IMG/VR virus record: IMGVR_UViG_3300045988_138021
Span: 1-36,282 of that record
Reading direction: 5' to 3' (one strand)
From: a virus
DNA length: 36,282 nucleotides
Shown here: positions 1 to 36,282 of the stretch, in pieces
Layout of the letters: the number at the start of each line of letters is the position of its first letter
How positions within the stretch are numbered: the first letter of the stretch is position 1
Position numbers and translations under genes: made by a program
Notes under the pieces: generated by a model
Databases searched by the model: none
What the model was told of the DNA's origin: nothing
What the model saw: only the letters and a program-made list of their open reading frames with translations

Positions 1-54
1 CCCGTAATCACGGGTGAGCTGGTACCCGTAATCACGGGTGAGCTGGTACCCGTA
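1..54. repeat. Left copy of the 54-nt end overlap
   Basis: cccgtaatcacgggtgagctggta x2 plus cccgta is identical to 36229-36282. Confidence 0.95.
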
Positions 55-96
55 ACCGGCTCCGAGGTAGAACCCGTAACCCCGAAAAATGAAAAC
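1..96 (+). repeat. 24-nt in-frame tandem repeat (two perfect, two degenerate units)
   Basis: Units 1-24 and 25-48 are identical. Units 49-72 and 73-96 keep the cccgtaac start. They encode PVITGELV, PVITGELV, PVTGSEVE, PVTPKNEN. Confidence 0.9.
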
Positions 97-579
97 CTCA
101 TTGATTTTCAGAAGACGCTCTATGATGAGTGGCTAGCAGACTGGTTCAAGGCTGGCAAACTACCGACCCATAGCTACGATTACGAAAAGGGGTTTCATTT
201 CGTGGAAGTTCGCAACCCTGAACGGGTAAATTTCCCGACTGAAAACATGTACGGCGCACTATCCCGTAGCTTCGTGCTCAGTGAGGAATGGGACATCAAT
301 GAGCACGCTCACCGCTTCGTAGGCGGTCATAACCACCTCTTCGGCTGGGACAGGCACGGCACCCCCGTTCACTACAGGCTCTGGGTGCCAGTCTACGACA
401 ACACCATCGACAAGGTGATTATCGAGCACAACCGCCCGGCTAACATCGCGAACCGTCTGGCCGAATGGCTGGACAATGAGCGCGAAAAAGATATTAAGTG
501 GCAGATGGAGATGAACGCTCACGCCGCTAAATCTGAGTACACTAAGGCGCGCATCGAGGAAGCCATGAGGAACCTGTGA
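1..579 (+). CDS. 3' part of a junction-spanning hypothetical protein (5' part at 36175-36282), about 210 aa when joined
   Basis: Frame 1 is open from nt 1 to the TGA at 577-579 and is the frame of ORF-track 202-579. It joins in frame to ATG 36175 after removing one 54-nt overlap copy. An internal GTG 202 start (AAGGGG 9 nt upstream) cannot be excluded. Confidence 0.6.
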   Translation, partial: PVITGELVPVITGELVPVTGSEVEPVTPKNENLIDFQKTLYDEWLADWFKAGKLPTHSYDYEKGFHFVEVRNPERVNFPTENMYGALSRSFVLSEEWDINEHAHRFVGGHNHLFGWDRHGTPVHYRLWVPVYDNTIDKVIIEHNRPANIANRLAEWLDNEREKDIKWQMEMNAHAAKSEYTKARIEEAMRNL

Positions 580-767
580 CTAAACGCCGTGACCGCAACC
601 GTGCCGCGCGCCGCCGTAAACCCAAACGCTACATAATCCGCTGGACAGACGAAACACTAGAAGACCTACTAGCCGAACCCGCCGCGCGAATCCTACAAAC
701 CACCACCAAAGGAGAACCCCCATGCTGGAACACTACGAACGCGAAGTCTTCCACCATATCCCCATGA
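576..767 (+). CDS. Small basic protein (63 aa), uncertain
   Basis: GTG start overlaps the preceding stop (GTGA). Arg/Lys-rich N-terminus RRDRNRAARRRKPKR. A 46-nt overlap with the better-supported 722-1165 lowers confidence. Confidence 0.35.
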   Translation: MTKRRDRNRAARRRKPKRYIIRWTDETLEDLLAEPAARILQTTTKGEPPCWNTTNAKSSTISP

Positions 768-1165
768 CAAGCGCATACGGCAAATACAGCGATAAACACG
801 GCTTTCCCCGCCGTGAAATCGTCTACCCCGCGCTACCCGACCAAATCCTACGCGCCGCTTTCATGCTCACCTGGCAGGCCGGGGGAACCTGGCAACGAAA
901 CGCAACCATTCGCGATGCGCGCCGCGCTATCGACGTAATAGGCGCAGTCTACCCGGCCATGCGCATTAAGAAACCGACCGCACATCAAGCCGAAAAATTG
1001 CAGTATCTTCTAATGCTTGTCGAGCAAATCAACGAAGAACACGGTTTCAAGAGTAAGCACCAATACGGCGCGTTGAAAGCGCTACTAAGCGCACAGCACA
1101 CCGGCGACATTGCACACCTGGGCGTTGCAGGCATGAACCTGTACGGCTGGGCAGGCGAGGCATAA
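722..1165 (+). CDS. Hypothetical protein (147 aa)
   Basis: ATG preceded by AAAGGAG; long ORF in the co-directional gene array; no motif recognised. Confidence 0.75.
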   Translation: MLEHYEREVFHHIPMTSAYGKYSDKHGFPRREIVYPALPDQILRAAFMLTWQAGGTWQRNATIRDARRAIDVIGAVYPAMRIKKPTAHQAEKLQYLLMLVEQINEEHGFKSKHQYGALKALLSAQHTGDIAHLGVAGMNLYGWAGEA

Positions 1166-1190
1166 CCACCACTGAAAGGAATGCAGCATT

Positions 1191-1286
1191 ATGCTAGGCA
1201 CCATTTGCGAACAGTGCGGTGAACCGACTGAGGATTACACCCCCGAATGTTTCGACTGCATGACGCGGAACGACTGGAAACCCTAA
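1191..1286 (+). CDS. 31-aa zinc-ribbon mini-protein (CxxCG-N9-CxxC), below the ORF-track cut-off
   Basis: Hand translation MLGTICEQCGEPTEDYTPECFDCMTRNDWKP*. GAAAGGA lies 10 nt upstream. Cys positions 6, 9, 20 and 23 match those of the 1830-2030 product. Confidence 0.4.
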   Translation: MLGTICEQCGEPTEDYTPECFDCMTRNDWKP

Positions 1287-1303
1287 CGGAAAGGAACAAC
1301 ACC

Positions 1304-1837
1304 ATGAGCAAGAAGACGCGACACAAGCTATTCGAGATCCGCAAATACCGCGCTGTGTGGGCCATCAAATCCCCGTTCACCGGGCAGATTATCCCCGCCG
1401 GTAACATCGGCAACGTAACATACCTTGTCGAATACCGAGGCATCAGGAAGTACCACGGGCAGTATGACGCATATGTTTACCTTGAAGGCGTACTAGACCC
1501 CGAACCCGAACCGCCCCTAGCAGGCGGCGAACCCCTCAAACTCCTGTATGAAGACGAGGAAATGCCGAACCCCGACCTCTCCGCATACTGGGTTGTGACC
1601 ACTGAGGAAGACGAATACAGCGAAGATGGATACGTAGAAACCACCTCACGCGAATACCCCGCTAAGACCCACAATTTCAAGCTTGACACCGCTACCCCTA
1701 CCATCGTAGAAGCCGCGTACCTGGCAGCTCTCGAAGCTCTCCCCGAGGGCGAACGACAGAAACAAGGCACTATGCACCTTGTGGTACTCCCCACGGAACA
1801 GCTCAACGAACAGCTAAACGGTAGCACCAATGACTAG
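1304..1837 (+). CDS. Hypothetical protein (177 aa), acidic C-terminal half
   Basis: In-frame ATG 1304 preceded by GGAAAGGAA; the upstream part of ORF-track 1247-1837 has no RBS. Confidence 0.75.
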   Translation: MSKKTRHKLFEIRKYRAVWAIKSPFTGQIIPAGNIGNVTYLVEYRGIRKYHGQYDAYVYLEGVLDPEPEPPLAGGEPLKLLYEDEEMPNPDLSAYWVVTTEEDEYSEDGYVETTSREYPAKTHNFKLDTATPTIVEAAYLAALEALPEGERQKQGTMHLVVLPTEQLNEQLNGSTND

Positions 1838-2030
1838 CGCGGTGTGCGCTCGCTGTGGGTGCCCGGCCTCCGAGTACACGGCATCATGTAGGGCGTGCTA
1901 CAGCCGCCGCCGATACCGCATCAAGAACCCGCGCCCCGGCGGGTACCGTGAACCCGTCTACAGCGGGGCAACCGCCGGGCAAACACCCGGGCTAAACTCA
2001 CTAATCCCACCACGAAAGGAACGCAAATAA
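1830..2030 (+). CDS. 66-aa Cys-rich basic zinc-ribbon protein
   Basis: ATGA start/stop overlap with the upstream gene. MTSAVCARCGCPASEYTASCRACY has Cys at 6, 9, 20 and 23, as in the 1191-1286 peptide. Confidence 0.6.
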   Translation: MTSAVCARCGCPASEYTASCRACYSRRRYRIKNPRPGGYREPVYSGATAGQTPGLNSLIPPRKERK

Positions 2031-2107
2031 TGGACTTGCTAGATATCCTAGGCATCATCTGGTTTATCTATATGATTTGGAGCATGAACAAATAGGAAAG
2101 GCACCAC

Positions 2108-2323
2108 ATGACCGAATACACCCGCGCCAAACTCTATGAGCAGCTAGACGCACTCCGAACCACCCTAGAAGAAGCCGTAGACGCAGGCGACGTTTACGAG
2201 CAACCCGCCCGCGCGCTCTGCTCCCACCTATGGGAAATTGAGGAACACGCACGATTGAAAGAGCGCCTAACCGCCGCTCACCACAAGCCGCAACCCCGCA
2301 ACTACTGGAAAGGAACCCGATAA
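2108..2323 (+). CDS. Hypothetical protein (71 aa)
   Basis: ATG preceded by AGGAAAGG; TAATG overlap with the next gene indicates translational coupling. Confidence 0.7.
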   Translation: MTEYTRAKLYEQLDALRTTLEEAVDAGDVYEQPARALCSHLWEIEEHARLKERLTAAHHKPQPRNYWKGTR

Positions 2324-3015
2324 TGACCAACAAGGCCCCTAAGATTTTCCACGAAATCACCCCCGGCGAATACCTGGATATTAACACCGCTTTCGACCGA
2401 CACCCCGCCTTGCACGGAATCCAGCTAGAAACCGACACCGAAAGCACCCGGGTAAGCTCCGCAAAGACCGGGGGAAACGAAAACCATTCACACCGTTGTA
2501 GGCTATGGTCTCTGGATGAGTCCCGCAATGTTAGCGCACTCATCAAGATTCTCAACGCCGCCCCGGCAAACGGCGACCCGCTACAGGCAATCGTGAGCCT
2601 TGACCTGGACACCACCGCAAACGAAGCGGAACGTGAAGCGCTTGTAGACTACCTGAGCGGCAACGGGTATGATGCGACGCTGGAAAACGTGGCCGCCGGG
2701 TACATCTACGATCTATCAAGCGACAAGCCGCCACTACTCGACGTAGTAACCGGCGAACGACGAGAATACGCCGTAACTAGGGTTTGGTCAAAGTCTGATA
2801 GCCCCTCCCACGTCTACCCCGGCGGCAACCGTAAGCCCGCATATCTCAACCTGAAAACCCCGGAAGAAACCGTAACCATCACCTCAGAAAATGACGTAAT
2901 CAACATCGAAGATCTGGAAGGCGTGATTATCGGTAACGGCAAGTGGCGCATCATGCACGCGCTGGAACCCGGCGGCAAAGCCCCGCTAGGCGGCTTCATT
3001 CTCGAACGCATCTAA
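2323..3015 (+). CDS. Hypothetical protein (230 aa), paralogue of 3030-3641
   Basis: GAAAGGAA RBS. Shares the ILNAAPxxGDxL core, the TLxNVA block and the LGGxxxER C-terminus with the adjacent gene. Confidence 0.85.
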   Translation: MTNKAPKIFHEITPGEYLDINTAFDRHPALHGIQLETDTESTRVSSAKTGGNENHSHRCRLWSLDESRNVSALIKILNAAPANGDPLQAIVSLDLDTTANEAEREALVDYLSGNGYDATLENVAAGYIYDLSSDKPPLLDVVTGERREYAVTRVWSKSDSPSHVYPGGNRKPAYLNLKTPEETVTITSENDVINIEDLEGVIIGNGKWRIMHALEPGGKAPLGGFILERI

Positions 3016-3029
3016 GAAGGAGATGACTA

Positions 3030-3641
3030 ATGACCGACACCACGCTACAGCTAACCGAGGCTTTCAACCGACACAACAGCCTATACAACGCATTGCTGGG
3101 AAACCTCAAGACCCTAACCACCGCACACACTGAGGAAGTGGCCATCACCCTAGACGCGGGGAAAGTACGAGCGCTAACCCGAATCCTAAACGCTGCACCA
3201 CTCGACGGCGACGCACTGAACGCCCGCGTGAACGTCGTGACCGATACCGACGCATGGGAAACCGACGTATCGAGGATTAACCGGTATCTGGAAGATAACG
3301 ACCTGGAGCCAACTCTACACAATGTCGCTCTTGCGTTCCTCAGTGCGGAATGTGATTGTTCAGATCTGGATATCAAGCTACAGGGAAAGGAATACCGCGC
3401 AACACGTATTCATTGTGTCGAGCAGTACACCGGCGACGGCGGCGGCACCGGCGGCGGGTATACGAAGATTATTACTACCGCGCCCGGCTGGGATGAATAC
3501 CCTAACTTTGACTTCTATGGAACCAACCCGGAAGAGGTAGAAGGCGTAGAACATAAGGCCGCGAACGCCCGCGCGATTAGCTACTATTTCCCTAATGAAG
3601 TATCAGCCCTAGGCGGTATCCTCATGGAACGCACCGCCTAA
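3030..3641 (+). CDS. Hypothetical protein (203 aa), paralogue of 2323-3015
   Basis: GAAGGAG lies 7 nt upstream. Colinear similarity to the 2323-3015 product. Gly-rich insert GDGGGTGGG. Confidence 0.85.
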   Translation: MTDTTLQLTEAFNRHNSLYNALLGNLKTLTTAHTEEVAITLDAGKVRALTRILNAAPLDGDALNARVNVVTDTDAWETDVSRINRYLEDNDLEPTLHNVALAFLSAECDCSDLDIKLQGKEYRATRIHCVEQYTGDGGGTGGGYTKIITTAPGWDEYPNFDFYGTNPEEVEGVEHKAANARAISYYFPNEVSALGGILMERTA

Positions 3642-3657
3642 CCACCCCAACCACCAC

Positions 3658-3689
3658 GCGGGGCGACGGAAACACCACCGCCGCCCCGC
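3658..3689 (+). terminator. GC-rich hairpin after 3030-3641 (putative attenuator/terminator, no U-tract)
   Basis: GCGGGGCG(a)CGG, an 8-nt loop, then CCG(c)CGCCCCGC. Confidence 0.4.
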
Positions 3690-3714
3690 CTAACCCGAAA
3701 GAAGAAGCCACTAC

Positions 3715-3996
3715 ATGCTTACCGTGACCGACCTACGCGAACGGCTAAACGCAGCAATGCGCCGCGCCGAACACGCCGGGAAAACCGACCCGGCCAAAGA
3801 GCTACACAAGGTGTTCATCTCAGCTTTCCCCGCCGCCCCCGGCACCCTCAACGTCACCACCAAAACCGACACCCTAACCAAGAACGACGGAACACCCGAG
3901 GTCATAACCTACGTAAACCTCACCCTAAACACCAGCACGGCAGGAGCCTACTACATAGCAGAAACCATTAGCCAGTTATCCGAGGAAAACGGATAG
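3715..3996 (+). CDS. Hypothetical protein (93 aa)
   Basis: ATG preceded by CGAAAGAAGAAG; no motif recognised. Confidence 0.65.
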   Translation: MLTVTDLRERLNAAMRRAEHAGKTDPAKELHKVFISAFPAAPGTLNVTTKTDTLTKNDGTPEVITYVNLTLNTSTAGAYYIAETISQLSEENG

Positions 3997-4089
3997 CATA
4001 CGGTACAATAGACACGTAACATTCACAGAATGATTACGGCGTTGTTTCGAGTGGATCCTAGAACCACGAAACCCACACAGGATATTCCA

Positions 4090-4126
4090 TAGCCCCGGCG
4101 ACCGAACAAAGTAGGAGCCGGGGCTA
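4090..4126 (+). terminator. 10-bp perfect hairpin upstream of the HNH gene (end of the early unit?)
   Basis: TAGCCCCGGC, a 17-nt loop, then GCCGGGGCTA; no U-tract. Confidence 0.4.
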
Positions 4127-4149
4127 ACCCTTACCCAAGAAGTGAGGCC

Positions 4150-4458
4150 ATGACCAACAAGCGAGATTCACGGTACCGCGCGGCGCAACAAAAGTTCAGA
4201 GCACACGCCGCCGCCGCTAACCTCCCATGCAACATATGCGGACACCCCATAGATTACACACTCCCCCACAACGACGAATGGGGATCTGTAAACATGGACG
4301 CGTTCGAGCTAGACCATTTGTACGCAGTCGCAACCCACAAAGAACTGGAACTAGACCCCGCCAATTTCCGCGCCACACATGCAGGATGCAACCGCGCCAA
4401 AGGCAACAACCGGCAAACCGCTAAAGCAAATCCCAACACCCGCGCCTGGGTACGGTAA
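4150..4458 (+). CDS. HNH endonuclease (packaging-associated)
   Basis: CNICGHP...ELDHLYAV...NFRATHAGCNRAKGN matches the Cys-pair/His-Asn-His layout. It sits directly upstream of the terminase genes, as in HK97-like cos phages. Confidence 0.88.
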   Translation: MTNKRDSRYRAAQQKFRAHAAAANLPCNICGHPIDYTLPHNDEWGSVNMDAFELDHLYAVATHKELELDPANFRATHAGCNRAKGNNRQTAKANPNTRAWVR

Positions 4459-4628
4459 ACTAGAAACCGAACAAGAACACCCCAATAGAACACACATACC
4501 AAAAGGGGTAGGGGCGGTAAAAAAATAGAACACACCTTCGACACCCAAACCTGGGCGCAGTGTCAATCCCCCCCCGCTGGAATTTACCGGGCATCGCGCG
4601 CGCGATTATAGCATTTAGAGGTCTTTTG
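4459..4628. other. Candidate cos/terminase-recognition region
   Basis: 170-nt non-coding gap between HNH and TerS. ATAGAACACAC at 4485-4495 and 4525-4535, a C8 run at 4568-4575, and the perfect 14-nt palindrome ATCGCGCGCGCGAT at 4593-4606. Confidence 0.4.
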
Positions 4629-5006
4629 ATGAATATTTGGCGTATCGGTATGGTGAAGACCGTGCAGGAGTCGATTACCGCCGCCGTGAATGACGGCATG
4701 ATTAAAAATGCGGATAGTGCTAAATGTGCGCTTGCTTTGAAGTATGCGGCCGCACTGGATGAAGCCTACGATTTGTACAATAGCGACGGTGGCGACTTTG
4801 ACCTATTGCTAAAGACTCTGAATATTGCAGGCCCGAACCTGAACAAGGCGCTGGACTCCCTGGGGTGCGCCCCGTATTCGCGTAAGGACATGCAGGCGCA
4901 GGCGACCGAGACCGGCCGACTAGATGACCTAATCGAGCAGCGCGGCAAGGAAGACCCCGCGCTAGTCGCGCGTATCATGGCAGAGATTGACGGTGAAGAT
5001 GAGTAG
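4629..5006 (+). CDS. terS: Terminase small subunit (positional call)
   Basis: 125-aa ORF from ATG 4629 (AGAGG 9 nt upstream), overlapping the TerL start by 8 nt. No diagnostic motif, so the call rests on position. Confidence 0.6.
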   Translation: MNIWRIGMVKTVQESITAAVNDGMIKNADSAKCALALKYAAALDEAYDLYNSDGGDFDLLLKTLNIAGPNLNKALDSLGCAPYSRKDMQAQATETGRLDDLIEQRGKEDPALVARIMAEIDGEDE

Positions 5007-6588
5007 TAACTATTCCAAGCTCAAGGGCAAGGCGGTGCCGCGCCTGTGGACGCGCCCGCTCCGTGAGCTAACCCCGCTAACCACGTTTGGGTTTGAAGCT
5101 ATTCAGTTCGCAGAGCGTGACCTAGGTTTGCAGTTGCACCCGTGGCAGAAATGGTTTTTGTTGCACTCTTTGGAGCTGGAGCCGGGCTATGAGACGGGCG
5201 ACCCGCTCCCCATGTTGCGCTATAAAACCGTGGTGCTTCTTGTGTCTCGACAGAATGGCAAATCATTTGTACTTTCCGCGCGCCTGTTGTGGCGTATGTT
5301 CATGTGGGATAAAGGCGTAAAGCCGCCGCTAATTCTGAGCACGGCGCATAAGCTATCACTAGCGGAAGAGATTCTAGATGATGCGCACCGTACCGTATCC
5401 CTCTCTGAGATGCATGACCGCATAGCGCAAAGGTCTAACACGAACGGCAATAAGTTTTTTCGCCTGGATAACGGCGCGCGCTGGAAGTGCGAGGCGGCAT
5501 CAGATGACGGCGGGCGCGGCCTGTCGGTTACTGATCTAGCGTTTGATGAGTTGCGCCAACAAAAGGAGTGGAGCGCATGGGCAGCTATGACCAATACGAT
5601 TAACGCCGTGCAGTCTAGCCAGACTATCGCCGTGTCTAATGCAGGCGAGGCTAAATCTGAGGTCTTGCGCTCGCTCCGTGCTAAAGCTCTTGAGGAGATG
5701 GACGCGCGGGCGGCGGCAGAGAAACGCGGTGAAGAGTACGCCCCGGTTGATGCCTCGCTGGGTTTGTTCGAGTGGAGCGCGCCGGACGATTGCGACATCT
5801 GGGACACAGACGGATGGTGCCAGGCTAACCCGTCTTTGGGTTATCCTAACTCGATTACCGGCGACATGCTCGCATCGAAGGCGGCGCTAGTCGGTGAACC
5901 CGGCGCTGGTCTACCGGAACACAAATTTAGGACTGAGAATCTTTGCCAGTGGGTGAACGTCACGGCGGACTCGCTATTCAGCTCCGAGGAACTGGAAGCG
6001 TGCCTAGACCCTGAATCTATGATCGCACCGGATAGCCCGGTGTATCTTTCGGTGGACGTTTCGCGCGATAGGAAGATGACTAGCCTATCTATCGCTGGTT
6101 TCCGTGATGATGGTAAACCGCATGTTGAGTTTGTGACTCAACGCGCGTTCACTGAGTGGGTGCCTGAATTTTTGGCTAATGGGCTTGCGTTCAAGCCCGC
6201 CGCCGTGATTATGCAGGGGCGCGGCTGTGCTGCATCGTCGCTAATCCCGTTCATTGAACAGGCTGGTACGCCGGTTGTTCGGTGCGAGGGCGGCGACCTC
6301 CCCAATGCCTACGGCTTGTTCTATGACCGGGTGATGGAGAAGTCGGTTAGCTGGATTGAGCAGGAAACGCTCATAGGTGCGCTCTCTGAGATTCGCACCA
6401 AATCGACAGGCGACGCATTTCTATTCAACCGCGAGAAGTCGCCGGTTGATATTGCCCCGGCGTGTGCCGCCGCATTCGCCCTATGGGGTTTGCTGAACAC
6501 GGTTGCAGGGGCGAAAAAAGAAAGTGCGTATAATGAAGCTGGAATGTGGTATAAGCAAGAAGAAGATGAAGGGGGTAAATGGTGGTAG
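4999..6588 (+). CDS. terL: Terminase large subunit
   Basis: LHPWQKWFLLHSLE N-terminal signature, Walker A-like VSRQNGKS, Walker B-like VTDLAFDEL, size about 530 aa. ATG 4999 preferred over TTG 4987. Confidence 0.93.
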   Translation: MSSNYSKLKGKAVPRLWTRPLRELTPLTTFGFEAIQFAERDLGLQLHPWQKWFLLHSLELEPGYETGDPLPMLRYKTVVLLVSRQNGKSFVLSARLLWRMFMWDKGVKPPLILSTAHKLSLAEEILDDAHRTVSLSEMHDRIAQRSNTNGNKFFRLDNGARWKCEAASDDGGRGLSVTDLAFDELRQQKEWSAWAAMTNTINAVQSSQTIAVSNAGEAKSEVLRSLRAKALEEMDARAAAEKRGEEYAPVDASLGLFEWSAPDDCDIWDTDGWCQANPSLGYPNSITGDMLASKAALVGEPGAGLPEHKFRTENLCQWVNVTADSLFSSEELEACLDPESMIAPDSPVYLSVDVSRDRKMTSLSIAGFRDDGKPHVEFVTQRAFTEWVPEFLANGLAFKPAAVIMQGRGCAASSLIPFIEQAGTPVVRCEGGDLPNAYGLFYDRVMEKSVSWIEQETLIGALSEIRTKSTGDAFLFNREKSPVDIAPACAAAFALWGLLNTVAGAKKESAYNEAGMWYKQEEDEGGKWW

Positions 6589-8102
6589 CGCCTGGTATTA
6601 GTAATATCGGTCATATTATCGTTGATGCTTTCCGCTCGCGTACCCCGCGTACGGCGGCGGCCTGGGACGGGCGACCGGTTGATATTTTCGTGAACGGCGG
6701 CGGCGGCTCTGATAATGTGTCGCCGCAAAACGCGAGTTATGAATCAATGTACCGGTATCAACCCCATTTGCGAACCGCTATCGACTTCCTAGCTTCCAAT
6801 ATTGCGCAGCTGTCGATTCACAGTTTTAAGCGCGGCGGTGATGGTTCGCGCTCGCGTGAAACCGAGTCGCTGGCACATGCCCGCTTGTCGGTGAACCCGA
6901 ACCGGTATATGACCGGGTACGAACTGATCTATAGCCTGGTTGCTGATATGGCGCTGTACAATCGGGCGTATTGGTTTTTTGCACCGGGTGAAGACGGACG
7001 AATCGAGATTCACCCGTTCCCGGCGGGCTGGGTTTCCCCGGTTTTTGCGGACTTCTCGACGGTTGATTACTATTCGGTGAAGGTTCCCGGCGGCTCCGAG
7101 GAGCTGAAAATCTCCCCTGAAAATTGTGTCGCGTTCAATGGCTGGAGTCCCGGGCTAACGTCCCCGTCGTCCCCGGTTGATTCTTTGCGCCTGGTTCTGG
7201 AAGAGAATTATCATTCACGCCGCTACCGTGTGCAGTTCTGGCGTAATCATGGGCGCGTTGGTACCTACCTTTCCCGTCCGGTGAACGCGCCGGACTGGGA
7301 TAACACAGCGCGCCGCCGCTTCTATTCCATGTGGGAAGACTTTACGTCGGATACGGGCGCGCGTGCCGGTTCTACCCCGCTTCTTGAAGACGGCATCGAG
7401 ATTAAGAGCAATTCCTTTAAGAGCGCAGATGAGGAATGGGCAGATTCGGTTCGCCTGGGTTTGCAGACGGTGGCACAGGTCTATCAGATTCCCCCGGGCA
7501 TGATTGGCGCAGACTCAACCGAGACATACGGCAGCTTGAAAGAGCGTAACCGGATGCTGTTCAAGAACACGCTAGGGGCGCGAATCCGGTTTATCGAAGA
7601 CCGCATCAATGCTTTTGTGCTCCCTATCCTGGGAATTGATAACACAGAATTTTTCGTAGAGTTCAATACTGAGGGTATGCTACGCGGCGACTTTGAGACG
7701 CAGGCCGCTATCATGTCCACGGCGACCGGCGGCGCGTGGATGACTCGCAATGAGTCACGTGCGCTTATGAATTTGCCTCCGCTGGATATGCCGGGTGCTG
7801 ACGAGCTGATTACCCCGCTAAACGTTGTGGTGGGTGGGCAGACCTCACCACAAGACGGCGGCACCGCGTTTCAGGGCGGCGGCAAAAACCGAACGGTCAT
7901 TCTAAAATTCTTGGAGCGGTGCGACCGCATCAAGACCGCGCGCGGGATTGATGATATGCCCTGGGGTAGGCTCACCCGTGAGCTTACGGATGACCTGGAC
8001 GGGAACGCAGAATTTGCTGAGGGCATTACCGACGCGCTCGCTAAGATGCAGGGCGGCGCGTTCGTGGACATGATTACTGAGTTTGAAGGAGAAAACGAAT
8101 GA
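6579..8102 (+). CDS. Portal protein
   Basis: 507-aa ORF directly after TerL and before the prohead protease; start overlaps the TerL end. The call rests on size and position. Confidence 0.85.
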   Translation: MVVAPGISNIGHIIVDAFRSRTPRTAAAWDGRPVDIFVNGGGGSDNVSPQNASYESMYRYQPHLRTAIDFLASNIAQLSIHSFKRGGDGSRSRETESLAHARLSVNPNRYMTGYELIYSLVADMALYNRAYWFFAPGEDGRIEIHPFPAGWVSPVFADFSTVDYYSVKVPGGSEELKISPENCVAFNGWSPGLTSPSSPVDSLRLVLEENYHSRRYRVQFWRNHGRVGTYLSRPVNAPDWDNTARRRFYSMWEDFTSDTGARAGSTPLLEDGIEIKSNSFKSADEEWADSVRLGLQTVAQVYQIPPGMIGADSTETYGSLKERNRMLFKNTLGARIRFIEDRINAFVLPILGIDNTEFFVEFNTEGMLRGDFETQAAIMSTATGGAWMTRNESRALMNLPPLDMPGADELITPLNVVVGGQTSPQDGGTAFQGGGKNRTVILKFLERCDRIKTARGIDDMPWGRLTRELTDDLDGNAEFAEGITDALAKMQGGAFVDMITEFEGENE

Positions 8103-8845
8103 CCGTTCAGTTTAAGGACGCGGCTGGCTTTCAGGAGACCGAAGAGGGCAGCGGCATTTTTGAGGGTTACGCCTCCGTGTTCGGCAACGTCGATAGCTAC
8201 GGTGACAAGGTGATGCCCGGCGCGTTTACTAAGTCGCTGGCTAAGAGCTTCCCGAATGATGGCGCGGGTATCCCGTGCTATTGGTCTCACCGCATGGATG
8301 ACCCGGAATTTATTCTAGGAAAGACCATTAGCGCGGTTGAGGATGAGCACGGTCTCAAGGTTCGCGTTAGCCTGGATCTGGATAACCCGAAGGCGGCGGC
8401 GGCGTACCGTGCGTTGAAGGCGGGCGCGGTGAATCAAATGTCATTCGCCTATGAGGTGCTTGATAGCCACTTTGTACCCGAGAAGGGCGCGAAGTTTGGC
8501 GGCGTGAATGAGCTTCGAGAACTGAATATTTTTGAAGTCTCCGTAGTGCAGATTGGCGCGAACACCGCTACAAGTATTGACATGGTAAAATCAGCAATGA
8601 AGAACGACGATTCTATTTCTATTTCTACCCCCGGCGCTATCGAGCAGCTGGAAGAAGTAGTAGACGTTCTCCGTAATATCATTGATTCCGCTAAGACTGA
8701 TAGTAGTGATGAGGAGCTGGATACGGCGGGTGACTCAGAGGAACCGGAAACGGTCAATGAGCAGACCCCCGCGCCGGTCAAGTCGCGTACGCTCTCAGAC
8801 ATCGAGCGCGAATATTTCCAGAACATTTTTAGTGTGAAGAAGTAA
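8099..8845 (+). CDS. Prohead (capsid maturation) protease, HK97 family
   Basis: FEGYASVFGNVDSYGDKVMPGAF N-terminal signature of HK97-type S78 proteases; located between portal and capsid. Confidence 0.88.
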   Translation: MTVQFKDAAGFQETEEGSGIFEGYASVFGNVDSYGDKVMPGAFTKSLAKSFPNDGAGIPCYWSHRMDDPEFILGKTISAVEDEHGLKVRVSLDLDNPKAAAAYRALKAGAVNQMSFAYEVLDSHFVPEKGAKFGGVNELRELNIFEVSVVQIGANTATSIDMVKSAMKNDDSISISTPGAIEQLEEVVDVLRNIIDSAKTDSSDEELDTAGDSEEPETVNEQTPAPVKSRTLSDIEREYFQNIFSVKK

Positions 8846-8857
8846 AGGAGCGAATAT

Positions 8858-10096
8858 ATGCCTAAGGCAATTCGTGAGCTCTTGGATGAGGCGCAGAAGA
8901 AGGGCGCGGCTATCCTTGAAGCGGTTGAAAACGGTGAAGGTGACGTAGCAGAGCTTAAGGCTGTTAGCGAGGAAGTCACCGCACTCAAGGCTAAGGTGGA
9001 CGCGGCAGATGAAGCCGCCGCCCTGTTTAAGAGCATGGGCACCGCGCGCGAATCCGTGAAGGCGGCAGAGGTTGAGACCCCCGCCGCTACTGGTTCGCTG
9101 GGTGAGCAGGTTGCCGCCGCGTTCATGAAGTCCGGTACTCTTTCGGCTCTGGGTGCGCAGGTTCAGCACACCCGGGGCGAGTTCTACAGCTCTAAGGCGC
9201 CGGGCGACCCGACTACCACCACTAACGCGGTTACCGGTAACGGTCTGACCGTTGCGCTTACCGACGTTGATAAGAACGTCGTTAAGCCGTACATGCTCCC
9301 GTTCTCTATCTCTTCGTGGCTGTCGAGCGGTACCCTGTCGGGTAACTCCCTGACTTATTTTGTCGCTAACGAGTGGACTTCTTCGAGTGGACGCCCCGGC
9401 GTGGTTGGTGAGAACGGCAAGAAGCCCGGCGCGACCGCGCCCGCGTTCGAGACTAAGACCCTCCCGCTTCGCAAGATTGCGGGCTGGGTTGCACAGTCTG
9501 ACGAAATGGCGGAAGACGCGGGTTTCCTGTCCTCGCTTATCAATGAGCAGCTTCTCGACGAGCTCAAGAAGGCCGAAGAGGAACAGATCGTATCCGGTAC
9601 CGGTACCGGTAATGATCTCACCGGTATTCTGTCTACCCCGGGTATTTTCTCCGAGACTGTAGCGACCACCGCCGCTAAGGACGTGCTGGAAAGCATGTAC
9701 AAGGTTAAGACCAAGATTGAAGCGGCTTCCGGTATGTCGGTTGATGCGGTCATCGTGAACCCTGAGGATATCGCAGGTATTCGCCTGGCTACCGACTCTA
9801 ACGGTCAGTATCTGTTTGGTGGCCCCGCGTATGCCCCGTATGGCAATGGCCCGTTTGTGGCAGACCTGAACGCGTTCGGTGTGCCTATCTACGTGTCTAA
9901 GGCTGTACCGCCTAAGACCGTGCTCATCGGTAGTTCTAAGGGCGCTACCGTGTACCGTAAGGGCGGCGTACGTGTCGAGGTTAGCAACAATGTTAATGAT
10001 GACTTCCTGTACAACCGCTTCCGTGTGCTGGCAGAAGAGCGTCTTCTGTTGGCTGTGAAGCAGCCGAAGGCGTTCGGTAAGCTCACCTTGAAGTAA
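8858..10096 (+). CDS. Major capsid protein, HK97 fold, with N-terminal coiled-coil delta domain
   Basis: AAAGGAG RBS, 412 aa. Ala/Glu/Lys-rich helical first 70-100 aa, then a capsid-like body. Follows the protease. Confidence 0.9.
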   Translation: MPKAIRELLDEAQKKGAAILEAVENGEGDVAELKAVSEEVTALKAKVDAADEAAALFKSMGTARESVKAAEVETPAATGSLGEQVAAAFMKSGTLSALGAQVQHTRGEFYSSKAPGDPTTTTNAVTGNGLTVALTDVDKNVVKPYMLPFSISSWLSSGTLSGNSLTYFVANEWTSSSGRPGVVGENGKKPGATAPAFETKTLPLRKIAGWVAQSDEMAEDAGFLSSLINEQLLDELKKAEEEQIVSGTGTGNDLTGILSTPGIFSETVATTAAKDVLESMYKVKTKIEAASGMSVDAVIVNPEDIAGIRLATDSNGQYLFGGPAYAPYGNGPFVADLNAFGVPIYVSKAVPPKTVLIGSSKGATVYRKGGVRVEVSNNVNDDFLYNRFRVLAEERLLLAVKQPKAFGKLTLK

Positions 10097-10125
10097 AACG
10101 ATTATTCCTTTTGAGAGGGGGAAAT

Positions 10126-10632
10126 ATGCGCTATCCGTCGCTTGCTAACACTAATGTTCCGGTGAATCTTGATGAAGTTGCCGGGGAAATGGTGCGCGGC
10201 TATTGTGGCTGGCATGTTTCCCCCTCGCTTGAGGAGACGTTTAGGCTGGACGGTACGGGCGGTAACCGCTTCCATCTTCCGAGTAACCATGTCGAGAACG
10301 TCCATTCTGTTTTTGTGGACGGCGTGCAGGTGAACGGCTATTCGTTTTCAACGGATGGTTGGGTACAGCTCCCGCCGGGCGTGGTTACCCCTAAGAAGCC
10401 GGGTGCGGTTGTTGTGGCCGCGCGGCATGGCTGGGATTACGTCCCGGCTGTGCAGTCTGTCATTAAGTCGGTTCGGCAGCGTTTGGAGATGGACGCGGGC
10501 AACGTCGTTTCACAGCGCGCGGGTACACAGTATGTGGCCTATGGCTCCCGTGATGGTGAGTCCACCGGTGGCTATTTGCTACAGACTGAACGCGCGGCGC
10601 TCGCGCCGTACAAGCTGGAACAGGTGATCTAG
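10126..10632 (+). CDS. Head-tail connector protein (positional)
   Basis: ATG 10126 with GAGGGGGA upstream; first gene after the capsid gene. Confidence 0.6.
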   Translation: MRYPSLANTNVPVNLDEVAGEMVRGYCGWHVSPSLEETFRLDGTGGNRFHLPSNHVENVHSVFVDGVQVNGYSFSTDGWVQLPPGVVTPKKPGAVVVAARHGWDYVPAVQSVIKSVRQRLEMDAGNVVSQRAGTQYVAYGSRDGESTGGYLLQTERAALAPYKLEQVI

Positions 10633-10634
10633 CC

Positions 10635-10976
10635 ATGCTTTCACTTGCACGGTACAGCACCCCGGCGGTTCTGATTCGCCGCCGCTCCGGTAAGGACGCG
10701 CGAGGCTTCCAGACGGTGACCGAGACACGCGAAAACATCACGGCGTTTATGGACGCTCCGAACGTGTCCGAGGAGTCACCGGCTGGCAAGGCTGGAACAC
10801 CGGACGTTCTAGAGCATGTGCTCTATTTGGAGCCGGGTACGCGGGTTAGCGCCCGTGACCGGGTGGAAATAGAAGGCTCACTTTTTGAGGTTATCGGTGT
10901 GGCACCGCCCATCAAGAACATTTTCACCGGGGCAGTGTTCCACACAGAATGTAAGGTTAGGCGGGTGGAATCGTGA
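10635..10976 (+). CDS. Head-tail adaptor / head-closure protein (positional)
   Basis: 113 aa, tightly packed after the connector; size and order typical of the HK97/SPP1 scheme. Confidence 0.6.
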   Translation: MLSLARYSTPAVLIRRRSGKDARGFQTVTETRENITAFMDAPNVSEESPAGKAGTPDVLEHVLYLEPGTRVSARDRVEIEGSLFEVIGVAPPIKNIFTGAVFHTECKVRRVES

Positions 10977-11227
10977 CGCGCGATAAGTTGGTTTTCAATG
11001 AGAAGGCACTAAAAGCCTTGCGTAAAGACCCGGCGGTTATCCGTGACCTTGAGAAGCGGGCGCGGCGTATTGCCGCCGCCGCCGGTGGTGAAGCAATGGG
11101 CTATAATGTCACAGTTTTGGAGCTGGAAGACCCGCGCGGCGCTGTCTCTGTCATGGCGACCGGACGCGCGGCAGCACATAACCGGAAACACAATTCACTG
11201 ATTAGGGCTATTGATGCTGGACGCTAA
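10973..11227 (+). CDS. Neck / head-tail joining protein (positional)
   Basis: 84 aa; GTGA overlap with the upstream gene. Confidence 0.5.
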   Translation: MTRDKLVFNEKALKALRKDPAVIRDLEKRARRIAAAAGGEAMGYNVTVLELEDPRGAVSVMATGRAAAHNRKHNSLIRAIDAGR

Positions 11228-11630
11228 AATCTGGCGTGTTGATTCGCCGGTGACCGCGTGCTACGCCTATTTCTCAGGTCTGAATCTTAGCGCTACTGTC
11301 GCGCGTGATGAGGAGCCGCCCGGCTGGGACGGCTCTACCCCGCTAGTGCTCATTCGGGACGGCGGCGGCAACCGGCAAGAGCTGAACCTCCGACATGGCC
11401 GCGTGACTATTGACGTTAGGCACCCTGAACCTGGCGCGGCGTACGATTTAGCGGAAAAAATTCATGAGCTTTTTTGTTTGTGGGTTTTCACTAATGCGCC
11501 GGTTATTTTTGATCCGCATAATGTCGATTCACCGGCTTATAATCCGAGTGATTCGCCCCGCGTACCGGCATATACTTTTACCGTGGAAATTGCGGTAAAA
11601 TCCGAAAATACTATTAGCACTAAAATTTAG
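11211..11630 (+). CDS. Tail terminator-like protein (positional)
   Basis: 139 aa, the last gene before the major tail protein. Confidence 0.5.
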   Translation: MMLDAKIWRVDSPVTACYAYFSGLNLSATVARDEEPPGWDGSTPLVLIRDGGGNRQELNLRHGRVTIDVRHPEPGAAYDLAEKIHELFCLWVFTNAPVIFDPHNVDSPAYNPSDSPRVPAYTFTVEIAVKSENTISTKI

Positions 11631-11655
11631 TGTTTGAATGTTTGGAGATTAAATT

Positions 11656-12243
11656 ATGGCTCTCGACGCTACCTATGTTGCTAAGCCGATTAGCGTTACC
11701 GGCGGTATTAAGGTTGCCCCTCTGGGTACCGTAACCCCTACTGATCCGACTTCCGTTCTGAACGCAGCTTTTAAGGAGCTGGGTTATGTCACTGAGGACG
11801 GTCTTAAGCTTTCGCATGATGCAAGCGACGATAAGATTAAGGTTTGGGGCGGCGTTACTATCCGCACTATCCGGTCTGACTATTCGGCAACCATTACCGG
11901 CACCCTTGTTTCTACCCTTGACGTAGACGTTCTGAAGAATGTTTTTGGCGATAGCCTGGTTACTCAGAAGTCTGGTTTTATTGCGATTAAGCACGCCGCC
12001 GATATTGCGCCGGAAAAGGTCTATATTATCGAGACTAAGGATGCTTCTAACGGCGGTCGTAAGCGCTACGTAATTCCTAAGGGACAGATTGCCGTTTCCG
12101 GTGACGTGAATCTGTCGCATAAGGAGATTACCGGCTTTGAAGTCACCATCGAGGCGCTGGCAGACAAGGACGGCGTGTGTTATTACGAGTTCATCGAGTC
12201 TAGCCCGGCGTCCCCGGTTGCCGCTGGTGTTGTAGGCGGCTAA
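11656..12243 (+). CDS. Major tail protein
   Basis: 195 aa, GGAGA RBS. Lies immediately upstream of the chaperone frameshift pair and the tape measure, and is followed by a hairpin. Confidence 0.8.
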   Translation: MALDATYVAKPISVTGGIKVAPLGTVTPTDPTSVLNAAFKELGYVTEDGLKLSHDASDDKIKVWGGVTIRTIRSDYSATITGTLVSTLDVDVLKNVFGDSLVTQKSGFIAIKHAADIAPEKVYIIETKDASNGGRKRYVIPKGQIAVSGDVNLSHKEITGFEVTIEALADKDGVCYYEFIESSPASPVAAGVVGG

Positions 12244-12257
12244 TCGTCTTTAGTTTT

Positions 12258-12316
12258 CCCCGCCCGCCCTTTTTTTGTTCTGATTTTCGGGGCGGGCGTG
12301 GGGATACCCTTTTTTT
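12258..12316 (+). terminator. GC hairpin plus T-run after the major tail gene (partial terminator)
   Basis: A 9-bp GC stem (12261-12269 pairs with 12290-12298) with a T-rich loop, then a T7 run at 12310-12316. Confidence 0.5.
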
Positions 12317-12353
12317 GAAAATCAGACATAACCGAGATTGGAGAAAATCGAAC

Positions 12354-12674
12354 ATGGCAACTAAGACCCCCGCCGCTTCTCGCGCAGCACGCAACGCGGC
12401 AAAGGCCAAGAAGCGCGTGCGTAAGTATGAGAAGCAGTACACCTATAACACTTTTGAATCTTCTATTTTCGAGGGTGAGTTTAAGCTCCCGTCTATGCGA
12501 CAGATCCCGCAGACTTACGCGCTCGATTTGCGCACCGGCGATTTTAACGCGCTTTACCGCTGGCTTGAAGAAGTGGGCGTACCGACTGAGGATATTGACG
12601 CTATTAAGTCGCTGGATTCTGAGGAGATTGAAACTTTCTTCGAGGAATGGAATAGCGGCGAACTGGGAAAGTAA
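12354..12674 (+). CDS. Tail assembly chaperone (G-like)
   Basis: 106 aa from ATG 12354. It ends with GGGAAAG immediately before its TAA, between the major tail gene and the tape measure. Confidence 0.85.
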   Translation: MATKTPAASRAARNAAKAKKRVRKYEKQYTYNTFESSIFEGEFKLPSMRQIPQTYALDLRTGDFNALYRWLEEVGVPTEDIDAIKSLDSEEIETFFEEWNSGELGK

Positions 12675-13060
12675 TAGCCTGTCTCAATTCATTTAAAGAG
12701 CATGAAGACGAGGTACGCGCCCGGCTTCTTGAACTGGGTTTGAATTGGGACGGGAAAAGAACCGGTAAAAACAATTGGGCTAATATTCACGCGGCCATTA
12801 AAACCGCGCCGCCCGGCTCACCTCTGCATATTGCGCAGGATCCCGATAACTGGGTGTGGGGTTTGCCGTATTATGGCGAGCTTGTGAATATTTTTGACCT
12901 TTTGAGCATGGGCAACGCACAACGCACATTTGACCAAAAACAGGTCGATAAATGGACGCGCCGCCCTCGCCCCGGCGACATTAAGGATAATGAGGAAGTC
13001 ATTACGGGCGACGTAATGACTATCGAAGAATACAATAAGCTTTTTAATTCTGGGAATTAA
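12354..13060 (+). CDS. Tail assembly chaperone, -1 frameshift fusion product (GT-like)
   Basis: The -1 frame is open from 12662 through ORF-track 12740-13060. A shift at G GGA AAG (12665-12671) joins the two frames. Confidence 0.8.
12665..12671 (+). promoter_or_regulatory. Programmed -1 ribosomal frameshift slippery heptamer GGGAAAG
   Basis: Zero-frame reading is G GGA AAG TAA, the same heptamer as the lambda G/GT site. Confidence 0.8.
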
Positions 13061-13083
13061 ATAGCGTATTTCATCTATGGAGG

Positions 13084-16000
13084 GTGGAAGTCTTGGCAGC
13101 AATCGAGCTAGCGACTAGTTATCTTACGCTTGCGGTGGAGACTTCCACCCTCTCAAAGCAGGTTTCTAAGGCTCTTAGCGGTGTAGGCTCTATCGGTGCC
13201 CGCGCCGGTCGTGAGATTGGCGACGGCATGGCTAAGGGCTTTAGCCAGACTAAAAATATTGACGTTGAGGGTCTACGCGCGAAGGTTGAGAGTGCAGACC
13301 GTGCCCTAGCGCAGAGTGCGGATGTTATGGCGCGAAAGCGCGCGGCCGCCGCGTCCACTATCAAGCAGGCGCAGGAAAGCGTTAGCGCGGCCATGTCTAA
13401 GACCGAGGCGGCTAATGCCCGCCTGGGTGCAGCTGAAAGCCGCCTTAGCGCGCTCCGTGCTAACGGCGGTAGCGCGGATGCTATCGCGCGTGCTGAGGCG
13501 GCGGTTCATAGCGCGCGTGCTAGTGTTTCGACGGCGACTAGCGGGATGTACGGCGCAGAACAGCGCCTTGTGAGTGCCCGTGAAAAGTACACGAGCATTT
13601 CGCGCACCGCCGTATCTCAGACCACCGCGCACGCGCAGGCTTTGAAGGCGGCTAAGGCTGACCTACGCGAGGCAGAGGCGGCGACCGGCGCGCTGGGTGG
13701 CGCGACCGAGCGCGCTACCGGGCGATTTGCCGGTTTCCGTAACGCTTTCTCCAAGTCGTTTAGCGGGCTTCGTGGCACCGTAGACAAGGAGATGCAGGCG
13801 GCGTTTAGCGGCGTGACCGCACAGGCAGAGCACGCCGGGCGTGAGAGCAGCGGCAAATTTAAGAGCGCGTTCACGGGTACTATTGCCGCCGCCGGTGGCT
13901 TGTTCGCTGGCGTTGGCATTTTCAACGCCGGTAAGGACGCGCTGTTTAAGGCTGGCGACCTGGAACAGTCCGTAGGCGCGGTTGATGCCGTGTTTAAGGG
14001 CTCCGCTGACAAGATGCACGCTTACGCCGCCGCCGCGTCGGATACCGTCGGCATCTCTACCAACGCCTATAACGAGCTGGCTAGTGTGCTTGGTGCAAGC
14101 TTGAAGAACGGCGGTACGTCGATTGACGAGCTAGGCGACAAGACTAACAGCCTTATCGGTCTGGGTGCTGATCTAGCGTCCTTGTACGGCGGCACTACGA
14201 AAGACGCGATTGATGCTATTTCGTCCGCTCTTCGTGGTGAAATGGATCCCATCGAGCGCTACGGCATTTCATTGAATGATGCCGCCTTGACCGCTAAGGG
14301 TCTTGAAATGGGTATCCAGAAGACCGGCGGCGCGTTTACGACTCAGCAGAAGCAGCTCATCACTCAAGCGCTGTTGTTCGAGCAGTCTAAGGATGCTCAG
14401 GGCAACTTTGCTAAGGAATCCGATACGTTCGCCCATAAAATGCAGGTGGCTAACGCGCGCCTGGAAGACATGAGCACAAAAATCGGTGGTGCTATTCTTC
14501 CTGTCGTCGTTAAAATTATGGACGTGTTCGGTAAGGCTCTTAGCCCGGTTTTGACTGAGGTTAGCGGCGGCTTTACCGCATTTGGCGCGGCCTGGGAAAA
14601 GTTCGACGGCGATATTACAAGCGCGGGTTTTCCTGGATTTATGGAGGGCGCGGCATTTGTCGCGCGTAATGTCTGGGAAACGATTAAAAACGCTTTCCAG
14701 AATGGCATTATTCCGCTATTCCGTGACCACGTTATGCCCGTGCTGGATACCGTCGGTACGGCATTTATGGACTTTTTCAAGGGAATTTACGGTTTTCAGG
14801 ATTACGGCGAACCGGCTAGCGTTTTTAATCAGATTGGCGGCGCTATCCGTGATATCGGTAAATGGCTTGTCGAAAATGTGGGCTTGTGGGCACCTTTTGC
14901 CGCCGGTATTACGGCAGCGTTTACCGCGTGGAGCACTTATCAGAAAACTATTACCCTGGTTAAGGTTGCACAGGAGGCGCTAAACAAGGCATCGGCGGCG
15001 TTTAGCAAGACTAACGTTATTCTGGTCGTAATTGGCTTGATTATCGGCGGCCTTGTCCTCGCGTATAACAAAATCGGATGGTTTAAGGATTTTGTAGACG
15101 GCGCAATTAAGGCAGTCGGTGACATTTTTGTTTGGCTTTATGAAAATGCGGTAAAGCCCGCGTTTGAATGGATCGTCGAGGCAATTAAGGGCGTAATTGA
15201 TTGGTGGAATACCTCATTTGTGCCCGCTTTCAATGAAGGCGTAAAAATTGTCGGTGCCGTTTTTGAATGGCTGTACGAGAATGTGGTTAAGCCTGTCTTT
15301 GAGGGCGTAAAGGGCGCTATTGAAGGCGTTGTTGAATGGTGGAACACTTCGTTTGTTCCGGCGTTTGACGCGGGCGTTAAGGCTGTCGGTGCTGTTTTTG
15401 AGTGGCTTTACAATAATGTTGTTCAGCCGGTTTGGACGGCTATTAAAACCGTTATCGCGGTCGTTATTGCTGTTATCCTTACCATTTTCGACGGTTTGAA
15501 GGCTGTCGTTGAGAATGTTCTAGCACCTATTTTCAAGTGGCTGTACGAGAATATTATTATTCCGGTCTGGAATGGAATTAAGGATATTATTTCTGGTTTC
15601 CTGGACTGGTTTAATAACACGCTTGTGCCCGCCGTGAAAACCGTTATTGATATTCTGGGTAATATCTTTAATTGGCTCCGTGATAACGTCGTCATGCCCG
15701 TGTGGAATGGCATTAAGGGCATTATTGACGGCGTTGTTCAGTGGTTCAATAACACCGTAGCGCCGCTATTCCAGACCGCATCTAATATTATTGGCGACAT
15801 TTTTAATTGGCTGTGGAATAACGTTGTTAGCCCGGTTTGGGAAAACATTCGCCGTGGTATTGATATTGTCGTGCAGTGGTACAGCGGCGTTGTGCAGCCG
15901 CTTATTAAGTCGGTTACGGACGCTATCGGCTCTGTATTCCGCTGGCTGTACGATAATGTTGTTAAGCCTGTCTGGGATTCTATTCAGAATGTCATCAGGG

Positions 16001-17574
16001 CGTTTACCGACTATTTCAACGGCGTTATTTTCCCGGCTATCAATGCGACTATTGACGCTATTTCGTCCGCTTTCCGCTGGCTGTTGGATAATGTGGTACG
16101 CCCGGTTTGGGACGGTATTCAGAGCGTTATTCGTGGCGTGTGGGAAAACGGAATTAAGCCCGTATTTGACGCGCTTACTAATTTCGTTACCCGTACTATT
16201 CCCGACGCTTTCCGTAACGCGGTGGACGCTATCGGTAGGTTCTGGAATGGCATTGTTGATGTTGTGAAGAAGCCGGTTAAGTGGGTTTTGCAGACCGTTG
16301 TTAATGATGGTTTTATCCGCAACTTTAATAACCTTGCAGGCACTTTCAACATCGGTAAAATTCCTGAGATTAACCTCTCAGGTTGGGCAACCGGTGGTTA
16401 CACCGGACGCGGCGGCAAGTACGAACCGGCGGGTATCGTCCACCGTGACGAGTTCGTCATTAGGAAAGAGGCGCGGCAGCGTTTCGAGAGGGAAAATCCC
16501 GGCGTTCTGGATCATCTGAACCGTACCGGTGAGCTACCGGCGGCCGCGCTGGTTGGTGCTAGTGCGCCGCGTGTCGGTGAATCCTACGCCGCGCCGTTCG
16601 GTGTGCGTGATAGCCACGTGCCCGGCTTCGATATCGGCGGCATGATATCCGACGCTATTAACACTGGTGTAAATGTTGTCAATGCTGGTGTAAATGCTGT
16701 TCGTGAGCTTGCAGGTACGGCGGCGGGTAAGGTTCTGGACGTGGCTATCACCCCGGCTAAGAACCTCATTGCTGGCATCTCTGGCCTGTTCCCTGGTTAC
16801 GCGGGCGACGTGATGCGCGGCGGCGGTGACGCGATTCTCGACGGCGCTAAGAACTGGGTTGTTGAGAAGCTTAAGGGCAAGGACGAGCACGGCAGGGACG
16901 CGGCAAGCGCTCACGCCGTGGCGCCGTCCGGTGGTGGCGTGATGCGTTGGCGTGATACCGTCGTTCAGGCGCTGGGCATCGCCGGTCTACCCGCTACCGA
17001 CGCATATATTAACGCTTGGTTGAGCCAGATTCAGAGTGAATCTAACGGTGACCCGAACGTTACACAGAGCGGGTATGTCGATATCAACACGATTACCGGC
17101 GATTTGGCTATGGGTCTTGTGCAGGTTATCGGTGCGACGTTCGCCGCGTTCCGTGACCCGTCGTTGCCTAACAACCGTCTAGACCCGCTGGCTAACCTGG
17201 TTGCCGGTATGCGCTACGCTACCGCGCGTTACGGTTTCGGTGGGCAGCTTGGTGTTATCGGTCACGGTCACGGCTACAGCGGCGGCGGTCTAGTGAACGG
17301 TTCTACCGCGTTTAAAAACGCGATTGTTCCTTCTCTTTATGACCGAGGCGGTAAAATCAATAAGGGCGTACAGGTGATTGACCATCGCCGCGCTACCCCT
17401 GATTACGTGCTCACTGATTCGCAGTGGCGAACTATGTACAGCATCGCGAATAACACCGCACAGAGCACCACCAATAGCGGTATTACCATTGGTAATGTCT
17501 ATGGCTTGGATGCTGTAGATGTGGCAGAGGAGATTATGAAGCGCAAGCGTCGAGAGGAGCTACTGAGTGCTTGA
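13084..17574 (+). CDS. Tape measure protein with C-terminal lytic transglycosylase domain
   Basis: 1496 aa, the largest gene, located after the chaperone pair. Ala-rich helical N-terminus and an internal 45-aa repeat array. SLT-like LSQIQSESNGDP...MGLVQV near the C-terminus. The start is GTG 13084 or TTG 13093 (GGAGGG upstream). Confidence 0.92.
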   Translation: MEVLAAIELATSYLTLAVETSTLSKQVSKALSGVGSIGARAGREIGDGMAKGFSQTKNIDVEGLRAKVESADRALAQSADVMARKRAAAASTIKQAQESVSAAMSKTEAANARLGAAESRLSALRANGGSADAIARAEAAVHSARASVSTATSGMYGAEQRLVSAREKYTSISRTAVSQTTAHAQALKAAKADLREAEAATGALGGATERATGRFAGFRNAFSKSFSGLRGTVDKEMQAAFSGVTAQAEHAGRESSGKFKSAFTGTIAAAGGLFAGVGIFNAGKDALFKAGDLEQSVGAVDAVFKGSADKMHAYAAAASDTVGISTNAYNELASVLGASLKNGGTSIDELGDKTNSLIGLGADLASLYGGTTKDAIDAISSALRGEMDPIERYGISLNDAALTAKGLEMGIQKTGGAFTTQQKQLITQALLFEQSKDAQGNFAKESDTFAHKMQVANARLEDMSTKIGGAILPVVVKIMDVFGKALSPVLTEVSGGFTAFGAAWEKFDGDITSAGFPGFMEGAAFVARNVWETIKNAFQNGIIPLFRDHVMPVLDTVGTAFMDFFKGIYGFQDYGEPASVFNQIGGAIRDIGKWLVENVGLWAPFAAGITAAFTAWSTYQKTITLVKVAQEALNKASAAFSKTNVILVVIGLIIGGLVLAYNKIGWFKDFVDGAIKAVGDIFVWLYENAVKPAFEWIVEAIKGVIDWWNTSFVPAFNEGVKIVGAVFEWLYENVVKPVFEGVKGAIEGVVEWWNTSFVPAFDAGVKAVGAVFEWLYNNVVQPVWTAIKTVIAVVIAVILTIFDGLKAVVENVLAPIFKWLYENIIIPVWNGIKDIISGFLDWFNNTLVPAVKTVIDILGNIFNWLRDNVVMPVWNGIKGIIDGVVQWFNNTVAPLFQTASNIIGDIFNWLWNNVVSPVWENIRRGIDIVVQWYSGVVQPLIKSVTDAIGSVFRWLYDNVVKPVWDSIQNVIRAFTDYFNGVIFPAINATIDAISSAFRWLLDNVVRPVWDGIQSVIRGVWENGIKPVFDALTNFVTRTIPDAFRNAVDAIGRFWNGIVDVVKKPVKWVLQTVVNDGFIRNFNNLAGTFNIGKIPEINLSGWATGGYTGRGGKYEPAGIVHRDEFVIRKEARQRFERENPGVLDHLNRTGELPAAALVGASAPRVGESYAAPFGVRDSHVPGFDIGGMISDAINTGVNVVNAGVNAVRELAGTAAGKVLDVAITPAKNLIAGISGLFPGYAGDVMRGGGDAILDGAKNWVVEKLKGKDEHGRDAASAHAVAPSGGGVMRWRDTVVQALGIAGLPATDAYINAWLSQIQSESNGDPNVTQSGYVDINTITGDLAMGLVQVIGATFAAFRDPSLPNNRLDPLANLVAGMRYATARYGFGGQLGVIGHGHGYSGGGLVNGSTAFKNAIVPSLYDRGGKINKGVQVIDHRRATPDYVLTDSQWRTMYSIANNTAQSTTNSGITIGNVYGLDAVDVAEEIMKRKRREELLSA
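15100..16200 (+). repeat. Eight in-phase 135-nt (45-aa) tandem repeats inside the tape measure gene
   Basis: The Trp codon of the (F/V)xWLxxN motif lies at 15133, 15268, 15403, 15538, 15673, 15808, 15943 and 16078, exactly 135 nt apart. Confidence 0.9.
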
Positions 17575-18490
17575 TTTGCGTAAGCCCGCCCCTACGCTGT
17601 ATTTGCACGCGGGCGGCCTGGACGGTGAGGTTTTCAACTTCTCATCTGTCGCTACCACGGCGTTTACGGCGCTTGAGGGTCTGGACGGCTTCGGCATTCC
17701 TGAACCGGATTGGCGTACCGTGCAGCGGAACGACGGCGGCGGTAGCTATGTGCGTTCGCTCCGTTTGAAAGAGCGTGAGCTATTTATCCCGCTCATGATT
17801 TGGGGTGAAAGCCAGGCGGAATGTCTGGCTAACTGGGATGCGCTTGTGTCCGCTCTGAATCCCCGGGTTGGTGAATCTTCGGTTTTGGAGGTTCGCCGCC
17901 CGGGGCAGGCACCCCGGTTTATAAACGTCGTGTACAAGAGCGGTCTAGGCGGTAAATTCGGTGAAGACTTTAGGGGCTGGCACTATAAGGTAGGGCTAAC
18001 GCTAATTGCTCACGATCCGTATTTCTGGGAATCTGACCAAATGCTCAGCTGGAATGTGCGAGGCGACTACAAACCGTTTATTAGCGGCGGCGAAATGGTG
18101 AAAACACATAAGTTTTTCCCCGTGATTCTGTCGCCGTCCGTGGTGAACGGTTCCCGTGAGATTACGATTAGCGGCGACGTGGATTCAGCCCCTACCTGGC
18201 AGATTACCGGCGCGGTAACAGATGTTCGAGTAACCAACGTAGAAACTAACGAGTCATTCAGCATCACGGGCAGCATTGCCCCGGGTGAGACTATCACCAT
18301 TGACACTACGGTGTTCGACATTTATTCACAGAATGACCGTTCGGGTAATCTCTGGGATAGGCTAACCACGGATTCTACGCTATTCCGTCTAGGTACTGGC
18401 AGGCACACTATCAAGGTGACCGGCTCCGGTATGGACGAGCGTTCAGAAATTGCCCTGATTTATAAGCCCCGCTACGTGAAGGGAATCTAA
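17567..18490 (+). CDS. Distal tail protein (Dit-like, positional)
   Basis: 307 aa, GTG start overlapping the tape measure end, GAGGAG upstream. Confidence 0.6.
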   Translation: MLDLRKPAPTLYLHAGGLDGEVFNFSSVATTAFTALEGLDGFGIPEPDWRTVQRNDGGGSYVRSLRLKERELFIPLMIWGESQAECLANWDALVSALNPRVGESSVLEVRRPGQAPRFINVVYKSGLGGKFGEDFRGWHYKVGLTLIAHDPYFWESDQMLSWNVRGDYKPFISGGEMVKTHKFFPVILSPSVVNGSREITISGDVDSAPTWQITGAVTDVRVTNVETNESFSITGSIAPGETITIDTTVFDIYSQNDRSGNLWDRLTTDSTLFRLGTGRHTIKVTGSGMDERSEIALIYKPRYVKGI

Positions 18491-18495
18491 ACCGA

Positions 18496-19599
18496 ATGTC
18501 CGTTCAGGTTTTGATGAGGGATGAGAATTACCGCCCGCGCGGGTTCCTCATCGCGTCCAAGGTCGAGATGATGCGCCGCCTAAATCGTCCCGATACGTTC
18601 ATCGTGAACGTGTCAGCTGAATCAGCACAGCAGGCGACCCGTCTACGCGAGGGTTGGGGGCTGGTGGTGCAGGATGGCGATTTTAAGGTGTCCGGTGCAA
18701 TTATACAGTTCTTCCGTACGGCCAAAGATAATAATCTTGAGGTTGAGGTGACGTGTACCTCTGAATTGGTGTTCCTGGGTGACCGTCTCACGTATCCAGA
18801 CCCGGCGCATGAGGAGACTCAGCAGGCGGTGGCGCGGTGGCGTGAACGCGGCGCAGCTGAGACCGTGATTAAAAATCTTGTCGCTAAGAACCTAGGTTCC
18901 GAGGCGCTTGTGTCCCGCCGGGTACCGGGGTTTGCGGTTGCGCCGTCCAAGGGGCGCGGTGGTGATGCTACCGTGGACACGCGCCTAAAGAATCTTCTTG
19001 ATGTGGTGGAGCCGCTGGCGACCGGCGGCGGTTTGCGAATGAACGTTCAGTTTCGTCCGGGCGGGCTAGTCTTCGACACGATCCCTACCCGTAACCTATC
19101 GCGCCGCGTCCGTCTTTCCTGGGTTTCCGGTGAGGTCATCGGGTGGGAAATGACCGACCGTGCCCCGTCCGTTACCGCTGTTATTGTCGGTGGGCAGGGC
19201 GAAGGCGTAGACCGTCGCCTAGATTCTAGGCAGCGTCTGGATTCGTGGAGGCGGCGCATCGAGATTTTTAAAGACCGACGCGATACCGACGAAGCGGACG
19301 CGCTGGAAAAGACCGCTAATGAGGAGCTGGACAAGGGCATCTCAGAGCGCATTATGAAGGTCACCGTACAGGAGAGTGACACGCGAAAATTTGGTGTAGC
19401 GTTTGATGTTGGAGACACTATCACGCTTGACGTAGCACCAAATGTTACGCCTTATGATTCGCGCGTTGTAGAGGCTAAAATTATGTGGAGCGAGAATACG
19501 CGAACCGTGGAGCTAACCGCCGGGGCGCTTGATTTGACGCTCTCACAGGAACGTATCGAGCGGTTGCGCCGTGAAATTGCGCAGCTGGCAACAGTCTAA
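18496..19599 (+). CDS. Tail-associated (Tal-like) minor tail protein (positional)
   Basis: 367 aa, the second gene after the tape measure. Confidence 0.55.
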   Translation: MSVQVLMRDENYRPRGFLIASKVEMMRRLNRPDTFIVNVSAESAQQATRLREGWGLVVQDGDFKVSGAIIQFFRTAKDNNLEVEVTCTSELVFLGDRLTYPDPAHEETQQAVARWRERGAAETVIKNLVAKNLGSEALVSRRVPGFAVAPSKGRGGDATVDTRLKNLLDVVEPLATGGGLRMNVQFRPGGLVFDTIPTRNLSRRVRLSWVSGEVIGWEMTDRAPSVTAVIVGGQGEGVDRRLDSRQRLDSWRRRIEIFKDRRDTDEADALEKTANEELDKGISERIMKVTVQESDTRKFGVAFDVGDTITLDVAPNVTPYDSRVVEAKIMWSENTRTVELTAGALDLTLSQERIERLRREIAQLATV

Positions 19600-19614
19600 A
19601 AGGAGGGCGAAAAT

Positions 19615-20643
19615 ATGGCAGGCGAACGACAGTTCACTAACATTACGAACGTTGAAGAGTCATTCCCGGTTGTTAACAAGTCGCTAACGGGCGATCAGTG
19701 GAGTTCTGTCACTACAGCTTTCGGCAACGGAACCATTGATGAGGGCGTAGGCGATTACCGCGTTAGCCTTGACAACGCGTCTAACATGGTTCATGTTGAT
19801 CCCCCTACTCAGGGTGGGTTTGCTCATGCGACGGTAGGCGGCTATTACCACCGTGTTTACGGGCGCGTGTCTTTGCCGTGCCCGCCGGTCACCACCACCA
19901 CAACCTATGTTCTGGCCATCGTGCTAGACCCCCTTCGGCAGGCGACCGAGCCGGTCAAGCTGGAGCTATTTAAGGCACCTATCACGTATTCCGGTGGACG
20001 TAAATATGTGGTGCTTGCTGAGATTACGCGCCGCCCGAATGAACTTCTTTCACAGGCGACGGTGAAGATGAAGAAGCCGAGCATTGCCCCTACGATCACG
20101 GTTCAGGAAGTGGCCGGTCTACCGGACGCGAAAACGCAGCCTTTCGGAACTATGGCCTACGTGAATAGCGAACGTTCGCTTTATCGCCGTTCCGCTGTTG
20201 GTGGTTCCGGTGATGTGTGGGCGCGCGTTATTGGCGCACGTCAGACCCCGGTTCTGGGTATGCCCGGCTGGTCTCTGGCACCTATTTCACCGAATAACGC
20301 GGGCATTATCACCACGCCTATTACCGAGGGCTTCTATTGCCAGTTCTCCGGTATCTTGCGCCGTGAAGCGTTCGATTACATGGTGGGCTGGGAAATGTCT
20401 AGCCTGGGTGTGCTCATTCCTGAACCGCTCCGAACCAAGACGTACCGTGAAACTATTTTCCCGGCGTTCTGGAACACTAGGGCATCGGGTGTTTTCCCGT
20501 TGATCTGTCGTATTCAGTTCCGCACGGGTGAAATTCATGTGCGAGCAAATAACAGTACGCCTATTCCGTTTGAACGCGGCGGTGAGCTGCATATCCCGGC
20601 GGTTAGCTGGGTTGCGGACAAGTCGAATATCATTGATTGGTGA
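19615..20643 (+). CDS. Minor tail protein
   Basis: 342 aa, AAAGGAGGG RBS, in the tail-fibre region. Confidence 0.6.
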   Translation: MAGERQFTNITNVEESFPVVNKSLTGDQWSSVTTAFGNGTIDEGVGDYRVSLDNASNMVHVDPPTQGGFAHATVGGYYHRVYGRVSLPCPPVTTTTTYVLAIVLDPLRQATEPVKLELFKAPITYSGGRKYVVLAEITRRPNELLSQATVKMKKPSIAPTITVQEVAGLPDAKTQPFGTMAYVNSERSLYRRSAVGGSGDVWARVIGARQTPVLGMPGWSLAPISPNNAGIITTPITEGFYCQFSGILRREAFDYMVGWEMSSLGVLIPEPLRTKTYRETIFPAFWNTRASGVFPLICRIQFRTGEIHVRANNSTPIPFERGGELHIPAVSWVADKSNIIDW

Positions 20644-20649
20644 TTGAGT

Positions 20650-21015
20650 ATGGCTAAGATTACGGCGCGGTTCAGTACGCCCGGCGGTAAGCCGTACCGG
20701 GGGCGCGTGATTTTTTCCCCGCTGGCAGATGTTATTTTGGGCGCGCGGGGCGACCGCGTAAACATTCTGGTTGGCGACTTTGAGGCGATTCTAGATCCTA
20801 CGGGGTTTTTCGCGATTGACCTACCGGCGGGCGAGTACACCGCCCATTTCAAGATTGACAATGCGGATAGCGGGCAGGTGGGAAAGATTCGGGACGTGCT
20901 AATCACGGTCAAGAGCGATTCAACCCTAGCGGATTTGATAGCGCCGCCCGCCGCGCCGCCCGCCGGGGCTATCCGAGTAAACGAGCAAGACCTAGAGCGA
21001 GGAGTGATCGCGTAA
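20650..21015 (+). CDS. Minor tail protein (small beta-rich)
   Basis: 121 aa from ATG 20650. N-terminus MAKITARFSTPGGKPYRGRVIFSP resembles that of the 22451-22966 product. Confidence 0.5.
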   Translation: MAKITARFSTPGGKPYRGRVIFSPLADVILGARGDRVNILVGDFEAILDPTGFFAIDLPAGEYTAHFKIDNADSGQVGKIRDVLITVKSDSTLADLIAPPAAPPAGAIRVNEQDLERGVIA

Positions 21016-21016
21016 T

Positions 21017-22450
21017 ATGGCACGATATGGCGATATTGTCCTAGTGACGCTGGACGAGAATAACGAGCTGGAGGGCGACGCACTAAAGCACGTCGAGCGT
21101 GTAGCAGCAGAGGCCGCCGCTACCGCCGCCGCGTCTAAGCTGGACGCTTCCGCGTTTGCGGATTATGTGGCGCAGACGCAGGCGCGCGGTACGAGCGCGC
21201 CGGTGGAGAATCGTAGTGCGTCCCTGAACGCGGTGACTGAATTTAATGCAGATCCGACCGGTTCGGTGGATTCTACGGCGGCGATTAACCGCGCTGTCCA
21301 GCAGGCGGCAGAGCGCGGCGGCGGTACCGTGCATCTACCGGCTGGCACTTATAAGGTGAGCTATCCGTTTATTGAGTTGCTGGGTAGCGTGCATTTGCAG
21401 GGCGCAGGGCGTGAGTCCACCACTCTGTTTGTGGATACCGCTGTTCCGGTTCCGGTGAAGACCGCTGTGATTCACGCTGGAAATTATGACGAGCCGCGCC
21501 GTGGCACCGGAAATATTCTAATGGGTGTTAGCGACCTGTTTATCAAGTCTGAGTATCCGCTCCGTGAGCACACTAGCAATATCCCCGCTAATGTCGGTGG
21601 CATTGTTTTTCACACTGAGCTAGGGGTGAATCCGCATGAACCGGACGGGGCGCACCGCATCGAGAACGTGATTATCTGGGATATGGCGTTTGGTATCGCG
21701 CTGTTTGGTCTTGATGACCAAGCGTGCCAGGTGCGCAATGTGCGTGTTCGTCGTACCCGTGAATTTGGTGTGTGCGTGGGTAAGCCGTTGGAGCACCCGC
21801 GCGCGAAGGTGGACGGCAAGCGTGAGACCGGCGCGGGCGACAATATCCTAGATGCAGTGGACGTTAGCGGCGCGAACATCGGCGGCGGCGGGTTCGCAGG
21901 TATCGAGATTTACACCACGAATACTACGGTTTACAGCTGCAAGGCGTGGTATAACCGCCGCTCTAATAGTGGTGTCGAGGGCACCGCCGGTTCAATCTGG
22001 GATACCAAGGGCACCAATGCAGAGCACCCGCACGCCCCTATCAAGAACGGCGCGGGCTTCTATGTCCACGGCGGACGCAATATTTTCACCGGCTGTACGG
22101 CGCAGGAAAACGGCGGGCATGGTTTCGCCCTGGTTGGTACCGCTAATCAGATTGTCGGTTGCCGCGCCGCGTCCAGCTCATGGTGGGATACGTCCGGTAA
22201 GGCACCCAATAGCGCAGCTGATTTTTTCGTCGCAAACTGGGCATGGGGTTTGGTTATGACCGGAAACATTGCACAGTCCGAATACGGCGAGAAGACCGGC
22301 GCGCGCTACGGCTATTTCTTCGAGTCATGGGGACATGACATTATCGCCCGTGGTAACGCCGCTATTGCACAGCCTACCGCGCTAAAGGCGGGTAACATGG
22401 GTAAGAACGTGATTATTGAAGTCAATCAGGAAACCGTGAAGGGGGCATAA
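21017..22450 (+). CDS. Tail fibre/spike with pectate-lyase-like right-handed beta-helix (putative polysaccharide depolymerase)
   Basis: DPTGSVDSTAAINRAVQQAAERGGGTVHLPAGTYKVS is the typical entry motif of pectate_lyase_3-type beta-helix proteins. Repeated G/N-rich turns follow. Confidence 0.7.
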   Translation: MARYGDIVLVTLDENNELEGDALKHVERVAAEAAATAAASKLDASAFADYVAQTQARGTSAPVENRSASLNAVTEFNADPTGSVDSTAAINRAVQQAAERGGGTVHLPAGTYKVSYPFIELLGSVHLQGAGRESTTLFVDTAVPVPVKTAVIHAGNYDEPRRGTGNILMGVSDLFIKSEYPLREHTSNIPANVGGIVFHTELGVNPHEPDGAHRIENVIIWDMAFGIALFGLDDQACQVRNVRVRRTREFGVCVGKPLEHPRAKVDGKRETGAGDNILDAVDVSGANIGGGGFAGIEIYTTNTTVYSCKAWYNRRSNSGVEGTAGSIWDTKGTNAEHPHAPIKNGAGFYVHGGRNIFTGCTAQENGGHGFALVGTANQIVGCRAASSSWWDTSGKAPNSAADFFVANWAWGLVMTGNIAQSEYGEKTGARYGYFFESWGHDIIARGNAAIAQPTALKAGNMGKNVIIEVNQETVKGA

Positions 22451-22966
22451 ATGGCGTTGAGTTATGGCCGCGTTGTGGCTAAGTTTGCGACATTTCAGGA
22501 TGGGCACACGCCCGTAGGTACCGTCGAGTTTGTGCCGTCTGATTGGGTGACAGAGAGCGGAATCATTCACAGCCCCGCGCCGGTTATCGGCTATGTCCGT
22601 GAAGATGGGCAGCTCTACGGTTCCGAGAAGGCTTACGCCTCCGAGACCCCCGGCGTGAAGCTTCTTGTTTCCGACCCTACGCGCCCGGCGCGGTACACGG
22701 CAACCCCGCGCCTGTATGATCCGGTGACCGGCGCGGGTATTCCAGCCCGTGCGTTCGAGTTCGAGATTAGGGCAGGCGCTACCGGCGAAATGGTGGAAGA
22801 CCCGAGCGGCGGCGTACGCGTTATCTCATCGAATGATGGTTTGTGGACGCTTGAGGTACCGGCGGGCGCGTCTATCGTCGCTGTCGGTGATGGTCGATAC
22901 GAAGCGCGCGGCCTATCTGTCGCCGCCGGTAATGATGGTTCCTGGGTGATTGGAAAGGAAGGCTAA
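22451..22966 (+). CDS. Minor tail protein (hypothetical)
   Basis: 171 aa, AAGGGGG RBS. Confidence 0.55.
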   Translation: MALSYGRVVAKFATFQDGHTPVGTVEFVPSDWVTESGIIHSPAPVIGYVREDGQLYGSEKAYASETPGVKLLVSDPTRPARYTATPRLYDPVTGAGIPARAFEFEIRAGATGEMVEDPSGGVRVISSNDGLWTLEVPAGASIVAVGDGRYEARGLSVAAGNDGSWVIGKEG

Positions 22967-22969
22967 ATC

Positions 22970-23290
22970 ATGGCACAGGCTGAAATCCGTGGCTTGCTAG
23001 AGGACGGGCGCGCCCCGTCCACACTGAAAGCTGAAATTCAGGAGATGATTACCGCCGCCGCCGGTGGTGGTGTCACTACCGAGACAGTCGCTAAGGCGCT
23101 GGGTGTTCATATTGTGCGCAGCACTACCCGCCCGCCCGCTACCATGCACGGCGTACCGACTATCTGGATTAACCCCGCGCTGGAAGGTGCGCTACAGCCG
23201 GTACCCACGTTCACGCTCAAGGAGAACGGCGCTATCTTGGAGATTGTTACTCCCGAACCGGCGGGTGGTGCAATGAATGACAACCTATGA
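22970..23290 (+). CDS. Hypothetical protein (106 aa), tail-fibre region
   Basis: GAAAGGAAGG RBS. Confidence 0.6.
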   Translation: MAQAEIRGLLEDGRAPSTLKAEIQEMITAAAGGGVTTETVAKALGVHIVRSTTRPPATMHGVPTIWINPALEGALQPVPTFTLKENGAILEIVTPEPAGGAMNDNL

Positions 23291-24302
23291 GCTGGTCACT
23301 AGGGCGGGCGTTGAAGCTGAGGTAGCTAGGCAGACGGCACGATTTGAAACCCGAGAAAAGAACTTCGGGTTTAAACCGGGCGAACATTATTATTCCCCGG
23401 TAACTTATGCCTGGCCTGACTTTTATAATGGCGCTAATTCTAAGTGGGCTAAATTCCTTGAATTTGGCAACACTTTGGGTATTGTCATTCTGAATAGGTC
23501 TAGTGGTGATTGGCTTTCTAAGCGCCCGGATGTTGATTTTGCGACGCAGGGTTCTATGGCTCTTAGCGCGGGTGCCCGGCGCGTGTCGTTCTATATTAAG
23601 ACGCGACACGGCGCTATGTTCGAGGGTATGCCTGTTTCTTACAGGGATAAGATCGCGACGAATCTAAACGTTGATTTGTCGGCTATTATGCCTTTTACGG
23701 AAGATTTTATTATCGAGTCCGCACGGGCGGTTAAGAATGATTATCCTGATATTCCGGTTAATATTTTTCTTGATGAAACTAACCCGTGGATTGAAATGGA
23801 TTTGCAGAATAAAATCATTGAAGCTTACGTAAGGCTTTATAATCGGCTAAAGCGTGAGCTTGGTAATGATTGTTTGATTATTATCAATCCTGGTTCTAAT
23901 ACGCCGGCTTCTATGATGGCCGCGTGTGACGTGGTTCTGTCCTATGAATCGAACGCGGCGAAATATCTAGACCCTGGCACTCAGTGGATTCACCCTGAGC
24001 ACTATAAGGGTTTCCCGTCGTGGCGTTTCTGGCATGTGATTCACGGTGCGACCCCTGAGAATATTGACGCTGTGTTCGCTAAGGCCGATAGCCTGGGTAT
24101 CGGGCATCTTTACGTTACCGACCGCACATTCAAGGTTGGCGGCGGTAGCGAGGACGAACCGGAAGAAAACCCCTACGATAAGCCGCCCTCTCAGTGGGTA
24201 GAGAACCGCGTGAAGGCTTGGATTGGTGGCACGTTGCCGTTTGAGCAGCGCCTATCTGCATTGGAGGCAAAAATTAAGGAATTGGAGGCAAAGCATGTCT
24301 AA
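23277..24302 (+). CDS. Putative glycosidase (Spherulin-4/Sph3-like resemblance, weak) with C-terminal coiled coil
   Basis: 341 aa. The N-terminal pattern YYSPVTYAWPDFY...WAKFLEFGNTLGIVILNRSSGDW recalls the spherulin-4 family (my recollection, unverified). Ends with LSALEAKIKELEAKH. Markedly AT-richer than its neighbours. Confidence 0.35.
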   Translation: MTTYELVTRAGVEAEVARQTARFETREKNFGFKPGEHYYSPVTYAWPDFYNGANSKWAKFLEFGNTLGIVILNRSSGDWLSKRPDVDFATQGSMALSAGARRVSFYIKTRHGAMFEGMPVSYRDKIATNLNVDLSAIMPFTEDFIIESARAVKNDYPDIPVNIFLDETNPWIEMDLQNKIIEAYVRLYNRLKRELGNDCLIIINPGSNTPASMMAACDVVLSYESNAAKYLDPGTQWIHPEHYKGFPSWRFWHVIHGATPENIDAVFAKADSLGIGHLYVTDRTFKVGGGSEDEPEENPYDKPPSQWVENRVKAWIGGTLPFEQRLSALEAKIKELEAKHV

Positions 24303-24843
24303 TTTTCGTATCCCGACCCTGAACGCGGCGGGTGAGTTCACCGGCTCCGCTCTTGCGCACATTCAGAAGGTGGCGAGCGCGGCGGGCGGCGGCGGTGGCA
24401 CCGCTACCGTTCGAGATACCGGGTGGCGGCGTGTTGATTCGCCTAATCTCGCTTCTGGTTCCGTGTTTTTCCGCCGTGTCGATAACCTTGTTTCTGTTAC
24501 GGTTCGCGGCGGTTCTTGGGATACGGCTACTATTAAGCCGTCGGCCTCGCGCGCACCTAACGGTAGTCCGTTCGGTGACCTGGGTTATCGTGCCCGCCTC
24601 GCGATTAACATTCTTCCTGGGTTCCGTGCGCTAACCCCTGTTGTTGCGCCCGTGATGACTGATGACGGCGAGTCGGTGGGGATGCTGATTATGTCGAATC
24701 CGTCGGACGGCAACCGCCTGTCTTTCCGTGGCTTCCGCAACGGGCAGAAACAGGATGTAGCTAACGTCTATTTGCGGTTCCCTATTCTCACGTGGATTAC
24801 GTCTGAGGATTGGCCGGCCGAGCTACCCGGCGAACCGGCTTAG
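24295..24843 (+). CDS. Minor tail protein, candidate receptor-binding head
   Basis: 182 aa from ATG 24295 (GGAGG upstream; overlaps the upstream stop). Gly run AAGGGGGT followed by a beta-rich domain. Last gene before the lysis cassette. Confidence 0.5.
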   Translation: MSNFRIPTLNAAGEFTGSALAHIQKVASAAGGGGGTATVRDTGWRRVDSPNLASGSVFFRRVDNLVSVTVRGGSWDTATIKPSASRAPNGSPFGDLGYRARLAINILPGFRALTPVVAPVMTDDGESVGMLIMSNPSDGNRLSFRGFRNGQKQDVANVYLRFPILTWITSEDWPAELPGEPA

Positions 24844-24903
24844 CCCCCGTCTAGGGCGGGTGTATCATGAAAAAGAATATTCATTCTACAGAAAGAAACA
24901 CCA

Positions 24904-25389
24904 TTGCCGCCTAATTTTTTTGACCCTATCGCGGCTAGCTTCTGGGACATGCTACAGCTGGGCATTGGCGCAGCTGTAACCACGCTAACCATTAAATTTA
25001 GTGGCTGGCAGTCCACGAAAAAAAAGGAATTAGCAGAGCGGCGGGTAAAAGACGCCGAGATTATGGCGCGCCTGGATGAGCTGGCAAATCAGAGCCAAGC
25101 GGTGAAATCCGAGGTCAAGAATAGCCACGGTACAAATTTGCGCCATGATCTGGACGTGGCTATCAAGAGTGCTACCGAGGCACGCGATAATTCGACGCAG
25201 GCGCTAAAGATTGTCAAGCAGATTAGCGATTCTTTGGAGTCGCTAACCGTCGATTTTCGGGAATCCAAGCGCGAACATATCGATTTTCGCGAGCGCCATA
25301 ATCAGAGCACGGAAGAGATTCATGACCTCAATAAGCGAGTGAACGCTCTATTTTCTGCACAGAACAAGAAGGAGAATAACCATGAGTAA
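24904..25389 (+). CDS. Membrane-anchored coiled-coil protein, lysis-cassette associated
   Basis: One N-terminal hydrophobic segment (FWDMLQLGIGAAVTTLTI), then a charged helical region. Overlaps the endolysin start. The start is TTG 24904 or ATG 24949. Confidence 0.6.
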   Translation: MPPNFFDPIAASFWDMLQLGIGAAVTTLTIKFSGWQSTKKKELAERRVKDAEIMARLDELANQSQAVKSEVKNSHGTNLRHDLDVAIKSATEARDNSTQALKIVKQISDSLESLTVDFRESKREHIDFRERHNQSTEEIHDLNKRVNALFSAQNKKENNHE

Positions 25390-25975
25390 CTACGTGGACA
25401 TTACCCACTGGAACGCCACGTCTTTCACGGCGGCGAACCGTACCATTGACGACATTGATACTATCGTCATTCATCACTGGGGTGTTGATGGTCAGAAGTT
25501 TGATGACGTGTGCCGCTTCTTCCAGAACGGCCCGGGTACTAGTGCCCATTATGTCGTTGAAGCTGGTAAGTGCGCGCAGCTGGTCGAATTGAAGGATATC
25601 GCGTGGCACGCGGGCGATTGGAATGCGAACGCTCGTTCTATTGGCATTGAGTGCCGCCCTGAGATGAGTGATGCTGACTTCGAGACTCTGGCGCACGTCA
25701 TTGCGGATATCGAGACTTTCTACGGCAAGAGCTTCTACATTCACGGTCACAAGGATTATTTCAACACGGCGTGTCCGGGCCGCTGGTATGACCAGCTTGA
25801 CCACCTGATCGAGCGCGTGAATGAGATTGAAGCTGGCATTGATAATGCACCGGCTCCGCTGTCTCATGCTGAGGTGGACGAGAAGCGCGCCGCCTGGGAA
25901 AAGCTCATGCAGGAGCTGGAGGAGGCTAAGGCCGCCGGTGTGGAAGTCGGTAAGTGTCTGGCACAGGTAAACTAA
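25382..25975 (+). CDS. Endolysin, N-acetylmuramoyl-L-alanine amidase (Amidase_2/PGRP fold)
   Basis: IVIHHWG, SAHYVV, AWHAGDWNANARSIGIE and HGHKDY..TACPG fit the His/His/Cys zinc-ligand pattern of T7-lysozyme-type amidases. Confidence 0.9.
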   Translation: MSNYVDITHWNATSFTAANRTIDDIDTIVIHHWGVDGQKFDDVCRFFQNGPGTSAHYVVEAGKCAQLVELKDIAWHAGDWNANARSIGIECRPEMSDADFETLAHVIADIETFYGKSFYIHGHKDYFNTACPGRWYDQLDHLIERVNEIEAGIDNAPAPLSHAEVDEKRAAWEKLMQELEEAKAAGVEVGKCLAQVN

Positions 25976-26006
25976 AACGTTCGTTCTATTTTTTGGAGGT
26001 CTGATT

Positions 26007-26225
26007 ATGAACGAAACTCAGCGTAAGGCAATTTATGCCTTTGTTACCGCGCTTATCCCCGTCGGTATCGTGTACGGTATCGTGACTCAGGAGCAGGCGG
26101 CGGTTATCGTGCCCGCTATCCTGGCTGGCCTGTCGCTTATCATGGCTTACGTGCATGTGCCCGCGCCGGGCGACAAGCAGCAGGACGCGCCCGCCGTGGA
26201 CGATAGCGAGCGCGGCGGCGTGTAG
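26007..26225 (+). CDS. Holin (72 aa, two transmembrane segments, charged C-terminus)
   Basis: GGAGG RBS. Segments AIYAFVTALIPVGIVYGIV and AAVIVPAILAGLSLIMAYV, then an acidic tail. Adjacent to the endolysin. Confidence 0.75.
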   Translation: MNETQRKAIYAFVTALIPVGIVYGIVTQEQAAVIVPAILAGLSLIMAYVHVPAPGDKQQDAPAVDDSERGGV

Positions 26226-26276
26226 CGTGCTATAATTGCTGTGTTCCTTATCAATTGTTCCAGTGATGGGCAGTGA

Positions 26277-26317
26277 AACACCCCCTAGTTTCGTGGTTGG
26301 TTCTAGGGGGTGTTTTT
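26277..26317. terminator. Strong intrinsic terminator between convergent gene blocks
   Basis: 12-bp stem AACACCCCCTAG / CTAGGGGGTGTT, 14-nt loop, T-run on the + strand. It sits between the holin (+) and 26329-26583 (-). Confidence 0.8.
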
Positions 26318-26328
26318 CTATGCCTGGG

Positions 26329-26583
26329 CTAGGTGAAGTCCCGCCGGTTAGCGCGTACAACGAATACGCACGGGGTGAAGCCGTCGTATGCCGCCCTGTA
26401 GCGGGGGTACTGGGTTCGACATAGCATTTCCACCGTGTTGCCGGTGAACTTCGCAGCAATAACACGGTACCGCGCGCCGGTCTCCGTTTCGTAGCTGGTT
26501 ACCCATTTCGAGGCGGCGAAGCCCGGGTAGCGGGCGGCTATATCCCCGCCGTACTCATAGCCGCGTTCTTCGAGGTCAAGCAT
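26329..26583 (-). CDS. Hypothetical protein (84 aa)
   Basis: Start overlaps the stop of the upstream minus-strand gene; part of a tightly packed four-gene minus-strand block. Confidence 0.6.
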   Translation of the reverse strand: MLDLEERGYEYGGDIAARYPGFAASKWVTSYETETGARYRVIAAKFTGNTVEMLCRTQYPRYRAAYDGFTPCVFVVRANRRDFT

Positions 26584-26969
26584 TAGTACGCCCCCCGTTC
26601 TAGCGCCTTTTCGAGCGTGTCCAGAGTTTCCAACAACACGGGCAGCTTGTCCGCCCTGTCCAGATGGTACCCGAAATACAGGAGCTTGATAAGCGCGGTA
26701 ATTTGCAGGCTCCGAGGGGCGCGCCGCGCCTTGTCTAGGAATTTATCGGCGGCTTCGAGTGCTCCGGGCGACGGGACGGGCGCGCCCTCTAGGTGAAGCT
26801 CAAGGCATCGGCGGGCTTTGCGAATGTCTTCCGCTCCGCCCTTTTTCTTGCATCGCCAAACATATTTAATGGCCGCTCCGAGGAAATAGGGCGCTTCCAT
26901 GATGAGCGGTTCAAGCTCTAGCCCCTGAATCTTGCTGTAGTGCTTCGGGTTGATCGGGTCGTGAACCAT
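26583..26969 (-). CDS. DUF3310-like protein
   Basis: INPKHYSK...LGAAIKYVWRCKKKGGAEDIRKARRCLE resembles the conserved DUF3310 pattern (PxHY...IKYxxR...DLxKA). Confidence 0.6.
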   Translation of the reverse strand: MVHDPINPKHYSKIQGLELEPLIMEAPYFLGAAIKYVWRCKKKGGAEDIRKARRCLELHLEGAPVPSPGALEAADKFLDKARRAPRSLQITALIKLLYFGYHLDRADKLPVLLETLDTLEKALERGAY

Positions 26970-27511
26970 TAGATGCCTTCCTTCTCAAGTTCAAGAATTA
27001 GGGTGTGGGCGTTTAGCGCCTTGAGCTGTAGCCATGCCGGGTTGGTGGTATCGGTAAGAATCGCGGTGAGCCGGTCAATCGTCGCCGTGTACGGGCTATC
27101 AGTCTTAACCGGCGCAGGCTTAGCAGGCTTTGCCTTAGCCGCCTTAGCGGGCTTTGCAGGCGGTGCCAGATACGCGGCGGTTAGAGCCTGTACGGTGGTT
27201 TCTACCACCTTAAGCGCTTTGTTGCGACCGGGCGCGCGGGATACCTTGAGAAATTCCAGAGCCTCCGCGTAGGTGAAATGCCACGCGGCGCTAGTAATCT
27301 TGATGCCCGCGTCGCCTACGGCGTTCGGCGGGTAGTTGAACTTTTCGCCGGTGCCCGGGTGGTTTGCCAGGTAGGAGTTTAGGGCTGCACCGGGTGCCTT
27401 GATGCCCGCCGCTTGGAGCAGGGCAAACGCGCGGATCCAGATTACGCCGTCGTCTTCGACGTAGAAGGTCACGGGTTTGTTGTTGATGGTTTCGTGGTGG
27501 AGACGGGGCAT
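26969..27511 (-). CDS. Hypothetical protein (180 aa) with a Pro/Ala/Lys-rich linker
   Basis: Internal ATG (MPRLHH) with GAAAGGAAA upstream, one nt after the RusA stop, is preferred over the 27613 start. Linker PPAKPAKAAKAKPAKPAPVK. Confidence 0.65.
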   Translation of the reverse strand: MPRLHHETINNKPVTFYVEDDGVIWIRAFALLQAAGIKAPGAALNSYLANHPGTGEKFNYPPNAVGDAGIKITSAAWHFTYAEALEFLKVSRAPGRNKALKVVETTVQALTAAYLAPPAKPAKAAKAKPAKPAPVKTDSPYTATIDRLTAILTDTTNPAWLQLKALNAHTLILELEKEGI

Positions 27512-27512
27512 T

Positions 27513-27935
27513 TTAGCGTTTCCTTTCGTTGTAGATTTGGGTGAGGTGGATGTGTACGCCGGGGTTTTCGCCGTATTCCTTGGTGGCTTCGAGGCGGTGG
27601 CATCGTGCGTCATCTTCGATTATGCCGCCACTGGTCAATGAATCCATGACCGCGCGGGTGAGCTTGTCGATATCGGGTTTTACGGCGTGTATCGGGTCTA
27701 GCGTGCCCTGGTAGAGCGCGCCGCTCTTCGGCTCTGTGAAGACGAATCGTAGCGAGGCTTGGAATGCTCCGACGATTAGCGGCGCTCCGACCGCCTGGCT
27801 GGTCTTGAGGTGGTGTTTACGCATGGTTTCGCGCCACGGTTTAGTTCGTGGGTTATCCTCAATGACGCGCTTTCCGTAAGTGCGTTTAGAGCCTTGGGGG
27901 GCGGGTACGCCGGGTATGAAGGTCTTGTAGTGCAT
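27513..27935 (-). CDS. rusA: RusA-type Holliday junction resolvase
   Basis: PGVPAPQGSKR near the N-terminus and KPDIDKLTRAVMDSLT..GIIEDDARC match RusA family motifs; 140 aa. Confidence 0.85.
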   Translation of the reverse strand: MHYKTFIPGVPAPQGSKRTYGKRVIEDNPRTKPWRETMRKHHLKTSQAVGAPLIVGAFQASLRFVFTEPKSGALYQGTLDPIHAVKPDIDKLTRAVMDSLTSGGIIEDDARCHRLEATKEYGENPGVHIHLTQIYNERKR

Positions 27936-27961
27936 CGTCTGGTTTTCCTTTCGACATTTAC

Positions 27962-27991
27962 ACTATAAACCTAGATGCGGGGTGGACACAA
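27962..27991 (-). promoter_or_regulatory. Promoter cassette copy M (drives the minus-strand island)
   Basis: On the minus strand: TTGTGT, 18 nt ending in AGGTT, TATAGT, then GTAAATGT. Same spacing and flanks as the four plus-strand copies. The short leader runs to a GAAAGGAAAA RBS. Confidence 0.65.
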
Positions 27992-28186
27992 GGCTAGGTA
28001 CTGTGAGTATAGTCACTCTTACGGAATGAACATATACACCTTATATGTGGTATGATTAGTAGTGCCAAGATTGCAAGTGATAGGGTTTTGTCTCTCCAAT
28101 TGTTTTCTTTCGGCTTTGGGTTAAATACCTCTCTAGTCTGCGGATTAGGGGGGTATTTTTTTGCCCGAAAGTGCCCGATACCACCC

Positions 28187-28301
28187 CCTAATTTGGTACC
28201 CCTACCAATTCAGGGGGTACCTGATTTGGTAGGGGGGTCTACCCAATTCAGGGGGTACACCCCCCCCTGATTTGGTAGGGGGGTCTACCCAATTCAGGGG
28301 G
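28187..28301. repeat. Iteron-like repeats (origin candidate)
   Basis: A perfect 36-nt direct repeat at 28220-28255 and 28266-28301 (period 46), with a degenerate copy at 28187-28217. Each unit is an imperfect palindrome, CCTGATTTGGTA...TACC(C)AATTCAGG, flanked by G5-G8/C8 runs. Confidence 0.75.
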
Positions 28302-28309
28302 GGGAAATA

Positions 28310-28356
28310 GAAGTATCTAAATTGAAGTTAAATAAATTGAAGTATCTAAATCGAAG
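28310..28356. repeat. AT-rich repeat block (DNA-unwinding-element candidate)
   Basis: GAAGTATCTAAAT at 28310-28322 and 28339-28351. ATTGAAG / ATCGAAG occurs three times. This is the most AT-rich stretch in the region, directly after the iterons. Confidence 0.6.
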
Positions 28357-28484
28357 ACGCGCGCGGGGCGCGGCGTGTGAGATTGCGAGCTACCCCCCCC
28401 CGGTGCTATGCTGAAAAAGCAAACCCAAACAGCCCGAAAAGAAACCATTACCAGTAATCAAAAAATTTGTTAGGAGAGAAAACC

Positions 28485-29393
28485 ATGAGTATTAACTCAA
28501 TCCTGGCAGCAGGATACGTTACCCACAGCCCCGCCGGTGAACCCCTCACCACTGCACAAATGGCGACCTTGAAAGCCCTTGCTTTCTGCACCGGCGAGCA
28601 CTCCAATGCGTGCTACCCCGCTGTGCAGACCCTCCGAGAAATGACAGGTGTTAGCGTGAACACGATTCGCGCGGCACTGAAAGACCTTGACACTATGGGC
28701 TTTATCACCCGTACCCGCCGCGCTGGCACTTCCACGGTCTACACCTTGCAGATTGGCGCTATGCGTGCTACCCACCGCCGCCGCCGCTGGACTGAAACCC
28801 GGGACACTGGAAACCCGTACACGGGCGACCCTAACGCCGTAACCGCCGTAGATGAAATCCCCGTCGAGGAACAGTCGGTAAATGTCAAGCGCATCAACTT
28901 TGCAGAAGCCCGGGTAGAGCCGGTAGAGGAAACCCCCGCCCCGGTACCCGCTGTACCCGCGCCGGCCAAGAAGACCAAGAAGAAGGGCAGCACCCCCGCC
29001 CGCGTAGAATCCGACTTCCTGGACTTCTACGCCGCATACCCGCGCCATGTGGGAAAAGAAGCCGCGCGCCGCGCGTTTGAGAAGGCCGTGAAGGCCGGAA
29101 CGCCCGCCGCCGATATTGTCGAGAGTGCCCGCCGCTACGCCGCCGCTACCGCCGCCGCTGGCACTGAAACCCGCTACGTGGCACACCCGGCGACCTGGCT
29201 AAACGCGGGGCGTTGGAATGATGACATGGAAGATGCCGCGCCGGTTGAGCTTACCCCCTGGCAGAAGAAGGCCGCGCGCCTCGTGCAGTCTATGCAGGCC
29301 GCCGCCGTGGTGAATAACGCGCCCGCGCTTACCGGCGGGGCACCCGCTACCACGCCCGCCGAACCCCTGGCTATCGAACCGGGCTACATCTAA
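28485..29393 (+). CDS. Replication initiator / replisome organiser (N-terminal HTH)
   Basis: ATG 28485 with GGAGAG upstream. HTH-like CYPAVQTLREMTGVSVNTIRAALKDLDTMGFITRTRR. The C-terminal FLDFYAAYPRHVGKEAARRAFEKA...HPATWLNAGRWNDD block is common in phage replication proteins. Directly downstream of the iterons. Confidence 0.6.
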   Translation: MSINSILAAGYVTHSPAGEPLTTAQMATLKALAFCTGEHSNACYPAVQTLREMTGVSVNTIRAALKDLDTMGFITRTRRAGTSTVYTLQIGAMRATHRRRRWTETRDTGNPYTGDPNAVTAVDEIPVEEQSVNVKRINFAEARVEPVEETPAPVPAVPAPAKKTKKKGSTPARVESDFLDFYAAYPRHVGKEAARRAFEKAVKAGTPAADIVESARRYAAATAAAGTETRYVAHPATWLNAGRWNDDMEDAAPVELTPWQKKAARLVQSMQAAAVVNNAPALTGGAPATTPAEPLAIEPGYI

Positions 29394-29404
29394 GGAGCGG
29401 CGAC

Positions 29405-29869
29405 ATGAACAAGCAAGAATGCGCAACGTTCTACGCACAAGCGGCAAAGGTTGATAGCCGCCTCCCTGATCGTGAATTTGATGAGTTCGACGCTTGGGAA
29501 ATGCTTCTAGCCGACATTCCCCCCAAGTTCGCGCCTATGATTTTTCGCGAAATCTACCGCCACGTTCAGGTTCAGCAGCTACAACCTGGCCATATTGTCG
29601 AGGCGTGGGAAACCGTTCGTAAGAACGTAAACGCCGCTATCGCCCGGTGCCAGTCTTTCGAGAAGCGCACGCGCGAGCTGGACGTGTCAGACCGTGAAGA
29701 TGCCACGAAATTTAACGAGATTGTGGAAGCGCATAACTCCGCTGTGGACGCGCTACCGGTTGAGGTAGCGGCGGCTAATGGGTTTAGCCGTAAGGAGCTG
29801 GTACCTGTACCGGGTGAACGCAAGCCCGCGCCCGCCCCGGCGTGGTTTAAGTCACTGCAAAAAAGTTAG
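29405..29869 (+). CDS. Hypothetical protein (154 aa), replication-module neighbour
   Basis: AAGGAG RBS; no NTPase motif seen. Confidence 0.7.
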   Translation: MNKQECATFYAQAAKVDSRLPDREFDEFDAWEMLLADIPPKFAPMIFREIYRHVQVQQLQPGHIVEAWETVRKNVNAAIARCQSFEKRTRELDVSDREDATKFNEIVEAHNSAVDALPVEVAAANGFSRKELVPVPGERKPAPAPAWFKSLQKS

Positions 29870-29877
29870 GTTCTGGC

Positions 29878-29934
29878 TTGCGCCGGGCTTCTAAGTAGGT
29901 TTACACTATAAATGTAAGGCAAAGGAAGCCCTAC
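29878..29934 (+). promoter_or_regulatory. Promoter cassette copy A with leader hairpin
   Basis: TTGCGC (29878), 18 nt, TACACT (29902), ATAAAT, then GTAAGG (29914-29919) pairing with CCCTAC (29929-29934, one mismatch), then CCCAAACCGAAAGGAA and ATG 29962. Confidence 0.65.
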
Positions 29935-29961
29935 AAAACACCCAAACCGAAAGGAACCGAG

Positions 29962-30372
29962 ATGTTCAACCTCACCGCAAACCCCGCCAATGACCGCTAC
30001 CTCACCGCAGACCTGGGCGGCGACACCACCAATGTAAAGCTTCTGGTATGCCCCGATTACGTGGCAGGCACCCATTACGTGATGATTGACCACAAGAGTG
30101 CTATGAAGCTTGCAAACCCCAAGAAGCCCGGTAAGTGGATTCAGGAACTCCGAAATGGACTACGACAGCACAACGGTGCGGCTCAGCTCTGGAGCACCAC
30201 ACCCGAACCCGGTAAGGGTGCGCTAGTCACCGCATGGAAGACCGAGGACGCAATTAACTATCTCGACCTTGATAACGTGATCCGCGCTATCGAAGACCGC
30301 GCCCCCGCATCACACAAGCCTAACGCCGCTATTCTCCGAGACCTCAAGCGTGAGATTGTAGGCGGCATCTAA
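29962..30372 (+). CDS. Hypothetical protein (136 aa), promoter-proximal gene of unit A
   Basis: CGAAAGGAA RBS 7 nt upstream; followed by a GC hairpin. Confidence 0.75.
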   Translation: MFNLTANPANDRYLTADLGGDTTNVKLLVCPDYVAGTHYVMIDHKSAMKLANPKKPGKWIQELRNGLRQHNGAAQLWSTTPEPGKGALVTAWKTEDAINYLDLDNVIRAIEDRAPASHKPNAAILRDLKREIVGGI

Positions 30373-30397
30373 CCCCCGCCGGTTACCGGCAACTAAC

Positions 30398-30421
30398 GCC
30401 CCGCCCCTCACCGGGCGGGGC
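30398..30421 (+). terminator. 24-nt GC hairpin GCCCCGCCC-CTCACC-GGGCGGGGC (attenuator/terminator candidate)
   Basis: 9-bp all-GC stem with no U-tract. Identical to 36118-36141 and the reverse complement of 34248-34271. Confidence 0.5.
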
Positions 30422-30442
30422 GCACACCACCGAAAGAAGGAC

Positions 30443-30658
30443 ATGATGAAGACACTCATCACCCGCTACCCGCGAACCATCGGGTACACCGTAATAGCAG
30501 CACTACAGCTCACCGCATTTTTCGCGGCCATGCTGAATAACCGGCTAGACCCGGCGCACATCTCAAACGTGCTTCTCTCCGTAATCGTCGTGTGCTGTGG
30601 CTTTGAAATTGACATGCTAAAGCTTGAGAAGAAGGATACCCCCCCCCGTGAAAATTAA
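30443..30658 (+). CDS. Small membrane protein (71 aa, two hydrophobic segments)
   Basis: CGAAAGAAGG RBS. Segments TIGYTVIAALQLTAFFAAML and ISNVLLSVIVVCCGF. Confidence 0.65.
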   Translation: MMKTLITRYPRTIGYTVIAALQLTAFFAAMLNNRLDPAHISNVLLSVIVVCCGFEIDMLKLEKKDTPPREN

Positions 30659-30665
30659 CACTCTC

Positions 30666-31562
30666 ATGCGCCGCGCCGTACCCGCGCCCGCCCCCGGCTC
30701 CGACGAATGGAAGCGCAAGATTACCGCCTCCAAGGTGGCATCTGTGGTCTGTAAAAGCCCCTGGACTTCCAAGTTTGCACTACACGCTGAGATGACCGGC
30801 CGCTACGAGGCAGACCCGATTAACCCGGCGGTATTGGAAGCCGGTAACCTACTGGAACCGGCGGTAGCGGATTGGTTTCAGCTGCACAACCCCGGGGTAG
30901 AAGTCCGTGAGTGCAAGAAGCGCAACACTCCCGTATGGTGGGTGGCGCGCGACAATGAAGACTTTGCCGCTACCCCTGACCGTATCCTAGTCGATAAAGC
31001 GACGGGTGAAGTTACCGCGCTACTGGAAATCAAGACCGCGCGCGTCGCCTCCGAATGGGGTGAAGAGGGTACCGAAGAAATCCCCGAGCACTACCGCCTA
31101 CAGGCGCTTTGGCAGATGAAATGCACCGGCGTGCGAACTGTTATTTTCGCTGTGCTGCACGCCGGGCTGAGGTTCGCTACATATCGCGTCGAGTGGGACT
31201 ATGCAGATATTGCGTGGCTTACGGCTGAGGCAGAGGTTTTTATGAACGCGGTACGCACCGGAAAGACACCCGATTACAAGGAAGAGCCGGGCGCGTTCTC
31301 GACCTATGAGGTGTTTAGGTATTATTTCCCTGAGTGCAACGGTGAAGCTGTGATGTTGAGTGATGATCTGGTATACCGTACCCGCCGGGCAAAGCGCCTA
31401 AAGCGATTGGCCGCGCGTGCTGAGGATATCGTCAAGAATGAGCTAACCGCCGTTATGGGGAACGCGAGCGCGGGCGTTGATTACGCGAACCGCACGGTAG
31501 CGCGCCGTTCACAGCGAAAGACCCCCAAGGGGTTTAGCCGCCCGTGGGTGACTATGGTCTAG
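30666..31562 (+). CDS. YqaJ-type (lambda Exo-like) recombination exonuclease
   Basis: GSDEWKRKITASKVASV, EAGNLLEP, ATPDRIL, LLEIKTA and EHYRLQALWQMKCTG match the YqaJ/PD-(D/E)xK pattern. ATG 30666 preferred over TTG 30624. Confidence 0.85.
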   Translation: MRRAVPAPAPGSDEWKRKITASKVASVVCKSPWTSKFALHAEMTGRYEADPINPAVLEAGNLLEPAVADWFQLHNPGVEVRECKKRNTPVWWVARDNEDFAATPDRILVDKATGEVTALLEIKTARVASEWGEEGTEEIPEHYRLQALWQMKCTGVRTVIFAVLHAGLRFATYRVEWDYADIAWLTAEAEVFMNAVRTGKTPDYKEEPGAFSTYEVFRYYFPECNGEAVMLSDDLVYRTRRAKRLKRLAARAEDIVKNELTAVMGNASAGVDYANRTVARRSQRKTPKGFSRPWVTMV

Positions 31563-31611
31563 GCAGCTGTAGCGGCGCTGGAAAATTTTCTAAATTTTTT
31601 CCGGTTTGGGC

Positions 31612-31684
31612 TTGTTTTCCCCTCATAAATAGGTTTATACTATAAATGTAAGGAAGAACAAAGACACCAAGTCGGAAACCTTAC
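31612..31684 (+). promoter_or_regulatory. Promoter cassette copy B with leader hairpin
   Basis: TTGTTT (31612), 18 nt, TATACT (31636), ATAAAT, then GTAAGG (31648-31653) pairing with CCTTAC (31679-31684). AT-rich upstream block GAAAATTTTCTAAATTTTTT at 31581-31600. Confidence 0.65.
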
Positions 31685-31710
31685 AACCCAAACCGAAAGG
31701 AAAACGAATC

Positions 31711-32082
31711 ATGGAACTCACCGCTAAGGACTTCACCGCCCGCCTCGCGGAGAAGGGTTACACCCCCGGTATTGACTTCGACGCAGATAACGGCGACGAA
31801 CCGAACACCGTGAAGCTCACCGGCGCTATCACTTTCAACGGCGCAGATGGTTTTATGGACTTCCGCAACGCAGAGGAATACTACGACATCACGTGTGCAG
31901 AGTATGAAGACCTCGCAATGTTCACTAAGACCTACGACCTGACCGAGGCACAGGTTACCGAAATCGAGACCGGCGGCGAACCCAGCAACGCAGAACAGGA
32001 AGAAAAGTTCTTCGACGCATGGCGTGCAGCTCTCGACGGTATCGGTATCGACCTGAACGACATCAAGGTTTCCAGCCGCTAA
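31711..32082 (+). CDS. Strongly acidic hypothetical protein (123 aa), promoter-proximal gene of unit B
   Basis: CGAAAGGAAAA RBS. By my count about 28 Asp/Glu against about 10 Lys/Arg. Confidence 0.75.
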   Translation: MELTAKDFTARLAEKGYTPGIDFDADNGDEPNTVKLTGAITFNGADGFMDFRNAEEYYDITCAEYEDLAMFTKTYDLTEAQVTEIETGGEPSNAEQEEKFFDAWRAALDGIGIDLNDIKVSSR

Positions 32083-32107
32083 GCACCGCACATAACCACC
32101 GATAACC

Positions 32108-32147
32108 GCCGGGCGGAGGTACTTCCGAATACCCGCCGCCGCCCGGC
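32108..32147 (+). terminator. GC hairpin after the first gene of unit B
   Basis: GCCGGGCGG (32108-32116) pairs with CCGCCCGGC (32139-32147); 22-nt loop; followed by ATTT. Confidence 0.45.
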
Positions 32148-32176
32148 ATTTACCACCACCGAAAGGAACCTACACC

Positions 32177-32995
32177 GTGAGCACTGAAATTCAGCAATTC
32201 ACAGGCACCGCTCTACAGGTAAAGAATGATTTTGTAGATCCCATCAAGAACGCGATTACCGGCGCGTTACCGCTATTCATGCGTGAAGACTCCGAGGCCT
32301 GGATTAGGGGCGCAATTCTGGAGGTTAGCAAGACTCCGCAGCTTGTCCAGTACGCCAAAAACAATTTTCCAGCATTTGCAGGCACGCTAACCCGTGTCGC
32401 CGCGCTGGGTTTACCGCTCAACCGTGACATGGTGTACGTGCTCCCCTTTGCATCGAAACAGGGGATGCAGGCCAACGTTATCATGGGTTGGCGCGGTGAG
32501 CTTGAACTCATTTATCGCGCGGGCAACGTCGAGACCGTCCACCATGAAGAAATCTTTGAGAATGACCGGTACGAATGGAGGGACGGCGCCCCCCGCCTTA
32601 TCGCTCCCGCCCCGGAAGGGCAGCGCGGCAAAATCAAGCACGCCGTAGCATGGGCTGTCTTGAAGAGCGGCAAAATCAGCCAATACGCGGTTGTGAGTGC
32701 CGACCGCATCGCCGCCGCCAAGAAAGCATCACGCGGCTCTAACTCCCCGTCTAGCCCCTGGGTACAACACGAGGTAGCAATGTGGCGCAAAACGGCAATT
32801 CATGAGCTGGCTAATTTCGTGGACTCAAGTGTAGAGGAGTGCCGCCCGGAACGCCTGGAAGCCATGAAGACCCGCGCCGCCCTAGCGCTGGACGTGGAGC
32901 GCGAAAAAACCGCGCGTATGGAAGCGGAAAACCGCGCCCTTGAACTCAAGCTAAAGCTAATGGAACTGGAAGCAAAGAAGAAGGAGGAAAGCTAA
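32177..32995 (+). CDS. recT: RecT-family single-strand annealing protein
   Basis: VYVLPFASKQGMQANVIMGWRGELELIYRAGNVETVHHEEIFENDRYEW fits the RecT core. GTG start with a GAAAGGAA RBS. Partnered with the YqaJ exonuclease. Confidence 0.85.
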   Translation: MSTEIQQFTGTALQVKNDFVDPIKNAITGALPLFMREDSEAWIRGAILEVSKTPQLVQYAKNNFPAFAGTLTRVAALGLPLNRDMVYVLPFASKQGMQANVIMGWRGELELIYRAGNVETVHHEEIFENDRYEWRDGAPRLIAPAPEGQRGKIKHAVAWAVLKSGKISQYAVVSADRIAAAKKASRGSNSPSSPWVQHEVAMWRKTAIHELANFVDSSVEECRPERLEAMKTRAALALDVEREKTARMEAENRALELKLKLMELEAKKKEES

Positions 32996-33321
32996 TGACT
33001 CTAGACGCTCACCGCGTAGACCATGTGCGCAATTTCGATTTTTCAAAGATCCCTAGCGGCTGGTCACTTCTTGCTGAACGCATGGTGCGATACGCCGCAT
33101 TGCACGCCGATTCGCGCGGTGTACTGAACATCAACCGGAAAACTTTTTTTGCTGAGTCAGTTGGTGAAAAGAGCGCACAATACGAGGCAAACCTAATCAA
33201 CGCGATTAACCGCAAGGTGGACGGCGTTACATTTTCTACCGTTGGACGCGGTTCAAGCGCCCGCCTTGTAATCGTCTTTGATGACGAAAAAATCAGTAAG
33301 AGCATGGAAAAGAAGGGTTAG
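32995..33321 (+). CDS. Hypothetical protein (108 aa)
   Basis: AAGGAGGAAA RBS; ATG overlaps the RecT stop. Confidence 0.7.
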   Translation: MTLDAHRVDHVRNFDFSKIPSGWSLLAERMVRYAALHADSRGVLNINRKTFFAESVGEKSAQYEANLINAINRKVDGVTFSTVGRGSSARLVIVFDDEKISKSMEKKG

Positions 33322-33324
33322 AAC

Positions 33325-33876
33325 ATGTCTTCTACCGTAACAGTACTAGGAAATATTGGAGCGGATGCAGAGCGACGCGAAACACAGAACGGAACCCCGT
33401 ATCTCACGTTCACCGTTGCGGATTCACGCTCTAAATGGGACGCGGCCGCCGGTAAGTATGTCACGCTAAATACGACGTGGCGACGCGTAACCACCTTTAA
33501 GGGGTTGGACTATTTGCCCGATCAGCTTGTCAGGGGTGCGACCGTCTACGTATCCGGTAGCGAAGAATTGCGCACCTGGGACAAAGAGGACGGGACGAAG
33601 GGTTACAGCCTGGATGTTATGGCGCATGTGGTGAAGGTGGTATCAAAGTCCACCGATAGCGGGGCACCCGCGCAGGTTCAGACTCAGCCGGTGCAGGGTT
33701 ACCCGGCGGCGAACACCCCGGTTGCACAGCCCGGTTATGCGCAGCAGGGACAGCAGGGACAGCCGCCCGCCACGTATGCACAGCCCGCGCAGGCCGCGCC
33801 GCCCGCTGGTTATGCCGCCGCCACTAACGCTTCGAGCGGTTGGGTTGGATACGATAACGGGGCGACCCCGTTCTAG
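33325..33876 (+). CDS. ssb: Single-stranded DNA-binding protein
   Basis: OB-fold N-terminus VTVLGNIGADAERRETQNGTPYLTFTVA...WRRVTTF...VYVSGSEELRTW. Gly/Gln/Pro-rich linker and a C-terminal tip ending ATPF. Confidence 0.88.
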   Translation: MSSTVTVLGNIGADAERRETQNGTPYLTFTVADSRSKWDAAAGKYVTLNTTWRRVTTFKGLDYLPDQLVRGATVYVSGSEELRTWDKEDGTKGYSLDVMAHVVKVVSKSTDSGAPAQVQTQPVQGYPAANTPVAQPGYAQQGQQGQPPATYAQPAQAAPPAGYAAATNASSGWVGYDNGATPF

Positions 33877-33889
33877 ATCCGATAGCCAG

Positions 33890-33920
33890 AACCCCCGGTG
33901 AATAATCGCCGGGGGTTTGG
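33890..33920 (+). terminator. Terminator after ssb
   Basis: AACCCCCGG pairs with CCGGGGGTT (10-nt loop), followed by TTGG. Confidence 0.55.
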
Positions 33921-33966
33921 CGTATCTAGGGCGCGAAAAAAAGTTTGAAAAATCTTTGATTCTGGC

Positions 33967-34023
33967 TTGCTTTCCACCCCACACAAGGTTTACGCTATAA
34001 ATGTAAGGCAACGAAGACCTTAC
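33967..34023 (+). promoter_or_regulatory. Promoter cassette copy C with leader hairpin
   Basis: TTGCTT (33967), 18 nt, TACGCT (33991), ATAAAT, then GTAAGG (34003-34008) pairing with CCTTAC (34018-34023). Confidence 0.65.
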
Positions 34024-34051
34024 AAAAACCCAAACCCGAAAGGAAACCCCA

Positions 34052-34231
34052 ATGTTGGAGTACTACGAAATCCAGGAATACGTTACCGAGGTAGCAGCAG
34101 GTAACTACCCGTTCCGAGTAATCGACGCGGTAACCGCCGATATTTACGAACGCGGTATAGCCGTCGAGATGGAAGACCTCAAGGCTTACCCGCGAACCCG
34201 TGAACTTCTCAAGATTCACAACGCGGCCTAA
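34052..34231 (+). CDS. 59-aa acidic protein, promoter-proximal gene of unit C (not in the ORF track), paralogue of 35923-36102
   Basis: Hand translation MLEYYEIQEYVTEVAAGNYPFRVIDAVTADIYERGIAVEMEDLKAYPRTRELLKIHNAA*. CGAAAGGAAA RBS. Same length and position as the unit D gene. Confidence 0.7.
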   Translation: MLEYYEIQEYVTEVAAGNYPFRVIDAVTADIYERGIAVEMEDLKAYPRTRELLKIHNAA

Positions 34232-34247
34232 CAACCAACCAACCTAC

Positions 34248-34271
34248 GCCCCGCCCGGTGAGGGGCGGGGC
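34248..34271 (+). terminator. 24-nt GC hairpin, inverted copy (loop GGTGAG)
   Basis: GCCCCGCCC-GGTGAG-GGGCGGGGC is the exact reverse complement of 30398-30421. Confidence 0.5.
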
Positions 34272-34285
34272 ACCCCTAGCAAATC

Positions 34286-34693
34286 ATGGCAAATCAGTTT
34301 TACAAATCAGAGACATGCGCACAGTGTGGCAGCCCCTGGGAAAAACCCGATCTGGTCAATTGCCGCCGGTGCAAACAGCGCGAACTCAAACGCGCCCGCA
34401 CCCGCCGCAAAAAGGCAGAGAAAGCGGGTGAGCTAGAGCGCAAGCGCAAAAACAAGGAATGGGCGGCGACCCATTGCTACATTTGCGGTTCGCTTATGGA
34501 TAATCCAGACCCCAAATGCTACCGGTGCCGCGAACGCATCAAGCGCCGCGAAAAATGGCTAGAACGCCGCGCCGAACGCATGAAACCGAACGACCTGAAC
34601 AACCTAGAAGGCGTGAGGAAGTTCCTACAGGCGCGCCGCCGCCGTCTCAACCAAGACCCCAACACCCCCCCCATCGAAGGAATCGACACATGA
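34286..34693 (+). CDS. Arg/Lys-rich double zinc-ribbon protein (135 aa)
   Basis: Two CxxCG...CxxC units (CAQCGSPWEKPDLVNCRRC and CYICGSLMDNPDPKCYRC) separated and followed by highly basic helices (RARTRRKKAEK, KRREKWLERRAERMK). Confidence 0.75.
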   Translation: MANQFYKSETCAQCGSPWEKPDLVNCRRCKQRELKRARTRRKKAEKAGELERKRKNKEWAATHCYICGSLMDNPDPKCYRCRERIKRREKWLERRAERMKPNDLNNLEGVRKFLQARRRRLNQDPNTPPIEGIDT

Positions 34694-34905
34694 AAGACCC
34701 CATCACCGGGCGACCCCTAACCATCGTCGCCGCCGCGCTCGCAACTGTACCGACCGGCTTTTTTCTCGCCACGCTCATCACCGGCGCAGGTGTGAACATC
34801 GGCAGCTCTATTCTCACCCTCGCTACGTGGTGGCTAGGCGTGGTAATCGTCGCTATCTTTGAATCCAACCCGCGCCCCGCGCGAACCAACCGAGAGGAAC
34901 ACTAA
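34690..34905 (+). CDS. Small membrane protein (71 aa, two hydrophobic segments)
   Basis: ATGA overlap with the upstream stop. Segments LTIVAAALATVPTGFFLATLI and ILTLATWWLGVVIVAIF. The N-terminal extension of ORF-track 34516 was rejected. Confidence 0.65.
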   Translation: MKDPITGRPLTIVAAALATVPTGFFLATLITGAGVNIGSSILTLATWWLGVVIVAIFESNPRPARTNREEH

Positions 34906-34907
34906 CC

Positions 34908-35546
34908 ATGCAGATTATCGAATGGGAAAAATACAAGGCACCCGCCCGACTCTGGCACATCGTCACTACCGAGGCGGTAGACAAGCGGCGCACCACGGCT
35001 ATTATTTTCGCTGACACCCCGGCGAAAACCTACATTTCGCTTGTCGCCGCCGCTGAAATCGCAGGCGTAAGTGAAACCGGCGTACGCGACTATCTCAAGA
35101 AGCACGGCGCGCGGCCTAAGCTATTCACCGTCCCGGCTAACGTCAATCACACCGGACAGGCGCGAAAAATGGCGTTTATCGACCCGCTTACCATGTTCCA
35201 TATTCTCTTAGAGGTAGACCCGCGCGAACAGAGCGTTAGGGGTTGGTTCCATGACCTAACACACTTCGACGGCGACGAAATCCCCAAATTCTGGGGCATG
35301 ACGAATGTTCGAGAGGCGGCGATTATCGAAGATAAGGCGCGCGAAATCGAACTACTGGAAATTCCAGACTTTACCCCGCCCGCCCGCGTCGAGTTTGACG
35401 CTACCGGCGGCATCGAGCAGCTGAACCGCATCATCTCAGATCTGAACGCCCCGTACCATGTGCGAGTGAAGGCATTGCAGATTCAGCATGAGGTGAATCA
35501 GCTTGCTAATACCGTAGACAAGCTGAATGAAGGAAAGGACGCATAA
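34908..35546 (+). CDS. Putative DNA-binding protein (HTH-like segment)
   Basis: GAGAGGAA RBS. ISLVAAAEIAGVSETGVRDYLKKHG resembles a helix-turn-helix. C-terminal coiled coil. Confidence 0.5.
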   Translation: MQIIEWEKYKAPARLWHIVTTEAVDKRRTTAIIFADTPAKTYISLVAAAEIAGVSETGVRDYLKKHGARPKLFTVPANVNHTGQARKMAFIDPLTMFHILLEVDPREQSVRGWFHDLTHFDGDEIPKFWGMTNVREAAIIEDKAREIELLEIPDFTPPARVEFDATGGIEQLNRIISDLNAPYHVRVKALQIQHEVNQLANTVDKLNEGKDA

Positions 35547-35547
35547 A

Positions 35548-35790
35548 ATGCGTATGACTCGACAGATTATCAAGCTCTCAAGCTACCGCGTGAAGGGTGT
35601 AACTTTCGCCGTGGAATTTGATTACGACAAGCCCGGCGACCGCCGCGCTAAGATCGGGGCGGCCTTGAAGTCAATCATTGGTATTCATGAGCTGAATTAT
35701 CTGAGAAATCAGGCAATTAAGATTATGGGTAGCGGCGAATCTGCCCGTGAGGTCTGGAGCTATGAGGTGGTGGAGACTGAGGATATTTAG
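35548..35790 (+). CDS. Hypothetical protein (80 aa)
   Basis: ATG 35548 with GAAAGGA 9 nt upstream and just after the upstream stop; preferred over ATG 35527. Confidence 0.65.
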   Translation: MRMTRQIIKLSSYRVKGVTFAVEFDYDKPGDRRAKIGAALKSIIGIHELNYLRNQAIKIMGSGESAREVWSYEVVETEDI

Positions 35791-35825
35791 CCGAAAATTT
35801 TTCTAAAATTTTCTTGGTTTTTGGC

Positions 35826-35897
35826 TTGCATCTGACATCTCCATAGGTTTATACTATAAATGTAAGGGAAACAGAGAGGAACCCCTCAAAACCTTAC
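35826..35897 (+). promoter_or_regulatory. Promoter cassette copy D with leader hairpin
   Basis: TTGCAT (35826), 18 nt, TATACT (35850), ATAAAT, then GTAAGG (35862-35867) pairing with CCTTAC (35892-35897). AT-rich upstream block GAAAATTTTTCTAAAATTTTC at 35793-35813. Confidence 0.65.
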
Positions 35898-35922
35898 AAC
35901 CCAAACCGAAAGGAGCCCGCAA

Positions 35923-36102
35923 ATGCTGGCATGTCACGAAATTCTCGAATCCATCACCACCGCAGCACACGGCGAAATCGAACCCGCCGTTCTGGAAGCC
36001 GCGGCAACCGAAATTTGGGAAAACAACAGCTTCGAGACTATGGCAGATTTTGAAGCGTTTGAACAGACCTGGGAAATCGTCGCAAAGCACGACGCTAAGT
36101 AA
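35923..36102 (+). CDS. 59-aa acidic protein, promoter-proximal gene of unit D (not in the ORF track), paralogue of 34052-34231
   Basis: Hand translation MLACHEILESITTAAHGEIEPAVLEAAATEIWENNSFETMADFEAFEQTWEIVAKHDAK*. CGAAAGGAG RBS. 19 of 59 identical residues to the unit C protein in an ungapped alignment. Confidence 0.7.
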   Translation: MLACHEILESITTAAHGEIEPAVLEAAATEIWENNSFETMADFEAFEQTWEIVAKHDAK

Positions 36103-36117
36103 CCCCTAACCCAATAC

Positions 36118-36141
36118 GCCCCGCCCCTCACCGGGCGGGGC
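36118..36141 (+). terminator. 24-nt GC hairpin, identical to 30398-30421
   Basis: GCCCCGCCC-CTCACC-GGGCGGGGC, 16 nt after the stop of the 59-aa gene. Confidence 0.5.
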
Positions 36142-36174
36142 ACCCAAACCCCAAACCCGAAAGAAACAAACACC

Positions 36175-36282
36175 ATGACCCCGCGCCCTGGCATTATCGA
36201 CTTTTTCCGAGGCAACCGCACCACCGAACCCGTAATCACGGGTGAGCTGGTACCCGTAATCACGGGTGAGCTGGTACCCGTA
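36175..36282 (+). CDS. 5' part of the junction-spanning hypothetical protein (continues at nt 55 after overlap removal)
   Basis: ATG 36175 after CGAAAGAAAC. No stop before the window end. MTPRPGIIDFFRGNRTTE followed by PVITGELV repeats. Confidence 0.6.
   Translation, partial: MTPRPGIIDFFRGNRTTEPVITGELVPVITGELVPV
36229..36282. repeat. Right copy of the 54-nt end overlap
   Basis: Identical to nt 1-54; lies inside the ORF that starts at 36175. Confidence 0.95.

Follow-up and report, generated by a model that had tools for sequence, protein, structure and literature searches.

Five copies of one conserved promoter cassette lie in the early region of an uncultured, lytic-looking and integrase-free siphovirus of ~36.2 kb (the window analysed here is the whole stretch of 36,282 nucleotides, a circular assembly of 55% GC), and we consider it probable that they act as strong early promoters for a host RNA polymerase of the SigA type, giving hairpin-capped, efficiently translated mRNAs. 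The cassette motif is real and strongly conserved; repeated promoter motifs of a similar kind have been described in other phages of actinobacteria. The host is probably the oral bacterium Rothia, since homologues of the lysin carry this name and sit in prophages within bacterial chromosomal context.

The initial annotation had claimed five copies, four rightward (A–D) and one leftward (E), and all of its coordinates proved exact. Matches to the pattern TTG-N21-TANNNT-N-TAAATG are confined to 29878, 31612, 33967 and 35826 on the plus strand and 27991 on the minus strand, and the 19-mer AGGTTTAYRSTRTAAATGT, which sits 16 nt after TTG in every copy, occurs five times against 0.06 expected, a count reached in none of 100 shuffles. 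The AT-rich upstream block ascribed to B and D was found at both, and in part upstream of C too. The cassettes comprise the following features:

29855..29961, plus strand: cassette A, an A-tract, then GGCTTGC; -35 TTGCGC at 29878-29883
29897-29919, plus strand: cassette A core AGGTTTACACTATAAATGTAAGG; -10 TACACT at 29902-29907, predicted TSS G29914
29913-29935, plus strand: cassette A leader hairpin, containing an A.C mismatch
29941-29955, plus strand: cassette A CCCAAACCGAAAGGA; ATG at 29962
31580..31710, plus strand: cassette B, UP-like block GAAAATTTTCTAAATTTTTT, then -35 TTGTTT at 31612-31617
31631-31653, plus strand: cassette B core; -10 TATACT at 31636-31641, predicted TSS G31648
31647-31685, plus strand: cassette B hairpin, inner helix GAC/GUC
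31687-31701, plus strand: cassette B SAS-like block; ATG at 31711
33935..34051, plus strand: cassette C, A/T tracts, then -35 TTGCTT at 33967-33972
33986-34008, plus strand: cassette C core; -10 TACGCT at 33991-33996, predicted TSS G34003
34002-34024, plus strand: cassette C hairpin
34029-34044, plus strand: cassette C CCCAAACCCGAAAGGA; ATG at 34052
35793..35922, plus strand: cassette D, UP-like block GAAAATTTTTCTAAAATTTTC, then -35 TTGCAT at 35826-35831
35845-35867, plus strand: cassette D core; -10 TATACT at 35850-35855, predicted TSS G35862
35861-35898, plus strand: cassette D hairpin, inner helix GAGG/CCUC
35900-35914, plus strand: cassette D SAS-like block; ATG at 35923
27936..27996, minus strand: cassette E, leftward; -35 TTGTGT at 27991-27986, core at 27972-27954
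27967-27962, minus strand: cassette E -10 TATAGT; predicted TSS G27955
minus strand: cassette E leader, ~20 nt and hairpin-free, AAATGT running directly into CGAAAGGA, then the RusA ATG at 27935

The motif, whose absence from related phages had been named beforehand as a refutation, is present in relatives, and we compared 87 distinct cassettes from ~60 related metagenomic stretches. Conservation does reach beyond the -35/-10 hexamers, as had been proposed: in a set of 47 distinct cassettes, as in the 87, there is hardly any variation in GGCTTGC (-39..-33) or in the block spanning -17 to +6, and the intervening 16-nt spacer keeps its length and not its sequence, with TTG at the same distance in 84 of the 87. 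In the set of 47, phased A/T tracts recur at about -65, -54 and -43, and variation in the -10 hexamer is confined to positions 3 and 5 (TAyAsT); a hexamer that varies at only two of its three middle positions carries the signature of a housekeeping-sigma promoter. Cro-side promoters in other Rothia-type phages (TTGACG-18-TATAGT and TTGACT-18-TACGAT) suggest that a housekeeping type with an 18-nt spacer is usual in this host group; against the SigA reading, a scan with an E. coli-type consensus did not pick up the cassettes. Host polymerase carrying the housekeeping sigma factor would read all five cassettes early, using UP-element-like phased A/T tracts, a -35 GGCTTGC, an 18-nt spacer and TAyAsT within the invariant stretch -17 to +2, and would start at a G 7 nt after the -10 hexamer.

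Known SigA contacts do not account for the invariance of AGGTT (-17..-13) and ATAAATGT (-6..+2), and we rejected a TGn extended -10 as its basis, the sequence not being TGn. It is possible, if not what we favour, that the block from -17 to +6 is at once promoter and binding site of one phage or host factor switching the five units together, be it a cassette-driven shut-off repressor, an activator encoded in the initiator operon or an Lsr2-like silencer of AT-rich DNA. The conservation exceeds what the hexamers need, the core holds a partial dyad (TTTA-N5-TAAA), the block stands out as AT-rich against a genome of 55% GC, the extra bases are missing from another candidate promoter of the same genome, and the early region encodes several small basic zinc-ribbon proteins, all of which would fit such a site. 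But variation falls at precisely the positions where a TAnnnT hexamer allows it, and the dyad shows no symmetric co-variation across cassettes: its positions 8 and 12 vary independently (C8 with A12, T8 with G12), and the symmetric C8/G12 is never seen. Nothing in Pfam and PHROGs scans of ~30 early proteins points to the single regulator or RNAP-modifying factor that the initial annotation had invoked, no repressor, Cro, sigma, WhiB or Lsr2 family being found among them; a dedicated cassette regulator, unsupported by these scans, is possible. Nor did the HTH-like protein at 34908-35546, offered as a binder, hold up: it matches no DNA-binding family, the matches to its AlphaFold model are PUR-alpha-like and none is significant, and in sister phages with unchanged cassettes it falls to ~40% identity, its putative recognition helix diverging as well.

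Downstream of the predicted start, the pairing of GTAAGG with CCTTAC proposed for the plus copies was recovered in all four (as CCCTAC in A); the arms are separated by 9, 25, 9 and 24 nt in A, B, C and D, and in each leader this pairing is the minimum-free-energy fold, although single-leader z-scores are modest (-1.7, -1.8, -3.9 and -2.0, respectively). The stem (U)GUAAGG/CCUUAC(A), beginning at the predicted +1, is kept in all ~70 distinct plus-type leaders; it closes the minimum-free-energy fold, at first in 42 of 42 leaders and then in the ~70, and unguided RNAalifold recovers it too. Paired cells amount to 89.8%, against 14-50% with the partner slid, and the loops inside the stem, 5-25 nt long, fall into five or more interchangeable classes that reassort freely with respect to downstream gene families, indicating that the stem is kept and not the loop. 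One-sided changes are mostly to G.U or U.G, pointing to an RNA helix kept on the sense strand only. Compensatory double changes number zero in the plus-type leaders. Departures from the stem are limited to wobbles and to a single position where a mismatch is tolerated, the one opposite A+4, with a mismatch or bulge there in 13 of 59 leaders. The lack of compensation is explained by the 5' arm being locked within the promoter block, so that conserved complementarity is the sole basis for the structure. Folding energies of -6 to -12 kcal/mol mark the stems as weak, and across relatives the leftward copy before RusA never has one. In rightward cassettes the first 6-7 transcribed bases would pair with CCUUAC(A) 5-25 nt downstream, so that the mRNA would open with a stem-loop and no single-stranded 5' tail, which by analogy with ompA and papA may shield the transcript from the 5'-end-dependent RNase E and RNase J.

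Directly behind the hairpin, ACCCAAACCGAAAGGA occurs exactly at 29940, 31686 and 35899, with a variant longer by one base at 34029. The conserved ribosome-binding block described there is thus present, but its CA-rich GAAAGGA context is not cassette-specific, recurring in weaker form at no fewer than nine further early-gene starts in the genome (at least 9). Folding predictions leave most of the Shine-Dalgarno region unpaired, and an unstructured CA-rich stretch followed by a 7-nt Shine-Dalgarno sequence would favour efficient translation. That the hairpin is instead a translational switch, whose anti-Shine-Dalgarno-like 3' arm CCUUAC sequesters GAAAGGA once the 5' arm is occupied or removed, strikes us as highly improbable: pairing of CCUUAC with GAAAGG is possible at five of six positions, and when the 5' arm is deleted in silico the Shine-Dalgarno sequence becomes less likely to be unpaired in B (probability falling from 0.74 to 0.40) and D (from 0.70 to 0.53), but A and C do not change, the alternative helix is weak, and no trans-acting partner is known.

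The proposed division of the early region into units is supported, except that the first rightward unit, the replication initiator gene (28485-29393) together with 29405-29869, is not cassette-driven. It has a plain candidate promoter of its own, TTGCGA-18-TATGCT, which is conserved in a relative and has neither the AGGTT nor the ATAAATGT bases. Unit D continues for ~4.3 kb, beyond the point at which the circular assembly ends. Behind the small first gene of a plus cassette there is usually a strong GC hairpin that lacks a T tract:

30399..30420, plus strand: CCCCGCCC-N6-GGGCGGGG, GC hairpin of unit A, without T tract, ~26 nt past the stop of the first gene (29962-30372)
32108..32140, plus strand: GC-rich hairpin GCCGGGCGG...CCGCCCGGC, after the first gene of unit B (31711-32082)
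34249..34270, plus strand: unit A GC hairpin repeated, inverted, loop GGTGAG, after the first gene of unit C (34052-34231)
36119..36140, plus strand: unit A GC hairpin repeated, after the first gene of unit D (35923-36102)

This rule holds across relatives, the hairpin being absent where a cassette abuts a core gene; cassette E has neither leader hairpin nor GC hairpin after its first gene. Under the SigA-type promoter model, the GC hairpin would close the promoter-proximal small gene as a putative 3' barrier or partial stop, making that gene the most strongly expressed of each unit, while polymerase would still pass into the recombination and replication genes. The order of promoter, hairpin plus linear element, small gene, GC hairpin and essential genes, together with the joint absence of both hairpins at E, would also suit a nut- or put-like RNA signal in which the leader hairpin, together with the conserved ACCCAAACC, recruits a factor for antitermination or processivity that carries polymerase past the GC hairpin. 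We find this improbable: loops that are free in length (5-25 nt) and sequence, and interchangeable, are incompatible with loop-specific protein contact of the boxB type; GC hairpins without U tracts need no antitermination by the standard model; early genes in general share the CA-rich GAAAGGA context; and no N- or Q-like protein was recognised among the scanned early proteins.

Across relatives, first genes come and go between cassette and core genes, many combinations of loop class, spacer class and downstream gene family occur, and the phage encodes both RecT and a YqaJ exonuclease. Such a pattern could arise if the cassettes were short homologous linkers for RecT/YqaJ module swaps, kept identical by gene conversion, the extra conservation being mainly a by-product of concerted evolution on an otherwise plain promoter. 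This seems unlikely to us, as conversion alone explains neither the sharp edges of the block against the free 16-nt spacer and loop nor the fact that the 3' arm still pairs with its 5' partner in five or more unrelated loop classes.

The closest analogue of the cassettes is the ESAS/SAS system described in Cluster K mycobacteriophages (PMC3203893; Adephagia, PMC11373665; 188-genome survey, PMC12699233), with seven ESAS in the Adephagia genome (PMC11373665). Both ESAS and cassettes are multi-copy, strongly conserved and intergenic, are confined to the non-structural arm of an actinobacteriophage, carry SigA-like -35/-10 hexamers spaced by 17-18 bp and an inverted repeat with variable spacer that some sites lack, and continue, with SAS, into conserved sequence past the ribosome-binding site just before the start codon; function is putative in both. 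Host genus and phage lineage differ, however, and the SAS consensus GGGATAGGAGCCC is absent from this phage genome, there being no sequence relationship. The inverted repeat is 7-8 bp in the cassettes and 15-17 bp in ESAS, where it overlaps the promoter; that of the cassettes lies wholly downstream of the -10, from the predicted +1, and would therefore form a hairpin at the very start of the transcript. A further difference from ESAS/SAS is the GC hairpin that follows the first gene.

The Streptomyces phage phiC31 likewise has many near-identical early promoters with conserved inverted repeats that divide its early region into units. By contrast, phiC31 is temperate and its repeats are operators bound by a known repressor, whereas no repressor was found in the early proteins scanned here and the repeat spacer is variable (5-25 nt); the early promoters of phiC31 are not known to be SigA-like. 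Phage morons, consisting of promoter, small gene and terminator in the late regions of temperate phages and expressed from the prophage, share with the cassette units accessory small genes that come and go, a promoter upstream and a hairpin downstream, but the cassette units head early operons of an integrase-free phage and their hairpins have no U tracts. As for the leader, the B. subtilis aprE leader is an mRNA stabilizer with a 5'-terminal stem-loop. In E. coli, ompA and papA carry 5'-terminal stem-loops that stabilize mRNA (literature listed in PMC3997798). Like these three, the cassettes would place a stem-loop at the very 5' end, with little or no single-stranded tail, ahead of an accessible ribosome-binding site. 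Those elements are single and gene-specific, with measured effects on half-life, whereas stabilization by the cassettes is putative; the cassettes, moreover, reuse one stem with interchangeable loops on at least four units per genome.

The pattern TTG-N21-TANNNT-N-TAAATG matches the window solely at 29878, 31612, 33967 and 35826 on the plus strand (cassettes A to D) and at 27991 on the minus strand (cassette E), and every coordinate given for these five promoter copies in the initial annotation proved exact. With five occurrences of the 19-mer AGGTTTAYRSTRTAAATGT in the window against 0.06 expected, the cassette is real and highly non-random. The ribosome-binding stretch ACCCAAACCGAAAGGA, described as conserved in the four plus-strand copies, is exact in three of them and near-exact in one. 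A survey of relatives, proposed at the outset as a check, bore out the motif: the exact block AGGTTTAYRCTATAAATGTAAGG is present in 17 stretches of ~36-kb IMG/VR contigs and likewise in sister phages found through a divergent early protein, and the 19-nt core pattern around the -10, taken without its AAGG arm, is found in 39 related metagenome stretches. Cassette-bearing relatives share 75-92% nucleotide identity and their gene order with the window; pooled from all of them, 87 distinct cassettes form our comparison set. The remaining 80 matches of the metagenome scan arose by chance, mostly in low-GC contigs and many apparently within coding sequence, and no copy in a chromosomal context resembling the host was seen there; a scan of genome contigs with an over-degenerate pattern returned single chance matches in unrelated taxa, none related to the window.

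The two ends of the window overlap by 54 nt (36229-36282 repeats 1-54), indicating a circular assembly, and the resulting genome of 36,228 bp (55% GC) is laid out as follows.

~4,560 to 25,975, rightward: late genes, with small and large terminase subunits, portal, capsid and Amidase_2 lysin
25,328-27,935, leftward: leftward block, beginning with RusA
~28,000-28,460: intergenic region with iterons
Rightward, past the window end to ~4,000, then an HNH gene: early region, with replication initiator, YqaJ exonuclease, RecT, SSB and many orphan proteins

The 54-nt overlap itself falls within the gene 36175..579 and holds a 24-nt tandem repeat encoding the repeated peptide VITGELVP.

The INPHARED phage collection gave no nucleotide match, either to the right arm by megablast or to cassette D by sensitive blastn, and no close relative was found among deposited phage genomes; the large terminase is ~39% identical to its counterparts in Arthrobacter and Microbacterium phages. 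Homologues of the lysin, 57-62% identical, are named Rothia mucilaginosa or uncultured Rothia and are located in prophages adjoining bacterial chromosomal genes, from which we infer that the host is Rothia, a genus for which our literature search found no characterised lytic phage. Followed as a route to distant relatives, the lysin led to temperate prophages of Rothia that differ in their early regions and lack the cassette; these served for host assignment and as promoter comparators only. The temperate Rothia-type phages L147 (ERZ27319295) and L150/L151 have their lysin family in common with the window, and L147 additionally has an HTH_36 initiator-type gene; all carry an integrase and a repressor/Cro module and lack the cassette motif. 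Neither an integrase nor a repressor was found in the genome studied here. Since L147 and L150/L151 share the lysin but differ in integrase, repressor/Cro module and cassette, the cassette lineage may represent a lytic offshoot within a gene pool that is shared in part.

All five copies in the window read TTGnnn, 18 nt, TAyrsT, and a conserved G lies 7 nt past the hexamer, at the predicted start (+1) when the hexamer is numbered -12 to -7. The distance to the TTG is identical in 84 of the 87 distinct cassettes, the other three being offset in a way consistent with a spacer 1 nt shorter, so that spacer length is fixed; the sequence of the 16 nt separating the TTG from AGGTT varies, and spacer information is mostly below 1 bit. 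Upstream, GGCTTGC at -39 to -33 is conserved in the profile of the relatives, and phased A/T tracts lie near -65, -54 and -43. Within the hexamer, T-12, A-11 and T-7 are conserved at 98-100%, and nearly all variation falls at positions 3 and 5 (TAyAsT), that is, to -10 and -8. Such a profile would be expected where selection acts on a promoter of the form TTGnnn-18-TAnnnT preceded by an UP-like region, and it agrees with a housekeeping sigma factor (sigma-70/SigA) both in geometry, with TTGnnn and TAnnnT 17 ± 1 nt apart, and in conservation, with hexamer positions 1, 2 and 6 fixed, the middle free, and the spacer fixed in length and free in sequence. The 18-nt geometry looks normal for the host group, as the cro-side promoters of two temperate Rothia-type phages without the cassette read TTGACG-18-TATAGT and TTGACT-18-TACGAT. 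A scan for promoters and terminators of E. coli style missed the cassettes and returned sites no commoner than in shuffled sequence, and is uninformative here.

As the initial annotation held, conservation goes well beyond the hexamers: the block from -17 to +6 is almost invariant among cassettes, with AGGTT (-17 to -13) and ATAAATGT (-6 to +2) as invariant as the hexamer's fixed positions. An extended -10 element (TGn) does not explain the bases 5' of the hexamer, where positions -15 to -13 read GTT; a separate candidate promoter of this genome has TGn, at 28047-28056. Nor is a dimeric operator supported by the partial dyad of the core (TTTA-N5-TAAA), because changes at its positions 8 and 12 are independent of one another and in no case symmetrical. 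The extra bases seem not to be a general requirement, since one further candidate promoter dispenses with both blocks.

28384-28413: plain candidate promoter TTGCGA-18-TATGCT, upstream of the initiator operon, without AGGTT and ATAAATGT

This candidate, kept in the relative L276 as TTGCAA...TATTCT, suggests that the genome has two promoter classes. AGGTT and ATAAATGT thus mark a class, and their role may lie either in promoter strength or in factor binding.

The leader hairpin that had been proposed for the plus-strand copies was recovered by folding: all four leaders pair GUAAGG with CCUUAC (CCCUAC in A), with z of -1.7 to -3.9, and the Shine-Dalgarno sequence stays open in the four predicted folds. 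A switch that sequesters the Shine-Dalgarno sequence found weak support, in two of the four leaders. A closing stem that begins at -1/+1, counted from the predicted start, is common to all plus-type leaders, first in a set of 42 distinct leaders and then in one of ~70, and RNAalifold recovers it unaided; among 59 aligned leaders, 89.8% of cells are paired, compared with 14-50% after sliding of the 3' partner. Neither pair counts nor RNAalifold revealed compensatory double changes in the stem, as its 5' arm is frozen within the promoter block. Within the seven-pair core, 13 one-sided changes produce G.U or U.G wobbles, of which eight fall on the outermost pair (-1), which precedes the predicted start; such wobbles preserve the helix in sense-strand RNA only. 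Opposite A+4, 13 of the 59 leaders carry a mismatch or bulge, and two further mismatches were counted.

The stem encloses loops of 5-25 nt, of which at least five classes can be told apart; some form small inner helices of their own, and the classes combine in many ways with spacer classes and downstream gene families, the MLEYYE gene alone standing behind four of them. Because the loop classes vary and combine so freely with spacers and genes, it is the stem, and not the loop, that is maintained, a pattern that fits a structural function of the 5' end and speaks against recognition of the loop by a boxB-type protein. The lambda nut site (boxA/boxB) differs accordingly, having a short conserved loop in place of the five freely exchanged classes. 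A double-stranded DNA operator is disfavoured by the variable spacing of the arms. The leftward cassettes (16 distinct) all precede RusA and none has the hairpin; in cassette E of the window, AAATGT continues straight into CGAAAGGA and the RusA start. Rfam covariance models matched no family, the sole hit being a chance miRNA (E = 0.47) in the iteron region. No T run follows the leader hairpins or the GC hairpins described below on the plus strand, as an intrinsic terminator would require, and the terminator scan flagged leader A only in the antisense reading. The sequence comparisons leave the reading of the cassettes as promoters with a leader hairpin well supported.

Across relatives, the first genes behind plus cassettes belong to the families MELTAK, MLEYYE, MFNLTA, MLA.HE, MSTTYR and MAKTYT, and a strong GC hairpin that lacks a T tract nearly always follows them within ~20-30 nt; no such hairpin is present where a cassette abuts a core gene (RusA, MTPRPG, MTNQYK, MGRNRF). 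The window has these hairpins behind the first genes of all four plus-cassette units (A to D).

30399-30420, 34249-34270 and 36119-36140: GC hairpin CCCCGCCC-N6-GGGCGGGG, three copies, one inverted, each after its unit's first gene
32108-32140: a different GC hairpin, after the first gene of unit B, with no T tract

Relatives differ in which first genes they have, and in the relative L004 the cassette leads directly into the gene that lies behind the window's hairpin. In three of the four units (31711-32082, 34052-34231 and 35923-36102) the product is small and acidic (123, 59 and 59 aa; pI 4.1-4.6); these three proteins have no family match, and could be host-takeover or anti-defence proteins. 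We infer an arrangement in which accessory first genes, set between 5' and 3' hairpins, would be maximally expressed, and in which the polymerase would read through past the first gene into the recombination and replication genes. The right arm's only classical-looking terminator, CCCCCGG...CCGGGGG followed by TTTGG (33889-33920), lies after SSB and just before cassette C.

The suggestion that a single regulator governs the cassettes is currently unsupported: searches of ~30 proteins of the early region and leftward block against Pfam and PHROGs found no repressor, sigma, WhiB or Lsr2 family. The protein encoded at 34908-35546, put forward as a helix-turn-helix binder, matched nothing in Pfam, PHROGs or a PDB sequence search; it is only ~40% identical in sister phages, where the second helix of the putative helix-turn-helix diverges and the cassettes do not differ from those of the window, and its AlphaFold model (pLDDT 75) yields, at best, insignificant structural matches to PUR-alpha-like repeats. 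This makes it a weaker, though still possible, candidate. Nucleic-acid binding is plausible for several other, unassigned early proteins (34286-34693, 1191-1283, 1830-2030 and 576-767), which are small and either rich in cysteine (zinc-ribbon-like) or very basic (pI up to 10). A bolder scheme, which we think improbable, would make the -17 to +6 block and the leader of hairpin plus ACCCAAACC the shared address of a phage factor acting on DNA or RNA, with an orphan zinc-ribbon or basic early protein as candidate; the units that it coordinates, bounded by hairpins and monocistron-like, would make up a small regulon with interchangeable small acidic proteins as cargo, possibly for host takeover or anti-defence, and the cassettes would double as recombination linkers for cargo swapping.

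The closest described system is found in Cluster K mycobacteriophages, in their ESAS and SAS elements. SAS, 13 bp long and conserved, marks the translation starts of 11-19 genes, all in the non-structural arm, and at about half of its sites an imperfect 17-bp inverted repeat, variable in its spacer, stands upstream (PMC3203893); Adephagia has seven ESAS, 46-47-bp motifs with SigA-like hexamers 17-18 bp apart (PMC11373665), and the function of both elements is still unverified (PMC12699233). The window cassettes are like ESAS in copy number, non-structural location and hexamers, but their repeat is only 7-8 bp long and lies downstream of the -10, on the transcribed side, whereas that of ESAS spans 15-17 bp. 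The SAS consensus GGGATAGGAGCCC has no match in the window at up to two mismatches, and the cassettes, found in a different phage lineage and host, show no sequence similarity to either element; they are an analogue of ESAS/SAS and not a homologue. Mechanistically, the leader hairpin is most like 5'-terminal stem-loop stabilisers (PMC3997798). Unlike Cluster A stoperators and phiC31 inverted repeats, the cassettes come with no cognate repressor that we could find and no dyad co-variation, and they occur at promoters only.

The cassettes provide a second, independent case of this unexplained architecture in actinobacteriophages, and an inverted repeat on the transcribed side may help to decide whether such repeats act as RNA or DNA. 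For gene expression in Rothia and its relatives among the Micrococcaceae, they also supply a set of parts that can be tested, comprising UP-like tracts, -35, extended block around the -10, 5' cap hairpin, CA-rich leader and Shine-Dalgarno sequence. The reassortment of loops, spacers and first genes indicates that short conserved regulatory sequences can serve as joints of phage mosaicism. Should AGGTTTAnnnTnTAAATG occur at Rothia rRNA or ribosomal-protein promoters, the phage would be copying a strong-promoter form of its host; its absence there would favour a phage-specific signal.

The region around cassette E has further features. Back to back with it lies an extended -10 candidate promoter on the plus strand (28027-28056; TGAACA-18-TATGAT, with TG before the hexamer), which reads TGcTATAAT in L276. 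Just upstream of the -35 of cassette E lies a near-palindrome, GTGAGTATAGTCAC (28003-28016), kept in most E-type cassettes of relatives and lacking from plus cassettes, which may be an operator particular to the leftward unit. Directly upstream of the replication initiator gene (28485-29393), an iteron array at 28180-28356, probably the origin, contains about six copies of CCAATTCAGGGGG, in both orientations, and behind them three repeats of the AAATTGAAGTATCTAAAT type. In L276 the iterons read differently (GGTACATTTTGCAGGGGG), suggesting co-variation of the iterons with the initiator.

Follow-up and report, generated by a model that had tools for sequence, protein, structure and literature searches.

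Four transcription units of a phage genome each carry, behind a single short first ORF, a stable GC hairpin that lacks a U-tract. We propose, with a probability of about 0.55 and on the strength of sequence comparisons, that this hairpin acts in the mRNA of an exchangeable ORFan slot as a leaky (I-shaped) terminator and/or as a barrier to 3′ exonucleases. The arrangement is real and conserved, yet it is a variant on known phage regulatory designs.

Anatomy of the four units

The window is the whole 36,282-nucleotide stretch analysed. It is a circular assembly with a terminal overlap of 54 nt, so unit D carries on into window positions 1 to ~4000. Its source is an uncultivated phage, probably with an actinobacterial host; the 36-kb genome is siphovirus-like. 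Each unit runs from a promoter with an identical core through one short ORF and a U-less GC hairpin to distal genes:

29866-29923, +, promoter A; repeat family D4, exact core motif
29914-29934, +, 5′ leader stem-loop A (GUAAGG..CCCUAC)
29962-30372, +, first ORF A1; 136 aa, orphan
30378-30390, +, small hairpin 5′ of hairpin A; fold GCCGG-UUA-CCGGC
30397-30422, +, hairpin A; 10 G-C pairs, loop CUCACC, no U-tract
30443-31562, +, unit A distal genes; 71-aa membrane-like ORF and YqaJ/RecE-like exonuclease
30666-31562, +, YqaJ/RecE-like exonuclease (Pfam YqaJ 1e-16; PHROG 434 5e-57)
31600-31657, +, promoter B; repeat family, exact core motif
31648-31684, +, 5′ leader stem-loop B
31711-32082, +, first ORF B1; 123 aa, pI 4.05, orphan
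32108-32147, +, hairpin B; different sequence, 9+3-pair stem, no U-tract
32177-33876, +, unit B distal genes; RecT, a 108-aa ORF and a 183-aa ORF that looks SSB-like by eye only
32177-32995, +, RecT (Pfam RecT 6e-22; PHROG 148)
33881-33926, +, ordinary-looking terminator-like hairpin ending unit B; core 33890-33917, then GGGGGUUUGG
33955-34012, +, promoter C; repeat family, exact core motif
34003-34023, +, 5′ leader stem-loop C
34052-34231, +, first ORF C1; 59 aa, acidic, paralogue of D1
34248-34271, +, hairpin C; same stem as A and D, loop flipped (GGUGAG in mRNA sense)
34286-35790, +, unit C distal genes; include a basic double zinc-ribbon protein (34286-34693)
35814-35871, +, promoter D; repeat family, exact core motif
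35862-35897, +, 5′ leader stem-loop D
35923-36102, +, first ORF D1; 59 aa, pI 4.2
36118-36141, +, hairpin D; same 24-mer as hairpin A
36175-36282, +, start of the 210-aa distal gene of unit D, which crosses the circular junction to window position 579
3658-3689, +, fifth U-less GC hairpin, flanked by a conserved 203-aa gene and a variable ORF slot

There are exactly four copies of the promoter core GGTTTAYRCTATAAATGTAAGG, at 29898, 31632, 33987 and 35846, always on the + strand, and shuffled sequence gave no match. The layout in the preliminary description, with first ORFs of 136, 123, 59 and 59 aa, was confirmed at its coordinates, as was its statement that the units hold no new promoter motif: no further core copy was found within them. 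In promoter A, the probable hexamers are TTGCGC (−35, 29878-29883) and TACACT (−10, 29902-29907) with an 18-nt spacer, and transcription would start near G29914. When all leaders of the units and their relatives were folded, the stem was kept while the loops fell into at least four unrelated types. A CA-rich leader bearing the ribosome-binding site, CCCAAACCGAAAGGAA, lies 3′ of stem-loop A; CCAAACCGAAAGGAA-like leaders occur 13 times, some of them immediately 3′ of hairpins.

The hairpins begin 25, 25, 16 and 15 nt after the stop codons of A, B, C and D. The 24-mer GCCCCGCCCCTCACCGGGCGGGGC is found at 30398-30421 (+), 34248-34271 (−) and 36118-36141 (+), and had no match in shuffled sequence even with three mismatches allowed. 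Thus the reported gap of about 15-25 nt, the three shared 24-mers and the different hairpin B all stood, while hairpin A proved to have 10 pairs and to span 30397-30422. Predicted energies range from −23 to −27 kcal/mol. In + strand context the hairpin is the dominant fold, between G-poor, unstructured flanks, with an ensemble frequency of 0.87-0.96 (C, D), against 0.05-0.45 on the − strand. The sequences that follow, GCACACCACC (A), AUUUACCACC (B), ACCCCUAGCA (C) and ACCCAAACCC (D), contain no U-tract, as had been described, and three U occur at B only.

Copy C is the exact reverse complement of A and D in sequence, as first described. Because the stem is a perfect palindrome, it differs from them in the 6-nt loop alone and is not a reversed element. 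At least four separate loop flips have occurred, also at sites other than C, and in the other 17 non-redundant genomes site C holds the sense loop. By this comparison, the window's inverted copy is one recent loop flip, and the earlier idea of one element reused in both orientations is not borne out as argued.

Ends of operons look different. U-tract terminators stand at 26275-26316, at 28123-28158 and, in weaker form, at 33881-33926, the last of which is kept in all relatives. In L075, an unrelated 292-kb contig, transcription units likewise close with U-tract terminators, followed by promoters. The U-less hairpins are therefore a distinct class and not just a local style.

Stems are conserved while loops and flanks vary

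We compared the window with about 25 related metagenomic phage genomes; site counts use non-redundant ones. At A, C and D, no short first ORF lacks the GCCCCGCCC stem behind it (46/46; 16/16, 18/18 and 12/12, respectively), and at site B a different 12-bp hairpin follows the first ORF in 27/27. The window's own hairpin B is a damaged copy, with an A·G mismatch in the 12-bp stem that is intact in relatives. Positions are kept across these relatives and the arms are invariant, with variable loops and flanks; at site C the core arms have zero diversity, compared to ~0.35 in the 12-nt flanks. These comparisons support the view, already taken in the preliminary description, that the hairpins are functional structures and not chance. 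Of the 24-mer that it proposed to trace in related genomes, the stem recurs at the relatives' sites, mostly with different loops; three identical copies are peculiar to the window genome.

The arms are spaced 5-11 nt apart because extra bases pair further (G..C, GG..CC), and variable spacing with pairing fits a folded strand rather than a duplex operator of fixed spacing. Single cases illustrate the remaining variation: a compensatory change from G:C to U:A (L017, site D), a U·G wobble at site D of L062, paired in the + sense alone, and a plain mismatch (L011, site A). Formal covariation was not significant, as the observed score was reached by 216/500 shuffles of these nearly invariant stems. 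No U-tract was present in any of ~47 hairpin instances, and a search of Rfam gave no match. Non-homologous U-less hairpins occupy equivalent places at site B, at the fifth site in L012 and in L075, where one lies behind a B1 homologue (76% identical) inside an operon. Strict stem conservation could also stem from gene conversion among sites or reflect recognition by a protein.

The hairpin travels with the upstream ORF

The preliminary description did not note that the hairpin goes with the accessory ORF upstream of it. ORF and hairpin are both missing at C in L017 and L019, at D in L012 and at A in L069, and in these four cases the leader ribosome-binding site joins the downstream gene directly. 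Elsewhere the ORF is replaced: A1 by an unrelated 120-aa ORF in L011, L064 and L070, with the small hairpin at 30378-30390 kept 3′ of both alternatives; B1 by a 91/92-aa ORF in seven non-redundant relatives; and D1 by a 140-aa ORF without a hairpin in L015 and L018. This linkage comprises few indel events that are phylogenetically non-independent. L017 retains hairpin A though its ORF is deleted, and the fifth hairpin, which adjoins no promoter, sits behind a gene that is conserved, not accessory. An AF2 model of B1 (pLDDT 87) found no fold match in the PDB.

No promoter motif was detected between any hairpin and the downstream recombination genes, so read-through is required. The hairpins thus cannot terminate efficiently, in keeping with partial termination or mRNA stabilisation, two of the roles first suggested; the third, a target for antitermination, would as an obligatory checkpoint for the downstream genes fit poorly with loss of the hairpin together with its ORF. 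Nor did the speculative RNA-binding role of the zinc-ribbon protein (34286-34693) find support: its Pfam match to DZR_2 is sub-threshold only, and it is kept in relatives without hairpin C. Its gene, behind hairpin C, has no Shine-Dalgarno sequence.

A model for hairpin action in mRNA

In our model, an early transcript would consist, in order, of the conserved 5′ stem-loop, the CA-rich leader, a small exchangeable ORF and the stable U-less GC hairpin, which would form the 3′ boundary of the accessory-gene segment. The hairpin would act in RNA, by attenuation and/or stabilisation. It probably halts some polymerases, as an I-shaped terminator does, and probably shields the upstream RNA from 3′-to-5′ exonucleases after downstream RNA is cut or released. 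The first-ORF message would then be short, stable and abundant, and read-through transcripts would give lower expression of the core genes, among them those for the exonuclease, RecT and the SSB-like protein. ORF and hairpin would be inherited, lost and replaced as one module, with promoter/leader and hairpin as the conserved non-coding joints.

Precedents exist in actinobacteria. Term-seq in Streptomyces found 3′ ends that are highly structured, lack U and show intermediate read-through, as well as non-terminal ones that tune transcript levels inside operons (PMC8269248); in mycobacteria, I-shaped terminators lie ≤50 nt from stop codons (PMC12288462). Termination at U-less hairpins is disputed in actinobacteria: as cited in PMC12288462, Czyz et al. 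2014 found that the mycobacterial polymerase needs a U-tract.

Alternative explanations

A possible but unlikely alternative is that the hairpins are mainly recombination joints which, with the shared promoter/leader, serve ORF exchange, any RNA effect being secondary or neutral. A documented precedent is the PeSL-mediated shuffling of T4-type phages (PMC2839356). Exchanges of first ORFs run exactly from leader to hairpin (at A, 136 vs 120 aa; at B, 123 vs 91/92 aa), entire ORF-hairpin modules are present or absent, a second CCCAAACCCGAAAG leader copy 3′ of hairpin D provides direct repeats around the module, and the fifth hairpin borders a further variable slot. Leader loop types are shuffled between units, and the phage encodes RecE/RecT-type proteins. 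Rearrangements at the hairpins include a deletion between CCCCGCC microhomology in A1 and the hairpin arm (L017), a GCCCC duplication (L069) and a fusion of two A hairpins (L062). However, a 9-bp arm is very short homology, and exchange leaves unexplained why pairing is kept and extended, why unrelated hairpins occur at equivalent sites, and why the position 15-25 nt after the stop, the transcribed sense and the U-free tails are constant. It is also compatible with an RNA role, and may be a second consequence of the hairpins instead of an alternative.

We consider it improbable that the hairpins are terminators dividing immediate-early from delayed-early genes, overcome by a phage protein (lambda N-like) or by the leader stem-loop working on the polymerase in cis (HK022 put-like). 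The sequence of promoter, short gene, hairpin and essential genes does mirror lambda pR-cro-tR1 and pL-N-tL1, each unit has a conserved stem-loop at its predicted 5′ end, and unit C encodes a basic zinc-ribbon protein. But relatives that have lost a first ORF drop the hairpin and keep promoter, leader and downstream genes, so it is not a required checkpoint. The hairpins lack a U-tract, the leader loops, with four or more unrelated sequences, do not resemble the sequence-dependent put or boxB, and the free flipping of hairpin loops makes loop-specific recognition unlikely. No encoded protein matched an antiterminator family in Pfam or PHROG.

Doubtful, too, is that these are near-neutral terminators left over from acquired genes (morons), their apparent conservation reflecting close kinship and gene conversion. 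The exact 24-mer, found singly in 19 unrelated high-GC bacterial genomes and four unrelated viral contigs, where it is often a terminator with a U-tract, is a generic sequence and thus common currency; the lack of significant covariation and the three identical copies in one genome, which suggest homogenisation, point the same way. Against this, the arms are unchanged beside substantially diverged flanks and loops, the proteins C1 and D1 share only 33% identity although their stems are identical, stem extensions appear as paired changes, and all of the ~47 instances are without a U-tract.

Least probable is a DNA-level element (a palindromic operator for a dimeric protein, a cruciform or a single-strand hairpin in replication or priming): the perfect palindrome, its strongly conserved arms and repeated loop flips, which imply that DNA itself forms or recombines through the hairpin (PMC6824564), would suit it, but a 5-11 nt arm spacing is incompatible with a fixed dimer operator, presence follows the accessory ORF and not replication genes, position is bound to stop codons and transcription direction, origin-like iterons lie elsewhere (28195-28304), and unrelated hairpins stand in at equivalent sites.

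Comparison with known systems

With lambda tR1/tL1 and N, and with HK022 put, the units share the order of promoter, short first gene, termination signal and delayed genes; they differ in that no nut/put equivalent or antiterminator was identified and in that the hairpin is dispensable without the first ORF. Morons, reportedly described by Hendrix and colleagues, consist of a promoter, gene and terminator inserted between core genes. Like them, our modules pair an accessory gene with a 3′ hairpin of its own and occur in some close relatives but not in others; unlike them, they have no private promoter, the gene taking first place in an operon whose promoter drives essential genes as well, and their hairpin lacks the U-tract of a factor-independent terminator. 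In E. coli malEFG (REP) and Rhodobacter puf, a stem-loop behind the first cistron blocks 3′ exonucleases and makes operon expression unequal, while 5′-terminal stabilisers such as that of ompA guard the other end of the mRNA. The phage hairpins are not homologous to any of these, and a like effect here is putative.

SAS/ESAS repeats of Cluster K mycobacteriophages are also short conserved motifs, located at translation starts in the non-structural half of the genome; about half of the copies follow an inverted repeat whose spacer varies, and they all share a single orientation (PMC3203893). Their consensus sequences differ from ours, and ESAS are imperfect 17-mers (PMC3203893), whereas the phage repeats are perfect GC stems bound to the preceding stop codon. 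In plastid flip-flop inversions, the loop between perfect inverted repeats inverts repeatedly and independently with the stem unchanged (PMC6824564, citing Kelchner and Wendel 1996); in our case such flips are seen at the regulatory hairpins of a phage lineage.

In the T4-type phages RB49 and phi1, PeSL cassettes likewise join a strong early promoter to a G/C-rich stem-loop and a Shine-Dalgarno sequence in a repeated intergenic element, flank non-essential ORFans, and bound indels and replacements between close relatives (PMC2839356). Their stem-loop lies in or beside the promoter of a ~100 bp element and is an effective terminator (PMC2839356). In our 36-kb siphovirus-like genome, whose host is probably an actinobacterium, the ORFan separates promoter/leader from hairpin, and the latter must leak. 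I-shaped terminators and the U-lacking 3′ ends of actinobacteria share the stable U-less GC stem-loop within 50 nt of a stop codon; the U-lacking ends show intermediate read-through and set relative transcript levels within operons (PMC12288462; PMC8269248), an activity that we predict for the phage. The phage hairpins differ in standing specifically behind promoter-proximal accessory ORFs, in a genome whose own operon ends use U-tract terminators.

Layout of the four early units

Motif, ORF and fold checks bore out the layout set out in the preliminary description, in which a promoter precedes a single short ORF, a closely spaced GC hairpin without a U-tract and then a longer gene block. Exactly four copies of the promoter core GGTTTAYRCTATAAATGTAAGG are present, all on the plus strand, and behind each copy lies one short ORF (136, 123, 59 and 59 aa). 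The elements of the units are as follows.

29914-29934, +, 5′ leader stem-loop of unit A (GUAAGG...CCUUAC stem)
29962-30372, +, first ORF A1
30397-30422, hairpin A, ahead of a YqaJ/RecE-like exonuclease gene
31648-31684, +, 5′ leader stem-loop of unit B (same stem)
31711-32082, +, first ORF B1
32108-32147, hairpin B, ahead of RecT and SSB-like genes
34003-34023, +, 5′ leader stem-loop of unit C (same stem)
34052-34231, +, first ORF C1
34248-34271, hairpin C, ahead of a zinc-ribbon protein gene (34286-34693)
35862-35897, +, 5′ leader stem-loop of unit D (same stem)
35923-36102, +, first ORF D1
36118-36141, hairpin D

The three copies of the 24-mer GCCCCGCCCCTCACCGGGCGGGGC, one of them inverted, were recovered at 30398 (+), 34248 (-) and 36118 (+), with none expected by chance. 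The hairpins begin 25, 25, 16 and 15 nt after the stop codon in units A to D and contain 9-10 G-C pairs, with predicted energies of -23 to -27 kcal/mol. Ten pairs make up hairpin A, with a small hairpin (30378-30390) ahead of it, and hairpin B of the window carries a mismatch that is absent from its relatives. No U-tract is found in the 3′ tails (GCACACC, AUUUACC, ACCCCUA and ACCCAAA), nor in any of the ~47 hairpin instances of related phages, and a fifth U-less hairpin lies at 3658-3689. The earlier statement that no new promoter motif follows the hairpins also held, as the stretch from each hairpin to the genes behind it contained neither another copy of the motif nor a convincing sigma-70-like site. 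A simple terminator scan of the window did not pick up the U-less hairpins, and an unbiased 46-nt folding scan was swamped by GC-rich coding sequence and was of no use for ranking sites.

With a predicted start about 7 nt past the putative -10 (TAYRCT), the RNA would begin with GUAAGG; a CCUUAC farther along can pair with it, and this stem is present in all units of all relatives. The leader loops, 7 to 25 nt in length, fall into four or more unrelated types, which have been exchanged between units and genomes; the unit D leader in the window, for instance, has a loop matching that of the unit B leader in L007, a related phage contig. A G-poor leader, CCCAAACCGAAAGGAA, lies 3′ of the stem. Since the leader stem stands in front and the GC hairpin behind, the first cistron is bracketed by two structures.

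A degenerate copy of the promoter core at 27954-27992 (-) drives the leftward gene block with neither a leader stem-loop nor an accessory ORF, running directly into CGAAAGGAAAACC and the start codon of a gene for a 140-aa protein, RusA-like by eye. The promoter pattern was also present in four further viral contigs (L039, L042, L047 and L055), none of them DNA-related to the window. The exact promoter core TTTACGCTATAAATGTAAGG sits in one conserved context at L042 1042, L047 (-) 4493 and L055 5529, all 55% GC contigs, and these three have one other sequence in common; the shared core may reflect a common host promoter type or chance.

Genome, relatives and probable host

The first 54 bases of the window are identical to its last 54, so it is a circularly closed assembly of ~36,228 bp, in which unit D crosses the junction:

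~4.6 to 26 kb, +, structural genes (terminase, portal, capsid, tape-measure, tail)
~26.5-27.9 kb, -, short leftward block
28.4 kb, over the junction, to ~4 kb, +, rightward non-structural region

The 54-nt overlap falls inside a 24-nt tandem repeat, CCCGTAATCACGGGTGAGCTGGTA (1-78 and 36205-36282), which codes for PVITGELV repeats in a 210-aa ORF (36175..579). The related contig L012 has one repeat fewer, and copy number may vary or be uncertain in the assembly. The tape-measure gene (13084-17574) holds at least seven diverged 135-nt (45-aa) tandem repeats at 15199-16131. Direct and inverted repeats resembling iterons (GGTACCCCTACCAATTCAGGGGG..., 28195-28304) are found immediately 5′ of a gene for a 308-aa replication-initiator-like protein (28467/28486-29393), which has a private, different promoter-like site, TTGCGA-N17-TATGCT; this is probably the replication origin. 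A further U-less GC hairpin (4090-4126, AGCCCCGGC...GCCGGGGCT) occupies a 150-nt gap before a gene (4150-4458) with HNH-endonuclease-like motifs by eye that adjoins the terminase genes, and hairpin and gene may be near the packaging site.

The large terminase (TerL) shares 38-40% identity with its counterparts in Arthrobacter and Microbacterium phages, and the host is probably an actinobacterium. Searching bacterial genomes with the 24-mer for a host or prophage returned unrelated high-GC taxa, pointing to no host. Megablast of the region against 50,697 GenBank phages gave no match; none of the sequenced phages is closely related in DNA. The window contained no tRNA and no Rfam match at gathering threshold. 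Three queries (24-mer, RecT and promoter motif) gathered ~25 non-redundant related contigs, which are 75-97% identical in DNA over shared parts, have RecT proteins 90-98% identical and are all alike in architecture.

The hairpins are conserved in place and pairing

A search for the 24-mer in related genomes had been suggested in the preliminary description. Across the relatives gathered by the three queries, its stem, GCCCCGCCC, is kept behind the short first ORF at sites A (16/16 non-redundant loci), C (18/18) and D (12/12), and a different 12-bp hairpin stands behind the first ORF at site B (27/27). All 18 loci of site C have identical core arms, and their 12-nt flanks differ at ~35% of compared positions. 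The loops vary (CTCACC, CTAACC, ATCACC, TTAACC, TAACC and CTAACCA/C), as does the spacing of the core arms (5 to 11 nt), with extra bases that come as G..C or GG..CC pairs and lengthen the stem. One genome has a compensatory G:C to U:A change and another a U.G wobble that pairs solely in the mRNA sense. Unrelated hairpins occupy equivalent places at site B and at the fifth site, where L012 has another GC hairpin. On the unrelated 292-kb contig L075, CCCCGGC-N7-GCCGGGG lies behind a 76%-identical B1 homologue, inside an operon. Formal covariation was no different from shuffled controls, as the stems vary too little to give the test power. The case for structure rests instead on the arms, loops, spacing and substitutions, and we consider it very probable that the hairpins are selected structures.

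The exact 24-mer also occurs as a single copy in each of 19 high-GC bacterial genomes from unrelated taxa, and four unrelated viral contigs contain it as well. A U-tract is often present in the proteobacterial copies, and in actinomycetes the stems are often extended. The 24-mer is a generic strong hairpin with many separate origins, reflecting convergence rather than homology, and is no lineage-specific mobile element.

The loop flips repeatedly

The stem being a perfect palindrome, orientation can be read from the 6-nt loop alone. At site C, 17 other genomes carry the sense loop and the window alone has GGTGAG. Flipped loops were also found at site A (GGTGAT in L016 and L060, GGTTAG in L059) and at site D (GGTGGTTAGCC in L017 and L019), amounting to at least four independent events in ~47 hairpin instances. 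An assembly artefact was rejected, as k-mers running from flank through arm into loop are specific for one orientation and flips turn up repeatedly in separate assemblies. These events show that the stem makes the DNA liable to invert and that selection on loop orientation is not strong, which speaks against a loop-reading factor. They also weaken the earlier argument that one element had been reused in both orientations, as the inverted copy is a loop flip at a site where 17 others are sense. Flip-flop inversion of this type is known at plastid hairpins (PMC6824564), and the repeated flips provide a clean, small case of hairpin-mediated micro-inversion outside plastids.

The hairpin goes with the upstream accessory ORF

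The 59-aa ORF and the hairpin are jointly missing from unit C of L017 and L019 and from unit D of L012; in these genomes the ribosome-binding site of the leader joins the next gene directly. Both are likewise missing from unit A of L069. Slot A holds either the 136-aa or an unrelated 120-aa protein and slot B a 123-aa or a 91/92-aa protein, each with the same downstream hairpin retained. Where the ORF is missing the promoter is still there, and it serves the operon as a whole. There are exceptions: L017 has lost the ORF of unit A but retains hairpin A, slot D can hold a 140-aa alternative that lacks a hairpin, and the fifth hairpin lies behind a conserved gene, ahead of a variable slot. Overall, the hairpin goes with the upstream accessory ORF.

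The first-ORF proteins are real. Changes between C1 and its L007 counterpart are mostly synonymous, and C1 and D1 are paralogues (33% identity). Three of the four are strongly acidic. The four first ORFs, the zinc-ribbon protein and the other unit proteins matched no Pfam or PHROG family, the exceptions being YqaJ, RecT and a sub-threshold DZR_2 match. The AlphaFold model of B1 (pLDDT 87, pTM 0.80) had no fold match in the PDB better than E = 0.13, and homologues are limited to this phage group and a few long contigs. Judging from the model, B1 is apparently a compact acidic protein with a new fold, coded just 5′ of RecT. A role as a Gam-like DNA mimic was unsupported, the confident model having no PDB match below that value.

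Behind hairpin C, the zinc-ribbon gene lacks a Shine-Dalgarno sequence at 34272-34288 (ACCCCTAGCAAATCATG). In L017 and L019, without C1 and its hairpin, this gene is fused straight to the strong leader, and therefore insertion of the module should lower translation of the downstream gene. Small rearrangements at GC repeats were seen at L017 1697-1777, in unit C of L069 and in unit A of L062; they are, in that order, a deletion from CCCCGCC (A1 codons 7-9) to the hairpin arm, a GCCCC tandem duplication and a fusion of the small and large A hairpins.

The contig L075 (ERZ28634444 scaffold_4), with the B1 homologue in the 9500-11100 stretch, is rich in small orphan genes set apart by long intergenic regions and looks like a jumbo phage. 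It has similar promoters (TTGCAC-N17-TGTGGTAnTAT), 5′ stem-loops and GAAAGG ribosome sites, and a TnpB/Cas12f-like gene lies near the homologue.

U-tract terminators lie at operon ends

Conventional hairpins occur in the same genome. One with a U-tract separates the convergent gene blocks (26275-26316), another (28123-28158) is followed by seven U, and a weaker, conventional-looking terminator (33881-33926) ends unit B. On L075, transcription units end in U-tract terminators, with promoters next, and the intra-operon hairpin behind the B1 homologue has no U-tract. Because the U-tract terminators sit at operon ends, the U-less hairpins form a separate class, placed where read-through is needed.

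The textbook terminator at 28123-28158 follows a promoter-like site with an extended -10 (28027-28056) by ~100 nt, with no convincing ORF between, and 28027-28165 may encode a small RNA beside the origin. A U-tract terminator of other sequence is in the same place in the related contigs L007 (970-1000), L013 (5993-6031) and L019 (5741-5780). Between two tail-region genes, a hairpin with a long U-rich loop and a U-tract after it (CCCCGCCCGCCC ... GGGGCGGGCG, 12258-12302) is likely a terminator or attenuator after a highly expressed structural gene.

A model for the U-less hairpins

As the simplest account, we propose that the U-less hairpin is an mRNA element, which would mark the end of a slot for exchangeable ORFans in first position of each early operon. 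Part of the polymerases would be halted there and/or the upstream RNA shielded from 3′ exonucleases. Expression of the first gene would then exceed, in strength and duration, that of the exonuclease, RecT, SSB-like and other genes, for which read-through would be needed. We put the probability of this attenuator or stabiliser mechanism at about 0.55. By analogy, it would fit the U-lacking structured 3′ ends found by Term-seq in Streptomyces, where non-terminal ends also occur (PMC8269248), and the I-shaped terminators described in mycobacteria, whose activity is disputed (PMC12288462).

Antitermination, DNA-level roles and neutral leftovers are all less likely than an mRNA element. For antitermination of the lambda N/nut or HK022 put kind, none of the unit proteins tested matched an antiterminator family in Pfam or PHROGs and there was no Rfam match; a check for a put-like cis RNA found the leader stem conserved and the leader loop not. 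A more elaborate reading, which we consider improbable, is a timing switch, a type of control that has not been described in actinobacterial phages. Early on, host polymerase would halt at the hairpins and only the four small ORFans would be made; read-through to the recombination and replication genes would then come via the put-like leader stem-loop or a phage protein, for instance the basic zinc-ribbon protein, with the module also serving as the unit of cassette exchange guided by leader and hairpin. Among DNA-level roles, a duplex operator was rejected because arm spacing is variable. Integron attC cassettes combine a tyrosine integrase with a long imperfect attC bearing conserved R and L boxes; the element here is a 24-nt perfect palindrome, and the inspected ORFs included no integrase-sized gene with such a match, so this reading was rejected too. 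RNase III sites of the T7 early-region type need about two helical turns (around 20 bp) of dsRNA, for which stems of 9-12 pairs are too short.

If the mRNA element operates as proposed, these phages use a compact, conserved expression grammar of strong promoter, 5′ stem-loop, CA-rich leader, ORFan, U-less hairpin and core genes. It would flag tiny orphan genes that are made first and abundantly and are candidates for host take-over or anti-defence. Since U-tract and U-less hairpins share one small genome, it would also offer a natural test case for the disputed role of U-tract-less hairpins in high-GC Gram-positives.

Comparison with known systems

The ingredients are known, namely U-less hairpins in actinobacteria, intercistronic stabilisers, morons, PeSLs, the SAS/ESAS layout (PMC3203893) and hairpin flip-flops, and none of our results overturns current understanding. 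Their combination in a probable actinophage, with ORFan-hairpin linkage and recurrent flips, was not found described in the literature searched.

The hairpins match the canonical intrinsic (L-shaped) terminator in their stable GC-rich stem-loop but not in the U-tract 3′ of the stem, which is absent here. They match I-shaped terminators (PMC12288462, PMC8269248) in having a strong GC hairpin, no U-tail and a position within ~50 nt of the stop codon (15-25 nt here). The SAS/ESAS elements of Cluster K phages, in which a 13-bp consensus (GGGATAGGAGCCC) at gene starts has 17-bp imperfect inverted repeats 5′ of it, resemble the motif CCAAACCGAAAGGAA and perfect 9-11-bp GC stem seen here in layout only (PMC3203893). 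As with morons, accessory genes (C1, D1 and A1) are present or absent between core genes of close relatives; unlike morons, they have no private promoter, and the hairpin lacks the U-tract of a factor-independent terminator.

PeSLs unite an early promoter, a stem-loop and a Shine-Dalgarno sequence in one ~100-bp intergenic element, whereas here an ORF separates the promoter and leader from the GC hairpin, and the promoter-adjacent stem-loop is a different structure, the 5′ leader stem. As with PeSLs, the elements flank ORFans and bound indels and replacements between close relatives. PeSL cassettes are gene-exchange joints in T4-type phages (PMC2839356), and by this parallel the leader and hairpin may likewise act as joints, a second consequence compatible with the mRNA role. 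If so, the principle of regulatory elements doubling as shuffling joints would extend from T4-type phages to an unrelated phage group.
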